Source: an uncultured Verrucomicrobiota bacterium
GTDB lineage: Bacteria; Verrucomicrobiota; Kiritimatiellia; RFP12; UBA1067
Direction of reading: 5' to 3'
Assembly: GCA_946055075.1 (NCBI GenBank)
Contig: CAMGEN010000001.1
Location: forward strand, 17,137 to 81,136
DNA: 64,000 nt
The notes beneath the pieces are model-generated. The model saw only the letters and a program-made list of their open reading frames with translations, was not told the origin of the DNA and made no database searches. Positions within the stretch are counted from its first letter, which is position 1. Each line of letters opens with the position of its first letter. The position numbers were made by a program, and so were the translations under genes. This document shows positions 1 through 64,000 of the stretch, piece by piece.

Positions 1-1128
1 GGCCGCGCCGGACCGCAGCAGACGTAGAAGGTGGTGATGAGTCCGTTCTGACGGCGCGTCTCGACCTCTTTGAGGAACTCGGGGGTGAAGTGAGCGAGCC
101 CGAGGCAGAACGAGTCAATGGTGATGCCCTTGAAATTGGCGGGGTTCTGGTTGCCGGCGGTCTGGATCTTCAGCCCCGGCGCCTTGTCGCGGACGAACTC
201 GGAGATGATCTTCATGTCTTCGGGAGTGCGCTCGTCCATGGCGATGAAGGTATCTTTGAGCCATCCCTTGGCTTCGAGGTGGCTGACGAAAGCGGGAAGA
301 AACGCGCCCCAGAACTCGTTGAAGAGGTCGGAGCCGGGCTTCGCTTCGCCGCGCTGGATCTCGCCCTTGTCGTTCTCCCAACGGACTACGTATCCCCAGG
401 GGCACATCGTGTAGCAGTCGATGCGCGGACCGAGTCCGCATGCTTTCGCGAAGGCGACGTACTCGTCGAAAAGTTTGAAATTATGGGTCCATGAGCCGTC
501 TGCGTGCCGGATGTGGCGGATCATCGAATGGTAGGCGTCGTAGCACTGGTGGTTCCAGGGGAGGTCCACGAGGGTCGTGGTGATCGGTTTCACGCCGCAC
601 CAGGCGAGGGTCTTCCAGAGGATCGCCATGTGGTCATAGTGGTCTTGGGAGAAGGGCTCGTCTTCCCAGTAGCGAGCGACGGACCACGGGTGCTGCCAGA
701 GGTCGAGCAGGAATTTCCAGTCCGTAGGTTTCGGCAGCACGCGGTCGACGACGCGGACGCGGATGGGCCCGAGGTCATGCACGCCGGGTCTGGCGTCTTC
801 TGGCACGCTGAGCTTCAGGAAGGCCGGTCCGAGATCATCGTCCCCGCAGGAGAGGCCGGAGCGCCAGTGGCGCTGGCTGTCGACGAGGCGGTCGTAGCGG
901 AAGGCGATCTGCGAGCCCATGGCGGAGGTCGTGTACGGGACGGGGGTGAAGGTCATGCATTCCGCTTTGACCTCGTCATTGGTCGGAATCGCTCCGATTT
1001 CGCCTTCGAGGTTGTCGTTTAGGCGGACGATCGTCTCTTCGCCGCGCCACAGGGCGATATTTTGGGTGGGCCCTTCGTAGGCGAAGGTAGAGGAAGTGAG
1101 AATGAGGAGAGGTAATATACTTTTCATG
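1..1128 (-). CDS. secreted hypothetical protein, partial at the window edge (possible glycoside-hydrolase-like / DUF4091-like)
   Basis: Reverse-complement reading from the ATG whose complement occupies 1126-1128 gives an uninterrupted frame to position 1. It encodes MKSILPLLILTSSTFAYEGPTQ... with an N-terminal signal peptide and continues beyond the window. It is absent from the ORF track because it has no in-window stop. All forward-strand ORFs listed for 90-1022 are antisense artifacts of this gene. Confidence 0.55.
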
Positions 1129-1164
1129 ACTTCTGGAATTATACCATATTTTAACCTTTCCCTA

Positions 1165-1193
1165 TTGACTGACGCCGGATTTTTTAATAAAAT
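1165..1193 (+). promoter_or_regulatory. sigma70-like promoter candidate upstream of mreB (TTGACT, 17-nt spacer, TAAAAT)
   Basis: In the AT-rich 100-bp gap between divergent genes, TTGACT sits at 1165-1170 and TAAAAT at 1188-1193 with a 17-nt spacer. An RBS GGAA/AGAGA precedes the ATG at 1230. Confidence 0.35.
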
Positions 1194-1208
1194 AATATTA
1201 ATCATTAA

Positions 1209-2285
<1,077 letters not shown>

Positions 2286-2328
2286 GAGGATTCGGCGAAT
2301 CCCGCGATAAGAGAAGGGATTCGCCACC

Positions 2329-3117
2329 GTGAGACATACAACAACTGGAACCTATGGGATCATCGCGCTTGCTGCGGTGATTATTGGGGTTTTTGTCTTC
2401 TCCAGGGGTATGGCGGTTGAGGCGGTCTATCCGATGGAGCGGATGGCGTTGGGTTTCCGCCGCGTGGTCTGGCAGCGGATCAAAGGCATTTTCAATGGTC
2501 CGTCATATGCGGCGGAGTCAGGTCGGCTGCGTCGTGAAGTGGAGACGCTCTCGATGTTGGTTGGCGAGATTGAGCGGTTGGAGCGGGAGAATGCGTCGCT
2601 GCGTCGTTCGTTAGGGTATGCCAAACGAGAACCAGAGGAGTGGATTGCGGCGCCCGTGTTATCCGATCACTGCGGAGCTGTTGGTTCTGCGAATGCGATC
2701 AGGGTGGGGCGCGGTTCGTTGGATGGAGTGGTTGAAGGTGCGATAGTCGCCTCTCCGGACGGGCTAGTGGGCATTGTCGTTGACGTGACCGTTCATACTT
2801 GTCAGATTATGTTATTGACTGATCCGACTTTGAAGGTCTCGTGTACGATAGAACTTCCAGGAAACCGTACCGCCAGCGGAGTCCTCTCGGGGGGTGACGG
2901 TAACAAGCTTGCGATTACGCATATTCGAGGGTTGGCGAAGGAGCATAGGTTGGCGCGGGTTGTGAGCTCTGGGCGCGGTGGGGTTTTTCCGAAGGGATTT
3001 GTAGTCGGGAGGCTCGGAGAGGCATCCGCCCTGGAGAGTGGCGAGTGGACGGGGTCGGTGATTCCGGGCGTGGATTTCGATGGGCTTGAAGACGTGTTCA
3101 TAAAGCGTGAAAGATGA
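2329..3117 (+). CDS. mreC: rod shape-determining protein MreC
   Basis: 262 aa. N-terminal TM helix, a coiled-coil segment (LVGEIERLERENASLRRSL), then a beta-rich domain. It lies immediately downstream of mreB. Confidence 0.8.
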   Translation: MRHTTTGTYGIIALAAVIIGVFVFSRGMAVEAVYPMERMALGFRRVVWQRIKGIFNGPSYAAESGRLRREVETLSMLVGEIERLERENASLRRSLGYAKREPEEWIAAPVLSDHCGAVGSANAIRVGRGSLDGVVEGAIVASPDGLVGIVVDVTVHTCQIMLLTDPTLKVSCTIELPGNRTASGVLSGGDGNKLAITHIRGLAKEHRLARVVSSGRGGVFPKGFVVGRLGEASALESGEWTGSVIPGVDFDGLEDVFIKRER

Positions 3118-3559
3118 GGTGGTCCAGTTTGTCTTTATTCTTGTGGCCATCGTGATCGCGGCGGCCGCGGAAGAGCTGTTGCCTTCGTTTTTCGGCATTG
3201 GCTTCCCAGTGCTGTTGTCCGTGGTTATGATCATCGCGTCGCGGGTGAACGTGCTTCCGGGTGTGATGTCCGCGGTTGCGGCGGGTGCATTCGAGGACGC
3301 GCTTTCATCGTTGCCGCCGATGTCTTCGATTTGTTTTTTCACGATTGCGGCGCTTGTGTCGCGCAAGGCGTATTTTCCCCGTCCTTTTCTTTTGGCGGTA
3401 TTTCCTGCATATGCGGTCTGGACCAGCATGTGCAAGGCGGGTCCGATTGGTGATGCCCTAGTGTCGTTGATGCTGTCGTTGCCGCTTGGGGCGGTGGCGT
3501 TTGTGATTGTGTTGCTGGTGTTGACGTGGGCTGGCGGGAAGGCGGGATTTGATGAGTAA
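3107..3559 (+). CDS. mreD: rod shape-determining protein MreD (small polytopic membrane protein)
   Basis: 150 aa, highly hydrophobic with 4-5 TM segments. Its position between mreC and PBP2 is translationally coupled (overlaps). Confidence 0.6.
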   Translation: MKDEVVQFVFILVAIVIAAAAEELLPSFFGIGFPVLLSVVMIIASRVNVLPGVMSAVAAGAFEDALSSLPPMSSICFFTIAALVSRKAYFPRPFLLAVFPAYAVWTSMCKAGPIGDALVSLMLSLPLGAVAFVIVLLVLTWAGGKAGFDE

Positions 3560-5345
3560 TCGTTCTTCCGTGGTCAGTGACATCGCATGTTGGGGGGTGA
3601 TGACGGCGTTCGTGTTGGGGCTCGCCGTGCTAGCGGTCAATCTCTATGGAATTCAGGTCGAGGATTCGTCGCGGATGCGCTTGGCGGCTCAGGAGCAGTC
3701 GGTGCGACGTGTCCGTGTCGCGGCGCCTCGGGGCAGGATCATCGACCGCAACGGCATCGTTCTTGCCGGGAATCGTCCGTGTTTCTCGATCGTCTGTCAC
3801 TGTGAGTATTTTCAGAAGCCGAAGTGGACGGCTACGGCGCATGCGATTCTTGAGGCGGTTGACGACATAGCTCGCGCCACCGGACTGGTGTCGCCGGTTT
3901 CGGAGACTAACGTTCTACGTCATCTGCGTCAGAAGCTGTCAGTCCCGATGACGGTGTGGGATGACATCGATCGTTATTCGTTTGAGCGCTTCTGCGAGCA
4001 TTCGCGGTTGTTTCCCGGGTTCTCTGTGGTGGAGCGAGAGGAGCGCGACTATCCTAACGGGCAGCTTGCCGCGCACCTTATCGGGTTCACGGGTTCTGCG
4101 GAGGCGGCGGAATCAGACGCCGAAGGGGATTTCTATTTTCGGCAACGCGAGATGACTGGGCGTTCTGGGTTGGAGCATTTTTATGACACGTTCCTGAAGG
4201 GCGTCCCTGGGGTCGAATTCCTTACCGTGGACAGCCGGTGCTTCCTTGTTGATCGGGAGACGGCGGTAGTGGCGTTGCGTGGATTGGATCTGGAACTGGC
4301 GCTTAACTCCAGGATCCAGATGGTGGTTGAGCGGGAGTTGAAGGGAGAGCGTGGTGCCTGCGTTGTGTTGGATCCTCGGGACGGAGGCGTTCTGGCCGCC
4401 GCGAGTTCGCCGGCCTATGATCTTCGGTTGTGCGTTCCTCGGCTGACGAACGAATTGAATCGTGATTATGTGGGTAATCGGGAGTATCGCAACCGATTCT
4501 GCGGCGAGACCTACGCTCCGGGTTCGACCTTTAAGCCGATTACTGCTTTGGCTGGTCTGGCAATCGGATTTCCGCCGGATCTTCGCGTCGATTGTACCGG
4601 AGTTTACGAACTTGGAGACTGGAGGCTCAGGTGCGCGCGTCGTTGGGGGCATGGGGAGGAGGACATGCGCACAGCGCTTCGCGATAGCTGCAATCCTTAT
4701 TTTTGTACGCTCGGGAATGACATTGGGACGAATGCGATATGCAATGCGGCGAAGGCGTTTGGGCTTGGTGGTCAGACAGGTGTCGACTTCCCGGGTGAGG
4801 AATGCGGTGTCGTGCCGGACGGTGTCTGGAAGAGGCGCATCTACGGGGAGCCGTGGTATCCAGGAGATCTTCCGCAGATGTCTATCGGGCAGGGCATGTT
4901 GACTGTGACGCCGCTGCAGATGGCGTGCGTGGCTGGGGCGTTGGGTACGGGGCGGTTGGTGCGGCCGCATTTCAAGAAGACGATTCGGGAATCTACCGAT
5001 CGCGGCCCGATTCCGTTTACATCCGAACAGCTCCAGGTGGTCCGTGATGGTATGATCGCCGTTGTCAATGATCCCAAGGGGAGCGGAGTTAAGGGCGGTG
5101 AAGGAGTCGTCGATCCGGACGGCAACAAGGTCATTGTCGCGGGCAAGACCGGAACCGCCGAAGTGGGGCGGGGAGATCGTCGGCGCAAGAACACGTGGTT
5201 CATTGCGTACGCGCCGGCGGACAATCCTGTGGTCGCGGTGGCGCTGGTTGTCGAAAACGGGGTGAGCGGCGGCAGTACGGCGGCTCCAAAGGTGGCGAAT
5301 ATCCTTAAAGAGACATTCGGTAATGGTCCGAGGGTCAAGAGGTAG
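3549..5345 (+). CDS. mrdA: penicillin-binding protein 2 (peptidoglycan D,D-transpeptidase MrdA)
   Basis: 598 aa. N-terminal TM anchor, then the SxxK (GSTFKP), SxN (RDSCNPYF) and KTG (GKTGTA) transpeptidase motifs. It sits in the mreBCD-mrdA-rodA order. Confidence 0.9.
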   Translation: MMSNRSSVVSDIACWGVMTAFVLGLAVLAVNLYGIQVEDSSRMRLAAQEQSVRRVRVAAPRGRIIDRNGIVLAGNRPCFSIVCHCEYFQKPKWTATAHAILEAVDDIARATGLVSPVSETNVLRHLRQKLSVPMTVWDDIDRYSFERFCEHSRLFPGFSVVEREERDYPNGQLAAHLIGFTGSAEAAESDAEGDFYFRQREMTGRSGLEHFYDTFLKGVPGVEFLTVDSRCFLVDRETAVVALRGLDLELALNSRIQMVVERELKGERGACVVLDPRDGGVLAAASSPAYDLRLCVPRLTNELNRDYVGNREYRNRFCGETYAPGSTFKPITALAGLAIGFPPDLRVDCTGVYELGDWRLRCARRWGHGEEDMRTALRDSCNPYFCTLGNDIGTNAICNAAKAFGLGGQTGVDFPGEECGVVPDGVWKRRIYGEPWYPGDLPQMSIGQGMLTVTPLQMACVAGALGTGRLVRPHFKKTIRESTDRGPIPFTSEQLQVVRDGMIAVVNDPKGSGVKGGEGVVDPDGNKVIVAGKTGTAEVGRGDRRRKNTWFIAYAPADNPVVAVALVVENGVSGGSTAAPKVANILKETFGNGPRVKR

Positions 5346-5348
5346 GTC

Positions 5349-6506
5349 ATGCTTGCGAAGCTGAAGAGGTTGAACTGGGTGATGCTGGCGGCGGCGGTCG
5401 CGCTTGTGATCGTCGGCACCTTGACCATCTATTCGGCCGGCAATGCCCGTACTGAAAAGATTTTTCATGGACTTTGGATCAACAATCTCGTTACTGCTGT
5501 CTTCGGATTCATGATCTACTTCGTGATCGCCTTCGTCGATTACCGGAAGATTATGGCATATCTTTCGGCTCCGATTTACGGCATGGCGGTCATATTGCTG
5601 GTGGCGGTACTTCTGATCGGTACCGATCGGTTTGGTGGGCGACGGTGGCTATTCTTCTTCCAACCTAGTGAGATAGCCAAGCTCTGTGTGATTCTCTTCT
5701 TGGCGGCGGTCGTGCCGAAGCTTAAGGGAGTTGTCGGTTTTTGCATCGCGTTAGCGATTGTCGGAGTGCCGGTGCTGCTGATTCTGCTCGAACCAGACCT
5801 CGGGACCGCACTCGCCCTTGTCCCCGCTTGTGTGCTGATTATGTTTGCCGCCCGCGTCTGGCGTAGGGGATTGATGGTGATGCTCGTGTCGGGATTTCTT
5901 TTTACGGCGATGCTGCTGGGCGTAATCGGCGTTGCCGAGCGTCCAGGAGTGAGCCCCGAACGGCGTGAGCGGATAATGCGTTTCGTGCCGCTGAAGCACC
6001 ATCAGGTCAAACGCGTGAAGACCTTCATTTATCCAGAAGAGGACCGGCTGGGAGCCGGTTATACGCTTCGTCAGGCAAAGATCGCTATCGGGTCCGGGGG
6101 CTTCTTCGGCAGGGGCTTCGGCAAGGGCGAGGCCAATCATCTCAAGTATCTGCCGCCGGCGATTTCAATCAACGACTTTATCTTTTGCGTCTATGCCGAG
6201 GAGACCGGTTTCGTAGGATCGCTAGTGCTGCTGTTCTTGTTTGGGCTTCTGCTGGTACCTGGCGGCTGGGTGGCCTTCCGTTGCGATGACACTAGCGGTA
6301 GACTGCTGGTGATCGGAATCACGACATTGATTTTCGCGCACGTTTTCGTTAATATCGGCATGTCGGTCGGACTCGTTCCGATCACCGGCGTGCCACTACC
6401 TTTTATTTCTTCCGGCCGCACGTTCCTGGTGACGGTGATGGCCGGATTAGGTTTAATACAAAGTGTATCCGTATACGGAAAGGAAAATCCAAGATGGGAA
6501 TCGTAG
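5349..6506 (+). CDS. rodA: SEDS-family peptidoglycan glycosyltransferase RodA
   Basis: 385 aa polytopic membrane protein of the FtsW/RodA/SpoVE family, directly after PBP2. Confidence 0.9.
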   Translation: MLAKLKRLNWVMLAAAVALVIVGTLTIYSAGNARTEKIFHGLWINNLVTAVFGFMIYFVIAFVDYRKIMAYLSAPIYGMAVILLVAVLLIGTDRFGGRRWLFFFQPSEIAKLCVILFLAAVVPKLKGVVGFCIALAIVGVPVLLILLEPDLGTALALVPACVLIMFAARVWRRGLMVMLVSGFLFTAMLLGVIGVAERPGVSPERRERIMRFVPLKHHQVKRVKTFIYPEEDRLGAGYTLRQAKIAIGSGGFFGRGFGKGEANHLKYLPPAISINDFIFCVYAEETGFVGSLVLLFLFGLLLVPGGWVAFRCDDTSGRLLVIGITTLIFAHVFVNIGMSVGLVPITGVPLPFISSGRTFLVTVMAGLGLIQSVSVYGKENPRWES

Positions 6507-8089
6507 GCAATATTGCAGGCCTCTTCATGAAGAAGAAGTTTAAACGAGAGATCATTATCAACGTCGAACGGCTTGAGACTCGCGTGGCGGTCATTGAGAA
6601 CGGACGGCTTGAAGAGTTCATGGTCGAACATCCAGAAGAGGAGCGTCTCGTGGGCAGTGTGTTCAAGGGCCGCGTACAGAACCTTGAAAACGACCTTCAG
6701 GCGGCATTCATCGATATCGGGCTTAAAAAGAACGCGTTCCTTCATTACTGGGATATGACGCCCGATGCTGATGCGCTTCTTGATGACGACGACGAACCGC
6801 GGCAGAAGCAGAAGGGCGGCAGAAAGTCAAACCGGCTTTCCGATGCCGAAATTGCCAAGCGCTTTCCGCCGGGAAGCGAGATCATCGTTCAGGTTACGAA
6901 GGGGCCGATCTCTACAAAGGGTCCTCGTGTAACTGCCAATCTGTCGATCCCCGGGCGTTATCTTGTAATGATGCCGGGCACGAAGATCCGTGGCGTCTCC
7001 AAGAAGATAGGTGATGCCAACGAACGTAAGCGGTTGAAGAAGATTCTGGATCGTCTACCGCTTCCGGATAATGTCGGACTCGTGGTGCGTACCGTCGGTG
7101 CCGGTGCTTCGGCGAAGGCTTTCGCCCGCGACCTGAGGAATCTCCTTTCGGTCTGGAATGAGATGCAGGGGAATGTTAAGAACCTCCGCACCCCGTGCTG
7201 CATCTTTCAGGAGCCGGACCTCTGCGAGCGTGTGGTCCGTGACTGGCTTACCGAGGATGTCGACGCGATTCTGATCGATGACGAGAAGAGCTTCAATGCG
7301 ATGCGCGATGTCACCGGTATGATTTCGCGGCGTTCACGTGCCAAGATTCATCGTTATGACGGCGAGACCGGCATCTTCGAGCATTATGGCATCGAGCGTC
7401 AGCTTCGCGACGCGTTCGCGCGTCAGGTGCCCCTGAAGTCCGGCGGATACCTCGTCATCGACGAGACCGAGGCGTTGATCGCCGTTGATGTCAATACTGG
7501 ACACTATAAGGGTTCGGGCAGTCAGGAGGATGCGATTCTCGAGGTCAACCTCGAGGCGGTCGACGAGGTTGCGCGTCAGCTGCGTCTGCGTAATATCGGC
7601 GGACTCGTCATCCTCGACCTCATCGATATGAAGTCGCGGCAGCACCAGCGTAAGGTCTGTCGTGCGCTTAAGGACGCCCTGAAGCGCGATCGTGCGCGGA
7701 CGAATGTCCTTGATATCTCCGAACTCGGACTGTTGGAGATGAGTCGTCAGCGTCAGGATTCGTCAATCCTTTCGCAGCTCACCTCCACTTGTCCGTATTG
7801 CCAGGGTCACGGACTCGTGAAGTCGCCGATGGCGATTTCAATTGAGATCCAGCGCAAGCTGATCTCGCTCCTCCGTAAGGCTGAAATCGAGAAGAAGCCG
7901 TTCGAGCCGAAGATCGTCATCGCTCCTCAGGTGATGCAGCGTCTCCGTACCGAGGATTCGAAGATTCTCGCCGAGCTCCAGAACGATTACAACACGCGGC
8001 TCACTTTCGTCTCCGAGCTTCACCGTCATCCCGAGTCGTTTTCGATACTGGACGCGGCCACCTCAGAAGTGATATACTCTCAAGCATAA
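6494..8089 (+). CDS. rng: ribonuclease G (RNase E/G family, S1 domain + catalytic core, no scaffold region)
   Basis: 531 aa. N-terminal S1 domain (VGSVFKGRVQNLENDLQAAFIDIG), the DNase-I-like catalytic region with the D...D pair, and a Zn-link CPxCxGxG (CPYCQGHG). It follows the mre cluster as in E. coli (mre-yhdE-rng). Confidence 0.85.
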   Translation: MGIVGNIAGLFMKKKFKREIIINVERLETRVAVIENGRLEEFMVEHPEEERLVGSVFKGRVQNLENDLQAAFIDIGLKKNAFLHYWDMTPDADALLDDDDEPRQKQKGGRKSNRLSDAEIAKRFPPGSEIIVQVTKGPISTKGPRVTANLSIPGRYLVMMPGTKIRGVSKKIGDANERKRLKKILDRLPLPDNVGLVVRTVGAGASAKAFARDLRNLLSVWNEMQGNVKNLRTPCCIFQEPDLCERVVRDWLTEDVDAILIDDEKSFNAMRDVTGMISRRSRAKIHRYDGETGIFEHYGIERQLRDAFARQVPLKSGGYLVIDETEALIAVDVNTGHYKGSGSQEDAILEVNLEAVDEVARQLRLRNIGGLVILDLIDMKSRQHQRKVCRALKDALKRDRARTNVLDISELGLLEMSRQRQDSSILSQLTSTCPYCQGHGLVKSPMAISIEIQRKLISLLRKAEIEKKPFEPKIVIAPQVMQRLRTEDSKILAELQNDYNTRLTFVSELHRHPESFSILDAATSEVIYSQA

Positions 8090-10296
8090 TGAAGAAGACT
8101 ATCCTCGCGACATTCGCCGCGCTTTTCTCGTTTTCCGCAATCGCGGAAGAGCGCGAACGGCCTTTGAACATCCTCGCCGACATCATTCAGGTCGATCCCA
8201 AGACTGAATCGCTGGTGGCGAGCGGCAATGTTGTGGCAGTGCACGCTCCTTTCAGGATGCTCAGTTCCGGGCTTTCTCGCGACGGCGAGGATATTTACCA
8301 TTTCGGCAATCCCACGATGTTTACGACCTGTACGAACGAGGTCGGAAATCTTCATTGGCATGTCTCGGGCGCATTCGACTATAAGGACGGTGACTATGCC
8401 CTGTTGCGTGACGGCTGGGTTCATTTATGGGAGCTTCCGCTGCTCTGGGTCCCGTACCTCCGAGTTCCGCTCTGGAGTGAAGAGGGGTTGCGGATAATGC
8501 CTGGCTATGCCGGCCGTTGGGGCGCGTTCCTGATGACCAAGTACGTCTATCATATCGCGGGTAAGCGAGCGTCAGAGGATCCCGAAGGCTGGGGGCTCGA
8601 CGGCAACACGCGTTTCGATCTCCGGTATAAGCAGGGCGTGGCCGCCGGTCAGTCATTCAGCTGGCGGCTGGGGGAATTCGGTCAGGGCAGGTTCAAGGCC
8701 TATTACGCTTACGACCGGAGTGATCGCTATGACGAGTACCACGGCGACGGCGACGACTGGCATCATGACCATTGGGGCAGTCATGTTTCGGATAACCGCT
8801 ACGGCATTCAGTTCGAGCATCGTTGGGATGTCACCGAGCGTGATCGATTGCGAGCGCAGGCGGCGTATTTCAGCGATTCGTTCTTCCAGGTCGACTTCGT
8901 CCGCAAGTCGTTGTTCATGCTCAAGAACCAGTTCCTCGGTTATGATGCCAACGAGCTTGCATGGGAGCATATCGAGAACTGGTCGGGATTTGGAGTCAGT
9001 GTCTCGGGTCCGCTGAACGACTTCATCGCTGGCACCGCGCGGCTTCCGGAGTTCTATTTCGATGTCAATCCGCTGCCGGTGTTCGGGTTGCCGGTCAATT
9101 ACGAGTCACAGAATCGAGTCGGTTATCTCCGTCGTCAGTACGCGAAATTAGGCCGTGGAGACGAGGTGACGGCCTATAACCATTGTCCAGGTCTGTGGGC
9201 GGATTATGATGCGGTTCGCTTCGACACTTATCATCGTATTACGGCGCCGATGAAGTTCGCGGACGTTCTGTCCGTGGTTCCACGCGTCGCATATCGCGGT
9301 ACCTTCTGGAGCAAGACCGGTAACGACTGCCTTACCGGCTGGGAGTCGTCGCATGACGTGTCAGATAATGTTATCCGTTCGATTGTCGAAGGCGGTATAA
9401 CCTTCGCTGCCCGTGGCACTGCCGAGTTTGACGGTTGGCGGCATATGATCGAGCCTTATCTGGACGTGCTCGCGCAGAAGGCGTGGCATAACGGACTGGA
9501 TGACGGCGCGCGTCCTTACGTCTTCGATGCCGTCGACGCTTCGCTCGAGTGGTCTGATCAGTTCGCGTCGCGTGGGCGCAATCTTCCGTATTCATGGTAC
9601 GGCCTTACTCCAGGTGTCCGCAACACGCTCGATATCGCGGATGATGCCGGCGGGTTCCGTCATTATCTTGATTTCGATCTCTACTGTGTGTTGCAAGGTA
9701 ACGATACCTCGTGGCTCGGAACCGACCGTTATCATAAGCTTGCGGATGTCGGCAAGCCCAATTACGGGGAGCGCGACATGACGGCGATACCGGGTTTCCG
9801 GCTCGGTTGGCATCCGTTCTCCGGCGCGACGCTTTCGGCGCGGATGGAATACGATACGGAAAACGACACCGTCGCGATCGGCGGGTTCGGCTGGTCTCAT
9901 CGTCTCACTGATACCTTCCGGTATTTCGTCAATTTGTCGCATAACGATTTCCGCCGTTGGGACTATTCTTCGTCGCCGTACGATCCGTTGACTATGACCG
10001 GTGACGAGTTCAACGTCTTGCATTACACCTTCCTCTATGCCGGTTTCGAACACGAGCTTTGCGATGCGATCGTGTGGAGTCCGTATGTTCGTTGGGACTG
10101 CCGTAAAGACGAGCTTGATTCTGCAGGTGCGTGGATCGACTACCGTACCGATTGCCTCGGGTTCCGGCTGCTTCTCGAATTCGACGAGCCGTACACTTGT
10201 ATCGACGGCTTCCGCCGTGACCGCGATTTCAGTGTCGGTTTCTTCATTTATCTCCGGGCCTTCGGCGCCGATTTCGGCAACGTGATGATGCAGTGA
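8089..10296 (+). CDS. lptD: LPS-assembly outer-membrane protein LptD-like (OstA N-domain + large beta-barrel)
   Basis: 735 aa. A signal peptide (MKKTILATFAALFSFSAIA), an N-terminal OstA-like segment, and a long aromatic/Gly-rich beta-strand region. It is adjacent to lpxK. Confidence 0.55.
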   Translation: MKKTILATFAALFSFSAIAEERERPLNILADIIQVDPKTESLVASGNVVAVHAPFRMLSSGLSRDGEDIYHFGNPTMFTTCTNEVGNLHWHVSGAFDYKDGDYALLRDGWVHLWELPLLWVPYLRVPLWSEEGLRIMPGYAGRWGAFLMTKYVYHIAGKRASEDPEGWGLDGNTRFDLRYKQGVAAGQSFSWRLGEFGQGRFKAYYAYDRSDRYDEYHGDGDDWHHDHWGSHVSDNRYGIQFEHRWDVTERDRLRAQAAYFSDSFFQVDFVRKSLFMLKNQFLGYDANELAWEHIENWSGFGVSVSGPLNDFIAGTARLPEFYFDVNPLPVFGLPVNYESQNRVGYLRRQYAKLGRGDEVTAYNHCPGLWADYDAVRFDTYHRITAPMKFADVLSVVPRVAYRGTFWSKTGNDCLTGWESSHDVSDNVIRSIVEGGITFAARGTAEFDGWRHMIEPYLDVLAQKAWHNGLDDGARPYVFDAVDASLEWSDQFASRGRNLPYSWYGLTPGVRNTLDIADDAGGFRHYLDFDLYCVLQGNDTSWLGTDRYHKLADVGKPNYGERDMTAIPGFRLGWHPFSGATLSARMEYDTENDTVAIGGFGWSHRLTDTFRYFVNLSHNDFRRWDYSSSPYDPLTMTGDEFNVLHYTFLYAGFEHELCDAIVWSPYVRWDCRKDELDSAGAWIDYRTDCLGFRLLLEFDEPYTCIDGFRRDRDFSVGFFIYLRAFGADFGNVMMQ

Positions 10297-10309
10297 GGGG
10301 GAGTCCGTT

Positions 10310-11500
10310 TTGCGCAAGGCACGTCCAAACGGAATCGAACGGCTTGAGAGTTATCTCGTCAAGCTCATTCAGGAGAAGGGCGCCGATCAGGATTGCACGC
10401 CAGGCATCCGGTTCCTGCTGGCGGTGCTGAAGGCGCTGAGTTGCGTATTTGCGGCGGTCGTCGAAATCCGGTATCTGCTGTATCGGATCGGGTTGCTTCC
10501 CAGGTTCCCGCTCGGAGTGCAGGTCATTTCGATCGGTAACGTCACCGCCGGTGGCACGGGCAAGACCCCGGTGACCGAAATTTTCGCGCGGACGCTCGCG
10601 TCCGAAGGACGCAAGGTGGCGATCCTTTCGCGTGGTTATCGTCGCAAAGAGGCGCCGTTCTGGCAGCGGATGTTCACCCAGGTCGTTACGCCGCCGCTCG
10701 TGGTGTCCGACGGACGCCATGTTCTGCTTGACGCCGCGACCGGCGGTGACGAGCCCTACATGCTCGCGTCGAATCTTCCCGGTGTCGCAGTGGTCGTCGA
10801 TCGTAACCGCGTGAAGGCCGGTCGTTACGCGATCAAGCGGCTCGGTTGTGATACGCTTATCCTCGACGACGGTTTTCAGTATCAGAAGCTCAAGCATTCC
10901 GTCGAGGTCGTGTTGGTTGATTCGACGAATCCGTTCGGCAACGGCAATATGCTTCCCCGGGGAATTCTCCGAGAACCGGCCAGGAACCTGAAGCGCGCTG
11001 ACATCATATTCCTCACCAAATGCCGCGGTGACGTGAGCGCGGTGAAGGAGGAGGTCAGGAAGTACAACACCACCGCCGAGATTGTGGAATGCAATCACAC
11101 TCCGCGGGTGCTTAAGGACGTTTGGAGTCGCGAGGAGTATCCGTTGGAGTGGCTTCAGGGGAAGACGACGTGTACGCTTTCCGGTATCGCTTCTCCGAAA
11201 GGATTCGAGAATTCGCTCCGTCATCTCGGTGCGAAGGTCGTGTGGTGCGAACGTTACGCCGATCATCATCGTTACGACTCGTCAGAAATCCTTTACGCCC
11301 TTAACCGTACCGCCGATATGGGCGCCGATGCACTGGTGACGACGGAGAAGGACGCGGTCCGGTTCCCGCGGTTCGAAACGGTTCCGGTGCGTTGCCTTTA
11401 CCTGCGTATTGCCATTGAAATACTCGCAGGAGGGGAGAATTTCGCGGAGATTATCAACCGGATATGTTTCCGGAAGGGGTCCGAAGGACCAGTGAAGTGA
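10310..11500 (+). CDS. lpxK: tetraacyldisaccharide 4'-kinase LpxK (with about 60-aa C-terminal extension)
   Basis: 396 aa. It carries the P-loop ISIGNVTAGGTGKTP that is characteristic of LpxK. Confidence 0.85.
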   Translation: MRKARPNGIERLESYLVKLIQEKGADQDCTPGIRFLLAVLKALSCVFAAVVEIRYLLYRIGLLPRFPLGVQVISIGNVTAGGTGKTPVTEIFARTLASEGRKVAILSRGYRRKEAPFWQRMFTQVVTPPLVVSDGRHVLLDAATGGDEPYMLASNLPGVAVVVDRNRVKAGRYAIKRLGCDTLILDDGFQYQKLKHSVEVVLVDSTNPFGNGNMLPRGILREPARNLKRADIIFLTKCRGDVSAVKEEVRKYNTTAEIVECNHTPRVLKDVWSREEYPLEWLQGKTTCTLSGIASPKGFENSLRHLGAKVVWCERYADHHRYDSSEILYALNRTADMGADALVTTEKDAVRFPRFETVPVRCLYLRIAIEILAGGENFAEIINRICFRKGSEGPVK

Positions 11501-11554
11501 AACGGAGCGCGGGGAATTTGATATAATAAGAAGAAAGTTTGCGGAGGAAAAGCA

Positions 11555-13225
11555 ATGACGATTCGTGGATTACTCGAGAAGAATGCTGCGGAGGTGCCGG
11601 AGTTTAACGCATTGACCTGGTGTCAGGACAAGGTCTGGCAACATCGTTCTTGGAAGGAGTATCTCGCGCGGGTGCGCGATTATGCGGAGGGTTATGGTAC
11701 TCGTTTCGCGCTGAAGCCCCGTGAGGACAATACGGCGATTATCCTCGGCAACGATCCCGACTGGTTGGAGACCTATCTCGCGCAAGCCGGTGCCGGTGTC
11801 GCGGTGGTGCCGATGGATCCGAAGTTGCACGAGTCCGAGATGGAGTATATCCTCAACGACGCGCAGGTTCGGGTCGTCACGACGGACAAGGCCCATATCA
11901 AGATGATGATGACGCTGGCTCCGAAGGTGAAGACCCTGCGCGGAATCGTCATTACCGATGGTCTGGTCCATGAGGGTCAGATGATCGGCGATGTCCCGGT
12001 CCTGCCGCTCGAGAAGCTCCGTGTTTCTGGCGGCGGCGCATGGTATGACGCAAATGTCGCGCAGGATGACGACGTCGCCTCGATCATCTATACTTCCGGT
12101 ACGACCGGCAAGCCCAAGGGGGCGATGCTCACCCACCGCAATTTCGTCGCCGATGCCGATGGTGCGCTCGGTGTCTTCAACGCGAATCCGCCGATTTCGA
12201 CCGCCGACTCCTTCCTCGTGGTCCTGCCGCTTTTCCATGCGTTCAGCTTCTGCGCGAACTTCGTGGTGACGCTCCGTACGCAGTCCGAGATGAAGTTTGT
12301 CGAGTCGCTTCGAACCGTCGGGCGTGACATCCACGACCTGAAGCCGACCGTGATCTGCGGGGTGCCGCTCCTGGCCGAGAAGCTTTTCGATAAAATTCAG
12401 GACGGTCTCGCGAAGTCGAAGATCGCGAAGTTCTTGATGTCCATCGGTCTGCGCGGGCCCGTGATGCATATGGTCTTTTTGAAGCTCGGCGGTAAGCTCA
12501 AGTTCTTCATCACCGGCGGTGCTCCGTGTCCGAAGCCGGTTATCGAGTGTTTCCGCAAGCTCCATGTCAACTTCCTCGAGGGGTACGGGCTTACCGAGTG
12601 CGCGCCAATCGTCTCGGTGACGGATGCGAAGTGTCCCAAGATCGGAACCATCGGCCGTCCCTGCGAAGGTGTAGAGGTCCGTATCGTGGATAAGAACGAA
12701 AACGGCGTCGGCGAGCTTCAGGTGAAGGGTCCGAACGTCATGAAGGGCTACTTCCACAATGAGAAGGCCACGAAGGAATCGTTTGACGGCGAGTGGTTCA
12801 TGACCGGCGATCTTGCGTCGCAGGATGAAGAGGGTTATCTCACGATCCGCGGGCGCAAGAAAGCGCTCATCGTCAACCGCGAGGGCAAGAACATCTATCC
12901 CGAAGAGGTCGAGAAGGTGATCGCCGCCGATCCTGCGGTGGCGGACATCATCGTCGTCGGCTATACCAATGGCGGACTTCCCGGAGAACGCGTAGGCGCG
13001 ATTTGTTATCCGAATGTCGACTTCTACAAGTCACAGAACAAGGGTGTCGAGCCGGATTGGTGTGAAATCGAGAAGGATGTCTCCAAGCGTGTGCAGGAGC
13101 GTTCCGCGGAACTTGCCGACTATAAGCGTGTTCGCAAGGTCGTGGTCAAGCACGAGCCGCTGGAGCGCACCTCGATTGGCAAGGTCCGTCGCGTCACTTA
13201 TAAGGGCACCATCGACGAGCCGTGA
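11555..13225 (+). CDS. long-chain acyl-CoA synthetase (AMP-dependent synthetase/ligase)
   Basis: 556 aa. AMP-binding signature YTSGTTGKPKGAMLTHRN, the TGD motif, and a C-terminal lysine-containing motif. Confidence 0.85.
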   Translation: MTIRGLLEKNAAEVPEFNALTWCQDKVWQHRSWKEYLARVRDYAEGYGTRFALKPREDNTAIILGNDPDWLETYLAQAGAGVAVVPMDPKLHESEMEYILNDAQVRVVTTDKAHIKMMMTLAPKVKTLRGIVITDGLVHEGQMIGDVPVLPLEKLRVSGGGAWYDANVAQDDDVASIIYTSGTTGKPKGAMLTHRNFVADADGALGVFNANPPISTADSFLVVLPLFHAFSFCANFVVTLRTQSEMKFVESLRTVGRDIHDLKPTVICGVPLLAEKLFDKIQDGLAKSKIAKFLMSIGLRGPVMHMVFLKLGGKLKFFITGGAPCPKPVIECFRKLHVNFLEGYGLTECAPIVSVTDAKCPKIGTIGRPCEGVEVRIVDKNENGVGELQVKGPNVMKGYFHNEKATKESFDGEWFMTGDLASQDEEGYLTIRGRKKALIVNREGKNIYPEEVEKVIAADPAVADIIVVGYTNGGLPGERVGAICYPNVDFYKSQNKGVEPDWCEIEKDVSKRVQERSAELADYKRVRKVVVKHEPLERTSIGKVRRVTYKGTIDEP

Positions 13226-13228
13226 TAA

Positions 13229-13247
13229 AGTGAAGAGCGAAGAGTTG
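13229..13247. repeat. short GAAGAGY-family repeat (gtgaagagcgaagagttg) in an intergenic spacer
   Basis: It resembles the ACTCTTC/GAAGAGT heptamer arrays at 25232-25268 and 25716-25753. Confidence 0.4.
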
Positions 13248-14239
13248 TGGAGGTATTAGTATTTCTACAATGGCCTGAGAAGTGTTTTCGGGCGAACGCA
13301 GACGACCTAAAGTATCTCAGGTCGCTCCTGCGGGGGCGGGCGAAGGTGGTTCAAGCCAAGACGGAGAGGTCTTTCTTGGCGGCGCTTCCGCGGGCTACTC
13401 ATGTGATCACTTGGCATTTTAAGTCGGAATGGTACGCGCATGCTCCTAAGCTGAAGCTGGTCGCCACTCCCGCCGCCGGTCGCGAGCTTGTCGATCCTCC
13501 CCCGTCCGTTGTCTGCTCACGGTCTCTGGCTCCGGCCGTTCATCACGGCGGTTTTCACGGGGCGATCATTTCCGAGACTGTACTTGCGTTCGTCCTTGCG
13601 TATGCGCACGGGTTCTTCGCGTCCGAGCCGTTATGGCCGAGAAGTCTTCGGGCGGAGAAGACGATGGATGTTGCAGGCACCAGGGCGGTAATCATAGGCT
13701 ATGGGCGCATCGGCAAGGCCATAGCTGCGCGACTTTCCGATTTCGGGGTGTCGGTGCGCGGCCTTTCCCACTCTGAGTGTGATCTGCTACGTACAAGGTG
13801 CAAGGTGCGGGGTGCAGGGTGTCGTTCCGCACTCCGCGCCCTGCATTCCACACTCTGCTCGGCTGACTGGCTGATCCTCGCGTTGCCGTCCGATACTGGA
13901 ACGGATGATTTTCTCGATGCCAGGCTAATATCGATGCTCTCAAAGAAATGTGTCGTGGTCAATGTGGGGCGTGGCAATGCGGTTGACGAACGGGCATTGC
14001 TCTCGGCGCTTCGGAGCGGCAGGATTGCCGCGGCGTATCTTGACGTGTTCAAGCACGAGCCGACGGTGTTGGCGAAGCATGTCGCCAAACTCTCGAAAGC
14101 GGAGCGAAAATACGATATTGCGGCGATGTCTGCCGCGGAATTGCCTCGGAACTTGATTCGCACTCCGCATGGAAGCGCGTTCTCGCCTGGATATATCAAG
14201 GCGGCGTTTAAGGAGCTGAAGAATGAGTCGCTCATTTGA
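13247..14239 (+). CDS. D-isomer-specific 2-hydroxyacid dehydrogenase family protein (NAD-binding)
   Basis: 330 aa. A Rossmann GYGRIGKAIAARL motif and the catalytic-domain signature NVGRGNAVDERALLSALRSGRIAAAYLDVFKHEP. It contains an unusual Cys-rich insert encoded by a repeat (see 13771-13857). Confidence 0.85.
   Translation: MEVLVFLQWPEKCFRANADDLKYLRSLLRGRAKVVQAKTERSFLAALPRATHVITWHFKSEWYAHAPKLKLVATPAAGRELVDPPPSVVCSRSLAPAVHHGGFHGAIISETVLAFVLAYAHGFFASEPLWPRSLRAEKTMDVAGTRAVIIGYGRIGKAIAARLSDFGVSVRGLSHSECDLLRTRCKVRGAGCRSALRALHSTLCSADWLILALPSDTGTDDFLDARLISMLSKKCVVVNVGRGNAVDERALLSALRSGRIAAAYLDVFKHEPTVLAKHVAKLSKAERKYDIAAMSAAELPRNLIRTPHGSAFSPGYIKAAFKELKNESLI
13771..13857. repeat. GGTGCAG-family degenerate heptamer array with an internal imperfect inverted repeat, inserted in-frame in the dehydrogenase gene
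   Basis: The sequence is ...caaggtgcaaggtgcggggtgcagggtg...gcactccgcgccctgcattccacactctgc. It encodes SHSECDLLRTRCKVRGAGCRSALRALHSTLC where homologues have a short loop. It is related to 21643-21677 and 53753-53797. Confidence 0.6.
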
Positions 14240-14642
14240 GGTCCATTCCGTTGAAGAGACCTGGGCCGTGGCTCGGGAGTTCGCCAAGGGCCTCAGAGCA
14301 GGGGACGTGGTGTGTCTCGAAGGAGATCTCGGTGCCGGCAAGACCACGTTCACCCAGGGTCTTGCGGCGGCGTTGGGTGTGCCTGGTCGAGTGAATTCGC
14401 CGACTTTCTGCATTGTGCAGGAACACCGTGGGTCGGTTCTTCTGGTTCATATGGATCTGTATCGGTTGCATGGCGAGGACGATGTGGTCGCAATCGGTTG
14501 GGAGGATTATCTTGCCGAGGGCGCGATTTTGGTCGTCGAGTGGCCGGAGCGGGCTGGAAACCTGATTCCTTCCTCGGCCAGGAGGGTGGAGATTCGTCAC
14601 CTTGAGGGTGATGAATGTCGTCGCATCTGTATTGACAAATGA
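14223..14642 (+). CDS. tsaE: tRNA threonylcarbamoyladenosine biosynthesis ATPase TsaE (YjeE)
   Basis: 139 aa. A Walker A GDLGAGKTTFTQG motif and a length typical of TsaE. Confidence 0.85.
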   Translation: MSRSFEVHSVEETWAVAREFAKGLRAGDVVCLEGDLGAGKTTFTQGLAAALGVPGRVNSPTFCIVQEHRGSVLLVHMDLYRLHGEDDVVAIGWEDYLAEGAILVVEWPERAGNLIPSSARRVEIRHLEGDECRRICIDK

Positions 14643-14654
14643 TGCCTGTTTTGG

Positions 14655-14660
14655 GTATAA
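14655..14660 (+). promoter_or_regulatory. extended -10 promoter (TTTGGGTATAAT); the transcript for the Wza-like gene is probably leaderless
   Basis: TATAAT at 14655-14660 is preceded by TTTGGG. The ATG at 14672 is only 11 nt downstream, and there is no SD. Confidence 0.45.
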
Positions 14661-14671
14661 TATAAGCATAA

Positions 14672-15352
14672 ATGGCAAAAATGTCTTCAGTGGTTGACTG
14701 CTGTCTTCAGTGGTTGATTCTCGCGTGTGCGTGCGCGAGCACGTGTGGTTGCTACACGGTGACTCACCTTTTCACGAAAGAGGAGCCGGTGGATGTGGCG
14801 GCGATGGCGAAATACTGGGATGGTCCGCGTATCGGTCCCGGCGTGTCCCTTAATGTCGTCGTCAGTTCTGGAGCCATCCAGCCTGTGCAGATGAAACTGA
14901 TAGTGGATCAGAACGGTGATGTTACGCTTCCGCACCTGTTGCAGAATCCTGTGCACTGTGACGGGTTGTCGCTCGACGATCTCAAGCAAAAACTGATAAA
15001 GGAGTATTCGGTTTATTATCGTCAGCCGCTCGTTTCGGTGACTTTCGGCGAATACGATGGTCGTGGGGTGAGTCCGTGGGGCACGGTTATGGTGATGGGA
15101 GAGGTGATGATTCCCGGGCCTGTGAACATGCCTTCGACGATGGATCTTACGGTGACCAAGGTGTTACAGCTTGCGGGCAATCTCAAGCCTTACGCGGACA
15201 AGACGGCGATTGTCGTGACTCGCTGTGACAAGGAGGGGCGTCGTTCGCGTACGAAGATTGATCTCCGGGACATCGGTCAGGGAGGCCGTGCGGACCTGGA
15301 TATGGTGCTTAGGGCTGGTGATGTCGTATACGTCCCCGAGTCGTTTTTGTGA
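14672..15352 (+). CDS. periplasmic polysaccharide export protein (Wza/KpsD-like, Poly_export + SLBB)
   Basis: 226 aa. A lipoprotein-like signal (LILACACASTCGC) and a polysaccharide-export fold-like segment (PGDVL-type, SLBB). It is the first gene of the EPS locus. Confidence 0.65.
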   Translation: MAKMSSVVDCCLQWLILACACASTCGCYTVTHLFTKEEPVDVAAMAKYWDGPRIGPGVSLNVVVSSGAIQPVQMKLIVDQNGDVTLPHLLQNPVHCDGLSLDDLKQKLIKEYSVYYRQPLVSVTFGEYDGRGVSPWGTVMVMGEVMIPGPVNMPSTMDLTVTKVLQLAGNLKPYADKTAIVVTRCDKEGRRSRTKIDLRDIGQGGRADLDMVLRAGDVVYVPESFL

Positions 15353-15379
15353 TTTACGATAATTACGGAGAAAGTTGAA

Positions 15380-16273
15380 ATGAAAAAACTGGTACTTGCG
15401 ACGGCGTTGACGATGGTTATCGCTTCTGTGCAGGCGATGTCGCTGGCTGAGGCTAAGGGCAAGATCGGTGCGGTGATTGATGATCCTTCGGAGATGGCTG
15501 CCGTGATGAAGCAGTTGTCGGCCGAAGATCAGAAGTCCTTCGTTGCTGAAGTCAACGGGGCGATCGCGAAGATGCCGGGCAGCGCCGAGGAAAAGGCCGC
15601 CAAGGCCAACAATGTCAATCGCGCCGCGGTCAAGAATGCGGCCAAGGGCAATGCCAGTGCGCTGATTGCAGAGGTGTTCGCCACCGCTCCGGTTGAGTCG
15701 CTGGCGCTCATCAACGAAACGTTTGCAAAGGATGTTCTTAATCGTGCGGCTGATCCGAAGCAGACTTTTACCGATGATCAGTTCGTGAAGATCTCCAAGA
15801 AGGTTATGAAAGACGTCAACTCTCGTCTCGCGGGTTCCGAAGATGCTGGAGTCCGCGGTGCGTTCGCCGTTCTGACGTTGGTTCGCGCTTCCAACGGTTC
15901 GCCAGCATCGCTTGCGAACGAACTTACCGATACTCTCGGCGACAACGCGGCGACGGCGAAGAACGAGTGGCTGCCAGCTGCGTTGTCCAATCCTGCCAAT
16001 TACGATCCGATGCTCTCCGGCACTGATGTCGAAAAAGCTCCTGACATCAAGCTCGCGCTCAATATTGCCGGTCCTCAGCGTCATTTCGTGTTGCTCTCTG
16101 CGGTTATCGCCGGAGCTTCTGATCCGCTTGCTGCGGCTGATGACGGCTTTGGCGACTTGTCGCAGAATCAGACGGTTGACGGTGGTATTTACACTCTTCC
16201 TCGTTCGACTGAACAGGTGCCATGGAATCCAGATATCCCTCGTGGGTATAATTGGCAGAATTTCGGGCGTTGA
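15380..16273 (+). CDS. secreted Ala-rich hypothetical protein
   Basis: 297 aa. A signal peptide MKKLVLATALTMVIASVQA and no recognisable domain. Confidence 0.5.
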   Translation: MKKLVLATALTMVIASVQAMSLAEAKGKIGAVIDDPSEMAAVMKQLSAEDQKSFVAEVNGAIAKMPGSAEEKAAKANNVNRAAVKNAAKGNASALIAEVFATAPVESLALINETFAKDVLNRAADPKQTFTDDQFVKISKKVMKDVNSRLAGSEDAGVRGAFAVLTLVRASNGSPASLANELTDTLGDNAATAKNEWLPAALSNPANYDPMLSGTDVEKAPDIKLALNIAGPQRHFVLLSAVIAGASDPLAAADDGFGDLSQNQTVDGGIYTLPRSTEQVPWNPDIPRGYNWQNFGR

Positions 16274-16297
16274 TAATCTAAGGAAGGACTCAGAAAA

Positions 16298-17518
16298 ATG
16301 AAGAAGATTCTCCACGTTCTTGCATTGCTTATCGCCGGAACGGTCCTTGCTGAGGATGGTTTTCTTGCTCGTCCGTCGGGCATCAAGTTCAACCGGCTTA
16401 CGCTGCGTCCGTATGTTTCGTTTTCCTATACTTTCGACTCGAATCCCGATTGTGGTAAGAAGGGTGCGATGAACTCGTCGTACTGGACGGCGAACCCTGG
16501 TGTCGGTCTTACCTACGATGGCGAGAACTGGAAGCTCAACGGAAACGCTTACTACATGTATCATGCGTTCTCGTCGGGCGAGGCTTCGTCGTTGAATAAC
16601 CACAGTTACGGTGAGCAGCTCGGTTTCTTCTGGTCGGATATCGTCAATCGTGGTAAGGGTTGGGCGTTGTCAATCAACGAGCGGTATACGAAGGTCAATC
16701 AGAATGATGATTTTGCGCATAGCGATGGCAAGGGTCTCTGGCGCGATCGTCAGCAGTTTGATGCGGGCATCGTCTTACAGCGCCGTTTCAATGAAACCTT
16801 GTATTCTGCGGTTAACGCCGGATTTTACTGGATTGATTACGAGAATGATCCCAAAGCGTATGGTCCGCTTTACGGCTGGGAGCGTTGGTCTGCTGGCGCT
16901 GAAGTCGGTGTTCGCGCTTGTAAATGGGCGGATGTCTTCCTGGCTGGTGGATATCAGCGCTTTACCCAGGATTCCCCCCATGGCCTTAGTCTTAAGAACG
17001 CCTCTGACGGGTGGACGGCGCATGCCGGCGCGACCGGGGATCTGTCTGAGAAGCTGACTTATCGGGTTTCCGGCGGTGTGTCTACTTTCCACTACGCTGG
17101 TGCAGACGATTCAGCAGGATTTACTTACGAGGCTAGCATCAAGTGGAAGATCACCGACACTCTCATGACCTCGCTCCTTGCTTCCAGTTACTATCATCCG
17201 TCGGAGCGTGAGGCCGGCTCGGCGGTCCGTTGCGATTCCATCAGCTGGGGTATTGCTAAAGCGTTGGTCCGTAATAAGCTTAACGCCACGTTCGATGTCG
17301 CTTATCGCCACGATACCCATGTATATACCTATCGCAATGGGTCCGATTGGGATATCAACTTGCTGACCGCACGTCTCAGTGTCAACTATATAGTCAATCG
17401 TTTTATTACGGTGTTCGCCCGCGGCGAGTTCCAGGATGAAATGAATGAAGGTGTGGTGGGCAATCGTTATGACTACGACCGTTGGCGCGCTACGCTCGGA
17501 GTGAAGTTCACGTATTGA
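16298..17518 (+). CDS. outer-membrane beta-barrel protein (EPS-locus associated, porin-like)
   Basis: 406 aa. A signal peptide, alternating aromatic/hydrophilic beta-strand pattern, and a C-terminal ...LGVKFTY aromatic terminus typical of OMPs. Confidence 0.6.
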   Translation: MKKILHVLALLIAGTVLAEDGFLARPSGIKFNRLTLRPYVSFSYTFDSNPDCGKKGAMNSSYWTANPGVGLTYDGENWKLNGNAYYMYHAFSSGEASSLNNHSYGEQLGFFWSDIVNRGKGWALSINERYTKVNQNDDFAHSDGKGLWRDRQQFDAGIVLQRRFNETLYSAVNAGFYWIDYENDPKAYGPLYGWERWSAGAEVGVRACKWADVFLAGGYQRFTQDSPHGLSLKNASDGWTAHAGATGDLSEKLTYRVSGGVSTFHYAGADDSAGFTYEASIKWKITDTLMTSLLASSYYHPSEREAGSAVRCDSISWGIAKALVRNKLNATFDVAYRHDTHVYTYRNGSDWDINLLTARLSVNYIVNRFITVFARGEFQDEMNEGVVGNRYDYDRWRATLGVKFTY

Positions 17519-17519
17519 G

Positions 17520-18806
17520 GTGTTGGCGTTCCTTTCCAATAGAGCTACAGCGGCGCACTTGGCCCTCGGGGCGGTGGCGCCGCTCGTGCTATGTAAATAC
17601 TTCGGTGCCGGCGCGGTGTTGGCTGCGTTGCTTTGGATTTCTTTGGTTGCGGCGGTATGGGCGTTTATGGCTCCGGCAAAGGGAGAGGAAGAGCGTTCAT
17701 CCGAAGCGCGTCGTCGTTTCTTTGAGGATGCTCTTGGCGATCCGTTTTTCTGGGTTGCATTGCTGTTGATCGGTTATGCGGCATTGGTTGCATTGAACGG
17801 AGGGGTCGCCTTGGAGTATGACCTCGAACAGTCGGTGTGGCGGCTGATTACGCCGACGCTGCCGCAATTGCCAGGCGGTGTTACGGGTGCGGGCGGACTT
17901 CATTTTGCTTCAGCGGTGATCGTTCTAGTAATTTATCCGGCGGTGGCATATGCTCTCGACGCAAGGCAATCTGTATGCTTCGCGCTGTTTGCAGTCACCA
18001 TCGTTACCGTGGACGCGGTTTTTGCGCATGCTTCTGGTGTCGGAATATCTGGAGAGCGAGCGGCGGCATACGGATTGTGGTCTCTGGTTGCCGCAAGCGT
18101 GCTTTTCTCCGCCGAACGTACCTGCAGCCGCCCGAAGGAGCTGATTGCGTCCATTATGCTAGCCGGTTGCCTGGCGGCATTGCTGTTTTCTGGTCGGCCC
18201 GCGTTGGCTTTCATATTCGTGTCTGCACTGGTGTTGATGACCTTGTTGTTTGTCGTTTTCGCCTTCCCCGGTCTGCGGTTCCAGGGAGCGGTGCGCGCGA
18301 TCGTGCTGATTTTGGTTTCAGGTTTCATTGCGGCCATGCTTTATAAGTGGCGAGTCGGTGATTGGATGGCCTTGATTCCGAATTGGTCTACGGCTGCTGA
18401 TGGTACGATGACGCGTCTGGCCACAGAAGCATGGAAGTCTGCTCCCTGGGTTGGAGTTGGTCTCGGAGGATTTCCGCTTGCGGCAAAGCTTGGCGCAAGC
18501 CCGGAGGACTGGGCTGTGATAGGAGCGATCCCGGATTTCTATGCTAACGGTTGGCGGGCGTTGCTAGTCGAACGAGGCATGATCGGGGTGTTGGCGGTTG
18601 CGGTTTCGGTCGGCACCATCGGCTTCGCATGGCTCTGTCGCGCACGTCGGCGGGGAAGAGAGTTCTTCACCGCGCCGCTGCTGCTATTCCCGCTGGCTCT
18701 GGCGGCGGTCGCGGTAGGCATGGTATTTGATGGTTCGACGTTGCAGGCGGATGCTTTCGTCGCGTTCGCATCGCTTGCGGCTTTGTCGGTCAACGGAGGT
18801 ATATGA
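17520..18806 (+). CDS. polytopic membrane protein, O-antigen ligase/Wzy-like polymerase candidate
   Basis: 428 aa with 10 or more predicted TM helices and a larger loop. It lies between the OMP and the Wzc-like gene. Confidence 0.4.
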   Translation: MLAFLSNRATAAHLALGAVAPLVLCKYFGAGAVLAALLWISLVAAVWAFMAPAKGEEERSSEARRRFFEDALGDPFFWVALLLIGYAALVALNGGVALEYDLEQSVWRLITPTLPQLPGGVTGAGGLHFASAVIVLVIYPAVAYALDARQSVCFALFAVTIVTVDAVFAHASGVGISGERAAAYGLWSLVAASVLFSAERTCSRPKELIASIMLAGCLAALLFSGRPALAFIFVSALVLMTLLFVVFAFPGLRFQGAVRAIVLILVSGFIAAMLYKWRVGDWMALIPNWSTAADGTMTRLATEAWKSAPWVGVGLGGFPLAAKLGASPEDWAVIGAIPDFYANGWRALLVERGMIGVLAVAVSVGTIGFAWLCRARRRGREFFTAPLLLFPLALAAVAVGMVFDGSTLQADAFVAFASLAALSVNGGI

Positions 18807-21208
18807 TGTCGGATAAACCCCTTTACTACAGTTCGAACAAGACGTCTCAACCGGCTTATTATGGCGGAGTGTCGAATATGGCGTATGGTGCTCGTCCCGC
18901 CTATTACGGCGGATCCGGGGGCGGCCAGTACGGTGCTACGCCATATTACTACGGAAGCTCTCGGCCGGGCCAAGATGAAGGATCAATGATCGGCACGCTT
19001 ACTGCGGCCCGTATTGTCAGGGTTATTTCCCAGCGTTGGCTTTCGATTTTCGTTTTCCTGTTGGTCGGGCTTGTTATTGCGTTTGCGGTTTATCGTATCT
19101 CGCCCACGGTTTACGAGGCAACGAGTGAATTCACGATGGATATGCGTCGCGCTACCGGTGGCGGGCACAGCCCGCTTAGTGATGCGATGCCTGATTTCGG
19201 CAACAATTACGCGGAGGTATTTAATACACGCATCTCCGACTGGCGGTCGGACAAGATCGTCACCAAGATCGTTCAGCAGTATCGCGCCAATCGTCCGGCT
19301 TCTACGACTTCCGACGAAGAGCTTATCCGCACGTTGGCGAACTCCAAAATTGAGCTTCAGCGTAATTCTCGCATTATTTCGATCGCGGTTCGCTCCGGAG
19401 ATCCGCAGATTGCGGCTGCGCTCGCGAATGCGTACGCCGAGGCGATCGAGGTATTTACCGATGAGGAGAACAAGCTGCGCTGCGACAAGGCGGTGCAGCA
19501 GATTCACGCCAACGTTGAGAAGAAGCGCCGCGATGTTGAGAAGCTTCGTAAGGAGTTGCTTGATTTCCGGACCGCGAATAAGGTTGACAATCTCCGTTCT
19601 ACGCGTGAGACCTGTGCGGAGAGCTTGAAGAAGACGACGGCGGATATTCTTGCGCTCGAGACCCAGGAGACGCAGTTGGTCGAATACGAGAAACTGCTAG
19701 AGGTGGTGCAGAAGGATCCAGAACAGTTCGGAACCCTTAATGCCAATGTTCCGCGCGCGCAAGAGATATCCAGCGATTACAATGCCTTTCAGGAGGCGAA
19801 CGGTGCCTATCAGGGGTTGTTGCTTAACTTTACCGAGAATCACCCCGAAGTGCAGTCGAAGAAGAAGCTTGCAGAAATCTGCCGCCAGCGGTTTATCGCT
19901 TCCTCGGTTCGTGCGCTTGCAGCCGGTCGCGCTCAGCTCGGAGTCGTTCGCAACCAGCTCGGCACTCTCCGTCGCCGCCAGGAGGATTTTCGTAACGAAC
20001 TAACCTCCCTTGATCAGCGCATTATTCTTGCCGAGTCCAGTCTGATGCAGCTCGAGAACGACGCGATGATAGCGAACGACGTGCTTAAGGGGCTTACCCT
20101 CGACGAGAATACCGCCCGTATCGCCGCTGAAAGCAATAATGAGATCGTTCGCGTCGGGCGTGCTGCCAATGTTCCGGAGAAGCCGGTGCTTCCAAATCCG
20201 CTTATCATCTTCGGTGCTGGTGTCGTGATGTCGCTTGTCCTTGGAATCCTGTTCGTGCTTATTCTCGACAATCTCGAGGATACGGTTGTCAACCTGGCTG
20301 ATATTGAAGGTCGGCTTGCGCTCAAGGTTCTGGCGGTTCTTCCCCACGTGCGTCGGAAGAAGCGTGAAGAAGTCGCGAAATTCCCGGTCGAAGAGAAATA
20401 TTCGCAGTTTGCTGAAGCGGTCGCAGGTCTTCGCAATCTGCTGGATTCCCCGCGGTACAACGCGCTTTCGAAATGTATGCTGGTCATTTCCACTCAGCCT
20501 GGAGAAGGTAAGTCGATCACTTCCAGCTCTATAGCGATCTCCTATGCCCAGGCGGGAAGAAAGACGCTACTTGTCGACTTTGACCTCCGTCGTCCTCGGC
20601 AGGCTCGCATCTGGGGGCTTGAACTTACGAAAGAGACGAGTTTCTCGCACGTATTGCAGGCGGCTGGAGAAGGTGTTCGACCAGATTTCTCCAAGAGCGT
20701 TCAGCACAGCACCGTTAGTGGACTTGATGTCCTCGCATCGCTCCCGCCGGAAGGAGTTGATCCCGCGACGATTCTCGGATCTTCGATAGTCGGCGAGTTC
20801 TTCGATTGGGCTCGGGCCAATTATGACCGGATAATCGTCGATTCGCCGCCGTACGGACTTGTTGGTGACGTGGTTTCGCTTGCCGTGATGGTCGATTCCG
20901 CAATGATCATGTGCTGCCCCGATCGAACTCATTTCAAACCGATCCAGTATTGTTCCCGTTGCCTTGTCGAGGCTGGTGCCAATATTCTCGGCGTAATTGT
21001 TAATGACGTGGAGGTGTCAAGCTCCGCGGCGTTCAGTCCGTCTTCTCACCATCATTATGGCAATTATGGGAAGTATGGTTATGGCGGTGGCTATGGCGGA
21101 TATGGCGGTTACGCCGGGTATGGTTACGGCTATGAACCTAGAAAAGACGATGCCAAGAAGCCTGATGTAACGGCCGAGTCCGATTCTGAACCCTCCAAGG
21201 ACGAGTGA
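18803..21208 (+). CDS. polysaccharide co-polymerase / BY-kinase (Wzc-like tyrosine autokinase)
   Basis: 801 aa. An N-terminal Wzz-like domain with a TM, a long coiled-coil, a second TM, and a C-terminal P-loop kinase (GEGKSITSS Walker A, VDSPP Walker B). The tail is Tyr/Gly-rich: [29 protein letters not shown]. Confidence 0.8.
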
Positions 21209-21212
21209 AAGA

Positions 21213-22364
21213 ATGAGAGCTAAGCGTTGTATTGTCACCGGCGCAGCAGGTTTCATCGGATCGGCGCTCGTTAGGCTGTTGATAAAGGAGACCGGTTGCA
21301 CGGTTCTGGTGATCGACAAGCTTACCTATGCCGGAGTGCCGGAGTCGCTCCGGGAGGCGGGGTTGAATGACGATTGGTGCAAGAAGTTGGCGTCGGCGGA
21401 CGGATTCGATACGGTTCATCAGATCACCGACCGATTGTCGTTCCTTAAGTCCGACATCTGCAATCAGGGGGCGATGGACTTGGCTTTTGAAGTGTTCAAG
21501 CCCGATACCATCTTCCACCTCGCTGCCGAATCCCATGTCGATCGTTCGATTGACGGCCCGGGAGAGTTCATCCGCACCAATGTCACCGGCACGGCGACGC
21601 TGTTGCAGTCGGCACTCAAGTACTGGAAGTCGCTCCCAGATTCTGCACCCTGCACCCCGCACCCCGCACCCTGCACCAAGCGTAGCTTTGTATTCCAGCA
21701 TATCTCGACGGACGAGGTCTACGGCACGCTTGGTGATACCGGTTTCTTCACCGAGAAGACTCCGTATTCGCCGCATTCCCCGTATTCGGCTTCCAAGGCG
21801 GCTTCGGATCATCTCGTGCGCGCCTGGCACGACACCTACGGAATCCCGATCCGGATCACCAACTGCTCTAACAATTATGGGCCTTATCACTTCCCTGAAA
21901 AGCTGATCCCGCTCGTGATTCTCAATTGCCTTGATGGCAAGCCTCTTCCTGTCTACGGTAAAGGCGCAAATATTCGCGACTGGCTTTTCGTCGAGGACCA
22001 CGCGCGGGCGCTGATGCTCGTCAATGAGAAGGGGCGTGACGGCGAGACGTATAACGTCGGCGGTCATAACGAGCGTACCAATCTCGAAGTCGTGAAGACG
22101 ATCTGTGCGATCATGGACGAACTCCGTCCCCGAGCCGACGGTACGAAGTACGAATCTCTCATCACCTATGTAAAGGACCGTCCTGGGCATGATCTCCGTT
22201 ACGCGATCGATCCGACTAGGCTCATGACCGAACTCGGATGGAAGCCGCGCGAGAACTTTGATACTGGCATCCGGCGGACCGTGCAGTGGTATCTCGACAA
22301 CGAGTGGTGGTGGGGTCCGATCCATCGCGGACGCTATACTGGTGAACGCCTCGGCAAAGGGTGA
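21213..22364 (+). CDS. rfbB: dTDP-glucose 4,6-dehydratase
   Basis: 383 aa. An SDR-extended fold with GAAGFIGS, the YxxxK catalytic motif ([11 protein letters not shown]) and an RmlB-type C-terminus. It carries an in-frame repeat insert, [13 protein letters not shown]. Confidence 0.9.
21643..21677. repeat. CTGCACC heptamer array (ctgcaccctgcaccccgcaccccgcaccctgcacc) in-frame in rfbB
   Basis: Five degenerate tandem heptamers. It is the reverse-complement family of the arrays at 13771-13857 and 53753-53797. Confidence 0.65.
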
Positions 22365-23233
22365 TCGATAAACGCGCATATCTGCTGGACGTAAGTGTCC
22401 GTAAGCCGACGGATTCGTTTCTCCGCCGGCTTATTGATCGCTTGGCACTCCTTCGCTATAATGAGCTCTTCCTCTTCTCTATACATCCTTTCTCCAACTC
22501 CAACTCGTCACTCCAACTTCTTTCCGCCTGGGCTAATTTAAAAGGCATCGCTATTCGCACCTTGAATCCGCAAGAGCTGGAAAGCCTTCGCGCGGATGGT
22601 GTCGCCGAGGTGTCCACTCAGGCGTCGCGCTCGCTTTCAGGGCGCCTCGAAGAGATGCGGGAACGGATGGAGAAATGCGAAGCCTACGGACGCGAACACG
22701 GGTGTAGAAGGTTCCTTGTTACAGATTTTTCTGACGGACTCGACTGGCACTCTCCGATAATCTCCCTTCCTGGTATGGTTCTCGGCGGATATTTTGCGTC
22801 TATTGGTGCTAAGGCGGCGAAAATTGATCTTGAGCGCGAAGTCTCACAGTTTTTAGACGCACCGATGGCGGGCTTGCTGTTGCGGCTCGGAACTCTCTAT
22901 CTGCGTGGCGGAGCTTATCGTGAGGATTCCAGCGAATTCTTTAATATCCTCTCAAGCGACATCGGTTATTCACGTCATCCTGGAATTACTGATCATGTAT
23001 TGGAAGAAGTTTCAACGCTTCTTCGTGGTATTATGTCCGAAGCCGAGCGACATCTGGAGCGCAGTGAAACGGCTAAGGAGATACTCTACAGTGCTGTGCT
23101 TCTTGACGCCGCTTGCCACCGTCGTAGCGAAGCTCGTCTTCGTACTGCGAAGGAGGAATTTGTCAAAATGTGGAATCGTCATTTTGAATCGCAAGGACGA
23201 GATTCGTCGGCGGCGAAAATGCCGCGTTTCTGA
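22361..23233 (+). CDS. hypothetical protein (weak GH20-like N-terminal pattern, uncertain)
   Basis: 290 aa. [11 protein letters not shown]...[12 protein letters not shown] resembles the start of GH20 hexosaminidase TIM-barrels, but no catalytic pair was recognised. It contains a CAACTC-type repeat at 22491-22525. Confidence 0.4.
22491..22525. repeat. CCAACTC heptamer-like array inside the coding sequence (encodes [12 protein letters not shown])
   Basis: The sequence tctccaactccaactcgtcactccaacttctttcc is related to the CAACTYC arrays at 29034, 55570 and 55991. Confidence 0.45.
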
Positions 23234-23274
23234 GTCGTGTCGATATTGAGATGTCCTGCACCTATGTGCGGTGA

Positions 23275-23286
23275 TTTTGGTATAAT
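23275..23286 (+). promoter_or_regulatory. extended -10 promoter TTTTGGTATAAT
   Basis: TATAAT at 23281-23286 follows a TTTGG extension. An SD GGAG at 23301-23304 is followed by the ATG at 23309. Confidence 0.45.
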
Positions 23287-23308
23287 ATGTAGATACTATT
23301 GGAGAATA

Positions 23309-24610
23309 ATGATGAAAGACCTTAAAGCTGCGTATAAGACGATTGAAGCTGATCATTTCGCCCCAAAAATGGAGATTTCGTTCATTGACGGGGGGAAGCG
23401 TTCCACATTCCAGTACGAGAAGGTGACCTGGAACATCGGAGGAGAGGAGAAGGGCCTCCGGTATGGTGAGAATCCCGGTCAGGAAGCGGCGCTCTACAAG
23501 CTCGTGAACGGCAACCTCGTACTCGGCGATGTCGAGATGCTCCAAGCGGGTCAGTATCTCGCGTCCGTTCCGGAGCTGCTGCAGAGCGGCAAGCATCCCG
23601 GCAAGACCAATGTCACCGACACCGACAACGCGCTCAATATCCTCCGCTATCTTATGGAGAAGCCGTGCGCCGTTATCGTCAAGCACAACAATCCGTGCGG
23701 CGTCGCGACCGGCTCGACCCTCTCCGAGGCCTACTTCCGCGCGAACAAGGCGGACCGTCTCGCCGCTTTCGGCGGTGCGATTGCGCTGAACCGCGAGTGC
23801 GACCTGGAGACGGCGAAGCTCATCGTCGAGAACTACGCCGAAGTCGTCGTGGCCCCTGATTTTAAGCCCGGCGTTATGGATCTCTTCGCAACCAAGAAGA
23901 ATCTCCGCGTCTTCCGCATCAGGAACATGGATCGCCTGACGAGCTTCGTCGCCAAGCACGTGATCGACTTCAAGTCCCTCATCGACGGCGGTATCGTCGC
24001 GCAGACCTCGTTCAGCGCCAACGCCCGCAAACCCGAGGATCTCATGCCCGCCTGCTGCAATCGCAAGATCACTAACAAGGAGACGGGCGAGGTCAGCTTC
24101 AAGGAATACAAGATCGCGCGCCTCCCGACCGCGAAGGAGTACGAGGATCTCGTGTTCGGCTGGCTCGTCGAAGCGGGCGTCACGTCTAACTCCGTCCTCT
24201 ATGTGAAGGACGGCGCCACCGTCGGCATCGGCACGGGCGAACAGGATCGCGTCGGCGTCGCCGAGATTGCGCGTGACAAGGCGTACACCAAGCACGCCGA
24301 TTGGATCGCCTGGGAGAAGTATCAGAAGCCCTACAACGATCTCCGACTCGTCTTCGGCGAGGAGGACGGCGCGAAGAAGCAGGCCGAGATCATGGAACAG
24401 ACCAAGGCCGAGAAGGGTGGACTCCCCGGCTGCGCGATGGTTTCGGACGCGTTCTTCCCGTTCCGGGACGGACTCGAGGTCGGCCTGCGCGAAGGCATCA
24501 CCTCGTGCGTCCAGCCCGGCGGCGCGATCCGTGACTGGGACGTGATCGACTGCGCGAACGACGCAGGTATCGCGATGGTCTTCACCGGTCAGCGCAGTTT
24601 CCGTCACTGA
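23309..24610 (+). CDS. purH: AICAR transformylase (PurH AICARFT domain only, no IMP cyclohydrolase/MGS domain)
   Basis: 433 aa from the ATG at 23309; the ORF-track start at 23237 lies upstream of the promoter. It has the LRYGENPGQEAALY and KHNNPCGVATG motifs of the AICARFT domain. The about 200-aa N-terminal MGS-like IMPCH domain is missing. Confidence 0.75.
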   Translation: MMKDLKAAYKTIEADHFAPKMEISFIDGGKRSTFQYEKVTWNIGGEEKGLRYGENPGQEAALYKLVNGNLVLGDVEMLQAGQYLASVPELLQSGKHPGKTNVTDTDNALNILRYLMEKPCAVIVKHNNPCGVATGSTLSEAYFRANKADRLAAFGGAIALNRECDLETAKLIVENYAEVVVAPDFKPGVMDLFATKKNLRVFRIRNMDRLTSFVAKHVIDFKSLIDGGIVAQTSFSANARKPEDLMPACCNRKITNKETGEVSFKEYKIARLPTAKEYEDLVFGWLVEAGVTSNSVLYVKDGATVGIGTGEQDRVGVAEIARDKAYTKHADWIAWEKYQKPYNDLRLVFGEEDGAKKQAEIMEQTKAEKGGLPGCAMVSDAFFPFRDGLEVGLREGITSCVQPGGAIRDWDVIDCANDAGIAMVFTGQRSFRH

Positions 24611-24625
24611 TGAGGTAAGTTCTCA

Positions 24626-25225
24626 ATGAATATCGTTTGCTTAGACATGGAAGGCGTCCTGGTTCCAGAGATCTGGATCGCCTTCGCCGAGAAGACCGGG
24701 ATCCCCGAATTTCGCCGCACGACGCGTGACGAGCCGGACTACGACAAGCTCATGAAGTTCCGTATTGAGCTTCTCGCGAAGCACGGACTCGGTCTCAAGG
24801 AGATTCAGGACGTGATCGCGAAGATCGATCCGATGGAAGGTGCGAAGGAGTTCCTTGACGCGCTTCGTGAGAAGACGCAGGTCGTGATCCTCTCCGACAC
24901 CTTCTACGAGTTCGCGATGCCGCTCATGAAGAAGCTCGGTTATCCGACGCTCATGTGCAATCAGCTCGAGGTGTCGTCCGACGGGAAGATCGTCGGCTAT
25001 CGGATGCGCTGCCAGAAGTCGAAGCTCACGACCGTCAAGGCATTGCAGTCCGCTGGCTTCGAGACGATCGCCGCGGGCGATAGCTTCAACGACCTCGCGA
25101 TGATCCGCGCCTCGAAGGCCGGGTTTCTCTTCCGTTCGACCGAGAAGATCAAGTCCGACAACCCCGACCTCCAGGCGTTCGAGTCGTACGACGATTTCCT
25201 CGCTGCGATCCTCAAGGCATTGTGA
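24626..25225 (+). CDS. thrH: HAD-family phosphoserine phosphatase ThrH-like (phosphoserine:homoserine phosphotransferase type)
   Basis: 199 aa. Near-colinear similarity to Pseudomonas ThrH (CLDMEGVLVPEIWIAFAEKTGI..., VVILSDTFYEF, IAAGDSFNDLAM). Confidence 0.8.
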   Translation: MNIVCLDMEGVLVPEIWIAFAEKTGIPEFRRTTRDEPDYDKLMKFRIELLAKHGLGLKEIQDVIAKIDPMEGAKEFLDALREKTQVVILSDTFYEFAMPLMKKLGYPTLMCNQLEVSSDGKIVGYRMRCQKSKLTTVKALQSAGFETIAAGDSFNDLAMIRASKAGFLFRSTEKIKSDNPDLQAFESYDDFLAAILKAL

Positions 25226-25231
25226 TTCCAT

Positions 25232-25268
25232 AACTCTTCACTCTTCACTCTTAACTCTTAACTTCTTG
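25232..25268. repeat. ACTCTTC heptamer array (taactcttcactcttcactcttaactcttaacttctt), intergenic upstream of ugd
   Basis: Five tandem degenerate heptamers. Confidence 0.6.
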
Positions 25269-26683
25269 TGAACCGCAACATCGTCTGCATCGGAGCCGGT
25301 TACATCGGCGGACCCACCATGGCGGTCATCGCGAAGATGAATCCCGACCGCAAGGTCTACGTCTGCGATATCAACGCGAAGCGCATTGCCGCGTGGAACT
25401 CCAAGAACTGGGCGCTCCCGATCTACGAGCCGGGTCTCGTCGACATCGTCAAGGAGGTCCGCGGGAAGAACCTCTTCTTCACGACGGACATCAAGAAGGC
25501 CGTCCAGAGCTGCGACATCGTCTTCGTCGGCGTCAACACGCCGACCAAGATGTTCGGACGCGGCGCGGGACGCGCGAGCGACCTCCAGTACTGGGAAGCG
25601 ACCGCCCGCGAAATCAAGGACTGGGCGAATGGCGAGAAGATCATCGTCGAGAAGTCCACGCTCCCCGTCCGCACCGCCGCGGCGATGGACGCCATCTTGA
25701 ACGCCAAAGGCGTTCAAGAAGTGAAAAGTGAAGAGTTAAGAGCGAAGAGTTGTCCGACATTCACGGTTCTGAGTAATCCCGAGTTCCTCGCGGAAGGTAC
25801 GGCGATCAAGGATCTGCTGAATCCCGACCGCGTGCTGATCGGCGGACCTCAGACGGCGGCGGGACTGAAGGCCGTTAACGAGCTCATCGCCATCTACCGC
25901 GGCAAGGACGACAAGTGGGTGCCGAGCTACAAGATCCTCACCACGAACGTGTGGTCCGCCGAGCTCACCAAGCTCGCCGCCAACGCCTTCCTCGCCCAGC
26001 GCGTCTCCTCTATCAACGCTATCGCCGGACTCTGCGAGGCGACGGGAGCGGACGTCGACGAAGTCGCCCGCGTGATGGGCGCCGACCACCGAATCGGCCC
26101 CAAATTCCTGAAGGCTGGTCCCGGCTTCGGCGGCAGCTGCTTCAAGAAGGACGTCCTTAATCTCGTGTATCTCTGCGAGTCGTTCGGACTCCACACCGCG
26201 GCGGAATACTGGTCCGGCGTCATCAAGATGAATGACCACCAGCAGGAGCGCATCGTCGCGCGGCTCTTCAAGGCGATGTTTAACACCCTTGCCAACAAGA
26301 AGATCGCGCTTTTCGGCTTCGCCTTCAAGGCGGATACCGGCGATACGCGTGAGACTCCAGCGGGTTATGTCGCGCGGCTTCTCAACGAGGAGCATGTGCG
26401 GCTTACGATCACTGACCCGAAGGCGATCCCCAATGCCCAGGAAGACCTGAAGGATCTCGACTCTACGCCTACGCCTCCGACCTACACCTCCGACCCCTAC
26501 AAGGCGGCGAAGGACGCCGATGCGGTCGTGGTGATGACGGACTGGAAGGAATACGCGGAACTCGACTGGGCCAAGATCTACAAGTCGATGCGCAAGCCCG
26601 CGCTCGTCTTCGACACCCGCAACTGTCTCAATTCCAGCATGCTCAAGAACCTCGGCTTCAACGTCCTCAACATCGGAAAATAA
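25268..26683 (+). CDS. ugd: UDP-glucose 6-dehydrogenase (long, eukaryote-like form)
   Basis: 471 aa with a GTG start. It has GAGYIGGPT, the catalytic Cys region [10 protein letters not shown], and a C-terminal UDP-binding domain. It carries an in-frame insert [14 protein letters not shown] from a repeat. Confidence 0.9.
25716..25753. repeat. GAAGAGT heptamer array (reverse complement of the 25232 family) in-frame inside ugd
   Basis: The sequence gaagtgaaaagtgaagagttaagagcgaagagttgtcc has a reverse complement that matches aactcttcRctcttaactcttcac. Confidence 0.6.
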
Positions 26684-26732
26684 GAAGTCTAAATTCCGTA
26701 ATTTCTCTTCACTCATTGCTCATTTTCAATTA

Positions 26733-27821
26733 ATGAAGAAAGCTCTTATCACCGGTGTCACCGGACAGGACGGATCGTATCTTTCGGAATTCCTTCTCGC
26801 GAAGGGCTATGAGGTGCACGGCGTGATCCGCCGCAGCTCGGTTGACTTCCGCGAGCGTATCGCGCATCTAGAAGGCACTCCGAACTTCCATCTTCACTAC
26901 GGCGATCTCTGCGATTCGAGCTCGATCTTCCAGGTCGTCTCGCAGGTGAAGCCGGACGAGATCTACAACCTTGCCGCGCAGAGTCACGTGCAGGTGTCGT
27001 TCGACTCGCCCGAGTTCACCGCCGACATCGACGCGACCGGTGTGCTGCGCGTCCTCGAGGCGGTGCGTCTGTGCGGACTTACCAAGTCCTGCCGCATCTA
27101 TCAGGCCTCGACCAGCGAGCTCTACGGCAAGGTCGAGGAGGTGCCGCAGAACGAGATGACTCCGTTCCATCCGTATTCCCCTTACGCAGTCGCCAAGCAG
27201 TACGGGTTCTGGATCGTGAAGGAGTACCGTGAGGCGTACGGTATGTTCGCGTGCTCCGGCATCCTCTTCAATCATGAGTCCGAGCGCCGCGGCGAGACCT
27301 TCGTCACCCGCAAGATCACGCTCGCGGCCTCGCGCATCGCACAGGGCAAGCAGGAGAAGCTTTATCTCGGCAACCTCGACTCGCTCCGCGACTGGGGTTA
27401 TGCGAAGGACTACGTCGAGTGCATGTGGCTCATCCTCCAGAACAAGACGCCGGAGGACTTCGTGATCGCGACGGGCGTGCAGCATTCGGTGCGCGAGTTC
27501 GCGACGCTGGCGTTCAGGGAGGCGGGGATCGAACTCGAGTTCAGGGGCGAGGGAATCGACGAGAAGGGTTATGACAAGAAGACCGGGAAGTGCGTCATCG
27601 AGGTGAGCCCCGACTTCTACCGTCCGACTGACGTCGTCAACCTCTGGGGCGATCCCACTAAGGCGAAGACCGAACTCGGCTGGAACCCGACCAAAACCTC
27701 GTTCGAGGAGCTCGTGCGCATCATGGTGCAGCACGACATGGAGAAGGTCGCGGTCGAACGCGCCGAAGAGCATATACGCACCAATCTTGCGGAGTATCTT
27801 GAAAAGGGGCTGGTGAAATGA
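26733..27821 (+). CDS. gmd: GDP-mannose 4,6-dehydratase
   Basis: 362 aa. [30 protein letters not shown] and the SDR YxxxK motif. Confidence 0.92.
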
Positions 27822-28753
27822 ACAAGTCCGACAGGATCTTTGTCGCAGGACATCGCGGAATGGTCGGTTCGGCGTGCGTACGCGCCCTGAAGAAGGCCGG
27901 CTACGAGAACATCGTCGTCCGTTCGCACAAGGAGCTCGATCTGCTCGATCCGAAGGCCGTGCGGGAATTCTACGAGTCCGAAAAGCCTGATGTCGCGATC
28001 ATCGCGGCGGCCCGCGTCGGCGGCATCGGCGCGAATAGCGCGGCGAATTCGCTCTTTCTCTACGAGAACGAGATGATCGCGATGAACACGGTCTGGGGCG
28101 CGGCGGAAGCGGGCGTTAAGCGTCTCCTCTTCCTCGGCTCGACCTGCATCTATCCGCGCATGGCGCCGCAGCCGATTCCCGAGTCGGCGCTCCTCACGAG
28201 CGAACTCGAGAAGACTAACGAGGGGTATGCGCTCGCGAAGATCTCCGGACTCAAACTCTGCGAGTTCTTGCGCCGCGAACGCGGACTCCTCTATCATTCG
28301 CTGATGCCGACCAATCTCTACGGTCCCGGCGACAACTACGACATCGTCCACGGACACGTCCTGCCGACGCTGATCCGCAAGTTCGAGACGATGAAGGACG
28401 TGGTCCCACTCTGGGGCACCGGCAAGGCGATCCGCGAATTTCTCCATGTGGACGATCTCGCGTCCGCCTGTCTCTTCGCGCTGTCGCTCGACAATCCTCC
28501 GGACCTCATGAATGTCGGTTCTGGCGAGGAGGTCACGATCAGGGAGCTCGCCGAGGCGGTGAAGTCCGTGACCGGTTCGACCGCCAGGATTGAGTGGGAC
28601 GCGACGAAGCCCGACGGTACGCCGCGCAAGCTCTGCGATACCGCGCTCATCCGTTCGCTCGGCTGGAAGCCGGAGATAGACCTGAAGAAGGGCCTTGAGC
28701 TCACCGTCGCCTCTTACCGCGCCGAACTCGCCGCGGGAACGATCCGTCTTTAA
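27818..28753 (+). CDS. fcl: GDP-L-fucose synthase (GDP-4-keto-6-deoxymannose epimerase/reductase)
   Basis: 311 aa. [13 protein letters not shown] and the WcaG-family pattern, overlapping the gmd stop. Confidence 0.9.
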
Positions 28754-28765
28754 CTGTAAATCAAC

Positions 28766-30439
28766 ATGAACCTTAACGACATCCTTAAGCGTGCCTTTGA
28801 GAAGGCTTTCCCCGGCGAGGACTTCGCCGGTATTCGCGTACTTCCTGCGACCGATCCGAAGTTCGGTGACTATCAGTGCAATGATGCGCTGAAGCATGCG
28901 AAGCGCATGCACATGAATCCGCGCGAAGTCGCGGCGAAGGTGGTGGAGGCGCTCGACCAGTCGTGCTTCGAGAAGGTCGAGATCGCCGGGCCAGGCTTTC
29001 TCAACCTCACTGTTTCGTCCGACTGGCTGAACGCTCAACTTCTCAACCTCTCAACTTCTCAACATCTTGGAATTCCCCAGTTTGGGGATTCCAAGACCGT
29101 CGTCATCGACTACTCGTCGCCGAACGCCGCGAAGCAGATGCATATCGGGCACATCCGTTCGACCGTGATCGGCTGCGCCATCGACCGCATCTTCCGTTCG
29201 CTCGGATACAAGGTCATCGCCGACAACCATCTCGGCGACTGGGGCACGCAGTTCGGCATCCTCATCAAGGGTTATCGCGAACTCCTCACGCAGGAAGAGC
29301 GTGACAATCTCACCGTCGCGAACCTCGAGAAGTGCTATGTGCTTTCCGCGGCGAAGGCGAAGGAAGAGGACGGCGTCTGGAAAGAGGACTGCAAGCGCGA
29401 ACTTGTGAAGCTGCAGCAGGGCGATGCCGACAACCTCGCGCTCTGGAAGAGGTTCATCGACATCTCCATCGGCGAATTCAACCGCATGTACGACAAGCTT
29501 GGCGTCAAGTTCGACACCTACCGCGGCGAATCGTACTATAACGAGATGATGCCTGGCGTCGTGAAGCGCCTGCAGGAGATGGGTATGGCGGTCGAGTCGG
29601 AAGGCGCGCTCGTCGTCAATCTCGAGGAGGAGAAGCTCGGCGTCGCGATTGTCCGCAAGTCGGACGGCGGATACAACTACACGACGTCCGATCTCGCCTG
29701 CGTCGAATGCCGCGTGAAGGATTACGATCCCGAGCGTATCATCTATGTGACTGACGCGCGGCAGCAGCTTCATTTCAAGCAGTGGTTCAACATCGCCGGC
29801 AAGATGGGCGTGAAGGCGAAGCTTGTCCACGTGCCGTTCGGGCTCATGTCGTATCAAGGCAAGGCGATCTCCACGCGTGAGGGCAACCTCATCAAACTCG
29901 ACGAACTCCTCGCCGAGGCGAAGAAGCGTTCGTTCGACATCGTCAAGGACCGTGGCGGAGACGAGAGGCTCGCCGAACAGATCGGCTACGGCGCGGTGAA
30001 GTATTCCGATCTTTCGCACGATCCGATCACCGACATCGACTTCAGCTGGGACAAGGCGCTGGCGCTTGAGGGCAATTCAGGTCCGTACCTCCAGTACGCC
30101 TATGCACGCGTGTGCTCGCTGATGGACAAGGTCGGGGGTTTGAATGTCGAGAAGCCGGGAAGCTTCTCGGTACAGACTCCGGCGGAAAAGCGCCTTGCAT
30201 TGCAGCTCCTGGAGTTCCCCGGCGCGGTCGTCCGTGCGGCGGAGGCGTACAAGCCGAGCGTCCTCGCGGACTATCTTTTCCAGACCGCGCAGCTCTACTC
30301 GAGCTTCTATCAGAATTCGCCGATCCTGAAGAGCGAAGAGGCGGTCCGCAATGCGCGGCTCCGTCTCTGCGCGCTCTTCGGTTCGGTCCTTTCCAAGGGG
30401 CTGAATCTGCTGGGAATCGAGACGCCGAGTCATATTTGA
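28766..30439 (+). CDS. argS: arginine--tRNA ligase
   Basis: 557 aa. A HIGH motif (PNAAKQMHIGHIRS), a class I fold and a DALR-type anticodon-binding C-terminus. It carries an in-frame insert QLLNLSTSQHLGIPQFGDS encoded by a repeat. Confidence 0.92.
   Translation: MNLNDILKRAFEKAFPGEDFAGIRVLPATDPKFGDYQCNDALKHAKRMHMNPREVAAKVVEALDQSCFEKVEIAGPGFLNLTVSSDWLNAQLLNLSTSQHLGIPQFGDSKTVVIDYSSPNAAKQMHIGHIRSTVIGCAIDRIFRSLGYKVIADNHLGDWGTQFGILIKGYRELLTQEERDNLTVANLEKCYVLSAAKAKEEDGVWKEDCKRELVKLQQGDADNLALWKRFIDISIGEFNRMYDKLGVKFDTYRGESYYNEMMPGVVKRLQEMGMAVESEGALVVNLEEEKLGVAIVRKSDGGYNYTTSDLACVECRVKDYDPERIIYVTDARQQLHFKQWFNIAGKMGVKAKLVHVPFGLMSYQGKAISTREGNLIKLDELLAEAKKRSFDIVKDRGGDERLAEQIGYGAVKYSDLSHDPITDIDFSWDKALALEGNSGPYLQYAYARVCSLMDKVGGLNVEKPGSFSVQTPAEKRLALQLLEFPGAVVRAAEAYKPSVLADYLFQTAQLYSSFYQNSPILKSEEAVRNARLRLCALFGSVLSKGLNLLGIETPSHI
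29034..29094. repeat. CAACYTCT octamer/heptamer array plus an adjacent near-palindrome (ggaattccccagtttggggattcc) in-frame in argS
   Basis: The array caacttctcaacctctcaacttctcaacatcttgg is followed by an imperfect 24-bp palindrome. Confidence 0.6.
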
Positions 30440-30466
30440 GAGAAGGCTGTAGGTGATAGGTCGAGG

Positions 30467-31189
30467 TTGACAGTGGAAGTCCTCAATTTAAAACAGGCTG
30501 CGGAACACGTCCACATGGACGTGAACGAACTGCGTCATGCCGCGCAGCGCGGCGAAATCGCCGCGGACGAGCACGGAGGGGACTGGTACTTCCGCCACCG
30601 CGATTTGGACGAGTGGGCGCAGCGGAATTTCCTCGCCGCGGGCGCGAAGGAGCAGAACCGTCAGCATCAGGTGATCCTCGACGAGCATCGTCGGTCGAAG
30701 AACACTGACTGGCGGATATGGCAGCTATTCCGTCCCGAGGGTGTGGAACTCGCGCTGCCGTCAAAGGCGAAGGCGGGAGCGATCCGCGACATGAGCGACC
30801 TCGCCGCGAAGACCGGGTATGTCTATGATGCCGACGGACTCTTCGCCGAGCTCAAGGAGCGCGAGGAGATCGCTTCGACGGCGGTCGGCGAAGGCGCCGC
30901 GTTCATGCATCCGCGTTTTCACGATCCCTATCTCTTCGAGGAGACGTTCATCGCCTACGGAAGGTCCGTGCGCGGCGTTTTCTTCGGGGCTCCGGACGAC
31001 GAGCCGACGCGTCACTTCTTCCTCATCTGCTCGACGGATCATGAGATGCATCTCCATATCCTCGCCCGTCTCGCGGTAATGGCCCATGCGACGGATTTCC
31101 TCGCCGCTCTCGATGCCGCCGAAACTCCGGAAGCCGTGATCACCGCAATTCGCGTTGCCGAAGAAAAGCTTGTCGCGGACGCAAGATGA
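30467..31189 (+). CDS. PTS EIIA(Ntr)-type (PtsN-like) regulatory protein with N-terminal HTH
   Basis: 240 aa. An N-terminal MerR/excisionase-like HTH, then an EIIA-2 domain with the phosphorylatable His region (GAAFMHPRFHD). Confidence 0.6.
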   Translation: MTVEVLNLKQAAEHVHMDVNELRHAAQRGEIAADEHGGDWYFRHRDLDEWAQRNFLAAGAKEQNRQHQVILDEHRRSKNTDWRIWQLFRPEGVELALPSKAKAGAIRDMSDLAAKTGYVYDADGLFAELKEREEIASTAVGEGAAFMHPRFHDPYLFEETFIAYGRSVRGVFFGAPDDEPTRHFFLICSTDHEMHLHILARLAVMAHATDFLAALDAAETPEAVITAIRVAEEKLVADAR

Positions 31190-31192
31190 GTC

Positions 31193-31241
31193 AATTCCCC
31201 ATTCCCCATTCCCTATTCCCCATTCCCCATCCCCATTCCCC
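31193..31241. repeat. CATTCCC heptamer array, 7 copies, immediately upstream of the queD start
   Basis: The sequence cattccccattccctattccccattccccatccccattcccc creates a spurious N-terminal extension in the ORF track (31155). Confidence 0.65.
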
Positions 31242-31658
31242 ATGACCACCGTTACCAAGACCGTCAAGTTCGATGCCGCGCACATCCTCACCAATCATGA
31301 GGGCCTCTGCCGTAATCTTCATGGACATACCTACCGCGTAGACGTCTCCGTCTCCTGTGATGATCCGTTGGCGGAGGGCGGCATGGTCATCGATTTCAAA
31401 GAGTTGAAACGCATTGCAACCGCGGAGATCTGCGACAGGTTCGATCATGCCTTCATCTACAACACCGCTTCCGAGGGCGAGCGCGAAATCGCGGCCGTTG
31501 TTGAGAAGCACGGCATGCGCACGGTTGCACTTCCGTATCGCTCGACGGCTGAGAATCTAGCCAGGCATTTCTTTGAGATACTGACTCCGCTGATTGCCGG
31601 ACTCTCTGCGGTTACGGTTTGGGAGACCGCTGATTCTTCGGCGACTTACCGGGGTTGA
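31242..31658 (+). CDS. queD: 6-carboxy-5,6,7,8-tetrahydropterin synthase (QueD / PTPS family)
   Basis: 139 aa from the ATG at 31242. MTTVTKTVKFDAAHILTNHEGLCRNLHGHTYRV carries the Cx5HxH Zn motif. Confidence 0.8.
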   Translation: MTTVTKTVKFDAAHILTNHEGLCRNLHGHTYRVDVSVSCDDPLAEGGMVIDFKELKRIATAEICDRFDHAFIYNTASEGEREIAAVVEKHGMRTVALPYRSTAENLARHFFEILTPLIAGLSAVTVWETADSSATYRG

Positions 31659-31679
31659 TTGCATTCTTCTGACAAATTG

Positions 31680-31688
31680 TGTTATAAT
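31680..31688 (+). promoter_or_regulatory. extended -10 (TGTTATAAT) upstream of the PAS gene
   Basis: TGnTATAAT at 31680-31688 is 12 nt upstream of the ATG at 31701. Confidence 0.35.
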
Positions 31689-31700
31689 AATCAACGTTAT

Positions 31701-32412
31701 GCCACTTTTCGTTCCCAAAGACCGCAAGTCACTGTTCCGTCAGTTTTTGGCGGGAATGTACGACTCGGTGGTGATTACAGATCCTAACGGACACATTATC
31801 GAAATCAATCCTCGCGCGGAGGAGCATTTTGGCTTCACGCAGGATGAGGTTCTTGATAAGCCGATTTCAACGCTTATCGCTGGGCTTTCTACCGCGATCG
31901 TTCAGCGTATCCGCAAGGGGCTTGGCGAAGACCACCGTATGTTGCTCGATGGGCGAGGCCTCTGCAAGAACGGTGAGAAGTTTTGGTGTGAAGTGACGGT
32001 TTCGGTGATCGATCTGATTGATCCCGATGATCTCGTCTTCACAGTGCGTAACATTGAGCGTCGCCGCAAGTTGCGCGAGCGTCTGCGGGCGAAGGAGAAT
32101 GCCTTCGATATCGCCGGTGCCGCACTTTTCGCTTGCGGCCGGGATGGAACTTTTACCGAGGTCAATCAGGAGTTCCTCGATATGTTCGGGCTTGGCGATC
32201 TCGAAGAGGCTCGCACCCACACTTTCGCGGATTTCATTAATGACGACCCGTTGCCTGCTGATTTTCAGAAGGCGCTGGAAGGCGTAACCTCTTCGGTCGG
32301 AATCGTCGCGCAGGGCGATGATGAAGATGACCAGGAGATCGAGGTGAAGCTCGGTCCTAGTAAGATGGGGAACAAGATCGTCGGCGTGGTCGGCTCGATC
32401 ATCAAGGTCTGA
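31701..32412 (+). CDS. tandem PAS-domain protein (sensor module without an output domain)
   Basis: 237 aa. Two PAS-like repeats (VVITDPNGHIIEINPRAEEHFG...; ALFACGRDGTFTEVNQEFLDMFG...). Confidence 0.6.
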
Positions 32413-32416
32413 GACG

Positions 32417-33238
32417 ATGCGCGTCAATCCCGGCGATCCTAAGGTTCTCCAGGACTTCCTGGCAGCCAAGCTCTCTCTCTCCAAGCGCGGAGCCAAGGAA
32501 ATCATTGACCAACGTCGCTGCTGGGTCAACCGCAAGTGTATCTGGATGGCTCGCTTCGCGCTCAAGACCGGAGACACCGTCGAGGCGCAAAAGGGTATCC
32601 CGAAGGCCCCAGTGAAGTTCCATGTACGCGTGCTTTGGCAGAACGAGAATTATCTTGTCGCCGATAAGCCGGCGGGGATAGTTAGTTGCGACGATCCTAA
32701 GTCTACGGAGGCGATCCTTCGCGTGCAGGAGAAGATTCCGACCCTTGAGGCCGTGCATCGTCTTGATCGAGACACTACCGGCTGTCTTCTTTTCGCGAAG
32801 AACCATGCGGCTCTTGTTGCCGCGATTGAAGTTTTCAAGACTCACAAGGTTTCGAAGACTTATCACGCCATTTGCGCTGGGGAATTCAAGTTCGCGCATC
32901 AGGTAATCGATGCGCCGCTGGACGGACAGCCGGCGGTTTCGAAGGTCTCCCGCGAAGCGGTCGGGCGCAACGCGTCGTTCCTGCGGGTCAGGATCGAAAC
33001 TGGTCGCACCAATCAGATTCGCCGACATCTGTCATCCGTGCGTTCGCCGATCGTAGGCGACCGAGTCTTCGGGCTCAAGCAAGCGCGGGATCCGCGTCTT
33101 ATGCAGGTTCCGCGTCAGATGCTTCACGCTTCTACGCTCGCGCTTCCTGATCCGCTTTCACACGAGGAGATCAAGGTCCATTCGCCGTTGCCAGCCGACT
33201 TCCGCGCTACGTTGAAGCTTTTCGGGATGGGCAAGTAG
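32417..33238 (+). CDS. RluA-family 23S rRNA pseudouridine synthase (S4 domain + catalytic domain)
   Basis: 273 aa. An S4-like N-terminus and the catalytic HRLDRDTTGCLLFAKN motif. Confidence 0.85.
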   Translation: MRVNPGDPKVLQDFLAAKLSLSKRGAKEIIDQRRCWVNRKCIWMARFALKTGDTVEAQKGIPKAPVKFHVRVLWQNENYLVADKPAGIVSCDDPKSTEAILRVQEKIPTLEAVHRLDRDTTGCLLFAKNHAALVAAIEVFKTHKVSKTYHAICAGEFKFAHQVIDAPLDGQPAVSKVSREAVGRNASFLRVRIETGRTNQIRRHLSSVRSPIVGDRVFGLKQARDPRLMQVPRQMLHASTLALPDPLSHEEIKVHSPLPADFRATLKLFGMGK

Positions 33239-33306
33239 TGCTTGGCCATCGATGTTTGTGGCGAGAATATCAGGATTGACAGCTAACAACTAACGGCTAT
33301 TTCAAA

Positions 33307-34224
33307 GTGAAAGTTAAAATAGTAGATAGAATAGTCGAACTGATTCGGGATACGAGTTCGTCGCTTCCGGAGGATGTCCTCAAGGCCATTCGCTCTGCTT
33401 TTCGTAAGGAAGCGCGCGGTAAAAGTGCCGCGGTCGTGCTGAAGACGATTCTCGATAACTGCGCGCTTGCGAAGCGTGAGTCCACACCGCTTTGTCAGGA
33501 TACCGGTACGCTTGCTTTCTACATCGACGAGTCTCTTAAGCGTAAGGTCACTCCTGCAGTGATCAAGCAGGCTGTTGCCATTGCGACCGAGCGAGGTTAT
33601 CTTCGTAAGAACTGCATTGATTCCGTCACCGGCAGGAGCTATGACGACAACTGCTGCGATGGCGCACCGGTCGTGCACTACGTGCGCGAAATGATGAATG
33701 AGAAATGTGGAATGAGGAATGGCGGAACTGTAACTCTGCTTATGAAGGGCGGCGGGAGTGAGAACATGTCACGGCAGTATTCGCTACCGGATTCGTCGCT
33801 TGGTGCGGGACGCGATCTCGAGGGCGTTCGCAAGTGTATCCTTGACGCGGTCGTGAAGGCTCAGGGGTTCGGCTGCGCGCCTGGTATTCTAGGCGTCTGC
33901 ATCGGCGGGGACCGGGCGACGGCGTACGAGGTCGCGAAAGAGCAGCTGCTGCGTCCGCTCGGGAGCGGAAAGGATTCCGCATCCCCAGTTGGCGGAGTCG
34001 GTTTAGCCGGGGATGCGGAATCCCTTCCGCTCCGTAAGCTTGAGAAACGGATCTTGAAGGAGGCGAACTCGCTGGGGATCGGTCCGATGGGCCTCGGCGG
34101 CAAGACCACGCTACTCGGTGTGAAGATCGCGTCGCGTCCACGCGTTCCGGCATCGTTCTTCGTTACGGTCGCCTACATGTGCTGGGCCTGCCGCCGGCGG
34201 ACGATCGTGGTTCGTGGTTCGTGA
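33307..34224 (+). CDS. class I fumarate hydratase / L(+)-tartrate dehydratase alpha subunit (Fe-S hydro-lyase)
   Basis: 305 aa. It has the CQDTGT and Cys-ligand pattern of the alpha (N-terminal) domain and is a separate polypeptide, as in archaea and anaerobes. Confidence 0.8.
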   Translation: MKVKIVDRIVELIRDTSSSLPEDVLKAIRSAFRKEARGKSAAVVLKTILDNCALAKRESTPLCQDTGTLAFYIDESLKRKVTPAVIKQAVAIATERGYLRKNCIDSVTGRSYDDNCCDGAPVVHYVREMMNEKCGMRNGGTVTLLMKGGGSENMSRQYSLPDSSLGAGRDLEGVRKCILDAVVKAQGFGCAPGILGVCIGGDRATAYEVAKEQLLRPLGSGKDSASPVGGVGLAGDAESLPLRKLEKRILKEANSLGIGPMGLGGKTTLLGVKIASRPRVPASFFVTVAYMCWACRRRTIVVRGS

Positions 34225-34240
34225 TTCGAGGTTCGTGGTG
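34205..34240. repeat. GGTTCGT heptamer array spanning the alpha-subunit stop and the alpha/beta intergenic gap
   Basis: The sequence cgtggttcgtggttcgtgattcgaggttcgtggtg encodes the C-terminal ...RRRTIVVRGS of the alpha subunit. Confidence 0.6.
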
Positions 34241-34245
34241 ATGAT

Positions 34246-34857
34246 ATGATCAGACTTGGATATCCTTTCGGTGAAAAGCAGGTGCGCGCGCTGAAGGCTG
34301 GTGATGCCGTGTCCATTACCGGGCGCATCTACACAGGGCGCGACAAGTTCCACAAGTACTTCGCTGACGGCGGGAAGCTGCCAGTCGACTTCAGGGACGG
34401 TGCACTCTATCATTGCGGTCCTGTCGTGATTCGATCTTCTTCAACTCCACCCCCAAAAACACCCGAACATCCCAACGCCTGGATCGTGAAGGCTGCGGGG
34501 CCGACGACGTCCGTCCGAGAGAATCCCTACGAACCCGCTTTCATCGCGAAGAGCGGAGTGCGGCTTGTGATCGGCAAGGGGGGGATGGATGCGGCGACGC
34601 TCGCCGCGATGAAGAAATACGGGTGCGTCTATATTCAGGCCGTTGGCGGTGCGGCGGCCTTGTCCGCGGCGGCGGTGAAGAAGGTCGCTGGGGTTTCGCT
34701 GCTTGAAGAGTTCGGGGCTGCCGAGGCTGTCTGGCATTTTGATGTCGAGAACTTCACCGGTATCGTCGCGATGGATGCGCACGGAAAGAGTCTGTTCGAC
34801 GAAGTTGCGTCAGTGTCGCGCGCTAGGCTGGCGGAGCTGTCCGTTCCCAAAAGGTAA
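34246..34857 (+). CDS. class I fumarate hydratase beta subunit (C-terminal catalytic domain)
   Basis: 203 aa. AGDAVSITGRIYTGRDKFHKY, AAGPTTS and VRLVIGKGGM motifs. It has a low-complexity insert SSTPPPKTPEHPNA at 34440-34478. Confidence 0.8.
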   Translation: MIRLGYPFGEKQVRALKAGDAVSITGRIYTGRDKFHKYFADGGKLPVDFRDGALYHCGPVVIRSSSTPPPKTPEHPNAWIVKAAGPTTSVRENPYEPAFIAKSGVRLVIGKGGMDAATLAAMKKYGCVYIQAVGGAAALSAAAVKKVAGVSLLEEFGAAEAVWHFDVENFTGIVAMDAHGKSLFDEVASVSRARLAELSVPKR

Positions 34858-34865
34858 GTAGTATC

Positions 34866-36233
34866 ATGAATGTACTTGATCGAATTCTCTCGGACCGTGA
34901 ACGTTTCACTTGCCAGGTCAGCACGCTCGGCGAATGCCGGCTACAGTCTCCGATGTCGGCCGGACAGTTCGTCCCGGACGGAGAACGGATCTTCGCAACC
35001 GAGAACGAGAGTCATGCGCGGTTCGCTGAGAACGGACTCGGTCATTTGCCGACTTTCGAACGCGCTGGAGCGAAGGAGAAGATTTTCCACGATCCTTCCT
35101 GGACCCGCGCCGCGATCCTGACCGCGGGCGGACTCTGTCCGGGGCTCAACACAGTCATCAAGGGTATTGTTGAGATTCTCGCCAACGATTATGGCGTGAA
35201 GAGCATCTTCGGGATTCGTTACGGTTACGCTGGCTTGAACCCTAAGTTCGGCTATGAGCCGATGATGCTCGACCCGGACGCGGTTGACACGATCCACGAG
35301 CGGGGAGGAACCATACTCGGATCTAGCCGCGGCAATCAGCCAGTGGACGTAATGGTGGATACGCTCGTGAGGATGAACATCAATATCCTTTTCTGCATCG
35401 GCGGCGATGGAACGTTGCGGGGCGCGAGCGCGATCGCGGCGGAAGTGGCGCGGCGCGGACTCAAGATCTCCGTCGTCGGCATTCCAAAGACGATCGACAA
35501 CGATCTCATGTTCGTCGGTCGTTCGTTCGGATTCGAAACCGCGGTCAGTGAGGCTTCCGAGGTGATCCGCAATGCCCATGTGGAGGCGAAGGGCACGCCT
35601 CACGGTATCGGACTCGTAAAGCTAATGGGACGCGATTCTGGCTTCATCGCTGCCGCAGCCACGGTCGCCAATCCTGTGGTCAACTTCTGTCTGGTCCCGG
35701 AAGTGGCGTTCGCCATGGAAGGTGAGGACGGGCTTCTCACTGCACTCGAACGGCGGTTTGCGCGAGGCAAATCCCATGCGGTGATCGTCGTCGCCGAGGG
35801 GGCGGGCCAGGAACTGCTTGAGGGCGAGGAGCGCCGTGACGCGAGCGGGAACGTTCTCAAGAAGGACATCGGCGAGTTCCTCAAGCGGCGTTGCACCGAG
35901 TACTTCAGGGAGAAGGGCATCGATTCTTCAGTCAAGTACTTCGATCCGAGTTACATCATTCGCAGTTGTCCAGCCCGTGGTACGGACGCTTTGCGTTGTT
36001 ATATGCTTGCCCGTGCCGCGGTTCACGCAGCGATGGCCGGACGTACCGACTGCGTGGTCGGCAACATCGGCGAAAGCTATGCGCTCGTCCCGATTGCGCT
36101 TGCGACTATACAGCGTCAGAAGATCTACACCGACAGCGCGCTCTGGCACTGCGTGCTCGATGCGACCGGACAGGAATATTATTTCAAGGGCGCTTCGCGG
36201 GGTGCTTCTGCCGCGGACGCATTCGCTCCGTAA
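34866..36233 (+). CDS. 6-phosphofructokinase (long PfkA-group; ATP- or PPi-dependence undetermined)
   Basis: 455 aa. GGLCPGLNTVIKG, CIGGDGTLRGA and GIPKTIDNDL motifs. Confidence 0.85.
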   Translation: MNVLDRILSDRERFTCQVSTLGECRLQSPMSAGQFVPDGERIFATENESHARFAENGLGHLPTFERAGAKEKIFHDPSWTRAAILTAGGLCPGLNTVIKGIVEILANDYGVKSIFGIRYGYAGLNPKFGYEPMMLDPDAVDTIHERGGTILGSSRGNQPVDVMVDTLVRMNINILFCIGGDGTLRGASAIAAEVARRGLKISVVGIPKTIDNDLMFVGRSFGFETAVSEASEVIRNAHVEAKGTPHGIGLVKLMGRDSGFIAAAATVANPVVNFCLVPEVAFAMEGEDGLLTALERRFARGKSHAVIVVAEGAGQELLEGEERRDASGNVLKKDIGEFLKRRCTEYFREKGIDSSVKYFDPSYIIRSCPARGTDALRCYMLARAAVHAAMAGRTDCVVGNIGESYALVPIALATIQRQKIYTDSALWHCVLDATGQEYYFKGASRGASAADAFAP

Positions 36234-36251
36234 ACGGATTGAGATCAGAGG

Positions 36252-37103
36252 ATGGTTATGAATGTATACGGGCAAATCTTATCGGATATAGTCGAGCCAG
36301 CGAAGATCTGGATTGCTGAAAACGGACTGGACTTCGCTGGGCGGATTGTGGCCGCCTCGGTTATCCTCCTCATCGGCGCCATAGCGATTATGTTTTTGGC
36401 GAGGTTCTTGCGCAAGCTTGTCGATAAACATACCGGCGATAAGGTGCTGTTAGAACGGTTTTTCGTGTCCGTCGGCACCAAGATCGCCTGGACGGTGTTG
36501 CTTACGGTTGTTATCTCGAAGCTCGGGGTGAACGTGGGCCCGATCATCGCCGGACTCGGTGCGACCGGTTTCATTGTCGGTTTTGCGTTTCAAGAGTCAC
36601 TTGGTTCGCTTGCGGCCGGCATCATGATCGCGTTCAACCAGCCGTTCAAGATCGGTGATTATGTCACGGTCGCAGGATACGAGGGGACGGTTCGTCACCT
36701 CGACATGATGACGGTTACGCTTACTACCGCGGACAACCGCCGGATCACCATCCCTAATAAACAGGCGTGGGGTTCGGCGATCGTCAACTATTCGGCGATG
36801 CCGATCCGGCGTGTCGAGATCTCGGTCGGGGTCTCCTATTCCTCGGATATCGGCAAGGCCTGCGCGGTCGCGATCGAGGTGTTAGGGACGATACCCGGGG
36901 TGTTGAAGGATCCGGCGCCGTGTTCTCTGGTCAAGGCCTTGCAGGACAGTTCGGTGCTTCTGACGTTCCGCGCCTGGGTGAACAACGCCGATTACTGGCC
37001 GGTCACTTCTTCGGCCACGCAGCTGATCAAGGAATCCTACGATCGTGCCGGCATTTCCATCCCGTTCCCTCAGCTCGACGTCCACGTCCTCAACAAGTCT
37101 TGA
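36252..37103 (+). CDS. small-conductance mechanosensitive channel (MscS family)
   Basis: 283 aa. Three TM helices followed by an MscS beta/alpha-beta domain (QPFKIGDYV...GTV..L.....TT). Confidence 0.8.
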   Translation: MVMNVYGQILSDIVEPAKIWIAENGLDFAGRIVAASVILLIGAIAIMFLARFLRKLVDKHTGDKVLLERFFVSVGTKIAWTVLLTVVISKLGVNVGPIIAGLGATGFIVGFAFQESLGSLAAGIMIAFNQPFKIGDYVTVAGYEGTVRHLDMMTVTLTTADNRRITIPNKQAWGSAIVNYSAMPIRRVEISVGVSYSSDIGKACAVAIEVLGTIPGVLKDPAPCSLVKALQDSSVLLTFRAWVNNADYWPVTSSATQLIKESYDRAGISIPFPQLDVHVLNKS

Positions 37104-37132
37104 TACCCCACTTGACCTGTTGGGTGCCAGAC

Positions 37133-37172
37133 GCCGTGGATCCTAATTCCGATCCACGGCGTTTCATTTTTT
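37133..37172 (+). terminator. rho-independent terminator after mscS
   Basis: A 10-bp stem (gccgtggatc / gatccacggc) with an 8-nt loop is followed by gtttcatttttt. It marks the left edge of the low-GC island. Confidence 0.7.
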
Positions 37173-37231
37173 CGGCATTGCCGTTCCCAATATTTCGCGC
37201 TCCTCGTCAGTTTGTTTTGGTGTGAACATCG

Positions 37232-37259
37232 TGAATTTGGTATAATATTACCAAAATTT
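37232..37259 (+). promoter_or_regulatory. extended -10 promoter TTTGGTATAAT embedded in a near-perfect palindrome (aatttggtaTAATATtaccaaaatt)
   Basis: TATAAT is at 37242-37247. The flanking arms aatttggta / taccaaaatt are inverted repeats, giving a possible operator overlapping the promoter of the Fic gene. Confidence 0.45.
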
Positions 37260-37270
37260 GAGAGCACGAT

Positions 37271-38163
37271 ATGGGCGAAGATCAGTGGGGTAAATATCTG
37301 CGGGCTAAGGAGCCGGGGGTGCGCGAGAAGGCGTACGCCTGGAAGACGGCGTCTTTGAATTCGCGGGACGTATTCGGGACTATGACATCACTAAGGATGA
37401 ATGGGTGCTTGACGGCGATACGGTGCGGTATGGTTCGTCTTATCGCCTGATGGAGATGTTGACGTTTGACATCAAACAAGAACGCGAGTTCTCGTATGTC
37501 GGACTAACCGAGTCGGAAATCATTCGTCACATTTCCCGATTTACATCTAACCTCTGGCAGATTCATGCCTTTGGTGAAGGGAATACGCGCACGACGGGAG
37601 TCTTTGTCATCAAGTATTTGCGGACGCTCGGCTTTGATGTCGCGAATGACGTTTTCGCCGAGAACGCTTGGTATTTCCGTAATGCGCTCGTCAGGGCGAA
37701 CTATACGAACGTGCCGAAGGGGATTGAGGAGACGACGGAATATCTGGAGTTGTTCTTCCGCAATCTGCTGTTAGGCGAGTCGAATGTTTTGCAAAGTCGC
37801 TATTTGCTTGTGGGAGGATGGAAAGGGTCTGACGACCCTACAAGCAACATTATGACCCCCGCAAGTAACGTCGACACCCCCGCAAGTAAAAGCATGACCC
37901 CCACAAGTAATAGCAGTGGAAACTGGGCGTTGTCTAAAGCGGTCAAACGGCTTTTGCTTGTTCTTGGTGATGATGAATTGACGAGAGAGCAGTTGATGAG
38001 GTCTTTGAAGCTCAAGGATCGTAAGAATTTTTCTGAATACTCGTTGGGACCGGCGCTCAAGATCGGTCTTGTCGAGATGACCCAGCCCGACAGTCCGCGC
38101 TCGCCAACACAGCGTTATCGTCTGACCGCCAGCGGTCAAAAGGCGAAGAAGAGCTGCGTATAA
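37271..38163 (+). pseudogene. Fic/DOC-family protein gene with a disrupted N-terminus (frameshift plus probable internal deletion), FGEGNTRT-type Fic motif, C-terminal wHTH
   Basis: The ATG at 37271 opens frame 2, which encodes MGEDQWGKYLRAKEPGVREKAYAWKTA (a classic Fic N-terminus). It then runs into nonsense and a stop near 37448. Frame 1 continues from about 37350 with FEFAGRIRDYDITKDEWVLDGDTV...HAFGEGNTRTTGV...; the ORF track starts this part at GTG 37405. The about 60 aa that normally separate AYAWKTA from F(E/D)G..D.AG are missing. Confidence 0.5.
37836..37915. repeat. three 21-bp tandem repeats inside the Fic gene
   Basis: (a)tgaccccc(g/a)caagtaa... occurs three times and encodes TSNIMTP/ASNVDTP/ASKSMTP. 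Confidence 0.5.
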
Positions 38164-38223
38164 TTTCGATGCCATACGGCAGTCGCTTATTCTCCCCGAT
38201 TTTCCCTCCCCCGAAGTCGGTTC

Positions 38224-38234
38224 TTTGGTATAAT
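38224..38234 (+). promoter_or_regulatory. extended -10 promoter TTTGGTATAAT giving a leaderless transcript for the CARF operon
   Basis: TATAAT is at 38229-38234 and the ATG at 38244, 9 nt downstream, with no SD. The ORF-track start at 38169 lies upstream of the promoter. Confidence 0.5.
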
Positions 38235-38243
38235 AGTGCCGCT

Positions 38244-39380
38244 ATGCGAGTTGATAAACGCACGATTCTGATTGCGGGGATGGGGACATCACCCGCGGTC
38301 CTCACCGAAACGGTGTGGGCGCTTTGCCATCAGAAGAACCCGATGGTGCCGGACGAGATCGTGGTGCTGGTCACGAAGTCTGGCAAGGAGCGGCTTTGCG
38401 ATGAGCTGTTGTCTGGTGAGAAGTCGGTTTGGGGTCAGATGCTTGCCGCGCTAAAGAAAGAAAAGATCAAGATTGATGGCAAATTGATCTTTGGAGATAC
38501 TTCAATCCGTGTTATTCCCGACGAACGCGGCAATGGTATCGCGGACCTTCGTTCTGGCGATGACAATCTTCGTGCGGCGGATTTCATGCTGCAGCAGGTC
38601 CGTCAGTACACCGAATCTCCGGACACGGTGGTGCTGGCGTCTATTGCCGGCGGACGCAAGACGATGAGCGCATTGCTGTTTTCCTGCATGAGCCTGCTGG
38701 GCCGCGAGGACGATAAGGTTTTTCACGTTCTCTTGCCGCCGGAATTTGAAGGCGGCGTTGAACCGCCGATGTACTATCCGGTGAAGGGCGTGACCTACGT
38801 CAATCGTAGGACCAAAATGAAGTACAAGAGCGACAAATACAAGAGCGAGCTGTTCGAGGTTCCGTTCGTCCGTATGCGCGGCTGGTATCAGGAGAAGTTC
38901 AAGACGATTCCGCCGTCTTACCGTACGCTGATCGAAAAGGTGCAGGACGCGGCACCGAAGGCCGTGGTTTATCCGAAGATCGAGATCGACGCGGCAAATG
39001 GCACGGTCAAGCTGAACGGTGCGCACGTCGCTTTGAGTAAGACCAATTTCGCCGCGCTTTATTTGATCGCTAATGGCTGTCCAATGAAAGACCTCCACGC
39101 GAAGCTCGTCGAGCTTCACAACGACCATAGTGACAAGCGCATCGACTGGCTTGACACTTTCCGCGAGGGCTCCCGCTTCGCCCGTATTGATGACATCGAC
39201 GATCTGCGCAAGACACTTTCGGAACTCCGCAAGAAGCTCCAGTCCGCCGGCTTCGTCAACGCCGAAACCCTCGTTCCCCAGCGCGGCAACCCGGTGACGT
39301 TCCCGATGGGGAAGATCAATTGCCTGGACAAGAAACTTAGGGATGTCCGCGGATGTCTTTTATTACGAAGGGACGCCTGA
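38244..39380 (+). CDS. CARF-domain protein with C-terminal winged-HTH-like domain (Csa3-like cyclic-oligonucleotide sensor/regulator)
   Basis: 378 aa from the ATG at 38244. The first strand/loop reads TILIAGMGTSPAVLTETVWAL (CARF GxSP motif). A second CARF signature, VVLASIAGGRKTMSALL, matches the D(L/V)TGGTKxMS sensor loop. The C-terminal part, VKLNGAHVALSKTNFAALYLIANGCPMKDLHAKLV, looks like an HTH. Confidence 0.7.
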   Translation: MRVDKRTILIAGMGTSPAVLTETVWALCHQKNPMVPDEIVVLVTKSGKERLCDELLSGEKSVWGQMLAALKKEKIKIDGKLIFGDTSIRVIPDERGNGIADLRSGDDNLRAADFMLQQVRQYTESPDTVVLASIAGGRKTMSALLFSCMSLLGREDDKVFHVLLPPEFEGGVEPPMYYPVKGVTYVNRRTKMKYKSDKYKSELFEVPFVRMRGWYQEKFKTIPPSYRTLIEKVQDAAPKAVVYPKIEIDAANGTVKLNGAHVALSKTNFAALYLIANGCPMKDLHAKLVELHNDHSDKRIDWLDTFREGSRFARIDDIDDLRKTLSELRKKLQSAGFVNAETLVPQRGNPVTFPMGKINCLDKKLRDVRGCLLLRRDA

Positions 39381-39381
39381 A

Positions 39382-41148
39382 ATGAACTATACTATACCCC
39401 GGAAACGCGAGTTGAGGCGAGAAATGGGTGTGATCTACATGGCTTTGGATGCCGTTACGAAATTTATGGCCAAATGGCTAGATGATAATCTGAAAACGTT
39501 GTCTTCGGATTATTGGGATAGGTATGTCGTTTCATCACTTTACGAGTCTCAGAGGAAGACCTTGGCGGAGAATGGTGCTAAGTCTTTGTTTGATTTGGAC
39601 CAGCCTACGATTTTGAGTGTTTTCCTTCAAAACAAGCAATTGCTTACTAGTAAGTTCGGAGTCGATCAACAGCTGTTTGGGGATGCCCATCGGATTAAAG
39701 ACATACGAAATAAGTATTTCCATAAAAATTCTAAACCTTTGGCCGCTAGTAGATATAAGCATGATCTTGGGACTATGAAATTGTTCTTGGAGGGACTTGG
39801 CGCGCCGGCAGACGTTGTTGCTGATATATGTGATTCGTGTGATAATGAGGGTGAAACGCCATCGGTGTCGTCGCGTGTAAATGACACGGTTATAAAGATT
39901 CCTGTTCCGCGGGTTGATAGCGCGATAGCTGTTGGAGTAAATTCTGATGCAAAGGGTACCCAGAGGCAAAAAGATATTGTAAGAGCAGTGAAAGTTGTTC
40001 GTAATTCGCCTCTTGCTGTTGGGGCTATGCCGCAAACGCTGTTTAGTGAATCAAGCCTGTTGTCCATGTGGCATAGGCCAGATGAGCTTTATGCAAGCAT
40101 TAAGAATTGTCTCAAGTTGGATTTTGACGAGTATAAATTTGGGAAGTGTTTGCTATATAGGCCAGAAGACAGGGTGCCCTCGGAATTGTCACTAGGTACT
40201 GGGTGGCAATGGGCAATTGTATTGCAAATATTCGAGGCTGATAAGGTTCGCATTGCCAAGGAGATAGCTAAGTTCAATCGTTTTGACGTGGAATGCAGCG
40301 TAACAGGAGATTATGCGGTGTGGAAATATGCATCGCCTCAAGGCAATCACGAAAGGGCCGCCGAAATTTCACAAATTGTATTTTTGCCTAACTGGTATGT
40401 AGATGCAATTGCGTCAACTCGCGGAGCAAAATATCAGAGGGATCGTTTAGGGGTTCGTCAAACCTTACAGGCTTCAGATGATGTGCGACGATTATATCTA
40501 GGAACATATGCGCCGCGTTCATTTGCGGAAATGGTGGCCATAGCAGATTATACATTTTCAATGCATCCTGAATGTGTAAAGAATCTCGGCGCGGAGATTT
40601 CTATTTGCGATCTTGGAAGCGGTAGTGGTCCGGCGACAATGGGGTTAATTTGGAGCCTGAAGAAGCTACGGCTGAGCTCTATTAGAAGAATTGTTGTCTA
40701 TGCCATAGATGGTAATGATTCAGCGTTGAAATTATTTGAGGAATTGTTGCATAGATTGCGTGGCGCTTGGGAGTCGGTTGAAATAGTTCTAAAGGCAGAG
40801 CGTAGTTTGTTGGATGACCAGACATTCGTGCCCTGTTGCTCGCAGGTGGATTTTGTAATATCTTCAAAATTTGTTCAAGAATTGCATTCGGAGAATGATA
40901 TTGGGCAGATGGAACAAATGGCTAATGCTATTTTGAAAACGGGTGGGATTTCCTACTGGATGGCGAATCCGGGAATCAATCTTGGTGCCGATAAACAGAT
41001 GGCGGCTTCAACATGCGGTAATGAAGTTATTGTGTCAAAAATAGGATTGAATATTCGAGTGTGCGGTATTCGTGGATGCGATGAATCTGTTGAAGAGGCA
41101 ATCTCCTTTAAGGTCGAAAGAAAGCTAACATCTAAATTAGGAGGATAA
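39382..41148 (+). CDS. HEPN-domain (Rx4H) N-terminus fused to a class I SAM-dependent methyltransferase domain
   Basis: 589 aa from the ATG at 39382, 1 nt after the CARF stop. The N-terminal IKDIRNKYFHKNS has the HEPN R-N-x3-H motif. The C-terminal ICDLGSGSGPATMGL (motif I) and VVYAIDGNDSAL (motif II) mark a Rossmann MTase. No NPPY/DPPW motif was seen. Confidence 0.6.
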   Translation: MNYTIPRKRELRREMGVIYMALDAVTKFMAKWLDDNLKTLSSDYWDRYVVSSLYESQRKTLAENGAKSLFDLDQPTILSVFLQNKQLLTSKFGVDQQLFGDAHRIKDIRNKYFHKNSKPLAASRYKHDLGTMKLFLEGLGAPADVVADICDSCDNEGETPSVSSRVNDTVIKIPVPRVDSAIAVGVNSDAKGTQRQKDIVRAVKVVRNSPLAVGAMPQTLFSESSLLSMWHRPDELYASIKNCLKLDFDEYKFGKCLLYRPEDRVPSELSLGTGWQWAIVLQIFEADKVRIAKEIAKFNRFDVECSVTGDYAVWKYASPQGNHERAAEISQIVFLPNWYVDAIASTRGAKYQRDRLGVRQTLQASDDVRRLYLGTYAPRSFAEMVAIADYTFSMHPECVKNLGAEISICDLGSGSGPATMGLIWSLKKLRLSSIRRIVVYAIDGNDSALKLFEELLHRLRGAWESVEIVLKAERSLLDDQTFVPCCSQVDFVISSKFVQELHSENDIGQMEQMANAILKTGGISYWMANPGINLGADKQMAASTCGNEVIVSKIGLNIRVCGIRGCDESVEEAISFKVERKLTSKLGG

Positions 41149-41151
41149 GCA

Positions 41152-42351
41152 ATGGCACGTCCGATGTATGTTAAGGTATCTGACATTCAGAAAGATGACG
41201 ATCAGTATAGAATTTACAACTTACCGCCAGACGCAAAGTATGTTGTTTCCGGTTGCGCGGGGAGTGGCAAGTCATCGCTCGCGTTGTTGTTCCTTGAAAG
41301 AGCCTTGCAAAGTGGTGAGGATGATAATACTCCGAATCAAGTATATTACATTGCGACGGTACATGAACTTGTTGAATGCGTTAGGAAACAGTTTGCTCGC
41401 TTTGCCACTGTTCCTAAATATAATGATTATGCTATAACTGGAGCGGCGTGGGCAGCCGGCAGCATATCTGATTTGCAACGTCGGGGTCAAAATCAGCACG
41501 GACCGTTTTTGATTCGTGGAAGGGAATGTATGAAATGCAATCCGCGTGGGTACAATAATGATTGGATTGATTTGAAAATTAACAAGCAACCCGATTATCT
41601 GCTAATTGATGAGGCGCAGGATTTTGATTTGCCGACACTAAAGAGCTTCGCTTCGTCGGTGAATAAGGGGTGCGTATTTTACGGAGATGATGCACAGAAG
41701 ATAATTGCTAATGGAACAAATTTAGACGACCTTTGCGCGGAGCTTCGAATTCAACGGCATTGTCTGAAGCGGAATTGGCGACTTTCCAAGGAGGTTGCGA
41801 AATTTGCTCAAGAGCTTCCTGGTAAAAAAGCAGATGATGATTTTGTAAGAAGATGCCGCGGAGAATACCAAGAAAAGCCGATTGTTTATGGATGTGCTAA
41901 TGAAGACATGATGGTGCAGTATATTCTGGAACGATGCCAAAAGGCAACAGTGGATGATGATATAGGTATTGTTTTGAGGAGTAATCAACAAATTCATAGA
42001 TGGTATCAGCACTTTAAGAACGTGCTTGGTGATAATATGGTTTCGGCTAGATACAGTTATGATACACTCTCGCCATTTGGAATTCCGACATCGCATTATG
42101 ACTATTTGCGGGAAACGCCTGTGAAAATTGTGCGTTATGAGGATGCAAAGGGACAGCAGTTTCGCGATGTTTATGTAATTGCAGATGATGCACTTATGAA
42201 TGATCCGTTAGGGATGAGTTGCTTTTACGTCGGTGTGACGAGGGCAGAACGCTACTTATATGTGCTGTATCAGGGTGGTAAACCAGCATTCCTTGAGAAC
42301 GTCGATCCTGATGTATACAGAACTTCAGATGTTAAGGAAATCAATTTCTAA
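41152..42351 (+). CDS. compact UvrD/Rep-like superfamily-1 helicase/ATPase
   Basis: 399 aa. Walker A VVSGCAGSGKSS, Walker B/motif II DYLLIDEAQDF, motif III VFYGDDAQKI and motif VI SCFYVGVTRAERYLYVLY. Confidence 0.65.
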   Translation: MARPMYVKVSDIQKDDDQYRIYNLPPDAKYVVSGCAGSGKSSLALLFLERALQSGEDDNTPNQVYYIATVHELVECVRKQFARFATVPKYNDYAITGAAWAAGSISDLQRRGQNQHGPFLIRGRECMKCNPRGYNNDWIDLKINKQPDYLLIDEAQDFDLPTLKSFASSVNKGCVFYGDDAQKIIANGTNLDDLCAELRIQRHCLKRNWRLSKEVAKFAQELPGKKADDDFVRRCRGEYQEKPIVYGCANEDMMVQYILERCQKATVDDDIGIVLRSNQQIHRWYQHFKNVLGDNMVSARYSYDTLSPFGIPTSHYDYLRETPVKIVRYEDAKGQQFRDVYVIADDALMNDPLGMSCFYVGVTRAERYLYVLYQGGKPAFLENVDPDVYRTSDVKEINF

Positions 42352-42356
42352 TAGTC

Positions 42357-44183
42357 ATGAAATACTACTTCCCGACCTCAACGTTGAATTTTGATGCGAT
42401 AGCATCTTCTATGTGCATTATGCCGGCTTCGTTTTACAGAGATGGAGCAGTTGGGTTTTCCCGCTATACGCGGAGCGCGGTTGATCGTGATGATAATAGC
42501 TGCTATTTGTATTCCCGACCAATTACATGGAATCATTCTATGAGTGATTCCGTTGACTATCCCATGCTGGTTGAGATAGAAGATGATAAACTGTCACTTA
42601 TTGGAAGGAAATGTGAGATGACTGGAGATGTTGACGTAATTCGTATTACTTCTCCATATTATTTTACGGCATCGAGTATTGTCACGCGGCGCATTCGGTT
42701 TTTGTTTAGGAATCAGGATGAACTTAAACTGATAGTCAATCGCACTCGGGCTAACGTGGCGGAGTGCAAAAGTCTTGGTGTAGCCGAGGCGTGGGGCGTG
42801 GATAACTTTGCAGTGATTGAAGGTGTTGACAAGCTTGTTGACTTTAACACGCTTAATGGCGGAATGATGTTCACGCAGGAGGATGGCAGTATGTGTCAAC
42901 CAGGAATATGGTCTGACTATGTGTATCAAGACCGGCTCGATGGCGCAAGGGTCGGCTTTAGGGCTGGGCAGTGGTTTCGCGCCATTATCACGGGGAAATT
43001 TATTGACACGATGCGAGAGCCGCTGACGTTTGAAATATGGCGGGATTCGTTGACACCCGAGTTTAATGCGCTTTTGGATATGATTTGCGGGGATGAGAAA
43101 CTCAAGTGGGATGTAAATCGTGATGCGGTTGTGGATTTCTGTGCCAGATGCTGGAAGGAGTGTCTTGCGAAGTCACATGATGAGGCAAGGCATGAAATAT
43201 TGAGATGTATAGCGAGGAGCATTGCCGACACAAGATATGTGTATCCTATAGATAGGATTCAAGATCCAGAAATGCAGGCCTTGGCGTGCTTCGTTGCCGC
43301 TGGGAAGCGAGAGGGGACGCTTGTAAATTTGCTGAAAACAGAACATATTCAGCTTCCTGAACTTGCTTTGTCGTTGCATGGCGCACTTGTTGGATACTCA
43401 ATTATGTCGCGGGCGCTATTTGAGAAAAGAAGTTATATTGACGAGGAAGCGAAATCGGAAGACGCGCCAATGGCACGAGGTGCAGCGAAGCAAAAATCTC
43501 CTGCGATAGATATGCAAGGACAAGAAGCTTCTCTTGGAATAAAGACCCAGGCCAATGTCTCGTGTGAGTCTTCTGGCGGAGATTTACCAGGATGGGCCAG
43601 ACAGATTTGGGAGAATGTCAAGGGTCTCGTTAGTTTCGCCAAGATCAAGGGGAAGAAGCGGGTACAGGTTGAGAAGGCTCTGTTTCAGGCGCTGAGTGAA
43701 TGCAAGGATGAGCGTGCGTTGTTGCGAGTCCTTCCCGGAAAGTATCAAGCTGATGGCTGGGGACGTCGGACTGCGCTTTATAAGGATTTGAAGAACTCAA
43801 TAGAAGTGGCGAAAGCTGGAATGCCAATAGATGGGGATTTGTTCAACCAGTCGAGTATGCTCAAGTCATTCGATTCTCGTTTGTTGATATATGATCAAGG
43901 GTTGATGGAAGAAATAGCAAAGCGATTTGCAAATATTGGAGACGAAAGGCTTCGGCTGTTACGAGACGTTGTGAGAAAGTTTGTTGCGAAATATGTTGCA
44001 GGTTACTACGGGCAACATCCGGATAGATACAAACAGGAAAATTCGGACCTGATTGATCATATGATCAAATGCTTTATTTCGCCAATCACTCCAGATTTGA
44101 ACTTTAAGTTTGAAGGAGATGAGGAAAATTCATTCGTTGCATTTCTCGAAGAACGATATCATTGTAAAAGAAATACGCATTGA
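42357..44183 (+). CDS. large hypothetical protein of the island operon (no recognisable domain)
   Basis: 608 aa, low GC and soluble. No motif was recognised by eye. Confidence 0.5.
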   Translation: MKYYFPTSTLNFDAIASSMCIMPASFYRDGAVGFSRYTRSAVDRDDNSCYLYSRPITWNHSMSDSVDYPMLVEIEDDKLSLIGRKCEMTGDVDVIRITSPYYFTASSIVTRRIRFLFRNQDELKLIVNRTRANVAECKSLGVAEAWGVDNFAVIEGVDKLVDFNTLNGGMMFTQEDGSMCQPGIWSDYVYQDRLDGARVGFRAGQWFRAIITGKFIDTMREPLTFEIWRDSLTPEFNALLDMICGDEKLKWDVNRDAVVDFCARCWKECLAKSHDEARHEILRCIARSIADTRYVYPIDRIQDPEMQALACFVAAGKREGTLVNLLKTEHIQLPELALSLHGALVGYSIMSRALFEKRSYIDEEAKSEDAPMARGAAKQKSPAIDMQGQEASLGIKTQANVSCESSGGDLPGWARQIWENVKGLVSFAKIKGKKRVQVEKALFQALSECKDERALLRVLPGKYQADGWGRRTALYKDLKNSIEVAKAGMPIDGDLFNQSSMLKSFDSRLLIYDQGLMEEIAKRFANIGDERLRLLRDVVRKFVAKYVAGYYGQHPDRYKQENSDLIDHMIKCFISPITPDLNFKFEGDEENSFVAFLEERYHCKRNTH

Positions 44184-45151
44184 TGGATTATAATGGGATG
44201 TTGAAGCCTGTGATTGTATCCGCGAGTCGCTCGACGGATATTCCTGCTTTTTATGCAGATTGGTTCTTGGAGCGGCTGAGGGCGGGATATTGCAATTGGG
44301 TGAATCCGTTTAATCGGGAAGTGTTTCGGGTTTCGTTTGAAGATGTTCGGATGATTGTGTTTTGGTCAAAGAACCCAAAGCCGATGATTGAACGGTTGGA
44401 TGAGCTGGAGGCGCTTGGATTTAAGAATTACTATTTTCAGTTTACACTGAATGACTATGTGCGTGAAGGTCTTGAGCCGAATGTCCCGCCGGTCGAGAAT
44501 CGGATTGAGACGTTTAAGGTCCTTGCGAAGCGAATTGGCAAGGAACGTGTAATCTGGCGATATGATCCGTTGATTCTTTCCGATGATTTATCGGTTGATG
44601 CTCTTCTGGAGCGTATCGCGAGAATAGGCAAGGAGTTGCGTGGGTCAACTGAGAAGCTTATTTTCAGTTTCGCAGATATACAGGATTATCGGAAGGTTGC
44701 TAAAAATCTGGCGGGGACCACTTGTCGCGAATTCACGGCCGCGGAAAAGATTGTGTTTGCCAAAGGGCTGCGCGAGATCAATCTTGATTTGGGGTTGGAA
44801 ATGGCGACTTGCGCGGAGGACATTGATCTTTCTGTATACGGTATTAAGCATAACAAGTGCGTCGATGATGAGCTGATGATGCGCCTGTTCAACACGGATT
44901 CCAAGCTGATGGAGTTTATCGGCGCGGAATACGACATGATTGATGGCTGGTTGATTAAGAAATCCAAGAAGGACAAAGGCCAGCGCAAAGCGTGTGGCTG
45001 CGTGATCAGCAAGGACGTCGGCATGTACAACACTTGTCCGCATCTTTGCAAATATTGCTATGCAAATGCTTCGGATGCTATTGTAATGAGGAATTTTAAG
45101 CATTGCAGTGAACGCCAGTATGACGATCTTCTGGTTTGTGAATTAGGATAA
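44180..45151 (+). CDS. DUF1848-like protein with C-terminal Cys cluster (CxCx12CPHxCxYCYAN)
   Basis: 323 aa. The C-terminal ACGCVISKDVGMYNTCPHLCKYCYANASD is a five-Cys metal/Fe-S-like cluster typical of the DUF1848 family. It overlaps the upstream gene by 4 nt. Confidence 0.5.
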   Translation: MMDYNGMLKPVIVSASRSTDIPAFYADWFLERLRAGYCNWVNPFNREVFRVSFEDVRMIVFWSKNPKPMIERLDELEALGFKNYYFQFTLNDYVREGLEPNVPPVENRIETFKVLAKRIGKERVIWRYDPLILSDDLSVDALLERIARIGKELRGSTEKLIFSFADIQDYRKVAKNLAGTTCREFTAAEKIVFAKGLREINLDLGLEMATCAEDIDLSVYGIKHNKCVDDELMMRLFNTDSKLMEFIGAEYDMIDGWLIKKSKKDKGQRKACGCVISKDVGMYNTCPHLCKYCYANASDAIVMRNFKHCSERQYDDLLVCELG

Positions 45152-45155
45152 GGAC

Positions 45156-45575
45156 ATGGATGCAATACCACTTAGATGGCTTGAAAAGGCGAGGTCGGAA
45201 ATTGATGCGTATGATCAGTTTGTGTCGGCATACATCGCAATGAACTATCTTTATGGTGGTCGGAGCGAATCGTCTGAATTGAAGCGATTTGTGAATTGCG
45301 CAATGGAGATTTGTGAAATGTCCAACGTTGATCCCTTTTCGTTCGAACATACGGAATATTTGGCTGACGGCGTATTGAATATGCACCCCAAACATGTTGG
45401 AGAGCGTGTTGCGGTCATTTCTGGAGATCGAGTTTCATTGTTCTCTGCGATTTACTTGGTTCGATGTAATTTGTTTCATGGAAATAAAGATGTTGCGTGC
45501 GAGCGAGACATGCGTTTGTCGGCGCAAGGTGGAGGAATCTTAATTGGGATTTTAACAGCGCTTAGTCACGCGTGA
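45156..45575 (+). CDS. small HEPN-domain protein (RxxxxHG motif)
   Basis: 139 aa. LFSAIYLVRCNLFHGNKD contains an Rx4HG HEPN catalytic motif. It is the last gene of the operon. Confidence 0.55.
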   Translation: MDAIPLRWLEKARSEIDAYDQFVSAYIAMNYLYGGRSESSELKRFVNCAMEICEMSNVDPFSFEHTEYLADGVLNMHPKHVGERVAVISGDRVSLFSAIYLVRCNLFHGNKDVACERDMRLSAQGGGILIGILTALSHA

Positions 45576-45670
45576 GTTTCTGGGAGTGGATATCTGCGGA
45601 TATCCAATTGGCTGTATGCGGGACGTAGATATGAGATACTACCCTTGTCAACGAAAGAAAGGACAAGGGA

Positions 45671-46036
45671 ATGTACGAGTTTCATGGAACAGTTAAGCGT
45701 GTGGGTGAACTTCAGAAGTTCTCCAGCGGATTTGAGAAGCAGGATCTGATTGTCGAAGAAGACAAAGACGGCAGCTGGCCGAATGTGGTTGCTTTCACGT
45801 TTAAGAAGAATGCGATTTCAAAATTGGCGGGTGTAACCGCAGGCGCTCATGTAAAAGTTGGTTTTGTTATCGATGGTCGCGAGTGGACCGATTCCAAGAC
45901 GGGCAAGGTGAAATATTTCTCAGACTTGACCGCTTTGAGGCTGGAGGTTGATGGTCATCGCGAACTTGTACCTGAACCTGCGGATCCGCCAGGAGGGGAT
46001 CCTTTTGCGGATGATAACGAGGAACCCCCATTCTAA
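45671..46036 (+). CDS. DUF3127-family small protein with SSB-like acidic C-terminal tail (..DDNEEPPF)
   Basis: 121 aa. The FSSGF.K.DL...FTFKKN...GxxVKVxFxIDGREWTDSKTGKVKYF core is OB-fold/SSB-like. It is a paralogue of 56066-56452. Confidence 0.55.
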   Translation: MYEFHGTVKRVGELQKFSSGFEKQDLIVEEDKDGSWPNVVAFTFKKNAISKLAGVTAGAHVKVGFVIDGREWTDSKTGKVKYFSDLTALRLEVDGHRELVPEPADPPGGDPFADDNEEPPF

Positions 46037-46045
46037 GGAGTTTGC

Positions 46046-46189
46046 ATGGGAAGCGGAGATTTTGAGCCGGAGGGTTGGAGCGCGTTTGATGACCACGGGG
46101 CGCATGGCGAGAATGGTAATGCTGGATGCGCGGCGGTTTTCATCGTGATTGCGATTGTGACGGTTATCGGGAAGGTCGCGGGATGTTGA
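46046..46189 (+). CDS. small membrane peptide (47 aa) candidate
   Basis: SD AAGGAG at 46035-46040. MGSGDFEPEGWSAFDDHGAHGENGNAGCAAVFIVIAIVTVIGKVAGC has a C-terminal TM helix. It is below the ORF-track size cutoff. Confidence 0.3.
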   Translation: MGSGDFEPEGWSAFDDHGAHGENGNAGCAAVFIVIAIVTVIGKVAGC

Positions 46190-46297
46190 TAGCGCCGTAA
46201 TGTCTCTCGCCGAGAGACATTGGAGGGGAATGAGGTTATTGTTGCTTGCAGTGTGGTAAAATGTGCGCCATCTTCAACAAAGAAAGGAGGCGCAATA

Positions 46298-46381
46298 ATG
46301 CGTGAGTTCTGGGTTACGATAGGTGCAATGGTAGTCGGATACTTGATGTATCTCGGTATAAAGTCACTGGGTGGGAAATAA
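46298..46381 (+). CDS. small hydrophobic peptide (27 aa) candidate
   Basis: A strong SD AAAGGAGG at 46283-46290 precedes MREFWVTIGAMVVGYLMYLGIKSLGGK. Confidence 0.35.
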   Translation: MREFWVTIGAMVVGYLMYLGIKSLGGK

Positions 46382-46393
46382 CGGGAGGTCGTG

Positions 46394-46471
46394 ATGTTGG
46401 CTCAATATATTATCGCCGCGATGATAATCACACTGATCGGAATCGTCATTTCGGTCATCAAACGTAAGTAA
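46394..46471 (+). CDS. small hydrophobic peptide (25 aa) candidate
   Basis: SD GGGAGG at 46383-46388 precedes MLAQYIIAAMIITLIGIVISVIKRK (single TM, basic C-terminus). Confidence 0.35.
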   Translation: MLAQYIIAAMIITLIGIVISVIKRK

Positions 46472-46500
46472 CATGAACGGGATCGGTGGGTGGGTTAACG

Positions 46501-47652
46501 ATGTTTACAGATAGAGAGCTTGAGCTCGTCAAGGAATTCGACGCGGAAGATTATGATGGCTTTCTGCGCGAATCGGCGGACGTGAAGTCCGAGTGGATCC
46601 TTGGGTATTATCGGTTTTGCTGCTTCGCGTACGGACGTGGAGTTCCGCGAGATCGGATCGCTGCGCGAAAAGAACTTGTACCCGTACTGGGCAAGATCGT
46701 CGCTGAAGCCGAATCCGGTGACGGTGTGGCACAGAACACGATGGGGGTCCTGATGGAGTTCGGATATCCTACGGAATCCGGATTCGTGCCTCCTGACGCC
46801 GTGTCCGCTAAGAAGTGGTATCTGCGTTCGGCGGAGTCCGGCTGCGTCAAGGGGCAGTACAATTACGGAAGAATGTGCAAGGATGGAAAGGGTGGCGGTA
46901 GAGATGCTGAAGAAGCCTTGAAATGGTGGCGGGCGAGCGCTGACCAGGGGGATTCAAAGACGCAGTATGCACTTGCAAGATATCTTTCACAACTACGGAA
47001 GACTTCTGAAGCAGGGCTTATCGCCCGGTATTTACGGAGTGCGGCGGCGGCAGGTCTGGCAGATGCGAGCAGAGTCGTTGGACATTGCGCGGACGACTTG
47101 TCGGATTCCCGGGTCTATGCAGAGCTGTTGATCGACATTGCCGGGCAGGAGCTGAAACGGCGTCGCGATCCTTTCGTGGGTGTGTGTTTCAGTATAAACG
47201 TATCAGACGACAGTTGGCTGCTGGCAAATCAGCCCAAAGGATCGAAGGTGCCGCCGGCTGGAGAGCCTGGTAAGGTCGCGATTCCGGACCTGAAACGGAC
47301 TAATGCATCGTTTTCGGCGATGCTGATAAAATATGTCAGAGATCGGTTCGGAGGTGATGCGCCTAGTGTGTATCGTGCGGCTCGTATCAACCGTAAAACA
47401 TATTCGGCCATCATCAGTAACGAACTTCGCGCCGTATCCAAGCGAACGGCGGTTGCTTTTGCGTTTGCGCTGAGACTGTCGCGAACAGAGGCGGATGAAT
47501 TGCTACGGACAGCAGGATTTGCATTCTCGATGTCGATTTTGGAGGATATAATCTTCGGTGCCTGTATTGACGCTGGCATTTATGATCTTGCGCGGGTGAA
47601 TCAGATTCTTGTGAATCATCAAGCGCGTCCATTCCCAGATCCTGAGGATTGA
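46501..47652 (+). CDS. Sel1-repeat protein with C-terminal XRE-type HTH
   Basis: About 383 aa. Sel1-like repeats (A.KWY.RSAESG..KGQYNYGRMCKDGKG, ALKWWRASADQGDSKTQYALA) are followed by an HTH (YRAARINRKTYSAIISNE...RTAVAFAFALRLSRTEADELL). Confidence 0.55.
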   Translation: MFTDRELELVKEFDAEDYDGFLRESADVKSEWILGYYRFCCFAYGRGVPRDRIAARKELVPVLGKIVAEAESGDGVAQNTMGVLMEFGYPTESGFVPPDAVSAKKWYLRSAESGCVKGQYNYGRMCKDGKGGGRDAEEALKWWRASADQGDSKTQYALARYLSQLRKTSEAGLIARYLRSAAAAGLADASRVVGHCADDLSDSRVYAELLIDIAGQELKRRRDPFVGVCFSINVSDDSWLLANQPKGSKVPPAGEPGKVAIPDLKRTNASFSAMLIKYVRDRFGGDAPSVYRAARINRKTYSAIISNELRAVSKRTAVAFAFALRLSRTEADELLRTAGFAFSMSILEDIIFGACIDAGIYDLARVNQILVNHQARPFPDPED

Positions 47653-47721
47653 CGTTTTCAGGACCATGTAAGATCGTCGTGTCCGCGGTGAGTAAGGGTT
47701 GGTTCTAGTGATGTTTGGGTT

Positions 47722-49176
47722 ATGGAAAATGATGTAAATATGATGATCTGCGCTGATTGCGGGAAAGAATATGACGCTTCGGCGCCGTGCTGTCCGGAAT
47801 GCGGGCTGCCGGTGTCCGGAGTAATGCCGGATGTCAAGATGATCGAGATCTCGAAAATGGGTAATCCGTACTGGGGACGGTACCGAGAAGTGCAAGACCG
47901 ATCCCAAATCAATCATGACAGCGGGGCCGGAATCGTGGAGTTCTTCGACGAGGTCGCCGATTCTGCGGATGCAGGCGATCTGATGGCCAAGTATTTCCTC
48001 GCGACGGAGGTGTTTAAAGGCGAAAAGCATCAGCGTCGGGCGTATGAGCTGCTGAAGGAGGCGTCAGATGCCGGCAGTTCGATGGCGGAGAACGAGCTCG
48101 GATCGATGTATTGCCGGGGTGCTTATGTCGCTAAGGACTTCGGCGCCGCGACGCGGTATTTTCGTCGTGCGGCGATGAGGGGTGATCCCGTCGCGATGCG
48201 TAATCTCGGCGACCGTTATCTTTCCGGAGAAGGCGTCCGCCATGACACGGCTAAAGCGATAGCCTGTTTCGAACAGTCGTATGCGAGCGGCTGGTGGAGG
48301 GCGGCAAGGGATCTTTCGGACGTGTATTCGAGTCCGGACTACGGTTGCGTCGATTATGCGAAAGCCGTGATGTACGCGAGGTTCGCCGCGAACGCCGGAG
48401 ATGCGGAAAGCAAGTACCGGATGTACGAGCTCTACATGAACGGACAGGGCGTTGAACGCGACCCTGGCGGAGCATTAGTGTGGTGCCTGCAGGCGGCTGA
48501 AGAATTTTATGTCCCAGCGATGGAGACGATGGCGCTCTTCTATGAAAGAGGCGTCGTGGTCAAGGCCGATTATTCGGAAGCGTTCAAGTGGTACGAGAAG
48601 GCTGCCGCCGGCGGTTCGAATTGGGCGAAGCTCCAGCTTGCGGTTTATCATAATCTCGGGATCGTGGGCGAAGAGAATCCGTCGCGCGCGTATTATCTCG
48701 CGATGAGTGCGTTGGATTCGGGATATAATGAGGCCCTGTGGCAGGTGTCGTATCATTTCCGGACCGGACGGGGCGTGCGCCAGGATACGGCCAAGGCGGA
48801 CGAATATCTTAGGCGCGCGCTGAACGAAGGCACTCAGTTCGCGTGGCGGGCGTGCAAGCCCGAGACCGCTCGTCACGAACTTGAGATTCGGATGCGCTGG
48901 GCTGGAAAGGACAAGGATCGGCTATCCAGGATTGTCGACTGGCTGGAGCGGAGCGATTGCCCGGATGAGGCGCGGGAAATTCGTTCGAAGCATCCGGAGA
49001 TTACGGAAGTGCGGCCGGAGGAGCATCGGAAGCACGTGACGCCTTGCCTATGGCGGAAAGATTCGACGCCGTCCGCGGCCCTTGTGTCCGATGGCTTTAA
49101 GTTCATACGCCGTGTGATTGCGGTGGTAATCGGCGCGTTTCTGATCGCGCTGGCGAAGCAGCTGTTTGTGTTATAA
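47722..49176 (+). CDS. zinc-ribbon + Sel1-repeat protein with C-terminal TM anchor
   Basis: 484 aa. An N-terminal CADCG...CCPECG zinc ribbon, at least 6 Sel1-like repeats, and a terminal hydrophobic helix (VIAVVIGAFLIALAKQLFVL). Confidence 0.55.
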   Translation: MENDVNMMICADCGKEYDASAPCCPECGLPVSGVMPDVKMIEISKMGNPYWGRYREVQDRSQINHDSGAGIVEFFDEVADSADAGDLMAKYFLATEVFKGEKHQRRAYELLKEASDAGSSMAENELGSMYCRGAYVAKDFGAATRYFRRAAMRGDPVAMRNLGDRYLSGEGVRHDTAKAIACFEQSYASGWWRAARDLSDVYSSPDYGCVDYAKAVMYARFAANAGDAESKYRMYELYMNGQGVERDPGGALVWCLQAAEEFYVPAMETMALFYERGVVVKADYSEAFKWYEKAAAGGSNWAKLQLAVYHNLGIVGEENPSRAYYLAMSALDSGYNEALWQVSYHFRTGRGVRQDTAKADEYLRRALNEGTQFAWRACKPETARHELEIRMRWAGKDKDRLSRIVDWLERSDCPDEAREIRSKHPEITEVRPEEHRKHVTPCLWRKDSTPSAALVSDGFKFIRRVIAVVIGAFLIALAKQLFVL

Positions 49177-49233
49177 TTAAGGAGAAGGAAAGATGATCGG
49201 TGCAATTGTCGATTTCACAGGAGGGATGATAAG

Positions 49234-49875
49234 ATGCGTTTGATTTTTGTGTTGTCGCTGGTTATGTCCGTATTTTGCGGTTGCAGGTATGAACGGGTAA
49301 TCTTGCCAGGAATTCCGTATGCGTCGGAACCGAAAAACGCAGAACTGCTTTATGAAGTTGACGACCTTGCGCTTTTTGCAGGCAAAACGGAATCGGATAT
49401 TGCTTTTAACAAGTCGAATGATTGGCTCCAGCGCAATTCTCTATTCATGCGACGGTGCATGGAATCGGGGCGGGAAGAGTGGCGTCTTATAATGACGGCG
49501 GAAGGCGATTGGAAGCTTGCAGAGGGTATGGGCAAGTGGTGTAATGACCGAGCGAAAGACGCAAGACGGGACTTCTGTGTTATGAAGGCCAGCTTGTCAA
49601 AAGATCGGAAGACGGTCTGGATGGTTTGCGATCCGCACATCGGCACATATTACATCGTCGGTCGGCTCGATCTTAATACAAACACATTTCGGGTGTTGAT
49701 GGATGGAGACACGGCTGAAGAGCAGTCGGATGGTACGATTTTGGTTAAGGGCAAGAAGACGTATCTCAATGATGAGAACGGAGAGTCGCTTGGCGCGGCG
49801 TGGTACGATCTTTGGATGACACCCGATGGTAAAGTCATTCGAAAGACGAAACCCTTGACCGCCGACCAGTTGTAG
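49234..49875 (+). CDS. lipoprotein (duplicated module, copy 1)
   Basis: 213 aa. A lipobox (SVFCGC). The mature part is 100% identical to 52303-52944. Confidence 0.6.
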   Translation: MRLIFVLSLVMSVFCGCRYERVILPGIPYASEPKNAELLYEVDDLALFAGKTESDIAFNKSNDWLQRNSLFMRRCMESGREEWRLIMTAEGDWKLAEGMGKWCNDRAKDARRDFCVMKASLSKDRKTVWMVCDPHIGTYYIVGRLDLNTNTFRVLMDGDTAEEQSDGTILVKGKKTYLNDENGESLGAAWYDLWMTPDGKVIRKTKPLTADQL

Positions 49876-49900
49876 GACGAATAGCAAAGAGAGAATGAAA
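49276..49900. repeat. 625-bp perfect direct repeat, copy 1
   Basis: It is identical to 52345-52969 (offset 3069 bp), including 25 bp beyond the stop codon. Identical antisense ORFs are seen in the track. Confidence 0.9.
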
Positions 49901-49912
49901 AGGAGAAATAAA

Positions 49913-52237
49913 ATGAAGAAGCTGATTGTCGTGAGTTTTGCGCTGGTGGTTTTTGTTACGGGATGTAATGTGAAAGATGACGAGCAGAAAGTGCCGGTGG
50001 CTGCGGGATTCGAGATTCCCCGGTCGTTGGTGACACGAATGCTGGATGCGCATGATCGGGCAAGGAATAGAACCGCGGGGAGAGGCACTGACTTCGATTC
50101 GGCGGAAATGATCTCGCTGGCGAACGGACCGAAGCTGCTAAACGGACTGGAGCTGACGAATGCGCTGGAGATCGCAAGCCGTCCGCGCGGCGAGATGAAG
50201 TTCTGCGATGACGGTCTTCCTGATTCCGAACGTCATGATCTCTGGCCGTTTGAAATCGAGAAGTTCGAGGCGGAGCTGGAGTCGAAGATGGAGGTTTCGG
50301 CGGAATATGGCTATCAGATGAAGCCCCAGTTTGAAAAATTGGCCGGGAGTGTCGGGAGGGGAGGTTTCGGACAAGGCAATCAGACTCTGCAGTGGGTCAA
50401 TAGGGAAGTCGAGCAGTGGGCTGTCAAGGAACTGGACAAGGAATTCGGCCGGGTTGAAGCCGCGGAGTTCTGCGCGACATTCCGTTTTGAGGAAATGCCG
50501 GAGGGCGTTTCCGCGTGGCAGGTTGGGGCGGAGCTATATCTCATCATACGGCGCGGCGAAGAGGCGTGGGAGCCGCGCGAGTATGAGTTTGTGCGTTGTA
50601 AGGAAGGTCGCGCGCCGCATCACGTGGCCACATTCGATTCGTTTCCCGGTGCCATGGCGGTAGCTGCCGTGTTCCGGTGCAATCATGACGTTGCGGGTGG
50701 TCACAATGTTGCCGCCATGATATGGAATCACCAGTGTGATCGGGTGCAAATGAGCCCTTATCGAATCTATGACCTGCTGTTGGATGCTTCCTGTGGCGGG
50801 ATTGTGACGGCAAAGGAGAATCTTGAGGTTATGCGGAAGCATATGCCCGAGGTCGTTTGCCTGGATGAGGTGATGTTGCGGGAGGCGTCGCGGCTGTCGG
50901 ATGTCGAGGCGAAGCAGGTCAGGATCCTCCGTACGGGGGTAGTGGGATCGTCAAATGCGTCGACCGACAGTCCCAATGGGGTTTTCTGTCCGGGGCTTGG
51001 TTTTGCGAAGGACGTGTTATGGGAGGAGCCTGACGATGACGTGAGGAACGACTCGCGAGGTGAGCTTTTGGTCGACTTGTTCAACATGACGACAAACAGG
51101 GCGGTTCGGCTTGTGACGTTCACCTTGCGGAAAAAGTTGATGCGCGTGATAAAGGAGAGTCGGCGGATGCAGCCTGTCAGGGAAGATGAGGAAGTCGTTT
51201 GTTCGCGAGTTTTCATTCGGCCGGGGGGTGCGTTTAAGGCGCGAGTCGAGTTCAAGCCGCAGGTTGTCGATGACAAGTCGAAATATGCGGTCGACTTCAA
51301 GCTGGAGATCAAGGAGGTTTACGGATGCGAGAGCAGCGAGGACGAATGGTGTCCGAAAAACAGTCTTCGGGTGAAGAGCGGATCGTTTCGGGATCCCAAG
51401 CCGGGAGACGTGGTGACGCTCGTGTTTACGAATGACGTCGAGATGGCGTTTTGTTGGTGTCCCGCGACGACGAGCCCGGAATGGATGCTGATATCTGGCG
51501 GAAAGGACTATTTCATGATGGGCTGTCCGACAAACGAATTGGGTGCGGTAGGTGACGAGACACTTCATCCTGTTATGCTGACGAGAGGTTTTTGGATAGC
51601 GCAAACGCCAATGACCGAGCGGCAGTTTCTGGCGGCAGGCGGCAAGCTGAGTTCTCCGTGGCCGTCACCTGGAGAATTGCCGGTACAGGCATCGTGGTCG
51701 GATTGCAGGGACTGCTGCGCGAACTTGTCGTCGATGGTCCGCAAGCTGCATTTGAGCGTCGCTATGCCGACTGAGGCCGAATGGGAATATGCCTGCCGTG
51801 CGGGGACGACGACGGCGCTGAATAGTGGAAAGGATCTGACATCCGAATTTAACAGGTGCAAGAACATGGATGAAGTCGGGTGGTATGCTCGGTGGCCGGG
51901 TGATTCGATGAATCGCCCATGCGGTGTAAAGCGATTCAAGCCGAACGCCTGGAATGCCTATGACATGCACGGTAACGTTTTCGAGTGGTGTTTCGACGAC
52001 TATGGATGGTTGCCTGGAACTCTTATGGTTGATCCGACCGGTCCTGAACGCGGTTATGTTCATGTTGCCCGAGGAGGCGACAGCACTTCCAATCCGTGTA
52101 ATTGTCGTTCGGCGTCGCGTTGCAGAATATTTAAAGATGAGGCCGGCATTCGTCCGATTATGCGCTACTTCGAGCGGTATGAGGATTTGCTGGGGAGGGA
52201 GTGTGTGAAACGGGCTGACGGTCGAAGGGGCCATTAA
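49913..52237 (+). CDS. lipoprotein with C-terminal formylglycine-generating-enzyme (FGE/SUMF1) domain
   Basis: 774 aa from the ATG at 49913 (SD AAAGGAG). A lipobox (FVTGC). The C-terminal 250 aa, HPVMLTRGFWIAQTPMTERQF...LPTEAEWEYACRAG...AWNAYDMHGNVFEWCFDDYG, matches the FGE-sulfatase fold. The N-terminal 500 aa are unknown. Confidence 0.7.
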   Translation: MKKLIVVSFALVVFVTGCNVKDDEQKVPVAAGFEIPRSLVTRMLDAHDRARNRTAGRGTDFDSAEMISLANGPKLLNGLELTNALEIASRPRGEMKFCDDGLPDSERHDLWPFEIEKFEAELESKMEVSAEYGYQMKPQFEKLAGSVGRGGFGQGNQTLQWVNREVEQWAVKELDKEFGRVEAAEFCATFRFEEMPEGVSAWQVGAELYLIIRRGEEAWEPREYEFVRCKEGRAPHHVATFDSFPGAMAVAAVFRCNHDVAGGHNVAAMIWNHQCDRVQMSPYRIYDLLLDASCGGIVTAKENLEVMRKHMPEVVCLDEVMLREASRLSDVEAKQVRILRTGVVGSSNASTDSPNGVFCPGLGFAKDVLWEEPDDDVRNDSRGELLVDLFNMTTNRAVRLVTFTLRKKLMRVIKESRRMQPVREDEEVVCSRVFIRPGGAFKARVEFKPQVVDDKSKYAVDFKLEIKEVYGCESSEDEWCPKNSLRVKSGSFRDPKPGDVVTLVFTNDVEMAFCWCPATTSPEWMLISGGKDYFMMGCPTNELGAVGDETLHPVMLTRGFWIAQTPMTERQFLAAGGKLSSPWPSPGELPVQASWSDCRDCCANLSSMVRKLHLSVAMPTEAEWEYACRAGTTTALNSGKDLTSEFNRCKNMDEVGWYARWPGDSMNRPCGVKRFKPNAWNAYDMHGNVFEWCFDDYGWLPGTLMVDPTGPERGYVHVARGGDSTSNPCNCRSASRCRIFKDEAGIRPIMRYFERYEDLLGRECVKRADGRRGH

Positions 52238-52302
52238 GAATGAAAAATCTTATCATCTGGCAATTTATGGGGGGTCTGAAAACAAGACTGATCAGGCATG
52301 TG

Positions 52303-52944
52303 ATGAAACATTATTTATTGGCGTTTATGGTCGCACTGACCACGTGCGGTTGCAGGTATGAACGGGTAATCTTGCCAGGAATTCCGTATGCGTCGGAACC
52401 GAAAAACGCAGAACTGCTTTATGAAGTTGACGACCTTGCGCTTTTTGCAGGCAAAACGGAATCGGATATTGCTTTTAACAAGTCGAATGATTGGCTCCAG
52501 CGCAATTCTCTATTCATGCGACGGTGCATGGAATCGGGGCGGGAAGAGTGGCGTCTTATAATGACGGCGGAAGGCGATTGGAAGCTTGCAGAGGGTATGG
52601 GCAAGTGGTGTAATGACCGAGCGAAAGACGCAAGACGGGACTTCTGTGTTATGAAGGCCAGCTTGTCAAAAGATCGGAAGACGGTCTGGATGGTTTGCGA
52701 TCCGCACATCGGCACATATTACATCGTCGGTCGGCTCGATCTTAATACAAACACATTTCGGGTGTTGATGGATGGAGACACGGCTGAAGAGCAGTCGGAT
52801 GGTACGATTTTGGTTAAGGGCAAGAAGACGTATCTCAATGATGAGAACGGAGAGTCGCTTGGCGCGGCGTGGTACGATCTTTGGATGACACCCGATGGTA
52901 AAGTCATTCGAAAGACGAAACCCTTGACCGCCGACCAGTTGTAG
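52303..52944 (+). CDS. lipoprotein (duplicated module, copy 2) with a different signal peptide
   Basis: A lipobox (ALTTCGC). The mature part is identical to copy 1. Confidence 0.6.
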   Translation: MKHYLLAFMVALTTCGCRYERVILPGIPYASEPKNAELLYEVDDLALFAGKTESDIAFNKSNDWLQRNSLFMRRCMESGREEWRLIMTAEGDWKLAEGMGKWCNDRAKDARRDFCVMKASLSKDRKTVWMVCDPHIGTYYIVGRLDLNTNTFRVLMDGDTAEEQSDGTILVKGKKTYLNDENGESLGAAWYDLWMTPDGKVIRKTKPLTADQL

Positions 52945-52969
52945 GACGAATAGCAAAGAGAGAATGAAA
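52345..52969. repeat. 625-bp perfect direct repeat, copy 2
   Basis: See 49276-49900. Confidence 0.9.
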
Positions 52970-53039
52970 GATCGGAGACTGGTGAATAGGTTCGAGCGAA
53001 GGCGGGCAGGGACTGATTTATGATATAATATTCGTTACT

Positions 53040-54749
53040 ATGAAATGGACAAAGTACCTTATTCAGACGCTCCGTGAAAATCCCGGAGACGCGGAAATCG
53101 ATTCCCACAAGCTAATGGTCCGTGCGGGCCTCATCAAGAAGATGGCCGGTGGCCTTTATACCTACCTCCCGCTTGGCATGCGCGCGCTCCGCAAGGTGCA
53201 GCAGATCGTCCGCGAAGAGATGGATCGCGCCGGTGCCCAGGAGATCGTGATGCCGATCCTCCAGCCCGCGGAACTCTGGAAGGAGTCCGGACGCTGGGAG
53301 TCGATGGGTCCGAACATGTTCAAGGTCAAGGACCGCGCCTCGCACGATTACGCGCTTGCGCCGACCGCCGAGGAGGCGGTGACGGACGTCATCCGCGGCA
53401 TCGTTTCGTCCTATCGTCAGCTTCCCTGCACCGTCTATCAGATCCAGTGGAAGTTCCGTGACGAGATCCGTCCACGCTTCGGCCTCATGCGCTCCAAGGA
53501 GTTCCTGATGAAGGACGCCTATTCCTTCGACGTGTCGATGGAAGCCGCGGACGCGAGCTATATGGCGATGTTCAACGCCTATAAGAAGGTGTTCGCCCGC
53601 TGCGGACTCAACGCCGTCCCGGTTGAAGCCGACACCGGCGACATCGGCGGCAAGTTCTCCCACGAGTTTCATGTTCTCGCCGATGCCGGTGAAGATGGTA
53701 TCGCCGCATGCGAGTGCGGTTACGCCGCGAACCTCGAGAAGGCGGAGCGGAAAGTGCAGGGTGCAGAGTGCGGAGTGCATGCTGTGGAGTGCGGGGAGAT
53801 CGAGAAGATCTCTACGCCCAACGCCAAGACGATCGAGGAGATCTCGAAGTTCATGGGCGAAGAACCCTCGCAGTTCGTGAAGACGCTTGTCTATGTCGCG
53901 GACGGCAAGACGATCCTCTGCTGCGTTCCGGGCGACTACGAGGTTAATGAGATTAAGCTCAAGCACCTCCTCGATGTGAAGTCGCTCGAGCTCGCCGCGC
54001 CAGCGATCGTCGAAGAGACCACGGGCGCCGCGGTCGGTTTCGCGGGTCCTGTCGGCGCGAAGGTTCCGGTTTACGCCGATTCCTCGCTCGAAGGTGCGAA
54101 AGGCATGATCGTCGGCGGCAATGAGACCGATGTGCATCTCAAGAACGTCGATCTCGCGCGGGATACGAAGATTGAGAAGTTCGCGGACCTCGTCATTGTC
54201 CGTGACGGCGATATTTGTCCGAAGTGCGGAAGGCCTATGAAGATCAAGCGTGGCATCGAGGTCGGACACGTCTTCAAGCTCGGCAGGAAGTACACGGACG
54301 CGATGAAGGGCGTCTACAAGACCAACGAACTCAAGGAAGAGACGATGATCATGGGCTGCTACGGCATCGGCGTGAGCCGCACGATGCAGGCCGTGATCGA
54401 ACAGCGTCACGACAAGGACGGCATCATCTGGCCAGCGTCCGTCGCGCCTTTCCAGGTCGTGATCGAGAATCTCGACGCCGACAAGGCCGAGGTCACCGCG
54501 GTCGCGGACGAACTCGAGGCGAAGCTTGAGTCCGCTGGTATTGACGTGATCGTCGACGACCGTGCGGAGCGTCCCGGCGTCAAGTTCAAGGACGCCGACC
54601 TGATCGGTTTTCCGGTGCGCGTCGTCGTCGGAGCGAAGGGGCTTGCCAACGGAGGCGTCGAGATCAAGCGCCGCGATCAGGACAAGTCCCAGACGAAGAT
54701 CGTCGCCCCTGCGGATGCGTTCGAGGCGATCAAGGCGGCGCTCGCGTAA
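53040..54749 (+). CDS. proS: proline--tRNA ligase (bacterial type with INS editing domain)
   Basis: 569 aa. MKWTKYLIQTLRENPGDAEIDSHKLMVRAGLIKKMAGGLYTYLPLGMRALRKV with class II motifs. It carries an in-frame insert KVQGAECGVHAVECGEIEK encoded by a repeat. Confidence 0.92.
   Translation: MKWTKYLIQTLRENPGDAEIDSHKLMVRAGLIKKMAGGLYTYLPLGMRALRKVQQIVREEMDRAGAQEIVMPILQPAELWKESGRWESMGPNMFKVKDRASHDYALAPTAEEAVTDVIRGIVSSYRQLPCTVYQIQWKFRDEIRPRFGLMRSKEFLMKDAYSFDVSMEAADASYMAMFNAYKKVFARCGLNAVPVEADTGDIGGKFSHEFHVLADAGEDGIAACECGYAANLEKAERKVQGAECGVHAVECGEIEKISTPNAKTIEEISKFMGEEPSQFVKTLVYVADGKTILCCVPGDYEVNEIKLKHLLDVKSLELAAPAIVEETTGAAVGFAGPVGAKVPVYADSSLEGAKGMIVGGNETDVHLKNVDLARDTKIEKFADLVIVRDGDICPKCGRPMKIKRGIEVGHVFKLGRKYTDAMKGVYKTNELKEETMIMGCYGIGVSRTMQAVIEQRHDKDGIIWPASVAPFQVVIENLDADKAEVTAVADELEAKLESAGIDVIVDDRAERPGVKFKDADLIGFPVRVVVGAKGLANGGVEIKRRDQDKSQTKIVAPADAFEAIKAALA
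53753..53797. repeat. GTGCAGR heptamer array in-frame in proS
   Basis: The sequence gtgcagggtgcagagtgcggagtgcatgctgtggagtgcgggg is the same family as 13771 and 21643. Confidence 0.6.
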
Positions 54750-55939
54750 TGGCGGGTGTCGTCAATTCGCGGCGCACGGCCGCCTTCATCTTCGCGAAGT
54801 GGCTCGCGACCAAGGACTTTCCGGCGACCATGCTGCCGGAAGGTCCTGACCGTGCGTTTGTGCAGGATCTCGTCTATACCACGATCCGCAGACTGCGTCC
54901 TTTGCGGCGCATTCTCGGCGGATTCCTGAAGACCTGGCCGAAGGGCGAGCTCGAGGCGCTCCTCTATATCGGCGCCGCGCAGATCCTCTACATGAAGGAG
55001 GTTCCTGATTTCGCCGCGGTCAGCGCGACGGTGGATGCCGCGAAGGCGTCCCCGAACAAGAATATCGCGAAGGTCGTCAACGGCGTGCTGCGTAATCTCA
55101 TCCGGAAGCGCGATGAAGGCGTCGACTTCATGGAAGGTGCTCTCCTGGAGGAACGCGAGAGCTTTCCGACCGCGCTTGTGAAGCGTTGGATAGACCGCTT
55201 TGGCAAGGAGAACGCGGAGAAGCTCTGCAAGTGGCACAACGAACCCGCGGAGACCTGGATTGCGAGATCCGACCGCAGTTTCACGAAACTGGAGCGCGGC
55301 GAACGGGTTGAGAGCGTAAAGGGCTTTGCCGAAGGCGAGTTCATTGTGCAGGATCCCGGAACGCAGCTTGCGATCGAGCTGATGGATGTGAAGCGCGGCG
55401 AGAAGATCCTCGATGCGTGTGCGGCGCCTGGCGGCAAGACGATCCAGCTCGCGTGGCGCGGCGCCAAGGTTACGGCCTGCGAGGTCAATCCCAAGCGTTG
55501 CCGCCGTCTCATCGCGAACCTGGAGAGAGTTGGAGTTATGAGTGGGAGCTCGAGAGTGGAGGTCATCGATTCAATTCCTCAATCTCAACCTTCAACCTCA
55601 ACCTCTTTCCTCAAGATCCTTGTCGACGCGCCGTGCTCGAACACGGGCGTGTTGCGGCGGCGTCCCGATGCGCGCTGGAACTGGAGCGAGGAGAAGCTGA
55701 AGGAGCTTGTGAAGCTGCAGGCGGAGATCCTCGATCAGGTGGCGCCGCTCGTCGTGCCAGGCGGATCTATCGTCTATTCGACGTGTTCGAACGAACCTGA
55801 GGAGAACCTCGAGCAGGTGCGTGCGTTCACGCGGCGTCACAAGGATTTCCATATCGTCACATCGAAGGAGTCGATCCCCTACGAGTCGGGACACGACGGC
55901 GCGTTTGCGGCGCTTATTACAAGGAACATCGAGCAGTGA
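54749..55939 (+). CDS. rsmB: 16S rRNA m5C967 methyltransferase RsmB/Sun (NusB-like N-domain + MTase)
   Basis: 396 aa. The SAM site FIVQDPGTQLAIELMDVKRGEKILDACAAPGGKT and the catalytic PCS/TC region (DAPCSNTG, STCS). It carries an in-frame insert IPQSQPSTSTSF from a repeat. Confidence 0.85.
   Translation: MAGVVNSRRTAAFIFAKWLATKDFPATMLPEGPDRAFVQDLVYTTIRRLRPLRRILGGFLKTWPKGELEALLYIGAAQILYMKEVPDFAAVSATVDAAKASPNKNIAKVVNGVLRNLIRKRDEGVDFMEGALLEERESFPTALVKRWIDRFGKENAEKLCKWHNEPAETWIARSDRSFTKLERGERVESVKGFAEGEFIVQDPGTQLAIELMDVKRGEKILDACAAPGGKTIQLAWRGAKVTACEVNPKRCRRLIANLERVGVMSGSSRVEVIDSIPQSQPSTSTSFLKILVDAPCSNTGVLRRRPDARWNWSEEKLKELVKLQAEILDQVAPLVVPGGSIVYSTCSNEPEENLEQVRAFTRRHKDFHIVTSKESIPYESGHDGAFAALITRNIEQ
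55570..55614. repeat. AACCTYC/CAATCTC heptamer array in-frame in rsmB
   Basis: The sequence tcaattcctcaatctcaaccttcaacctcaacctctttcctcaag. Confidence 0.6.
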
Positions 55940-55990
55940 ACATGGAGCAGTTATGGAGGTAAAGGTTCTGAGAAAGATGAATATCCGCAA

Positions 55991-56062
55991 CTGTTCACTG
56001 TTCAATGATCACTGATCACTTGATTTTCAACTACCAACTATCAACTACCAACTATCAACTTA
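55991..56062. repeat. intergenic composite heptamer array (CTGTTCA x2, TGATCAC x2, CAACTAY x5)
   Basis: The sequence ctgttcactgttcaatgatcactgatcacttgattttcaactaccaactatcaactaccaactatcaactta lies upstream of the second DUF3127 gene. Confidence 0.65.
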
Positions 56063-56065
56063 ATT

Positions 56066-56452
56066 ATGGCACAGATCTATGAATATACTGGCGTCGTCGA
56101 AGAAGTGATGGCGGTCCAGACGTTCTCCAGCGGCTTCACCAAGCGTGACCTCATCATGGGGGACGAGAACAATGCGACCTCGAAGTATCCAAACTACATC
56201 AAGTTCACCTTCAAGAAGGACAACTGTTCGCTGTTGGACGGCATTCAGAAGGGACAGAAGGCGAAGGTGCGCTTCGCGATCGACGGACGCAAGTGGGAGG
56301 GCGGTACGAAGGGTGTTCAGTACTTCGTCGATCTCACTGCGCTCAAGGTTGAGGTCCTTAACGCCGACGGCACGTCGACCGAACCCGTTCCTGCGCCGGC
56401 AGAGCCCGACTTCCCGGAAGACGCCGGCATGGTCGATGACATGCCTTTCTGA
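56066..56452 (+). CDS. DUF3127-family small protein, paralogue 2, SSB-like tail (..VDDMPF)
   Basis: 128 aa, about 40% identical to 45671-46036 over the core (FSSGFTKRDL, FTFKKD, VRFAIDGRKWEGGTKGVQYFVDLTALKVEV). Confidence 0.55.
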   Translation: MAQIYEYTGVVEEVMAVQTFSSGFTKRDLIMGDENNATSKYPNYIKFTFKKDNCSLLDGIQKGQKAKVRFAIDGRKWEGGTKGVQYFVDLTALKVEVLNADGTSTEPVPAPAEPDFPEDAGMVDDMPF

Positions 56453-56540
56453 GTTAGGAAGTAGGAGTTAGGAATTAGGAATGAAGGAATATTAAATTCC
56501 GCAATTCCTAATTCATCATTCCCAATTCACTATTCTCCTC
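56451..56540. repeat. AT-rich GGAATKA repeat cluster with an internal imperfect inverted repeat
   Basis: The sequence gagttaggaagtaggagttaggaattaggaatgaaggaatattaaattccgcaattcctaattcatcattcccaattcac. Its arms, aggaattaggaatga / tcattcc..aattcct, are related to the CATTCCC family. Confidence 0.5.
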
Positions 56541-56541
56541 A

Positions 56542-57483
56542 ATGGTCTGGAAAGAGATAATCGCGAAGACTGTCGCTTATCTGGATGCCAAGGGCGTTCC
56601 TGATCCGGAGGTCTGTGCCGAGCTTATGGCGGCGCGGCTCCTCAAATGCGGAAGGGGAACGCTCGCGCCTTTTCTGGAGAAGGAGGCGGACGAGAAGCGC
56701 CTTGAGGCGATGCGCCGCGGCATGGCGCGTCTCGTTAAAGGCGAGCCGCTCCAGTATGTGCTTGGTGAATGGGATTTCCGCACGCTCACCTTGAAGTGCG
56801 ATCACCGCGCGCTCATTCCCCGTCCCGAGACGGAAGAGCTCGTCTCGCGGGTCTTGAAGTTCCTGCAAAGTCGAAAAGGTGATAGGGAACAGGTAACAGG
56901 CAACACAGAGGATGTTGAAGATTTCACTGTGCCGCCTGCCACCTGCCGCCTGCCGTCTACCCAACATCTCCCTGTCGTCGTCGATGTGGGGACCGGAACC
57001 GGTGCGATCATCCTGAGTCTTGCGAAGGAGTTCAAAGGCGGCGGTATCTTTCTCGGCACGGATGTGAGCGAGGAGGCGGTTGCGCTTGCGAAGGAGAATG
57101 CGGCGCTTACCGGACTTTCCGAGCGCGTGAAGTTTGCGGTGGCGGACGGCTTGGAGGATTTTGACGAGCCTGAGTGCATTGACGTCATCGTCTCCAATCC
57201 GCCATATATCGAATCCGCGGTTTGCGACACGCTGGATCCGCGGGTGAAGGATTTCGAGCCGCGGCTTGCTCTTGACGGAGGTGCTACGGGTCTTGACTTC
57301 TATGAACGTTATCTTGGCGACGCGCTGAATCTGCTGAAGCCGGGCGGCGCCGTGTTCTTCGAGATCGGCGAGAATCAGGGTCCGGCATTGCTTGAGCTTT
57401 TCGCCGATTACGGTTTCTCCGACGCGAAGATCGAAAAAGACTTTGCCGGACACGACCGCTACGCCTCCGCGATCCTCGCGTAA
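56542..57483 (+). CDS. prmC: release factor glutamine N5-methyltransferase PrmC (HemK)
   Basis: 313 aa. The VVDVGTGTGAI SAM motif and the catalytic VSNPPY. It has an in-frame insert (..GDREQVTGNTEDVEDFTVPPATCRLPSTQ..) encoded by heptamer repeats. Confidence 0.85.
   Translation: MVWKEIIAKTVAYLDAKGVPDPEVCAELMAARLLKCGRGTLAPFLEKEADEKRLEAMRRGMARLVKGEPLQYVLGEWDFRTLTLKCDHRALIPRPETEELVSRVLKFLQSRKGDREQVTGNTEDVEDFTVPPATCRLPSTQHLPVVVDVGTGTGAIILSLAKEFKGGGIFLGTDVSEEAVALAKENAALTGLSERVKFAVADGLEDFDEPECIDVIVSNPPYIESAVCDTLDPRVKDFEPRLALDGGATGLDFYERYLGDALNLLKPGGAVFFEIGENQGPALLELFADYGFSDAKIEKDFAGHDRYASAILA
56885..56955. repeat. two heptamer arrays (AACAGGY x3 and CTGCCRC x3.5) in-frame in prmC
   Basis: gggaacaggtaacaggcaacacag ... 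gccgcctgccacctgccgcctgccg. Confidence 0.55.
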
Positions 57484-57615
57484 CGGCTGTGTTGCGACGC
57501 TGCGGTGCATAGCTCCTCGCGGTTCCGCATCTCCCCCAAGCGAAGCGAGTCGCCGAAGGCGATGCCCAGGGGTGCGAGCCCGATAACCGCCCAACCCGCA
57601 CTTAACGAGTGTCCC

Positions 57616-57679
57616 CGACATGATTTCGATGCGCGCGCCTTCACGCGCGCCTTTTACCCTGGGGTTCGAAATCACGTCG
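57616..57679 (+). terminator. composite hairpin: GC-rich terminator (57631-57655) nested inside a 14-bp outer stem
   Basis: The inner stem gcgcgcg/cgcgcgc with loop ccttca is followed by cTTTT. The outer arms, cgacatgatttcga (57616-57629) and tcgaaatcacgtcg (57666-57679), have one mismatch. It sits 150 nt downstream of prmC, so an unrecognised small RNA is possible. Confidence 0.45.
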
Positions 57680-57851
57680 GACCCGTTAAGATGCTCTTGT
57701 GCGGCTATCGGCTCTCGCTCGCGTAACGAGGCTTCGCCCTGGTGGAGGGTTTAACTATTTGTTGGGCGAACTAATCGTTTAATGTAGCGTTTAGTTGTTG
57801 TGATTTTCAGATTGTTATCGTAGTTGAGATGTTTGATACCTCTAACTGATT

Positions 57852-57862
57852 TTTGGTATAAT
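57852..57862 (+). promoter_or_regulatory. extended -10 promoter TTTGGTATAAT; leaderless galM transcript
   Basis: TATAAT is at 57857-57862 and the ATG at 57869, 6 nt downstream. Confidence 0.5.
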
Positions 57863-57868
57863 TGCGGT

Positions 57869-58990
57869 ATGAAGAAGATCATGACCGCCGTTGTGTGCGC
57901 CGTGTGCGCCGTGTCCGTTTATTCCGAACCCTCTTTGTTCGGCAAGTTGTCCGACGGGACTGAGACGCATATCTGGAGGTATGCGTCGCCGAACGGGCTC
58001 ATCATGGACTTCACCGATTACGGCGGCCGGCTAGTGCGCGCGTATGCGCCGGACCGCTACGGCAATCTCGCGGACGTGACGCTCGGTTGGAATACGCCGC
58101 AGGAATACGAGACGCAGGGATTTTCAATGTCCACGCTGATCGGGCGCTTCGGTAACCGCATTAAGGACGGTAAGTTTGCGCTGGACGGCAAGGAGTATCA
58201 GTTGCCGATTAACGAAACCAAGCCTGCGCCACGTCACGGGAACTTGCATGGCGGTCCGTTGGGTTGGGATACGAAAGTGTGGTCCGCTAAGGAACTTGAG
58301 GATGGAGTTGAGTTCTCGCTGGTCTCACCTGATGGCGATATGGGGTTTCCTGGAACGGTGAAGGCGAAGGTTACCTATCGCGTGCTCCCTGGCAATGTTT
58401 GGTCAATCGATTACGAGGCGACTACCGACAAGCCGACTATCATCAATCTCACGCATCATTCCTACTGGAATCTCGCAGGTGAAGCGAGCGGCAGCGTGCT
58501 TGGTCAAGAGCTCAAGATCTTTGCGGATAAATATACGTCGACTGATGCCTCCCTGATTCCCGTGAAGGATCTTCCTGTCGCCGGCACGGGCTTTGATTTT
58601 ACTGATTGGAAGACGATTGGATATTACTCGAAGTGGATGTCTGAGCGGCCTGAGCTAGCGGCGATGGACAACTGGTATGACCATAACTTCGTCCTTCGTG
58701 GCGAAATCGGCAAGCTTCATGAAGCAGCGTTCATGCGTGATCCGGTTTCGGGACGCAAGCTTGAAATCTGGACGACAGAGCCCTGTATGCAGATGTACGG
58801 GGCGCAGAATATGAGCGGCAAACACGCCGCCAAGGAAGCGGGTAAGTTCTATAATAAGTTCCAGGGCGTCGCGTTGGAGACCCAGCATTATCCCGATTCG
58901 CCGAACCATCCCGAGTTCCCGTCCACTGTGCTTCGTCCCGGTGATATCTTCAGAAGTCACACAGAATATCGCTTTGGTGTGACAAAATGA
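57869..58990 (+). CDS. galM: aldose 1-epimerase (galactose mutarotase), secreted
   Basis: 374 aa from the ATG at 57869. A signal peptide and the mutarotase pattern (..GFPG.., HHSYWNL, FCLE-like). The ORF-track start at 57824 lies upstream of the promoter. Confidence 0.8.
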   Translation: MKKIMTAVVCAVCAVSVYSEPSLFGKLSDGTETHIWRYASPNGLIMDFTDYGGRLVRAYAPDRYGNLADVTLGWNTPQEYETQGFSMSTLIGRFGNRIKDGKFALDGKEYQLPINETKPAPRHGNLHGGPLGWDTKVWSAKELEDGVEFSLVSPDGDMGFPGTVKAKVTYRVLPGNVWSIDYEATTDKPTIINLTHHSYWNLAGEASGSVLGQELKIFADKYTSTDASLIPVKDLPVAGTGFDFTDWKTIGYYSKWMSERPELAAMDNWYDHNFVLRGEIGKLHEAAFMRDPVSGRKLEIWTTEPCMQMYGAQNMSGKHAAKEAGKFYNKFQGVALETQHYPDSPNHPEFPSTVLRPGDIFRSHTEYRFGVTK

Positions 58991-59011
58991 CACACCAAGA
59001 GGGCTTCAAAA

Positions 59012-59086
59012 GGGGACTGTCCCCGTTTTTAGGGGGACAGTCCCCTTTTTTGCCGTCTTTTTTACTTGTTTTAAGGGGACAGTCCC
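59012..59086. terminator. three copies of a perfect 13-bp palindrome GGGGAC(A/T)GTCCCC, two followed by T-runs (tandem/bidirectional terminators)
   Basis: ggggactgtcccc at 59012-59024 plus gttttt, ggggacagtcccc at 59033-59045 plus ttttttt, and ggggacagtcccc at 59074-59086. Confidence 0.6.
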
Positions 59087-59135
59087 CATCTGGCATGGTC
59101 TATGCTGATTGTGTGGGCGAAAGGAATAAACTAAC

Positions 59136-61211
59136 ATGAATGCGACCTATCAACCACCTGAAGACGAGAATTGCCTGGAGAAATACGGCACCGATCTTAC
59201 CGCGCTCGCAAGGAGCGGCAAGTTGGATCCGGTAATTGGACGTGACACTGAGATTCGCGATGCGATTAGGATTCTTTCCCGCAAGACCAAGAACAATCCC
59301 GTGTTGATCGGCGAGCCTGGCGTCGGTAAGACCGCCATCGTCGAAGGACTCGCCCAGCGGATTGTGCGCGGTGATGTGCCGGAAGGTCTTAAAGACCGTA
59401 TGGTCTTCTCGCTTGACATGACGGCGCTTCTTGCCGGCGCGTCTTATCGTGGACAGTTTGAGGAACGTCTTAAGGCGGTCCTTAAGAAGGTGAAGGATTC
59501 CGAGGGACGGATTATTCTTTTTATCGATGAAATCCATACTATCGTCGGCGCGGGTAAGACCGAAGGTAGTGCCGATGCCGGAAATATGCTCAAGCCGATG
59601 CTTGCCCGCGGCGAACTTCATTGCGTTGGTGCGACGACTCTTGACGAATACAGGCAGTATATGGAGAAGGACAAGGCGCTTGAGCGCCGTTTCCAGCCGG
59701 TGATGGTCGATCCTCCTTCGGAAGAGGATGCGATTTCGATACTCCGCGGGATTAAGGAGCGTTTTGAGAAATATCATAACGTCCATATTCGTGATGAGGC
59801 GCTGGTGAGTTCGGTTGTGCTTTCCGCGCGCTACATTCAGGATCGTTTCCTTCCGGATAAAGCGATCGATTTGCTCGATGAGGCTTGTGCGCGCATTCGC
59901 ACGGAGATGGATTCTTGTCCCCAGGAACTTGACGAAATCTCGCGACATGTGCGCCGTCTTGAAATTGAGGAGATTGCGCTCAAGAAGGAGAAGGACGAGG
60001 CATCGAAGAAGCGGCTTGAAGAACTGCAGAAGGAGCTCGCAACGCTTAAGGTTAAGAGCGATGCGATGACTACACAGTGGAAGGCCGAGAAGACTGCGCT
60101 TGAAGACGTGCGCAGGGTCCGTATGCGTCTTGACGAAGAACGTAATAAATGCGAGCAGGCGATCGCGAGCGGTGATAATGAGACTGCGGCGCGGCTCAAG
60201 TACGGAGTGATTCCGGAGCTCGAGAAGAAACTCAAGATCCATGAATGCGACCTCAAGAAGAATACGGCGAATACGCTCCTCAAGGAAGTAGTTGATGCGG
60301 ATGAGATTGCCGAGGTGGTCTCGCGCTGGAGTGGAATTCCAGTGACTAAGCTTCTGGAAGGAGAGCGCGAGAAGCTTGTGCGGCTGAGCGCGATTCTTCA
60401 TGAGCGCGTCATCGGACAGGATAAGGCGGTGGATGCCGTCGCCGACGCTGTGCTTCGTTCGCGTGCCGGGATCAAGAATCGTCAGCGTCCCGTTGGCGCT
60501 TTTCTGTTCCTCGGTCCGACCGGCGTCGGCAAGACCGAGCTCGCCAAGGCGCTTGCGAAAGAGCTTTTCGACGATGAGAACGCGATGGTGCGGCTCGACA
60601 TGTCGGAATACATGGAGAAGTTCGCGGTCTCGCGTCTTGTCGGCGCGCCGCCCGGATATGTCGGCTTTGAAGACGGCGGACAGCTTACGGAGGCCGTTCG
60701 CCGGAAGCAGTTCTCGGTCGTGCTGCTGGACGAAATTGAGAAGGCGCATCCAGATGTTTTCAATTTGCTACTGCAGGTGATGGATGACGGACGCCTTACC
60801 GACTCCCATGGTCGTACCGTCTCGTTCAAAAATACGGTCATTATCATGACCTCTAACGCGCCAAAGGCTTCGCTTAAGGACCTGTTCCGCCCCGAATTCC
60901 TTAATCGCGTGGACGAGATCCTTGAATTCGAACCGCTCACTCAGGATCAGATCCGTGAGATCGTGAAGCTGCAGCTCAGGGATTTTGAGAAGCGTCTCGC
61001 CGATCAGGAGCTGAAGCTCGCAGTCGACGAAGGCGCGATGGAGGTACTTGTGAAGGATGGATACGATCCTGCCTTTGGAGCGCGTCCCGTGAAGCGCGCG
61101 ATCCAGCGCGATCTCGAGACTCCCATTGCTCGCGCGATCGTTGCCGGTAAGTATCCGCCAGGTTCGCTGATCCGAGCTTCCGTCTCCGACTCCAAGATTG
61201 TGATACAATAA
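59136..61211 (+). CDS. clpB: ClpB-family AAA+ disaggregase lacking the N-terminal domain
   Basis: 691 aa. It begins directly at NBD1 ([42 protein letters not shown]) and has an M-domain coiled coil and an NBD2 ([15 protein letters not shown], sensor-2 [10 protein letters not shown]). An in-frame stop lies 9 nt upstream of the ATG. Confidence 0.85.
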
Positions 61212-61250
61212 CCATATAATCATGCAGCCTTGTAACTCTGTGACATCCCT

Positions 61251-61886
61251 TTGAACGAGAAGATATTTATAGTCGAAGACGATGCGACGATCAGGACGCT
61301 CCTAGAAATGGCGTTGGAGGGCGCCGGATACCGGGGTGTCCGTTCGTTTGCGCGCGGCGATGACGGACTCGATGCGATTCGTTTCGAGAAGCCCGATCTC
61401 GTGCTTCTCGATGTGATGCTGCCAGGTATTGATGGTCTTGGTGTGGCGTCGAGGATTCGCGCTAATCCTGAGCTTGCGGGCGTCAAGATCATCATGCTGA
61501 CCGCGCGCGTGCAACCTGAAGACATCATCCGCGGACTGGATGCTGGTGCCGATGATTATGTTACCAAGCCCTTTGATCGCAAGGTGCTCCTGGCGAGAAT
61601 CCGCTCGGTGTTGCGAAGAGGTTTGCCGGTTATCGAAGGCGTAGATTTTGACGGACTGATGATTGATGAGGCCTCGAAGGTCGCGAAGCTTGATGGCAAG
61701 GCGCTCGAGCTGACGGCGGGTGAATTCTCGATGTTAGTGCGTCTTGTTGCGCATCGTGGGAGAGTTATGCAACGCTCAGCCGATGAACGGACCGTTGATG
61801 TGCAGATCGCCAAGCTTCGACAGAAGCTCGGATCTTGGGCGGAGCATATTGAGACCGTGAGGGGAATCGGGTACAGGGTGCAGTGA
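61251..61886 (+). CDS. OmpR/PhoB-family response regulator
   Basis: 211 aa with a TTG start. A receiver domain (IVEDD...LVLLDVMLPGIDG...KIIMLTAR) plus a winged-helix domain (LTAGEFSMLVRLVAHRGRV). Confidence 0.8.
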   Translation: MNEKIFIVEDDATIRTLLEMALEGAGYRGVRSFARGDDGLDAIRFEKPDLVLLDVMLPGIDGLGVASRIRANPELAGVKIIMLTARVQPEDIIRGLDAGADDYVTKPFDRKVLLARIRSVLRRGLPVIEGVDFDGLMIDEASKVAKLDGKALELTAGEFSMLVRLVAHRGRVMQRSADERTVDVQIAKLRQKLGSWAEHIETVRGIGYRVQ

Positions 61887-61926
61887 GGAACGAGGAATTA
61901 TGAATGAGGAATGAATGAAGGAAGGT
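61886..61926. repeat. GGAATGA-type heptamer array (reverse complement of the CATTCCC family) overlapping the kinase start
   Basis: gaggaacgaggaattatgaatgaggaatgaatgaaggaagg. Confidence 0.55.
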
Positions 61927-62612
61927 CGGGTTTGAAAAGGTTGAAGGGATATCGAGGGCTGGTGATTGTGAGCGTCGCGCTGGTCGCGATGATGGGGCTT
62001 TTTGTTTTTGAAGGGACGAGACTGTATCGGCGGACCGTGGATTACGCGTGGCAGGATCTGCATGCGAGGGCCGAACTTGCGGCGCTGGTGCTGGAGGAGC
62101 CGCTTCGGACGCAGGACTTCAAGAAGATCCGCGAATTCGCCGATGACTGCAAGGCGAAAGATATCCGTTTCGGAATCTTTCACCATGACGGCGGAAATTT
62201 CTTTGGAGTAGTCGGCGTCGATGAGGATCTGTCGGCTTCGCAGGATTGTGGCGAATTCAGGATCCGCCTCGGCATCAACGGGAAGAAGATCCTGCTGCCG
62301 TTTCTCGGATCGCTCGCGCTTGCGGGTCTCGCGTTTCTCGTCGGTGTCGCTGGGATGCTCTTCGTCTTCTACGCCTTTTACCGGCAGCGCGCGAAGCTCG
62401 CCGACATGAAGCGGCTCGAGAAGGAACGTTACGATTTCGTAACCGAGTTTACCCATAATCTCAAGACGCCGCTTACTGGCATCATCGCCGCGGCAGACAT
62501 GATGGGGGGTGACAAGCTTGCCGACATGATCAAATCTTCCGCGCATCGTCTCGACCAGCTAGCCCAGGATCTGATCAATGTTTACTGGGGCCGGAAAACT
62601 GACGATCGTTAA
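61911..62612 (+). CDS. sensor histidine kinase lacking the HATPase_c catalytic domain (TM-sensor-TM-HisKA only)
   Basis: 233 aa. Two TM helices flank a periplasmic segment. The H-box EFTHNLKTPLTGI is present. The protein ends about 40 aa after the H-box, and the next gene starts 60 nt later. Confidence 0.6.
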   Translation: MNEGRSGLKRLKGYRGLVIVSVALVAMMGLFVFEGTRLYRRTVDYAWQDLHARAELAALVLEEPLRTQDFKKIREFADDCKAKDIRFGIFHHDGGNFFGVVGVDEDLSASQDCGEFRIRLGINGKKILLPFLGSLALAGLAFLVGVAGMLFVFYAFYRQRAKLADMKRLEKERYDFVTEFTHNLKTPLTGIIAAADMMGGDKLADMIKSSAHRLDQLAQDLINVYWGRKTDDR

Positions 62613-62632
62613 CATTTCGTTAACAATCCATA

Positions 62633-62640
62633 TGTATAAT
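62633..62640 (+). promoter_or_regulatory. extended -10 (TGTATAAT) upstream of the lipoprotein gene
   Basis: TGnTATAAT at 62633-62640, then SD AAGGAGG at 62659-62665 and the ATG at 62673. Confidence 0.4.
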
Positions 62641-62672
62641 TCATGGCGTAAACTTGAAAAGGAGGAAACGTC

Positions 62673-63536
62673 ATGAAGAAAAAAGACATAGCAATTATGA
62701 TAGGTGCGGTTGCAGTTGTGGTCGCATTGATGGAGACTGCCTGCGCGCGGAACGAAAGCGCTGGCACGCAGAACAAGTCTAGCGAAGTCGGTATCGTCAC
62801 TAACGACAACGGCAGTGTCTCGCGTACCTATGTAGAATCGTCGGTGACGACCAACGGTAATATGGTCACGGAGCATCGTCGCGAGACGCGTACCACGCTC
62901 GACACCGACGGCAACATGCTCGCAACGACGACGAGCGAATATGCTCAGAGTTATCCCGTTGGCGACGTTTGGGGCGAAGCGAAATCGGACGGAGGCAAGC
63001 AGCAGACGGCGAAACCGGATGATAAGGCCGCCGTGGTCAACGATTCCTTTATGGGGCTGACGTTCGGCAAGGTGTTCTCTGGTACCAACTTGGTGTCCGA
63101 TTCCGAGGAGCCGACGCTGCTACGCGCCAAGTTCGTGCCAAAGAAGCCGCTCGCCGGATTTGACGACTATTACGTTTTTGTTACGCCTACTTCGCATAAA
63201 GTCGCCAAGGTCTACGCCTGCGCGAAGGATGTGATCGAACCCGGCGCCCGCTGGCGGCGTCATTATCTCGTTGAGGCATTGGAGAAACGCTATCAGACCT
63301 GGGCACGACTCTGCAGCTTTTCGCGTCCATGCTATGCCTTCGATCTTGGAGATTCCCGCTATGTGACGGCGTGTCTTGCGGGTGCGTCACGCAGTTATGA
63401 GACGATTCTTGCCGGTTGGGATGAAAATGTGTTGATTGAGGCGGCAGAGGAGATGCAGGCGATTCGCGAGGAGGCCCGCAAGACTGCCGCGGAAAAGCGC
63501 GCGAACCGCGTGAGCGAAGCGGCGGAGGCGTTCTGA
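62673..63536 (+). CDS. lipoprotein, hypothetical
   Basis: 287 aa. A signal peptide with lipobox (LMETAC) and no recognisable domain. Confidence 0.55.
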   Translation: MKKKDIAIMIGAVAVVVALMETACARNESAGTQNKSSEVGIVTNDNGSVSRTYVESSVTTNGNMVTEHRRETRTTLDTDGNMLATTTSEYAQSYPVGDVWGEAKSDGGKQQTAKPDDKAAVVNDSFMGLTFGKVFSGTNLVSDSEEPTLLRAKFVPKKPLAGFDDYYVFVTPTSHKVAKVYACAKDVIEPGARWRRHYLVEALEKRYQTWARLCSFSRPCYAFDLGDSRYVTACLAGASRSYETILAGWDENVLIEAAEEMQAIREEARKTAAEKRANRVSEAAEAF

Positions 63537-63643
63537 TGCAGGGAGCAGTGATCAGTGAATGATCTCCATGTTTACTGTTTGCTTGTGCCCTTGTGATTCC
63601 GTGTGATATAATTCTGGGAAAGATCTCAAATTAAGATACACTA

Positions 63644-64000
63644 TGTTGAAAGTTACGAATCTGAAGAAGCGCTTCGGCGACTTCGAGGCCGTGAAGGGGA
63701 TATCCTTCGAGGTCAAGCAGGGTGAGGTGCTCGGGTTCCTCGGACCCAACGGCGCTGGTAAATCGACGACTATGCGGATGATCACGGGGTTCCTCCCCGC
63801 GACGTCCGGAACTGCGGCGATTTGCGGACACGATATAGCATCCGATCCGGTCGGCGCGAAGGCTTGTCTCGGGTATTTGCCAGAATCGGCTCCGAGCTAT
63901 CGGTCGATGTCGGTTGAGGATTATCTCAAGTTCGTCGCCGAAGTCCGCGGACTCAACGTGAAGGACGCGGTCGAGAAGGTGATTGCGAAGGCGAAGCTCG
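63644..64000 (+). CDS. ABC transporter ATP-binding protein (ABC-2 type), 3'-partial
   Basis: Walker A GPNGAGKSTT. It continues beyond the window end. Confidence 0.8.

Follow-up and report, generated by a model that had tools for sequence, protein, structure and literature searches.

Heptanucleotide repeat arrays in intergenic spacers and in frame within conserved enzyme genes of an uncultured Kiritimatiellia bacterium

In the 64 kb of DNA analysed here (the window), degenerate heptamers of the type GTGCRGR stand in four to six tandem units within each of three genes, which encode a D-isomer 2-hydroxyacid dehydrogenase, the dTDP-glucose 4,6-dehydratase RfbB and a bacterial-type prolyl-tRNA synthetase (ProRS, gene proS). 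Arrays were located by reading the letters, with TRF and with a custom periodicity scan; all features are given on the + strand. The dehydrogenase array (13794-13821; open reading frame, ORF, 13247-14239) is built of four in-frame units (GGTGCAA/GGTGCGG/GGTGCAG/GGTGTCG) and encodes ...RCKVRGAGCR.... In rfbB (21213-22364) the units CTGCACC, CTGCACC, CCGCACC, CCGCACC and CTGCACC (five units, 92% matches) occupy 21643-21677 in frame; their complement reads GGTGCAG/GGTGCGG and the 12 encoded residues lie in a coil loop. The proS array (53754-53794, in frame; gene 53040-54749) comprises six degenerate GTGCnnn units, GTGCAGG, GTGCAGA, GTGCGGA, GTGCATG, CTGTGGA and GTGCGGG, encodes VQGAECGVHAVEC and is situated in the linker preceding the editing domain. 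A pattern of three GTGCRGR units with at most three mismatches matched 15 times, against 0.14 matches expected from shuffles, and always at these three sites, which confirms the claim of a preceding sequence-only reading that one degenerate heptamer recurs in three unrelated conserved genes. Each array lies within one uninterrupted ORF with strong Pfam matches (2-Hacid_dh_C for the dehydrogenase, GDP_Man_Dehyd/Epimerase for RfbB, tRNA-synt_2b, tRNA_edit and HGTP_anticodon for ProRS), so that the reading frame is kept, and the notion that such arrays are tolerated in frame inside conserved and partly essential genes was borne out.

The dehydrogenase array is followed at 13827-13861 by units of the reverse-complement family (TCCGCAC, TCCGCGC, CCTGCAT, TCCACAC and TCTGC), with which it can form an imperfect hairpin. 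Its arms are 71-75% complementary, with 75% for 13800-13819 and 13839-13858, and the predicted RNA fold of -37.5 kcal/mol compares with -31.2 +/- 3.1 kcal/mol for shuffled sequences, 6 of 200 of which did as well. The inverted copy announced for this locus is thus present but modest, with arms at best 75% complementary and a fold at z = -2.0. Two objections to the arrays were rejected. The hosts are not pseudogenes, as every strain has an unbroken dehydrogenase ORF and shorter gene calls reflect the choice of start codon, which differs between near-identical assemblies for the dehydrogenase as well as for ugd (the latter starting right after an array). Nor is an assembly artefact at hand, since the rfbB array recurs in nine assemblies made independently from different samples (L081-L088, L179), four of which encode an identical dehydrogenase loop peptide.

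The heptamers of the three genes turned out to be one of several unit families in a period-7 phenomenon, half of it intergenic, so that the idea of a single GTGCAGG mini-element family had to be given up. TRF and the custom scan together yielded about 16 period-7 arrays of several unrelated units in 64 kb, against about 0 in shuffles; the custom scan taken by itself returned 10-12 against at most 0.3, with all other periods at background except for one octamer array. The further families in the window are ACTCTTC, ATTCCCC/AATTCCC, AATGAGG/TGAGGAA, TCGTGGT, ACTGATC, CAACTAC, TTAGGAA, AGGCAAC and TGCCGCC. About half of the arrays (eight) fill spacers between co-directional genes, and the remainder stand in frame within genes. 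Per base, intergenic DNA is therefore enriched; the about equal numbers in genes and spacers nevertheless depart from the intergenic preference that has been published.

Two of these arrays belong to ugd (UDP-glucose dehydrogenase), which together with rfbB belongs to a cluster for surface polysaccharide that also has Poly_export and GNVR/ParA-type genes. An ACTCTTC/ACTCTTA array (25232-25268) takes up the spacer in front of ugd as far as its GTG start, and AAGTGAA, AAGTGAA, GAGTTAA, GAGCGAA and GAGT follow in frame inside the gene (25715-25751). Both are reverse complements of each other over 37 nt (86% complementary, 446 nt apart), the upstream arm including the first base of the start codon and the coding arm corresponding to codons 150-161. 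Downstream, the octamer array, CTCAACTT in four copies, is in frame in argS (array 29034-29067, gene 28766-30439), encoding arginyl-tRNA synthetase (ArgRS). Seven copies of ATTCCCC (31194-31243; reverse complement GGGGAAT) fill an intergenic spacer up to an ATG at 31244. In fumA (33307-34224), the gene of the class I fumarate hydratase alpha subunit, an AATGAGG-type array is in frame at 33690-33721, and five copies of TCGTGGT (34205-34239) extend across the stop codon into the spacer that precedes the beta subunit (34246). Adjacent intergenic arrays of ACTGTTC/ACTGATC and CAACTAC/CAACTAT (55990-56060) lie upstream of a DUF3127 gene, between which and prmC an inverted pair of TTAGGAA-type and AATTCCY-type units is found (56450-56529; 33-nt arms, 76% complementary, 5 nt apart). 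The prmC gene itself (56542-57483) carries three AGGNAAC and four TGCCRCC units (56884-56955), both in frame, within an insertion of about 29 aa in the inter-domain linker of PrmC. Finally, four TGAGGAA units (61884-61914) stand between response-regulator and histidine-kinase genes and overlap an ATG at 61911.

The position of the spacer arrays raises the question of whether the arrays, coding copies included, are selected nucleic-acid signals, be it translation leaders, RNA hairpins or terminators, G-quadruplex or i-motif structures or protein-binding sites. Spacer arrays often run up to start codons (25268, 31244, 56066) or overlap one (61911), and five of the eight, as read from the sequence, are devoid of G on the sense strand. 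The two ugd arms would permit long-range pairing of the leader with codons 150-161, a further inverted pair follows the DUF3127 gene, and translational or G4 roles have been proposed for similar repeats (PMC4679880, PMC4692102). However, neither the unit sequence nor even the presence of an array is conserved at orthologous positions. The leader/coding pair of ugd was absent in 79 ugd relatives, many of which display a TATAAT box just upstream of the ATG instead, so that a conserved inverted pair was rejected. In addition, the whole spacer 55990-56060 is swapped for AGTGGTA-type repeats in strain L176, although the strains are 98-99% identical, and an Rfam search of the window gave zero matches at gathering score. 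Regulatory roles of the spacer arrays are plausible, without support from conservation, and selected signals as the general explanation of the arrays appear unlikely to us, if worth keeping in view.

How the arrays change was followed in eight assemblies 98.3-99.5% identical to the window and in strain L179. All indels among the eight fall in repeat tracts. The ACTCTTC array before ugd is longer by 14 nt at 25233 in L082 and L083, and the ATTCCCC array (31191-31235) shows several insertions of 1-7 nt, one of which measures 7 nt. The coding arrays at 13794 and 21643 are unchanged in length in these eight assemblies. In L179, rfbB possesses eight units instead of five through a clean 21-nt insertion, which is in frame and adds PHPAPCT. 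Copy number hence varies between strains, in intergenic steps of 14 and 7 nt and by 21 nt within rfbB; between genes unit changes of any number are seen, and inside genes the sole length variant found is the frame-keeping change of three units. These comparisons show that heptamer arrays change length by whole units via replication slippage, which acts inside genes too, as rfbB of L179 gained three whole units.

A repeat of seven nucleotides in a coding region could also serve as a contingency locus, in which gain or loss of one unit shifts the frame and turns the gene off reversibly. Such is the case in neuO of E. coli K1, a phage-borne accessory gene with heptanucleotide repeats in its 5' coding region and phase variation as an on/off switch, where only frame-keeping copy numbers give a full-length protein and three units correspond to one heptad of 7 aa. 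The arrays described here resemble neuO in having a 7-nt unit in coding sequence, and surface-polysaccharide genes such as rfbB and ugd are a usual setting of phase variation, with a copy number that does vary in rfbB. In contrast to neuO, the hosts include essential housekeeping genes, and there were no off alleles among those recovered: the single rfbB length variant remained in frame, no frameshifted rfbB was met among 13 near-full-length RfbB cluster members (383-390 aa) and the nine strain loci read, and no out-of-frame allele occurred among the rfbB, proS and dehydrogenase alleles recovered, a sample of assemblies, not reads. Moreover, proS, argS and prmC carry arrays as well, for which an off state is expected to be lethal or strongly deleterious. 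Phase variation fits poorly and is very improbable as an explanation of the coding arrays.

With regard to the proteins, the coding arrays occupy coil loops and inter-domain linkers which are already variable in length among homologues. In an AlphaFold model of RfbB (mean pLDDT 81.5) residues 141-159 are predicted as coil between a helix (115-140) and a strand (160-166); the loop is 10 aa longer than that of E. coli RmlB, and loop length at this site varies among solved RmlB structures. The ugd product exceeds human UGDH by 11 aa at its array, where most relatives have a loop of six residues (DHAKHx) and (GGGGAAC)n or (GAGGGAA)n is found in its place in several lineages. The argS octamer array causes zero net length change relative to a solved ArgRS. 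Net gains are about 3 aa in ProRS compared to the P. aeruginosa enzyme (about 4 aa compared to the commonest loop form among relatives) and about 4 aa in the dehydrogenase compared to its 79%-identical relatives. The proposal that a peptide is added where homologues have a short loop accordingly stands for RfbB and falls short for the other two, whose arrays mostly overwrite an older variable loop instead of being inserted into one. Alignment with orthologues did corroborate that the inserts are lineage-specific, as RmlB of E. coli and Salmonella, ProRS of P. aeruginosa and human UGDH are without them.

At orthologous positions arrays come and go or persist with altered units. The rfbB loop of relatives contains (ACCACGA)x10, (CCTGCAA/CCTGAAA)x8, an octamer array (AATCAAAC)x4, or no insert. 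In the dehydrogenase, the upstream GGTGCRG arm (13794-13821) is missing in the 79%-identical relatives L174 and L175 and is new in the window lineage; the downstream arm (13827-13861) has an orthologue in each of them, (TCTTCAC)x4 in L174 and a run of TCTCCGC units in L175. One and the same arm reads TCTTCAC, TCTCCGC and TCCGCAC in three lineages, which indicates concerted evolution: orthologous arrays persist across species, their units being homogenised lineage by lineage. Such persistence with concerted unit changes is the behaviour of simple-sequence repeats and not of a transposon. Six GTGCnnn units are found at the same place of proS in L171-L173 (75-77% identical), hence in four lineages including the window, and their retention across lineages of about 75% identity hints at some constraint beyond neutrality.

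This leads to the possibility that selection acts on the peptides themselves, which might for instance serve as flexible linkers or, in ProRS, bind metal through a loop with Cys residues. Most relatives retain in their proS loop the pattern V..A.C together with a Cys at its end, and CxC and CPKC motifs are encoded by the gene as well. Against this, the peptides in RfbB loops are unrelated between lineages (PETCNLK among them), the sister strains L176 and L180 possess a different proS loop allele, and an SG-rich allele stands in place of VQGAEC... in strains 98% identical. Selection on the peptides fits poorly, too, and we grant it scarcely any probability.

The proS alleles of the sister strains deserve consideration for another reason. 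In L176, AGTGGTA-like repeats stand in the proS loop as well as in a spacer at 1.1 kb from it, so that loop and nearby spacer were swapped wholesale and not stepwise, which needs recombination between alleles. The proS of L180 is a mosaic: it is recombinant, with a 5' half 90-95% identical to the window, and the allele of L176 is thereby common to L180 by descent. Trans-specific loop alleles as evidence of repeated 'writing' are weakened, since the recombination in L180 explains the shared allele.

The same units recur at unlinked places. Exact 7-mers are common to 14 pairs of the window's 16 arrays, where 1.9 pairs would be expected (P < 0.0005), so that one unit family at unlinked loci, as suspected by the sequence-only reading, is commoner than chance; the GGTGCAG family joins four window arrays. 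The AATGAGG unit is present in the fumA coding array (33690-33721) and in a spacer array 28 kb away (61884-61914), TCGTGGT at the end of the window's fumA returns as its complement ACCACGA in the rfbB loop of L089, and ACTCTTC and ATTCCCC, spacer units in the window, are also found inside genes of L174. When all sequences are counted, a partner of the same family within 1 kb stands in inverted orientation for about 18% of arrays and in direct orientation for about 19%. Filtering by stop codons is insufficient as the cause of the shared GTGCAGG: about 70% of random heptamers are stop-free (a rough estimate for all three frames of the given strand), yet sharing is about 7x chance.

Unit families common to unlinked loci of one genome and to different loci between species, local clusters of same-family arrays in both orientations, the existence of inverted pairs and the twofold occurrence of AGTGGTA-like repeats in L176 would all agree with a small mobile element, whereby a dedicated enzyme (for example a RAYT-like transposase of the HUH/Y1 type) or else a 'writer' working from a template inserts hairpin-capable heptamer blocks into permissive sites, genes among them. 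A Y1_Tnp-like gene even adjoins proS in L176. However, at 26.6 bits this match is weak, the window lacks the gene, and the L176 allele is accounted for by descent and recombination. The arrays contain nothing but units and differ in length by single ones, and their orthologues are retained under concerted change. In the flanks read by eye neither conserved ends nor target duplications nor shared non-repeat sequence was noticed, and array lengths were variable rather than fixed. No cognate transposase was detected among about 25 window ORFs searched with Pfam. REP/BIME elements, each of them one imperfect palindrome whose head is conserved and which RAYT (Y1/HUH) transposases move, are likewise short, dispersed, hairpin-capable, located between co-directional genes and genome-specific in their families; here, on the contrary, there are tandem unit arrays and no RAYT gene is linked in the window. 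A true transposable mini-element is unlikely because defined ends and target duplications were not seen in the flanks read and no enzyme is linked in the window, and we regard insertion by a dedicated enzyme or writer as improbable. From the earlier phrase 'mobile or slippage-generated mini-element' the slippage-prone repeats were retained and the mobile element was not. The proposition that a process of the Kiritimatiellota actively writes or copies short arrays of heptamers and octamers, templated by sequence and drawn from a vocabulary particular to each genome, into new sites in either orientation and also into loops of essential genes, has a slender chance of being correct; if true, it would mean a 'mobile simple-sequence repeat' system with machinery of its own or a lineage-specific peculiarity of replication or repair rather than passive slippage.

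Analyses beyond the window covered fragments of relatives besides the 64 kb of this genome. Close homologues derive from pig-gut and other metagenomes, the named ones being metagenome-assembled genomes (MAGs) of Kiritimatiellia/Kiritimatiellae. A genome-collection search with RfbB, the listed matches of which were about 60% identical, served taxonomy and the control set. The density of period-7 arrays amounts to 15.6 per 100 kb in the window, 21.8 in five relatives 75-79% identical (L171-L175) and 31.7 in two Kiritimatiellota MAG contigs, as against 4.4 in the 79 more distant ugd relatives, where periods 8 and 9 are raised too, and 0.59 around rfbB in other bacteria (1.35 Mb). The window thus exceeds other bacteria about 26x, and window, relatives and Kiritimatiellota MAGs span 26-54x; gut and rumen metagenome relatives within the Kiritimatiellia/Kiritimatiellota share the trait. 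Among 2.9 million viral contigs, three consecutive GTGCRGG units gave 17 scattered matches with no tie to this lineage.

Taken together, we consider it probable that the arrays are heptanucleotide simple-sequence repeats (STRR, or long-unit SSR) which pervade the genome and those of its relatives and are filtered by selection to permissive loops. Judged by the locations of the arrays and by the variant of three additional units, survival inside genes is limited to permissive loops, frame-preserving lengths and stop-free units, and the encoded Cys/Gly/Ala/Pro-rich peptides would be by-products with no function of their own. Some observations do not follow from slippage as such. Pure slippage in situ fails to predict shared units at unlinked loci or the 37-nt inverted match between leader and coding sequence of ugd, so that a step of spread has to be inferred; non-triplet repeats in essential genes ought to be a frameshift hazard and are usually selected against, and yet they persist; and the wholesale replacement of the proS loop and its neighbouring spacer likewise counts against it. 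New arrays may be seeded near to or far from existing ones and in either orientation, and as a possible route we propose that stalled nascent strands ending in repeats switch template or give rise to ectopic conversion, which would explain the small, re-used vocabulary of units per genome as well as the inverted pairs. As for the length of the unit, the published accounts, as far as they are summarised in later work, offer the proposal that 7 nt match the DNA segment held by the polymerase.

Tandem heptamers as such are known from bacteria. In the summaries of Mrazek (2007) given in PMC4679880 and PMC4692102, many bacteria have heptamers as their most over-represented class of long SSR, and polymerase slippage was proposed for them. 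The excess of heptamers, the proposed slippage and a load varying by genome agree with our data; the in-gene repeats of that survey (Mrazek et al., 2007, via PMC4679880, PMC4692102) are summarised as favouring multiples of three, whereas 7- and 8-nt units reside in genes here. The cyanobacterial STRR, Nostoc GGGGA(T/C)T and Xanthomonas GGGAATC repeats (PMC4692102) are likewise tandem 7-nt units of few families per genome, lie mostly between co-directional genes near start or stop codons, vary strongly in length between close relatives and include some inverted pairs; ATTCCCC/AATTCCC of the window (reverse complement GGGGAAT/GGGAATT) is even close to the Nostoc and Xanthomonas units (PMC4692102). 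Our case differs from these in the phylum, Kiritimatiellota, in many unit families that are not only G-rich and in the presence of about half of the arrays in frame in conserved enzymes. The TAACTGA repeats of marine Beggiatoaceae, Cyanobacteria and Bacteroidetes (PMC4679880) share arrays directly upstream of starts inside operons, and some are situated in ORFs, read in all three frames with a 7-aa periodic peptide; for these, mobility was raised as a possibility and no mechanism was found (PMC4679880). That system has essentially one unit, with in-ORF copies mostly at protein termini or in hypothetical proteins (PMC4679880), as opposed to the several units, internal core-enzyme loops and hot spots re-used across lineages found here.

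The assumption that the phenomenon was undescribed can hence be upheld in part. Heptanucleotide repeats and occasional arrays in ORFs of bacteria had already been published (PMC4679880, PMC4692102), while our literature search revealed no paper tying Kiritimatiellota to such repeats or reporting recurrent arrays in internal loops of core enzymes. Published heptamers are under-represented in genes or confined to termini, and what is new here is above all that arrays frequently and recurrently occupy, in frame, the internal loops of core enzymes; phylum and multiplicity of units are further departures.

The preference of bacteria for 7-nt repeats, which is unexplained, is thereby extended to a poorly studied phylum of gut and rumen. 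Non-triplet repeats can persist stably in essential enzymes as long as their sites are permissive loops and their length changes in steps of three units. There they inflate and diversify protein loops even within a species, as reflected by the two proS alleles and by five versus eight units in rfbB, and they mark flexible sites of their host enzymes; at the same time they can mislead alignment and strain typing. With its re-used units and inverted pairs, this lineage offers a tractable system for the question of how simple repeats seed new sites.

Nearly all long Pfam-supported ORFs of the window (1-64000) were found on the plus strand, and its GC skew is positive all along with a monotonically climbing cumulative curve, both of which are consistent with a single long, co-oriented leading-strand segment. 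Between about 38000 and 46000 the GC content amounts to 0.44-0.46, as compared with about 0.56 elsewhere. This low-GC stretch, which encodes a Cas_NE0113-family protein (38169-39380), an SF1 helicase-like protein (41152-42351), a DUF1848 protein (44180-45151), a second DUF3127 gene and two large proteins without a Pfam match, is probably an acquired defence-type island.

Further along, two paralogous ORFs (49234-49875 and 52240-52944), neither of which was matched in a Pfam search, lie on either side of a gene for a 780-aa protein with an FGE-sulfatase domain. Since both match one and the same gene of the sister strain L176 with 91-92% identity, the pair, judged by these alignments, arose by local duplication. 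In L176 a gene for a 331-aa protein (7542-8537 of that locus) is inserted directly 5' of proS, between that gene and the homologue of window 52302-52992; its product shows a weak match (26.6 bits) to the IS200-like Y1_Tnp (HUH) domain, including the motif PNHFHAL. This gene is missing from the window at the corresponding junction (52992/53015), and the strain carrying it also differs in the repeats of the proS loop and a nearby spacer. The proS gene of another sister strain, L180 (425-2212), is a mosaic: identity to the window is 90-95% over its initial ~1000 nt and 64-84% over what follows, a split that indicates intragenic recombination between diverged lineages.

Repeats and insertions of other kinds were also encountered in coding sequence. 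A CT-rich, CTCCAA-like low-complexity tract of period 6 (22480-22520) lies in an ORF without a Pfam match (22361-23233), and its indels in other strains (-4, -3, -1 and +2 nt) add up to -6 nt, in frame. Within a Fic-family ORF (37405-38163) a 21-nt unit occurs three times with 74% matches (37852-37915), forming a 7-aa protein repeat with no obvious heptamer make-up. RfbB bears a second lineage-specific insertion of ~19 aa relative to E. coli RmlB (residues ~48-70; 21354-21420), of which residues 53-61 are predicted to be helical and which is not built of heptamers.

In many relatives (L093-L146, L176) TGnTATAAT-like boxes were observed just 5' of ugd or proS, and their ends, about 6-12 nt before the ATG, suggest mRNAs that are leaderless or have only a very short leader. 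The window has heptamer arrays in place of such boxes at this position before ugd and a number of other genes. Downstream of a gene ending at 58990 the palindrome GGGGAC(A/T)GTCCCC is present three times (59012-59089), two copies being followed by T-runs in a terminator-like arrangement. As the same palindrome recurs as GGGGACTGTCCCC within the ugd coding loop of the relative L164, the permissive loops, on this sequence evidence, receive small hairpin elements as well.

Follow-up and report, generated by a model that had tools for sequence, protein, structure and literature searches.

A CARF protein with a predicted OmpR/PhoB-type winged helix at the head of a putative defense operon with exchangeable cargo

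We analyzed a 64,000-nt stretch of DNA (referred to here as the window) from an uncultured Verrucomicrobiota bacterium (GCA_946055075.1, CAMGEN010000001.1:17137-81136), which contains a tightly packed operon on the plus strand. The leading gene (38244..39380; ATG at 38244) encodes a protein of 378 aa plus stop that begins MRVDKRTILIAGMGTSPAVLTE. The protein joins an N-terminal CARF domain (38256..38867; approximately residues 5-208) to a C-terminal domain predicted to be an OmpR/PhoB-type winged helix (38964..39329; approximately residues 241-362), and we refer to it as the CARF-wHTH protein. Only one nucleotide separates the end of the CARF stop codon (39380) from the following ATG (39382), which supports tight coupling to the downstream genes. 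Genes along the operon are spaced 1-5 nt apart or overlap, and the CARF gene is likely to be translationally coupled to the five genes that follow it.

Immediately downstream (39382..41148, plus strand) lies the gene for a Swt1-like HEPN protein with the motif RNKYFH (Rx4H); its middle region matched no assigned domain, and its C-terminal part may be SAM-methyltransferase-like (ICDLGSGSG). The HEPN_Swt1 profile was matched in eight of nine family members (best E 2.4e-5), and the methyltransferase domain, suggested by one motif and weak hints at E ∼0.03, was left tentative. The real start of this gene is probably 39382. An ORF start at 39343 was rejected as an out-of-frame reading of the conserved C-terminal CARF sequence, and an apparent "conserved junction" was discarded on similar grounds, the downstream MSADVF N-terminus being the CARF C-terminus (DV/ICGCL) in another frame; Arg-rich "c16" ORFs were likewise spurious. 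The remaining four genes, all on the plus strand, encode a 399-aa SF1 (UvrD-like) helicase (41152..42351; Pfam UvrD_C_2, AAA_30, and AAA_19; PADLOC GajB-like and C3a187), a 608-aa orphan protein from a rare family (42357..44183; 30 homologs), a 323-aa DUF1848 protein (44180..45151; Pfam 4.8e-98; PADLOC RTasDUF1848 2.2e-40) that is 65-82% identical across related cassettes, and a 139-aa protein whose gene begins 4 nt beyond that for DUF1848 and closes the tightly packed series (45156..45575). Neither the 608-aa nor the 139-aa protein had a match in Pfam, NCBIfam, or PADLOC. The 608-aa protein was considered as a cyclase or signal generator but is not a recognizable one, as a model built from 21 homologs (AF2 pLDDT 70) had no fold match in the PDB (best E ∼1).

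GC content is 55-60% in the flanks, 43-47% in the cargo, and ∼54% in the CARF gene. The 64-kb window contains no cas genes (tblastn, using as queries the full set of type III proteins of the related loci), no CRISPR array (direct-repeat scan), and no recognizable cyclase, and an Rfam scan of 36-47 kb returned no match. Upstream of the CARF gene lies a frameshifted, N-terminally truncated Fic-like remnant (37272..38163, plus strand; Fic-like_C E 4.2e-25; PADLOC PDC-S72 profile positions 134-346 of 377), which has its own TGGTATAAT promoter at 37238-37246.

The leading protein clearly belongs to the NE0113/TIGR02584 family. The original prediction had called a CARF sensor and named a profile or structure search of this region as the way to check it; such searches found the CARF match, with Pfam, NCBIfam, and PADLOC profiles all above their cut-offs. 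Residues 8-212 match both Cas_NE0113 (Pfam PF09623; E 1.5e-33, 116.8 bits against a cut-off of 23) and TIGR02584 (NCBIfam; E 7.5e-49, 166.6 bits against a cut-off of 80.65, model positions 1-205 of 209), and PADLOC CARF5 profiles match with E 2.9e-66 and 2.3e-63. Assignment to the CARF5 clade is based on the PADLOC profile names together with papers on Cad1. Fold comparison agreed, revealing a Rossmann-like CARF fold whose best structural match is Sso2081; the nearest solved relative by sequence is Cad1.

The two CARF signatures read from the sequence beforehand were recovered at residues 12-22 (GMGTSPAVLTE) and 132-145 (ASIAGGRKTMSALL), and both occupy near-invariant columns across 34 homologs and likewise across 33 related loci. 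Motif I (G14-T15-S16; 38283..38291, plus strand) has the same residues as G9-T10-S11 of Sso2081 (PMC10018336). Motif II (G136-G137-R138-K139; 38649..38660, plus strand) aligns to GGYK106 of TaqCad1 and is equivalent to G104-R105-K106 of Sso2081 (PMC10018336), the correspondence with Sso2081 being aligned by structure. Whichever cargo follows, variation is minor: GT[ST] is found in 31 of 33 loci (GMS in the other two) and GGRK in 32 (GGRT in one). In Cad1, the K106A substitution abolishes cA4 degradation, consistent with weakened binding (PMC12669630). The identity of these motifs with those of cA4-binding CARFs points to binding of a cyclic oligoadenylate (cOA), and the motifs further suggest ligand cleavage, that is, a putative ring-nuclease activity of the CARF domain.

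The C-terminal domain was harder to place by sequence. A Pfam search gave no match past residue 217 and none to PF00486 Trans_reg_C, and NCBIfam matches to RstA, PhoB, and VanR were weak (approximately residues 230-277; E 0.01-0.14). We compared a profile of 23 diverse C-termini (27%-38% identity) with all PDB sequences. The top matches were the DNA-binding domains of ArlR, with weak E-values of 0.0025-0.0032, followed by CarR, CpxR, KdpE, RstA, MtrA, PrrA, PhoP, and SaeR; response-regulator DNA-binding domains made up 22 of the 31 hits. A conserved pattern (IEIDxxxGxVxxxGxxVxLSxxxFxxL, an invariant W, SxLRxKL, and PxRGxxxxYP) mirrors that of OmpR/PhoB effector domains. The modeled structure (pLDDT 80-95) has three strands, helices at 266-276 and 281-293, an extra helix at 301-308 between helices 2 and 3, a long helix at 318-334, and a terminal hairpin; this predicted fold contains the β-sheet, α1-α2-α3 arrangement, and C-terminal β-hairpin wing of OmpR/PhoB domains.

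The C-terminal helix-turn-helix foreseen from the sequence was therefore recovered as a winged-helix DNA-binding domain in the predicted fold, but as one of the OmpR/PhoB type and not the MarR-like wHTH of Csa3. DNA binding by this domain is suggested mainly by the predicted fold, because support at the sequence level is weak (E 0.0025, no Trans_reg_C hit). The ∼120-aa domain is kept in essentially every family member. A phmmer search with it against 1.8 billion representatives returned 61 clusters, and because most of these were either full-length proteins with the same CARF-fused architecture or short fragments, the domain appears to be specific to the CARF-wHTH family.

We were able to compare the window with 33 species-level related loci, mostly from gut and rumen MAGs of Kiritimatiellia, Lentisphaeraceae, and Verrucomicrobia, along with a few Bacteroidales; to these we added several metagenome contigs. 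The closest loci were Kiritimatiellia MAGs. The CARF-wHTH protein is 50%-83% identical across the related loci but is followed by different sets of genes. Type III-B CRISPR-Cas, absent from the window, forms the cargo in 12 of 33 loci. Profiling covered two of these, identifying Cmr2/Cas10, Cmr3, RAMP proteins, Cmr5, and a Card1-like effector in L021 and Cas10 in L024, and the remaining type III-B loci were marked by homologous clusters. The GGDD motif is intact in all 12 Cas10 proteins, 10 of which are short and have no HD, and CRISPR arrays accompany L014 and L027. A small protein between CARF and Cas10 was considered as Crn2/DUF1874 and dismissed, having no Pfam or PADLOC match.

About 10 loci have the HEPN/SF1 helicase/orphan/DUF1848 cassette, which we flag as a candidate defense system; in three loci (L038-40) a single 1,355-aa protein combines HEPN and helicase. 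Other loci have a TmtA (Tiamat)-like giant protein with a HEPN/MkoA-like (Mokosh) helicase (L007, L008, L028, and L037), an NsnB-like ATPase with a PDC-M16B/TOTE protein (L017 and L022), or a vWA protein (L003). Because cargo types are interleaved on a neighbor-joining tree of the CARF proteins, cargo has been swapped repeatedly behind a conserved head gene. The claim that the CARF gene is the first of its operon stands for the window but is not universal, because at least seven related loci have an AlbA_2/HATPase_c_4/wHTH gene directly upstream, abutting or overlapping the CARF start.

Turning to the promoter, an extended -10 element, TGGTATAAT, was read from the sequence at 38226..38234 (plus strand). 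As had been claimed, it lies 9 nt before the ATG: TTTGGTATAAT spans 38224-38234 and is followed by a spacer (AGTGCCGCT) with no Shine-Dalgarno. A consensus -35/-10 scan did not call the element because a -35 match is absent. Extended -10 promoters without a -35 are typically activator-dependent. There are 10 copies of TGNTATAAT in the window against 0.6 expected (∼17-fold), a count reached in none of 100 shuffles, making it evidently a promoter element of the host organism. Four of the 10 perfect copies (31680, 38226, 53021, and 57854) are followed, after 6-10 nt, by the ATG of a 237-569-aa ORF, an arrangement with a background of 1%-3% of positions (P ∼1e-4 to 4e-6). A one-mismatch copy at 8070 has the same ATG spacing, and a minus-strand copy at 1146 precedes an ATG whose ORF exits the window.

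The layout recurs in CARF orthologs with unrelated upstream sequence: L008 has TGGTATAAT, 10 nt, and the ATG, and L012 has TGCTATACT, 9 nt, and the ATG. A leaderless or nearly leaderless mRNA, as originally proposed, is plausible because the 9-nt gap would place the start of transcription 0-3 nt before the ATG. More generally, these observations flag gut and rumen PVC bacteria as putative users of extended -10, leaderless promoters.

A different reading of the same region has the protein start at an in-frame ATG at 38169, which opens a 403-aa ORF; translation would proceed from a leadered transcript originating at the upstream promoter near 37238, and TGGTATAAT at 38226 would be coding sequence. 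An identical 403-aa sequence is present in NCBI and ENA records, a 95%-identical homolog (P0001) was called at 398 aa, and the Fic remnant stops 5 nt before the ATG at 38169. Leadered read-through from 37238 is possible because a scan found no terminator between the Fic remnant or its promoter and the CARF gene (37246-38244). Yet most homologs (among the best 120 of at least 1,310) are 374-382 aa long, with starts no more than a few residues away from M1, and the 25 additional residues of the 403-aa version have no equivalent in them. The rarity of TGNTATAAT (10 per 64 kb), its position ahead of long-ORF ATGs at four of 10 copies, and the similar layout in L008 and L012 also weigh against a coding role. 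We favor 38244, because in the family alignment the N-termini of the homologs (∼376 aa) line up with M1 of that start, and consider initiation at 38169 quite unlikely.

The promoter region had been predicted to be palindromic, and this did not hold. No inverted or direct repeat above chance was found in 38120-38300, and no inverted repeat in 38139-38300; the sole nearby palindrome (TTTGGTA-TAATAT-TACCAAA, at 37236-37255) wraps the other TGGTATAAT, that of the Fic remnant. An enumeration of k-mers (7/0, 8/1, and 10/2 length/mismatches) in the 70 nt upstream of the -10 likewise found no motif common to 10 related promoters beyond that seen in shuffles.

Our preferred reading, held with moderate confidence, is that the CARF-wHTH protein is a one-component, signal-responsive (cA4) and self-limiting transcription factor heading swappable defense operons. 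A CARF dimer would bind a ligand, most likely cA4, at the dimer interface, and given that its GTS and GRK motifs are those of the ring nuclease Sso2081, it would probably degrade the ligand as well and so reset itself. Binding would reposition the OmpR/PhoB-type winged helices through a flexible ∼30-aa linker, altering their contact with a promoter that has an extended -10 alone and no -35. Transcription would proceed from TGGTATAAT, 9 nt upstream of the ATG, yielding an mRNA that is leaderless or has a 1-3-nt leader. The protein would in this way autoregulate its operon, probably switching on the defense genes behind it, and regulator and cargo (HEPN RNase, SF1 helicase, orphan, DUF1848, and 139-aa proteins) would rise and fall together. 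Where the cargo is type III-B, the circuit would feed back on the signal-making system itself. Several points count against the model. The searches described above found no operator, the window has neither Cas10 nor a CRISPR array nor a recognizable cyclase, the sequence-level support for the C-terminal domain is weak, and a leadered transcript reading through from upstream is possible. In addition, CARF dimers are two-fold symmetric, whereas OmpR domains usually bind direct repeats.

We infer the ligand, the ring-nuclease activity, DNA binding, the direction of regulation, the transcription start, and a source of the signal in trans. With Cas10 missing from the window, the signal would need to be supplied by a type III system at another site in the genome. 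Ranked by likelihood, a type III system outside the 64 kb comes ahead of another ligand, such as 2′,3′-cP RNA ends produced by the HEPN RNase. A single ligand, cOA, is favored for all loci because the ligand-site motifs are near-identical in Cas10-linked and Cas10-free loci.

The protein might instead act mainly as a ring nuclease that turns signaling off by removing cA4, with the winged helix serving dimerization, localization, or nucleic-acid tethering and not promoter control. This would fit the identity of GTS/GRK with motifs I and II of Sso2081 (PMC10018336), which is also the best structural match; the NCBIfam name of TIGR02584, "CRISPR-associated ring nuclease Csm6"; the cA4-cleaving CARF of the nearest solved relative, Cad1 (PMC12669630); and the lack of any operator in searches of the window promoter and of 10 related promoters. 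It sits poorly with the retention of a 120-aa OmpR-type domain in essentially all members and with the position of the CARF gene, always at the operon 5′ end, which is that of a regulator. Nor would a ring nuclease have an obvious role where the locus contains neither a cOA synthase nor a cOA-activated effector. We regard a chiefly ring-nuclease function as unlikely, while noting that ring-nuclease and regulator roles are not exclusive.

The other question is what the CARF domain senses. If it were a ligand other than Cas10-made cOA, for example, 2′,3′-cP RNA ends from the HEPN RNase, the cassette would be a self-contained feedback circuit, and the absence of a cyclase from the window would fit this. 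HEPN proteins occur in 17 loci without Cas10, and no locus has both a HEPN protein and Cas10 within 10 kb; CoCoNuT superoperons, with RtcR-like CARF regulators at their head, offer a precedent (PMC11090510). However, the ligand-site motifs are the same with active Cas10 (GGDD) and without it, they match those of the cA4-binding CARFs Cad1 and Sso2081, and the CARF proteins of the two contexts are 60%-66% identical and interleaved on the tree. A ligand other than cOA thus strikes us as improbable, and a cOA-responsive regulator remains our preferred reading.

Extending this reading, we put forward, only tentatively and as a speculative possibility, that CARF-OmpR proteins are a portable, cOA-responsive master switch. 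Recognition of foreign RNA by a type III system would induce transcription of unrelated innate cassettes at other genomic sites (HEPN/helicase/DUF1848, Tiamat/Mokosh-like, and NsnB/TOTE-like), together forming a cOA regulon in which the ring-nuclease motifs would time the pulse.

Among known systems, the original prediction compared the protein to Csa3, and the likeness holds for the logic of coupling ligand sensing to DNA binding in one protein. Archaeal Csa3 (e.g., Sso1445, PDB 6WXQ) is ∼212 aa long and uses a MarR-like wHTH to bind palindromes in cas promoters, whereas the protein described here is 378 aa long, has a predicted OmpR/PhoB-type domain, and comes from bacterial hosts. The greater length noted at the outset is explained by a larger CARF, the ∼30-aa linker, and, in the winged helix, the inserted segment that separates helices 2 and 3. 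The Csa3-like architecture does not extend to the CARF itself, which belongs to the NE0113/CARF5 clade and has the GTS and GRK ring-nuclease motifs that are functionally lacking in tested Csa3 (Csa3Sso is without ring-nuclease activity; PMC8844856). No NCBIfam Csa3 profile matched the protein, which falls outside that family as defined by a ∼210-240-aa CARF plus MarR-like wHTH and a profile match.

The closer CARF relatives differ in output. Cad1 shares the CARF5-clade likeness and is a hexamer with an adenosine deaminase as its output, in contrast to the DNA-binding domain here. Sso2081 (Crn1) is alike in motifs and fold but has no output domain. The protein fell far short of the 125-bit threshold of NF040581 (cas_Crn1), at 12.7 bits (E 0.078), and with 378 aa and a second domain it is unlike single-domain Crn1 (<∼250 aa).

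The winged helix resembles the OmpR/PhoB, ToxR, and CadC domains both in fold (an N-terminal β-sheet, three helices, and a C-terminal wing) and in sequence pattern (xIxxDxxxGxVxxxGxxxxLSxxEF...W...LRxKL...PxRGxxY). Compared with OmpR/PhoB regulators, it has no receiver domain and no phosphorylation, has an extra helix before the recognition helix, and is too divergent for Trans_reg_C. The operon arrangement recalls that of RtcR-like regulators, in which a CARF gene stands at the 5′ end of long co-directional defense operons whose cargo varies and takes in HEPN RNases as well as helicases of the Upf1-like or SF1 type (Bell et al. 2024; PMC11090510). RtcR combines a divergent CARF, sensing 2′,3′-cP RNA ends, with a sigma54 AAA+ ATPase and an HTH (PMC11090510), whereas the CARF-wHTH protein has canonical cOA-type CARF motifs, an OmpR-type DNA-binding domain, and no ATPase; profile and fold searches found neither an AAA+ nor a sigma54-interaction domain.

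The NE0113 family and Csa3 were already predicted to be transcription regulators lacking effector domains (Makarova et al. 2014; PMC4012209). The family and the general idea are known. In the searchable literature we found no description of the OmpR-type domain or of an association with non-CRISPR cargo, and no experimental work on the CARF-wHTH family. If our preferred reading is true, a widespread bacterial regulator, strongly conserved but placed ahead of type III-B CRISPR-Cas in certain genomes and of non-CRISPR defense operons in others, would mean that cOA also serves as an alarm at the level of transcription and connects adaptive with innate defense, and one regulator with one promoter would provide a simple handle for testing that idea. 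Most of what is known of cOA signaling concerns a post-translational switch acting on nucleases, proteases, and pores whose genes lie beside Cas10, and to our knowledge its transcriptional outputs are documented for archaeal Csa3 only.

The cargo genes (window 39500–46000) have a GC content of 43%–47%, lower than that of the CARF gene (∼54%) and of the flanking housekeeping regions (55%–60%), which fits a low-GC cargo that was recently acquired or swapped behind a resident head gene. The stretch immediately after the island (46486–52237) encodes two Sel1-repeat proteins, a protein of 213 aa, and one of 780 aa whose C-terminal domain is of the FGE-sulfatase (C-type-lectin-like) type; GC skew over this stretch is ∼0.19–0.28, as high as within the island.

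Upstream of the head gene, a perfect palindrome (37236–37255; TTTGGTA-TAATAT-TACCAAA, arms of 7 nt) encloses a second TGGTATAAT promoter, which precedes a Fic-like gene (37272–38163). This gene seems to be degraded: the reading frame that starts with the ATG at 37272 is not that of the Fic-like ORF (37405–38163), and, judged against the PADLOC PDC-S72 profile and the 377-aa Fic found in two related loci (L039 and L040), the ORF lacks ∼130 N-terminal residues. Elsewhere in the window, TGNTATAAT extended −10 elements were found 6–10 nt 5′ of the ATGs of long ORFs, at 8070 (a one-mismatch copy), 31680, 53021, and 57854 on the forward strand and at 1146 on the reverse strand; owing to this recurrent spacing, the source genome seems to make habitual use of mRNAs that are leaderless or nearly so. 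At two of these sites the longest-ORF start lies upstream of the promoter (TTG 31594, promoter 31680; TTG 57824, promoter 57854), and these two starts are probably wrong. Short tandem heptamer repeats (e.g., ATTCCCC ×7) were also noted at or near gene boundaries (21643–21677, 31194–31243, 34205–34239, and 56027–56060).

In some of the related loci carrying CARF-wHTH homologs, reverse transcriptase (RT) genes occupy the 3′ end of the islands irrespective of cargo type. The two RTs that were scanned for class (L017:16346–18181 and L038:18125–19666) are UG39-class (PADLOC 3e-131 and 1e-97, respectively), and homologous genes occur in L001, L007, L009, L022, L037, L039, and L040. A DUF3127 gene lies ahead of the RT in L037; the window has kept its DUF3127 gene (45671–46036) but carries no RT.

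In the type III-B loci, a conserved protein of 128–142 aa is encoded between the CARF-wHTH gene and Cas10 (L004:1821–2207, L005:10482–10868, L006:11141–11569, L021:11180–11590, and L027:1269–1676). It has the pattern …LIGNSFPFSL…VSFWGHENT…FDTCWLLSPDY…GWHVLKLTW, gave no match in Pfam or PADLOC, and may represent an accessory protein of type III systems that is as yet undescribed. Most of these loci (L004–L027) encode a Cas10 of just 459–575 aa in which the HD domain is absent and GGDD is intact, features that point to signaling-only effectors. CRISPR arrays were located at L014:19369–19943 and L027:10868–11220, with repeats that end in ATTGAGAC.

Within the window's cassette, the 608-aa protein (42357–44183) belongs to a very rare family, with 30 homologs in 5.8 billion clusters, and matched nothing in a domain search or a PDB fold comparison. 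Its N terminus is strongly conserved (MKYYFPTSTLNFD...), and the family is accompanied in every case by HEPN, helicase, and DUF1848 genes. The HEPN protein (39382–41148) carries, C-terminal to its HEPN domain, a conserved ICDxGxGSGGAxLGL...DGN stretch that resembles motif I of SAM methyltransferases. The UG25 and UG35 reverse transcriptases, which are fused to a methylase, are reported to have DUF1848 and UvrD-like helicases as partners (PMC9226505), and the cassette may therefore be related to those systems.

Follow-up and report, generated by a model that had tools for sequence, protein, structure and literature searches.

The open reading frame under study encodes one subunit of a conserved, unnamed five-gene cassette, composed of a CARF protein, the HEPN-methyltransferase protein itself, a UvrD-like helicase, a protein termed here protein X, and a DUF1848 protein. 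Judging from the genomic context, we regard it, with slightly better than even confidence, as a subunit in which effector and methyltransferase are fused, within a cassette that sits on a horizontally acquired island and is most likely directed against phages or plasmids. The cassette lies in a 64-kb window, by which we mean the whole stretch of DNA that was analyzed, and its features are collected in Table 1.

Table 1. Genes, domains, and motifs of the five-gene cassette (coordinates in the window; residue numbers of the methyltransferase protein refer to the 601-residue translation)
Feature	Position	Strand	Remarks
CARF sensor protein (Cas_NE0113/CARF5 type) with probable OmpR-like winged-helix C-terminal domain	38169..39380	+	Pfam, TIGR, PADLOC
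HEPN-linker-adaptor-class I methyltransferase protein	39382..41148	+	588 aa; alternative start 39343 gives 601 aa
Swt1-like HEPN domain	39382..39840	+	aa 14-166
Predicted catalytic motif R122-N-K-Y-F-H127	39706..39723	+	invariant in alignments A1 and A3
Linker, variable, probably disordered	39841..40026	+	aa 167-228
Alpha/beta adaptor domain of the methyltransferase subunit	40027..40368	+	aa ~229-342
Class I SAM-dependent methyltransferase module	40369..41145	+	aa 343-601
Family signature helix YLGTYAPRSF (Y385, T388, Y389, P391, R392)	40495..40524	+	near-invariant in 105 representatives
Motif I ICDLGSGSG, aa 421-429 (D423, G425, G427)	40603..40629	+	(near-)invariant across the family
Post-I strand YAIDGND, aa 453-459 (D456, G457, N458)	40699..40719	+	(near-)invariant across the family
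Strand 4 and motif IV position DFVISSKFVQEL	40849..40884	+	K509, E513
Minimal UvrD-like SF1A helicase	41152..42351	+	Walker A GCAGSGKS 41251-41274; Walker B LLIDEAQD 41599-41622
Protein X, 608 aa, fast-evolving	42357..44183	+	same position in all cassettes
DUF1848 protein, radical-SAM-like	44180..45151	+	C-terminal CPHLCKYC (CX3CX2C, 45035-45058)

The intact reading frame runs on the + strand from 39343 to 41148 and encodes 601 residues, or 588 if translation begins at Met14 (39382). The latter start, with which the N-termini of the homologs agree, is the more likely one; it lies 1 nt past the stop of the CARF gene and a GAAGGGA string is found upstream of it. The linker between the two halves of the protein (residues 167–228) does not allow any alignment between subtypes, and in the AlphaFold model of residues 205–601, which has a pLDDT of 80, residues 205–240 (model residues 1–36) fall below 50.

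The N-terminal domain is confirmed at the level of sequence as a Swt1-like HEPN domain, predicted to cut RNA. The string IRNKYFH at residues 121–127 (39703–39723) is the sole Rx4-6H string of the whole protein, the chance expectation of RNxxxH strings being ~0.018 for a protein of equal size and composition, and every one of the 38 complete homologs recognized by the HEPN profile keeps RNxxxH. Compared with Pfam, the window protein gives a single match, to HEPN_Swt1 (PF18731, E 0.0023), which spans profile positions 2–112 of 115 and scores 18.6 bits, below the gathering cut-off of 27.5 bits. Three fusion homologs exceed this cut-off (P0065 with 50.5 bits, P0041 with 45.6, and P0034 with 29.6) and are recognized by the profile of the window's HEPN family with E values of 2e-24, 4e-15, and 1e-42, respectively; the full HEPN_Swt1 profile is covered in the window protein and in ~20 homologs. 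The domain was modeled as all-alpha with a pLDDT of 86. Its best Foldseek match in the PDB is a HEPN protein, 2hsb, at a weak E of 0.62, with HepT toxins also listed, while the HEPN sequence profile retrieved nothing meaningful from the PDB and no PADLOC or NCBIfam model matches the HEPN-methyltransferase protein.

The linker is followed by a ~110-residue alpha/beta domain (residues ~229–342), which the initial annotation had overlooked between the HEPN and methyltransferase halves. It is modeled with a helix-helix-strand-strand-helix-strand-strand topology at pLDDT 77–92 and has no match in Pfam. Its profile also matches unfused methyltransferase subunits (P0010 and P0039), a NERD version (P0079), and an AlbA_2 version (P0011); as judged by profiles and model, this adaptor belongs to the methyltransferase subunit. 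The module that follows had been proposed to be a class I methyltransferase, an assignment that stands: motif I and the acidic post-I residue D456 are in place, and the model of residues 205–601 adopts the Rossmann methyltransferase fold, with 500 Foldseek matches in the PDB at E ≤ 0.001, the best of them at E 2.7e-10 and probability 1.0. The sequence profile of the module finds 3sm3 in the PDB at 8e-4; the window protein itself has no methyltransferase match in Pfam, and several homologs exceed Pfam cut-offs for methyltransferase families. The family comprises 855 representative clusters, has no Pfam model of its own, and bears the signature LPxW...Y..TYxPR...DxGxG...DGN...D....xK...E, of which [ST]YxPR was found in almost all of 143 newly listed representatives checked.

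The initial annotation was also right in that the protein carries no amino-methyltransferase motif: a motif scan of the protein found no [DNS]PP[YFWH], PC[QHN], or ENV, and the motif IV position is occupied by S-S-K-F. We considered SSKF as a degenerate NPPF of gamma-class DNA methyltransferases and rejected this, because the alignment places it on strand 4, the generic 'D.vvss.vl.el', of Methyltransf_11/12 and Rsm22. The enzyme probably keeps a working SAM pocket, and its substrate is presumably neither a canonical exocyclic-amine nor a C5 DNA target. A simple analogy with restriction-modification is weakened by the absence of all canonical DNA-methyltransferase catalytic motifs.

Among known methyltransferase families, the closest is Rsm22/METTL17 (PF09243), a distant relative. 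Alignment by hhalign with a genuine Rsm22 protein gave a probability of 97.3 and an E of 2.7e-11 and included the helix before motif I, the YLGTYAPRSF helix aligning to the N-terminal helix of Rsm22. The top fold matches in the PDB are chain 7 of 8csp, 8csu, and 8css, which are human mitoribosome small-subunit assembly intermediates; we take this chain to be METTL17. The C-terminal cysteine cluster of METTL17 binds an Fe-S cluster, and a C-terminal cysteine cluster is present in most members and in the consensus of the family described here, being absent or not conserved in the subtype of the window. Unlike Rsm22/METTL17, the family has a signature of its own (LPxW, TYxPR, DGN, K...E) and an entirely different genomic context, and the Rsm22 Pfam model matches neither the window protein (E ≤ 0.1) nor the 105 representatives (E ≤ 0.001).

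Independent samples contain the same HEPN-methyltransferase fusion in ~35 distinct protein clusters, with both domains conserved and with confident fold predictions. These observations refute the notion that the motifs arose by chance or that two genes were joined through faulty assembly or a frameshift, to which we give practically no credence, even though the window protein taken alone has a sub-threshold HEPN match and no methyltransferase match in Pfam, and a split-gene version exists. The earlier proposal of a HEPN domain with an IRNKYFH motif and a class I SAM methyltransferase on one protein is borne out by the motifs, by the homolog profiles, by the Swt1-like Pfam matches in relatives, and by the methyltransferase fold model. 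That such a fusion was undescribed holds for the exact HEPN-adaptor-methyltransferase architecture, of which a literature search found no published description, and has to be qualified for fusions of this kind in general: occasional fusions of DUF86-type HEPN (HEPN-M) to nucleic-acid methylases are on record (Anantharaman 2013, Table 1, PMC3710099). They provide a precedent for HEPN and methylase on one polypeptide, but their HEPN family is the DUF86 of the MNT-HEPN toxin-antitoxin type and not Swt1-like, and the paper describes neither that methylase nor its surroundings further. The initial annotation had treated the protein alone, rather than as one subunit of a conserved cassette.

The order of the four core genes (methyltransferase with adaptor, UvrD-like SF1 helicase, protein X, and DUF1848) is constant across hundreds of metagenomic lineages, with the helicase gene next after the methyltransferase gene in all cassettes, while the domain fused to the methyltransferase varies between NERD, HEPN, PIN, and Schlafen/AlbA_2. 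Among the 105 representatives, NERD is fused in 19, HEPN in 10, PIN in 6, and AlbA_2 in 1. HEPN versions of the cassette are rare and were found in the window and in loci L001, L002-5, L007, L095, and L096. A split-gene form (L008/L009) carries the CARF gene, a HEPN protein of 191 residues, a methyltransferase of 376 residues, and then helicase, X, and DUF1848; on the same core, NERD is fused in L012/13, PIN in L014, and AlbA_2 in L010. When 80 metagenome loci with DUF1848 were inspected, the methyltransferase family was present in 21 and the helicase in 31, with HEPN in none of the 80; where at least 6.5 kb of upstream DNA was available (27 loci), the methyltransferase family was found in 14 and the full four-gene core in 10. 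The core cassette also occurs on a human-gut contig (L100), and metagenomes of the gut, the rumen, and the environment commonly carry this multi-gene family. PADLOC has no model for the methyltransferase or protein X. A plasmid collection yielded no relative of the HEPN-methyltransferase or of the core methyltransferase, the match being limited to the NERD domain of a NERD version.

This exchange of domains bears on the role of HEPN. The fused domain can be argued to supply nuclease activity because the alternatives, NERD, PIN, and AlbA_2, are all nuclease families. One might instead suppose that HEPN is a non-catalytic sensor of RNA or nucleotides and that the methyltransferase is the true effector, for example by methylating and inactivating host or phage RNA, DNA, or protein. 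Some HEPN domains, such as that of eukaryotic Swt1, are indeed non-catalytic binders (PMC3710099), the methyltransferase is the constant part and the fused domains the variable one, and no methyltransferase residues other than K509 and E513 are invariant in all 105 representatives, these two being the most conserved family-wide. The retention of RNxxxH in all 38 homologs over deep divergence is, however, typical of active HEPN RNases and, together with the nuclease nature of the alternative domains, makes the sensor role improbable.

The CARF gene upstream, whose true start is probably Met26 at 38244, is recognized by Pfam Cas_NE0113 (1.8e-33), TIGR02584 (9e-49), and the PADLOC CARF5 models (3.6e-66), and its product carries the conserved motifs GMGTSPAVLTE and AGGRKTMSA. 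The C-terminal region is likely a winged helix by sequence comparison, with weak matches to the DNA-binding domains of ArlR/RstA (E 0.05–0.16). In every HEPN version whose upstream DNA could be inspected, a homologous CARF gene comes immediately before it; the gene is confined to these versions, a weak CARF match being the only one seen, in 1 of the 80 DUF1848 loci. Neither cas genes, Cas10 included, nor a cyclase or a CRISPR array was found in the window, by a scan for repeats and by scans covering the cassette region and, of the other ORFs, the ten largest, or around the loci of the relatives.

The likely winged helix, together with the prediction of NE0113 CARF proteins as transcription regulators (PMC4012209), would also suit a self-contained toxin-antidote arrangement, in which a constitutive HEPN toxin is restrained in cis by the methyltransferase, through methylation of the RNase or of its RNA target, and CARF is the transcription factor of the operon only. 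HEPN-MNT toxin-antitoxin pairs do contain a nucleotidyltransferase that modifies the HEPN toxin, HepT structures are among the fold matches, and HEPN and methyltransferase occur as separate adjacent genes. The methyltransferase family is nevertheless found without a fused domain or with non-HEPN domains, always beside the helicase, X, and DUF1848; it follows that its role is not specific to neutralizing HEPN, and we hold this arrangement to be quite unlikely.

Downstream, the helicase was identified by Pfam and PADLOC, and its profile matches HelD (1.6e-34), UvrD (9e-23), and GajB (2e-17) in the PDB. Members of the protein X family range from 520 to 720 residues, with conservation limited to an N-terminal M.YY.P.S..N motif and a few glycines, and no match was found in Pfam, PADLOC, NCBIfam, or the PDB. 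The DUF1848 protein matches Pfam DUF1848 at 4.8e-98 and PADLOC RTasDUF1848 at 2.2e-40, and the cysteines of its CX3CX2C motif are invariant. U1A, PDE1B, and caspase-3, which appeared as PDB profile matches of protein X or DUF1848, were dismissed as chance-level matches. The DUF1848 copy on a Parabacteroides distasonis plasmid is a solo gene.

The cassette occupies a low-GC island, with a GC content of 0.445 against 0.57 and 0.55 in the flanks. In the relatives, too, it adjoins defense genes. The neighbors, taken over the window and the relatives, include a Fic/PDC-S72 fragment, an FRG/PDC-S15 protein, an NsnB-like AAA_15 ATPase, and RT_UG39, an RT of the UG39 type being found downstream in L002-5, L015, and L017. 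Confirmed relatives of the HEPN-methyltransferase query were found in just 2 of 185,579 GTDB species representatives, a Kiritimatiellia MAG and a rumen MAG, both of the type C form. The island, this patchy distribution, and the defense neighbors speak against a housekeeping or stress role in RNA modification, ribosome biogenesis, or RNA repair, in which an Rsm22-like enzyme would methylate rRNA or tRNA, the helicase remodel an RNP, and HEPN process RNA, with no part in immunity. The distant kinship with Rsm22/METTL17 would fit such a role, as would the RNA-polymerase recycling factor HelD as best PDB relative of the helicase, the involvement of HEPN, PIN, and Schlafen domains in RNA processing (PMC3710099), and the occurrence of DUF1848 alone in ordinary genomic contexts. 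The nuclease domains are swapped, however, the DNase-like NERD included, protein X evolves fast, and the methyltransferase is not matched by the Rsm22 Pfam model, and we rate a housekeeping role as having little likelihood.

In the defense reading that we prefer, the core would translocate on nucleic acid at the expense of ATP while two SAM-using enzymes mark or inspect that nucleic acid, in a manner resembling restriction-modification. DNA is favored as the nucleic acid in question by the UvrD-type helicase and by NERD as the commonest fused domain; the Rsm22/METTL17 kinship and the RNase-type domains point to RNA. HEPN would dimerize and, upon triggering of the system, cleave RNA as a metal-independent RNase, thereby arresting the infected cell. 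The CARF protein could sense a nucleotide signal, either cyclic oligoadenylate whose synthesis is encoded elsewhere in the genome or products of RNA damage, and might then switch on the operon through its winged helix or gate HEPN directly, like a split Csx1/Csm6. More tentatively, and at somewhat less than even confidence, the four-gene core may represent a widespread, unnamed defense system with a new modification chemistry, with a C-terminally 'permuted' radical-SAM-like DUF1848 among its parts, and with nuclease domains plugged onto its methyltransferase, the rare variant of the window being a split, CRISPR-independent CARF-HEPN switch that controls a restriction-modification-like machine. 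If it is a defense system, it adds a new multi-gene family of 855 representative methyltransferase clusters, takes in DUF1848, protein X, and a methyltransferase family lacking a Pfam model, and provides an example of CARF sensing put to use outside CRISPR-Cas. The exchangeable nuclease domains offer a natural experiment on effector exchange upon a constant sensing or modification core, and the pairing of a methyltransferase with a radical-SAM-like protein may indicate an undescribed nucleic-acid modification.

Several known systems share parts of this arrangement. Csm6/Csx1 of type III CRISPR-Cas likewise pair a CARF sensor with an Rx4-6H HEPN RNase, as predicted here; unlike in these proteins, the cassette encodes CARF and HEPN as two polypeptides, its HEPN, which is fused to a methyltransferase, belongs to the Swt1/Abi2 type, and its CARF protein has a probable winged-helix domain. 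Restriction-modification-like systems contain Swt1/Abi2-type HEPN and NERD domains as built-in backup effectors (PMC3710099; PMC12839542). In the Hma and BREX-related type 1 systems, which also combine a methyltransferase and a helicase in a restriction-modification-like system, the HEPN-DUF499 ATPase also carries a Swt1/Abi2-family HEPN at the N terminus of a core subunit, interpreted as a backup suicide RNase (PMC3710099; PMC12839542). Here, HEPN is carried by the methyltransferase instead of an AAA+ ATPase, an Rsm22-like methyltransferase lacking NPPY stands in place of an N6-adenine enzyme, the UvrD-like helicase is minimal and belongs to SF1A, and DUF1848, protein X, and CARF are additional.

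Methylase-RT fusions occur together with DUF1848 in UG25 and with a UvrD-like helicase in UG35 (Mestre 2022, PMC9226505), so that a methyltransferase with a variable fused partner is likewise accompanied by DUF1848 or a UvrD-like helicase. Unlike in UG25/UG35, the partner of the methyltransferase is HEPN, and neither the protein nor the window holds an RT domain; no RT fused to the methyltransferase family was seen as a YxDD motif in the 143 newly listed representatives, and none was found in the 80 DUF1848 loci. Should the cassette be linked to the UG25/UG35 reverse transcriptases, this could explain the role of the accessory genes of those systems.

The HEPN-methyltransferase gene of the window is the second of five genes that follow each other head to tail on the + strand, tightly packed, and its product is almost certainly part of a conserved cassette (Table). 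The same gene order is repeated around divergent homologs from independent samples, namely the metagenomic loci L001, L002-5, L007 (from a Kiritimatiellia MAG) and L096. At L095 the downstream genes are also the same, and the contig starts just upstream of the HEPN-methyltransferase gene, leaving the CARF position unreadable. The initial annotation's reading of a HEPN domain joined to a methyltransferase stood, while the more interesting result lies outside the gene it described, in the cassette and in its interchangeable nuclease domains.

Features of the cassette, of the methyltransferase family and of related loci
Feature	Found in	Position	Strand	Remark
CARF	window	38169-39380	+	
HEPN-methyltransferase	window	39382-41148	+	
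SF1 helicase	window	41152-42351	+	
Protein X	window	42357-44183	+	608 aa
DUF1848	window	44180-45151	+	
Family signature LPxW	window protein	P349, W351		
Family signature Y..TYxPR	window protein	Y385, T388, Y389, P391, R392		
Family signature DxGxG	window protein			motif I
Family signature D-G-N	window protein	D456-G-N		
Family signature D503	window protein	D503		
Family signature K/E	window protein	K509, E513		directly after strand 4
UG39-type reverse transcriptase	L002	13272-15038		
UG39-type reverse transcriptase	L015	4381-5952		
UG39-type reverse transcriptase	L017	5052-5459		

The open reading frame is uninterrupted over 39343-41148 (+) and encodes 601 residues, a numbering used throughout. 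The start at 39382 (Met14, 588 aa) is more likely than that at 39343, since it agrees with the N-termini of most homologs, lies 1 base past the stop of the upstream gene, has GAAGGGA just 5' of it and was chosen by gene callers in two members of the protein's 90% cluster. Relatives are named "SAM-dependent methyltransferase", and no other name was found in any source. There is very little doubt about the domain architecture, HEPN followed by an adaptor and a methyltransferase.

The motif IRNKYFH is found at residues 121–127 (39703-39723), as first proposed; RNKYFH is the sole Rx4-6H string of the protein, for whose composition about 0.02 RNxxxH strings per protein are expected by chance. Taken alone, the protein matches Pfam HEPN_Swt1 with an E-value of 0.0023 and 18.6 bits, below the cut-off of 27.5 bits. 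A search of 5.8 billion proteins gave 24 relatives, and Arg122, Asn123, Tyr125 and His127 are invariant in an alignment of 14 full-length relatives. About 20 relatives match HEPN_Swt1, each time across the whole profile. Three more distant HEPN-methyltransferase fusions, P0065, P0041 and P0034, score above the Pfam cut-off (50.5, 45.6 and 29.6 bits, respectively) and are matched by the profile of the window protein's N-terminal family with E-values of 2e-24, 4e-15 and 1e-42. RNxxxH is retained in all 38 complete proteins (38/38) that match this family profile. By this family context, the assignment of the N-terminal domain as HEPN appears sound on sequence grounds, and is weakly checked on structure; we consider it likely that the domain is an active RNase.

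The C-terminal half carries ICDLGSGSG at residues 421–429 (40603-40629) and YAIDGND at 453–459 (40699-40719), both as originally reported. The predicted model of residues 205–601 (pLDDT 80) comprises a disordered stretch, an α/β domain of ~110 residues, which is the adaptor, and a Rossmann methyltransferase fold. This fold gives 500 PDB matches at E ≤ 0.001, headed by chain 7 of human mitoribosomal small-subunit assembly intermediates (E 2.7e-10), with NNMT, RlmA(I) and METTL6 as close runners-up. No methyltransferase Pfam match was obtained with the window protein alone; several homologs exceed the Pfam cut-offs for Methyltransf_11, _23, _31 or UbiE. Together with motif I and the acidic Asp456, conserved across the whole family, the modeled fold bears out the proposed class I SAM methyltransferase. 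The protein contains no [DNS]PP[YFWH] motif, in agreement with the earlier reading, and a motif scan detected neither PCQ nor ENV. The motif IV position is occupied by S-S-K-F, which rules out canonical amino-methyltransferase chemistry.

No Pfam model is dedicated to the methyltransferase family. When 1.84 billion representatives were searched exhaustively with its profile, 855 clusters were assigned to it at E ≤ 0.001, of which 141 reached E ≤ 1e-30; Lys509 and Glu513 are the only residues invariant in 105/105 aligned representatives. When the family's profile was compared with that of a bona fide Rsm22 protein (a PF09243 match at 4e-18), the probability was 97.3% and the E-value 2.7e-11, with an alignment that begins right at the Y..TYxPR helix. 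This match indicates a distant relationship to the Rsm22/METTL17 RNA-associated methyltransferases. Neither the window protein nor any of the 105 representatives gave an Rsm22 Pfam match, and by sequence comparison the module is placed outside the Rsm22/METTL17 family proper. Most family members possess a C-terminal cysteine cluster, missing from the window protein's subtype, that resembles the Fe-S-binding region of METTL17. In most representatives the cluster is followed by 'HS....D.SKV.YR'; the corresponding region of the window is 40963-41145. As to the substrate, DNA is suggested by the type of helicase and by how often NERD is fused, RNA by the kinship with Rsm22 and by the RNase domains. 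The window protein lacks canonical DNA-methyltransferase motifs, and the choice of any specific substrate is at best tentative.

At L008/L009, HEPN is encoded by its own 191-aa gene, followed by a 376-aa gene for adaptor plus methyltransferase, which argues that the window protein is a fusion of two neighboring subunits; the adaptor belongs to the methyltransferase subunit. Other domains take the place of HEPN. On the core of helicase, protein X and DUF1848, the methyltransferase carries an N-terminal NERD (L012/13), a C-terminal PIN_4 (L014) or no fused domain at all; Schlafen/AlbA_2 is fused N-terminally in P0011, whose contig (L010) ends soon past the helicase gene, before any X or DUF1848. 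Among the 105 representatives, NERD is fused in 19, HEPN_Swt1 in 10, PIN_4 in 6 and AlbA_2 in 1. When 80 metagenomic loci were anchored on DUF1848, the methyltransferase family was present in 21 and the helicase in 31, HEPN in none (0/80) and CARF in one, as a weak match. With at least 6.5 kb upstream (27 loci), the methyltransferase was seen in 14 and the full four-gene core in 10. From these counts, the four-gene system is common and its HEPN version rare, and the CARF gene goes with HEPN specifically.

Catalytic motifs are retained in HEPN, methyltransferase, helicase and DUF1848. The helicase consists of a minimal UvrD-like SF1A core in which Walker A and B are both intact; among solved structures it comes closest to HelD (1.6e-34), UvrD, Rep, PcrA and Gabija GajB (2e-17). 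Protein X is fast-evolving, and no relative of known function was detected. Conservation is high in DUF1848, whose C-terminal end carries an invariant CX3CX2C (CPHLCxYC, 45035-45058). COG1533/PA0069-type radical SAM enzymes have a similar cluster motif at the N-terminus, the opposite end of the protein, and DUF1848 may therefore be a circularly permuted radical-SAM-like enzyme. It also occurs as a solo gene, in Parabacteroides distasonis (L098) and at L060, L068 and L072; at L044 (9926-11824) its ORF, of 633 aa, is extended at the C-terminus by about 290 aa. The CARF protein clearly belongs to NE0113/CARF5 (Pfam 1.8e-33, TIGR02584 9e-49, PADLOC 3.6e-66). Over its C-terminal third, weak matches recur to the OmpR-type winged-helix domains of ArlR and RstA (E 0.05–0.16), in accord with the prediction of NE0113 proteins as transcription regulators (PMC4012209).

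The core would work as a restriction-modification-like machine, in which nucleic acid is marked or inspected by two SAM-using enzymes together with a UvrD-type motor driven by ATP, and the nuclease-type domain on the methyltransferase subunit executes the response. In the HEPN version, this response would be RNA cleavage leading to growth arrest. Swt1/Abi2-type HEPN on DUF499 ATPases (Hma / BREX-related type 1) has been interpreted as an RNA-cleaving, growth-arresting effector, and the NERD domain of PglW, similarly, as an embedded effector (PMC3710099; PMC12839542). As in Csm6/Csx1, CARF is strictly coupled to HEPN, here as separate subunits. This coupling points to one of two modes of control: a ligand may govern transcription of a toxic operon, or the CARF subunit may gate the HEPN RNase directly; the odds of CARF-dependent control appear evenly balanced. 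Neither the window (tandem-repeat scan; cassette region and ten largest other ORFs) nor the Pfam lists of related loci showed a CRISPR array, Cas10 or cyclase.

Mestre 2022 described methylase-RT fusions associated with DUF1848 (UG25) or a UvrD helicase (UG35) (PMC9226505), and a PADLOC model that stems from this study matches the DUF1848 of the window. Among open-access papers and bioRxiv, no other paper mentioning DUF1848 in a relevant context was found, and none was found that describes the four-gene core, the variant linked to CARF, or an Rsm22-like methyltransferase bearing a Swt1-like HEPN; PADLOC 2.0 has no model for the methyltransferase or protein X. Joining HEPN to a methylase is not entirely new, since Anantharaman 2013 (PMC3710099) lists occasional DUF86-type HEPN fusions to nucleic-acid methylases. 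We rate the cassette as akin to those R-M-like or abortive-infection systems of several genes that have nuclease effectors embedded in them. A defence function is moderately probable, and there is a reasonable chance that the core is a defence system still undescribed.

The part of the cassette at 39382-45151 has a GC content of 0.445, against 0.57 and 0.55 in the flanks, and a strong terminator-like hairpin (37129-37164) precedes this low-GC island. The CARF gene has a host-like GC of 0.55, a difference from the other four genes by which it may have had a separate history. Defence-type genes adjoin the cassette in the window and its relatives: a truncated Fic/PDC-S72, RT UG39, an NsnB-like AAA_15 ATPase and an FRG/PDC-S15 protein. 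This Fic/DOC gene, which lies upstream (37405-38163, +), is N-terminally truncated, its PADLOC PDC-S72 match beginning at profile position 134, and contains three copies of a 21-bp tandem repeat (37852-37915) encoding a T-P-A-S-N/K-type peptide.

Several related cassettes have a UG39-type reverse transcriptase one or two genes past DUF1848. The window is without it yet keeps the next gene, DUF3127 (45671-46036, 60% identity to the L002 copy), a pattern that points to loss by deletion or to an accessory gene that is modular. Directly past DUF1848, a 139-aa ORF (45156-45575, +) carries a second Rx4H-like string, VRCNLFHGNK, and has no Pfam or PADLOC match. L002-5 have at this place a 234-aa gene and an RT_UG39 reverse transcriptase, neither similar to the ORF, and then DUF3127. 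Farther away, a 7-bp tandem repeat (ATTCCCC, 7.3 copies, 31194-31243) lies between housekeeping genes, and a 691-aa AAA+ protein (59136-61211, +; PADLOC PDC-M37B 1.5e-44, DolB 2.7e-33) could be a Clp/FtsH-like ATPase with a housekeeping role, or could belong to another candidate defence locus.
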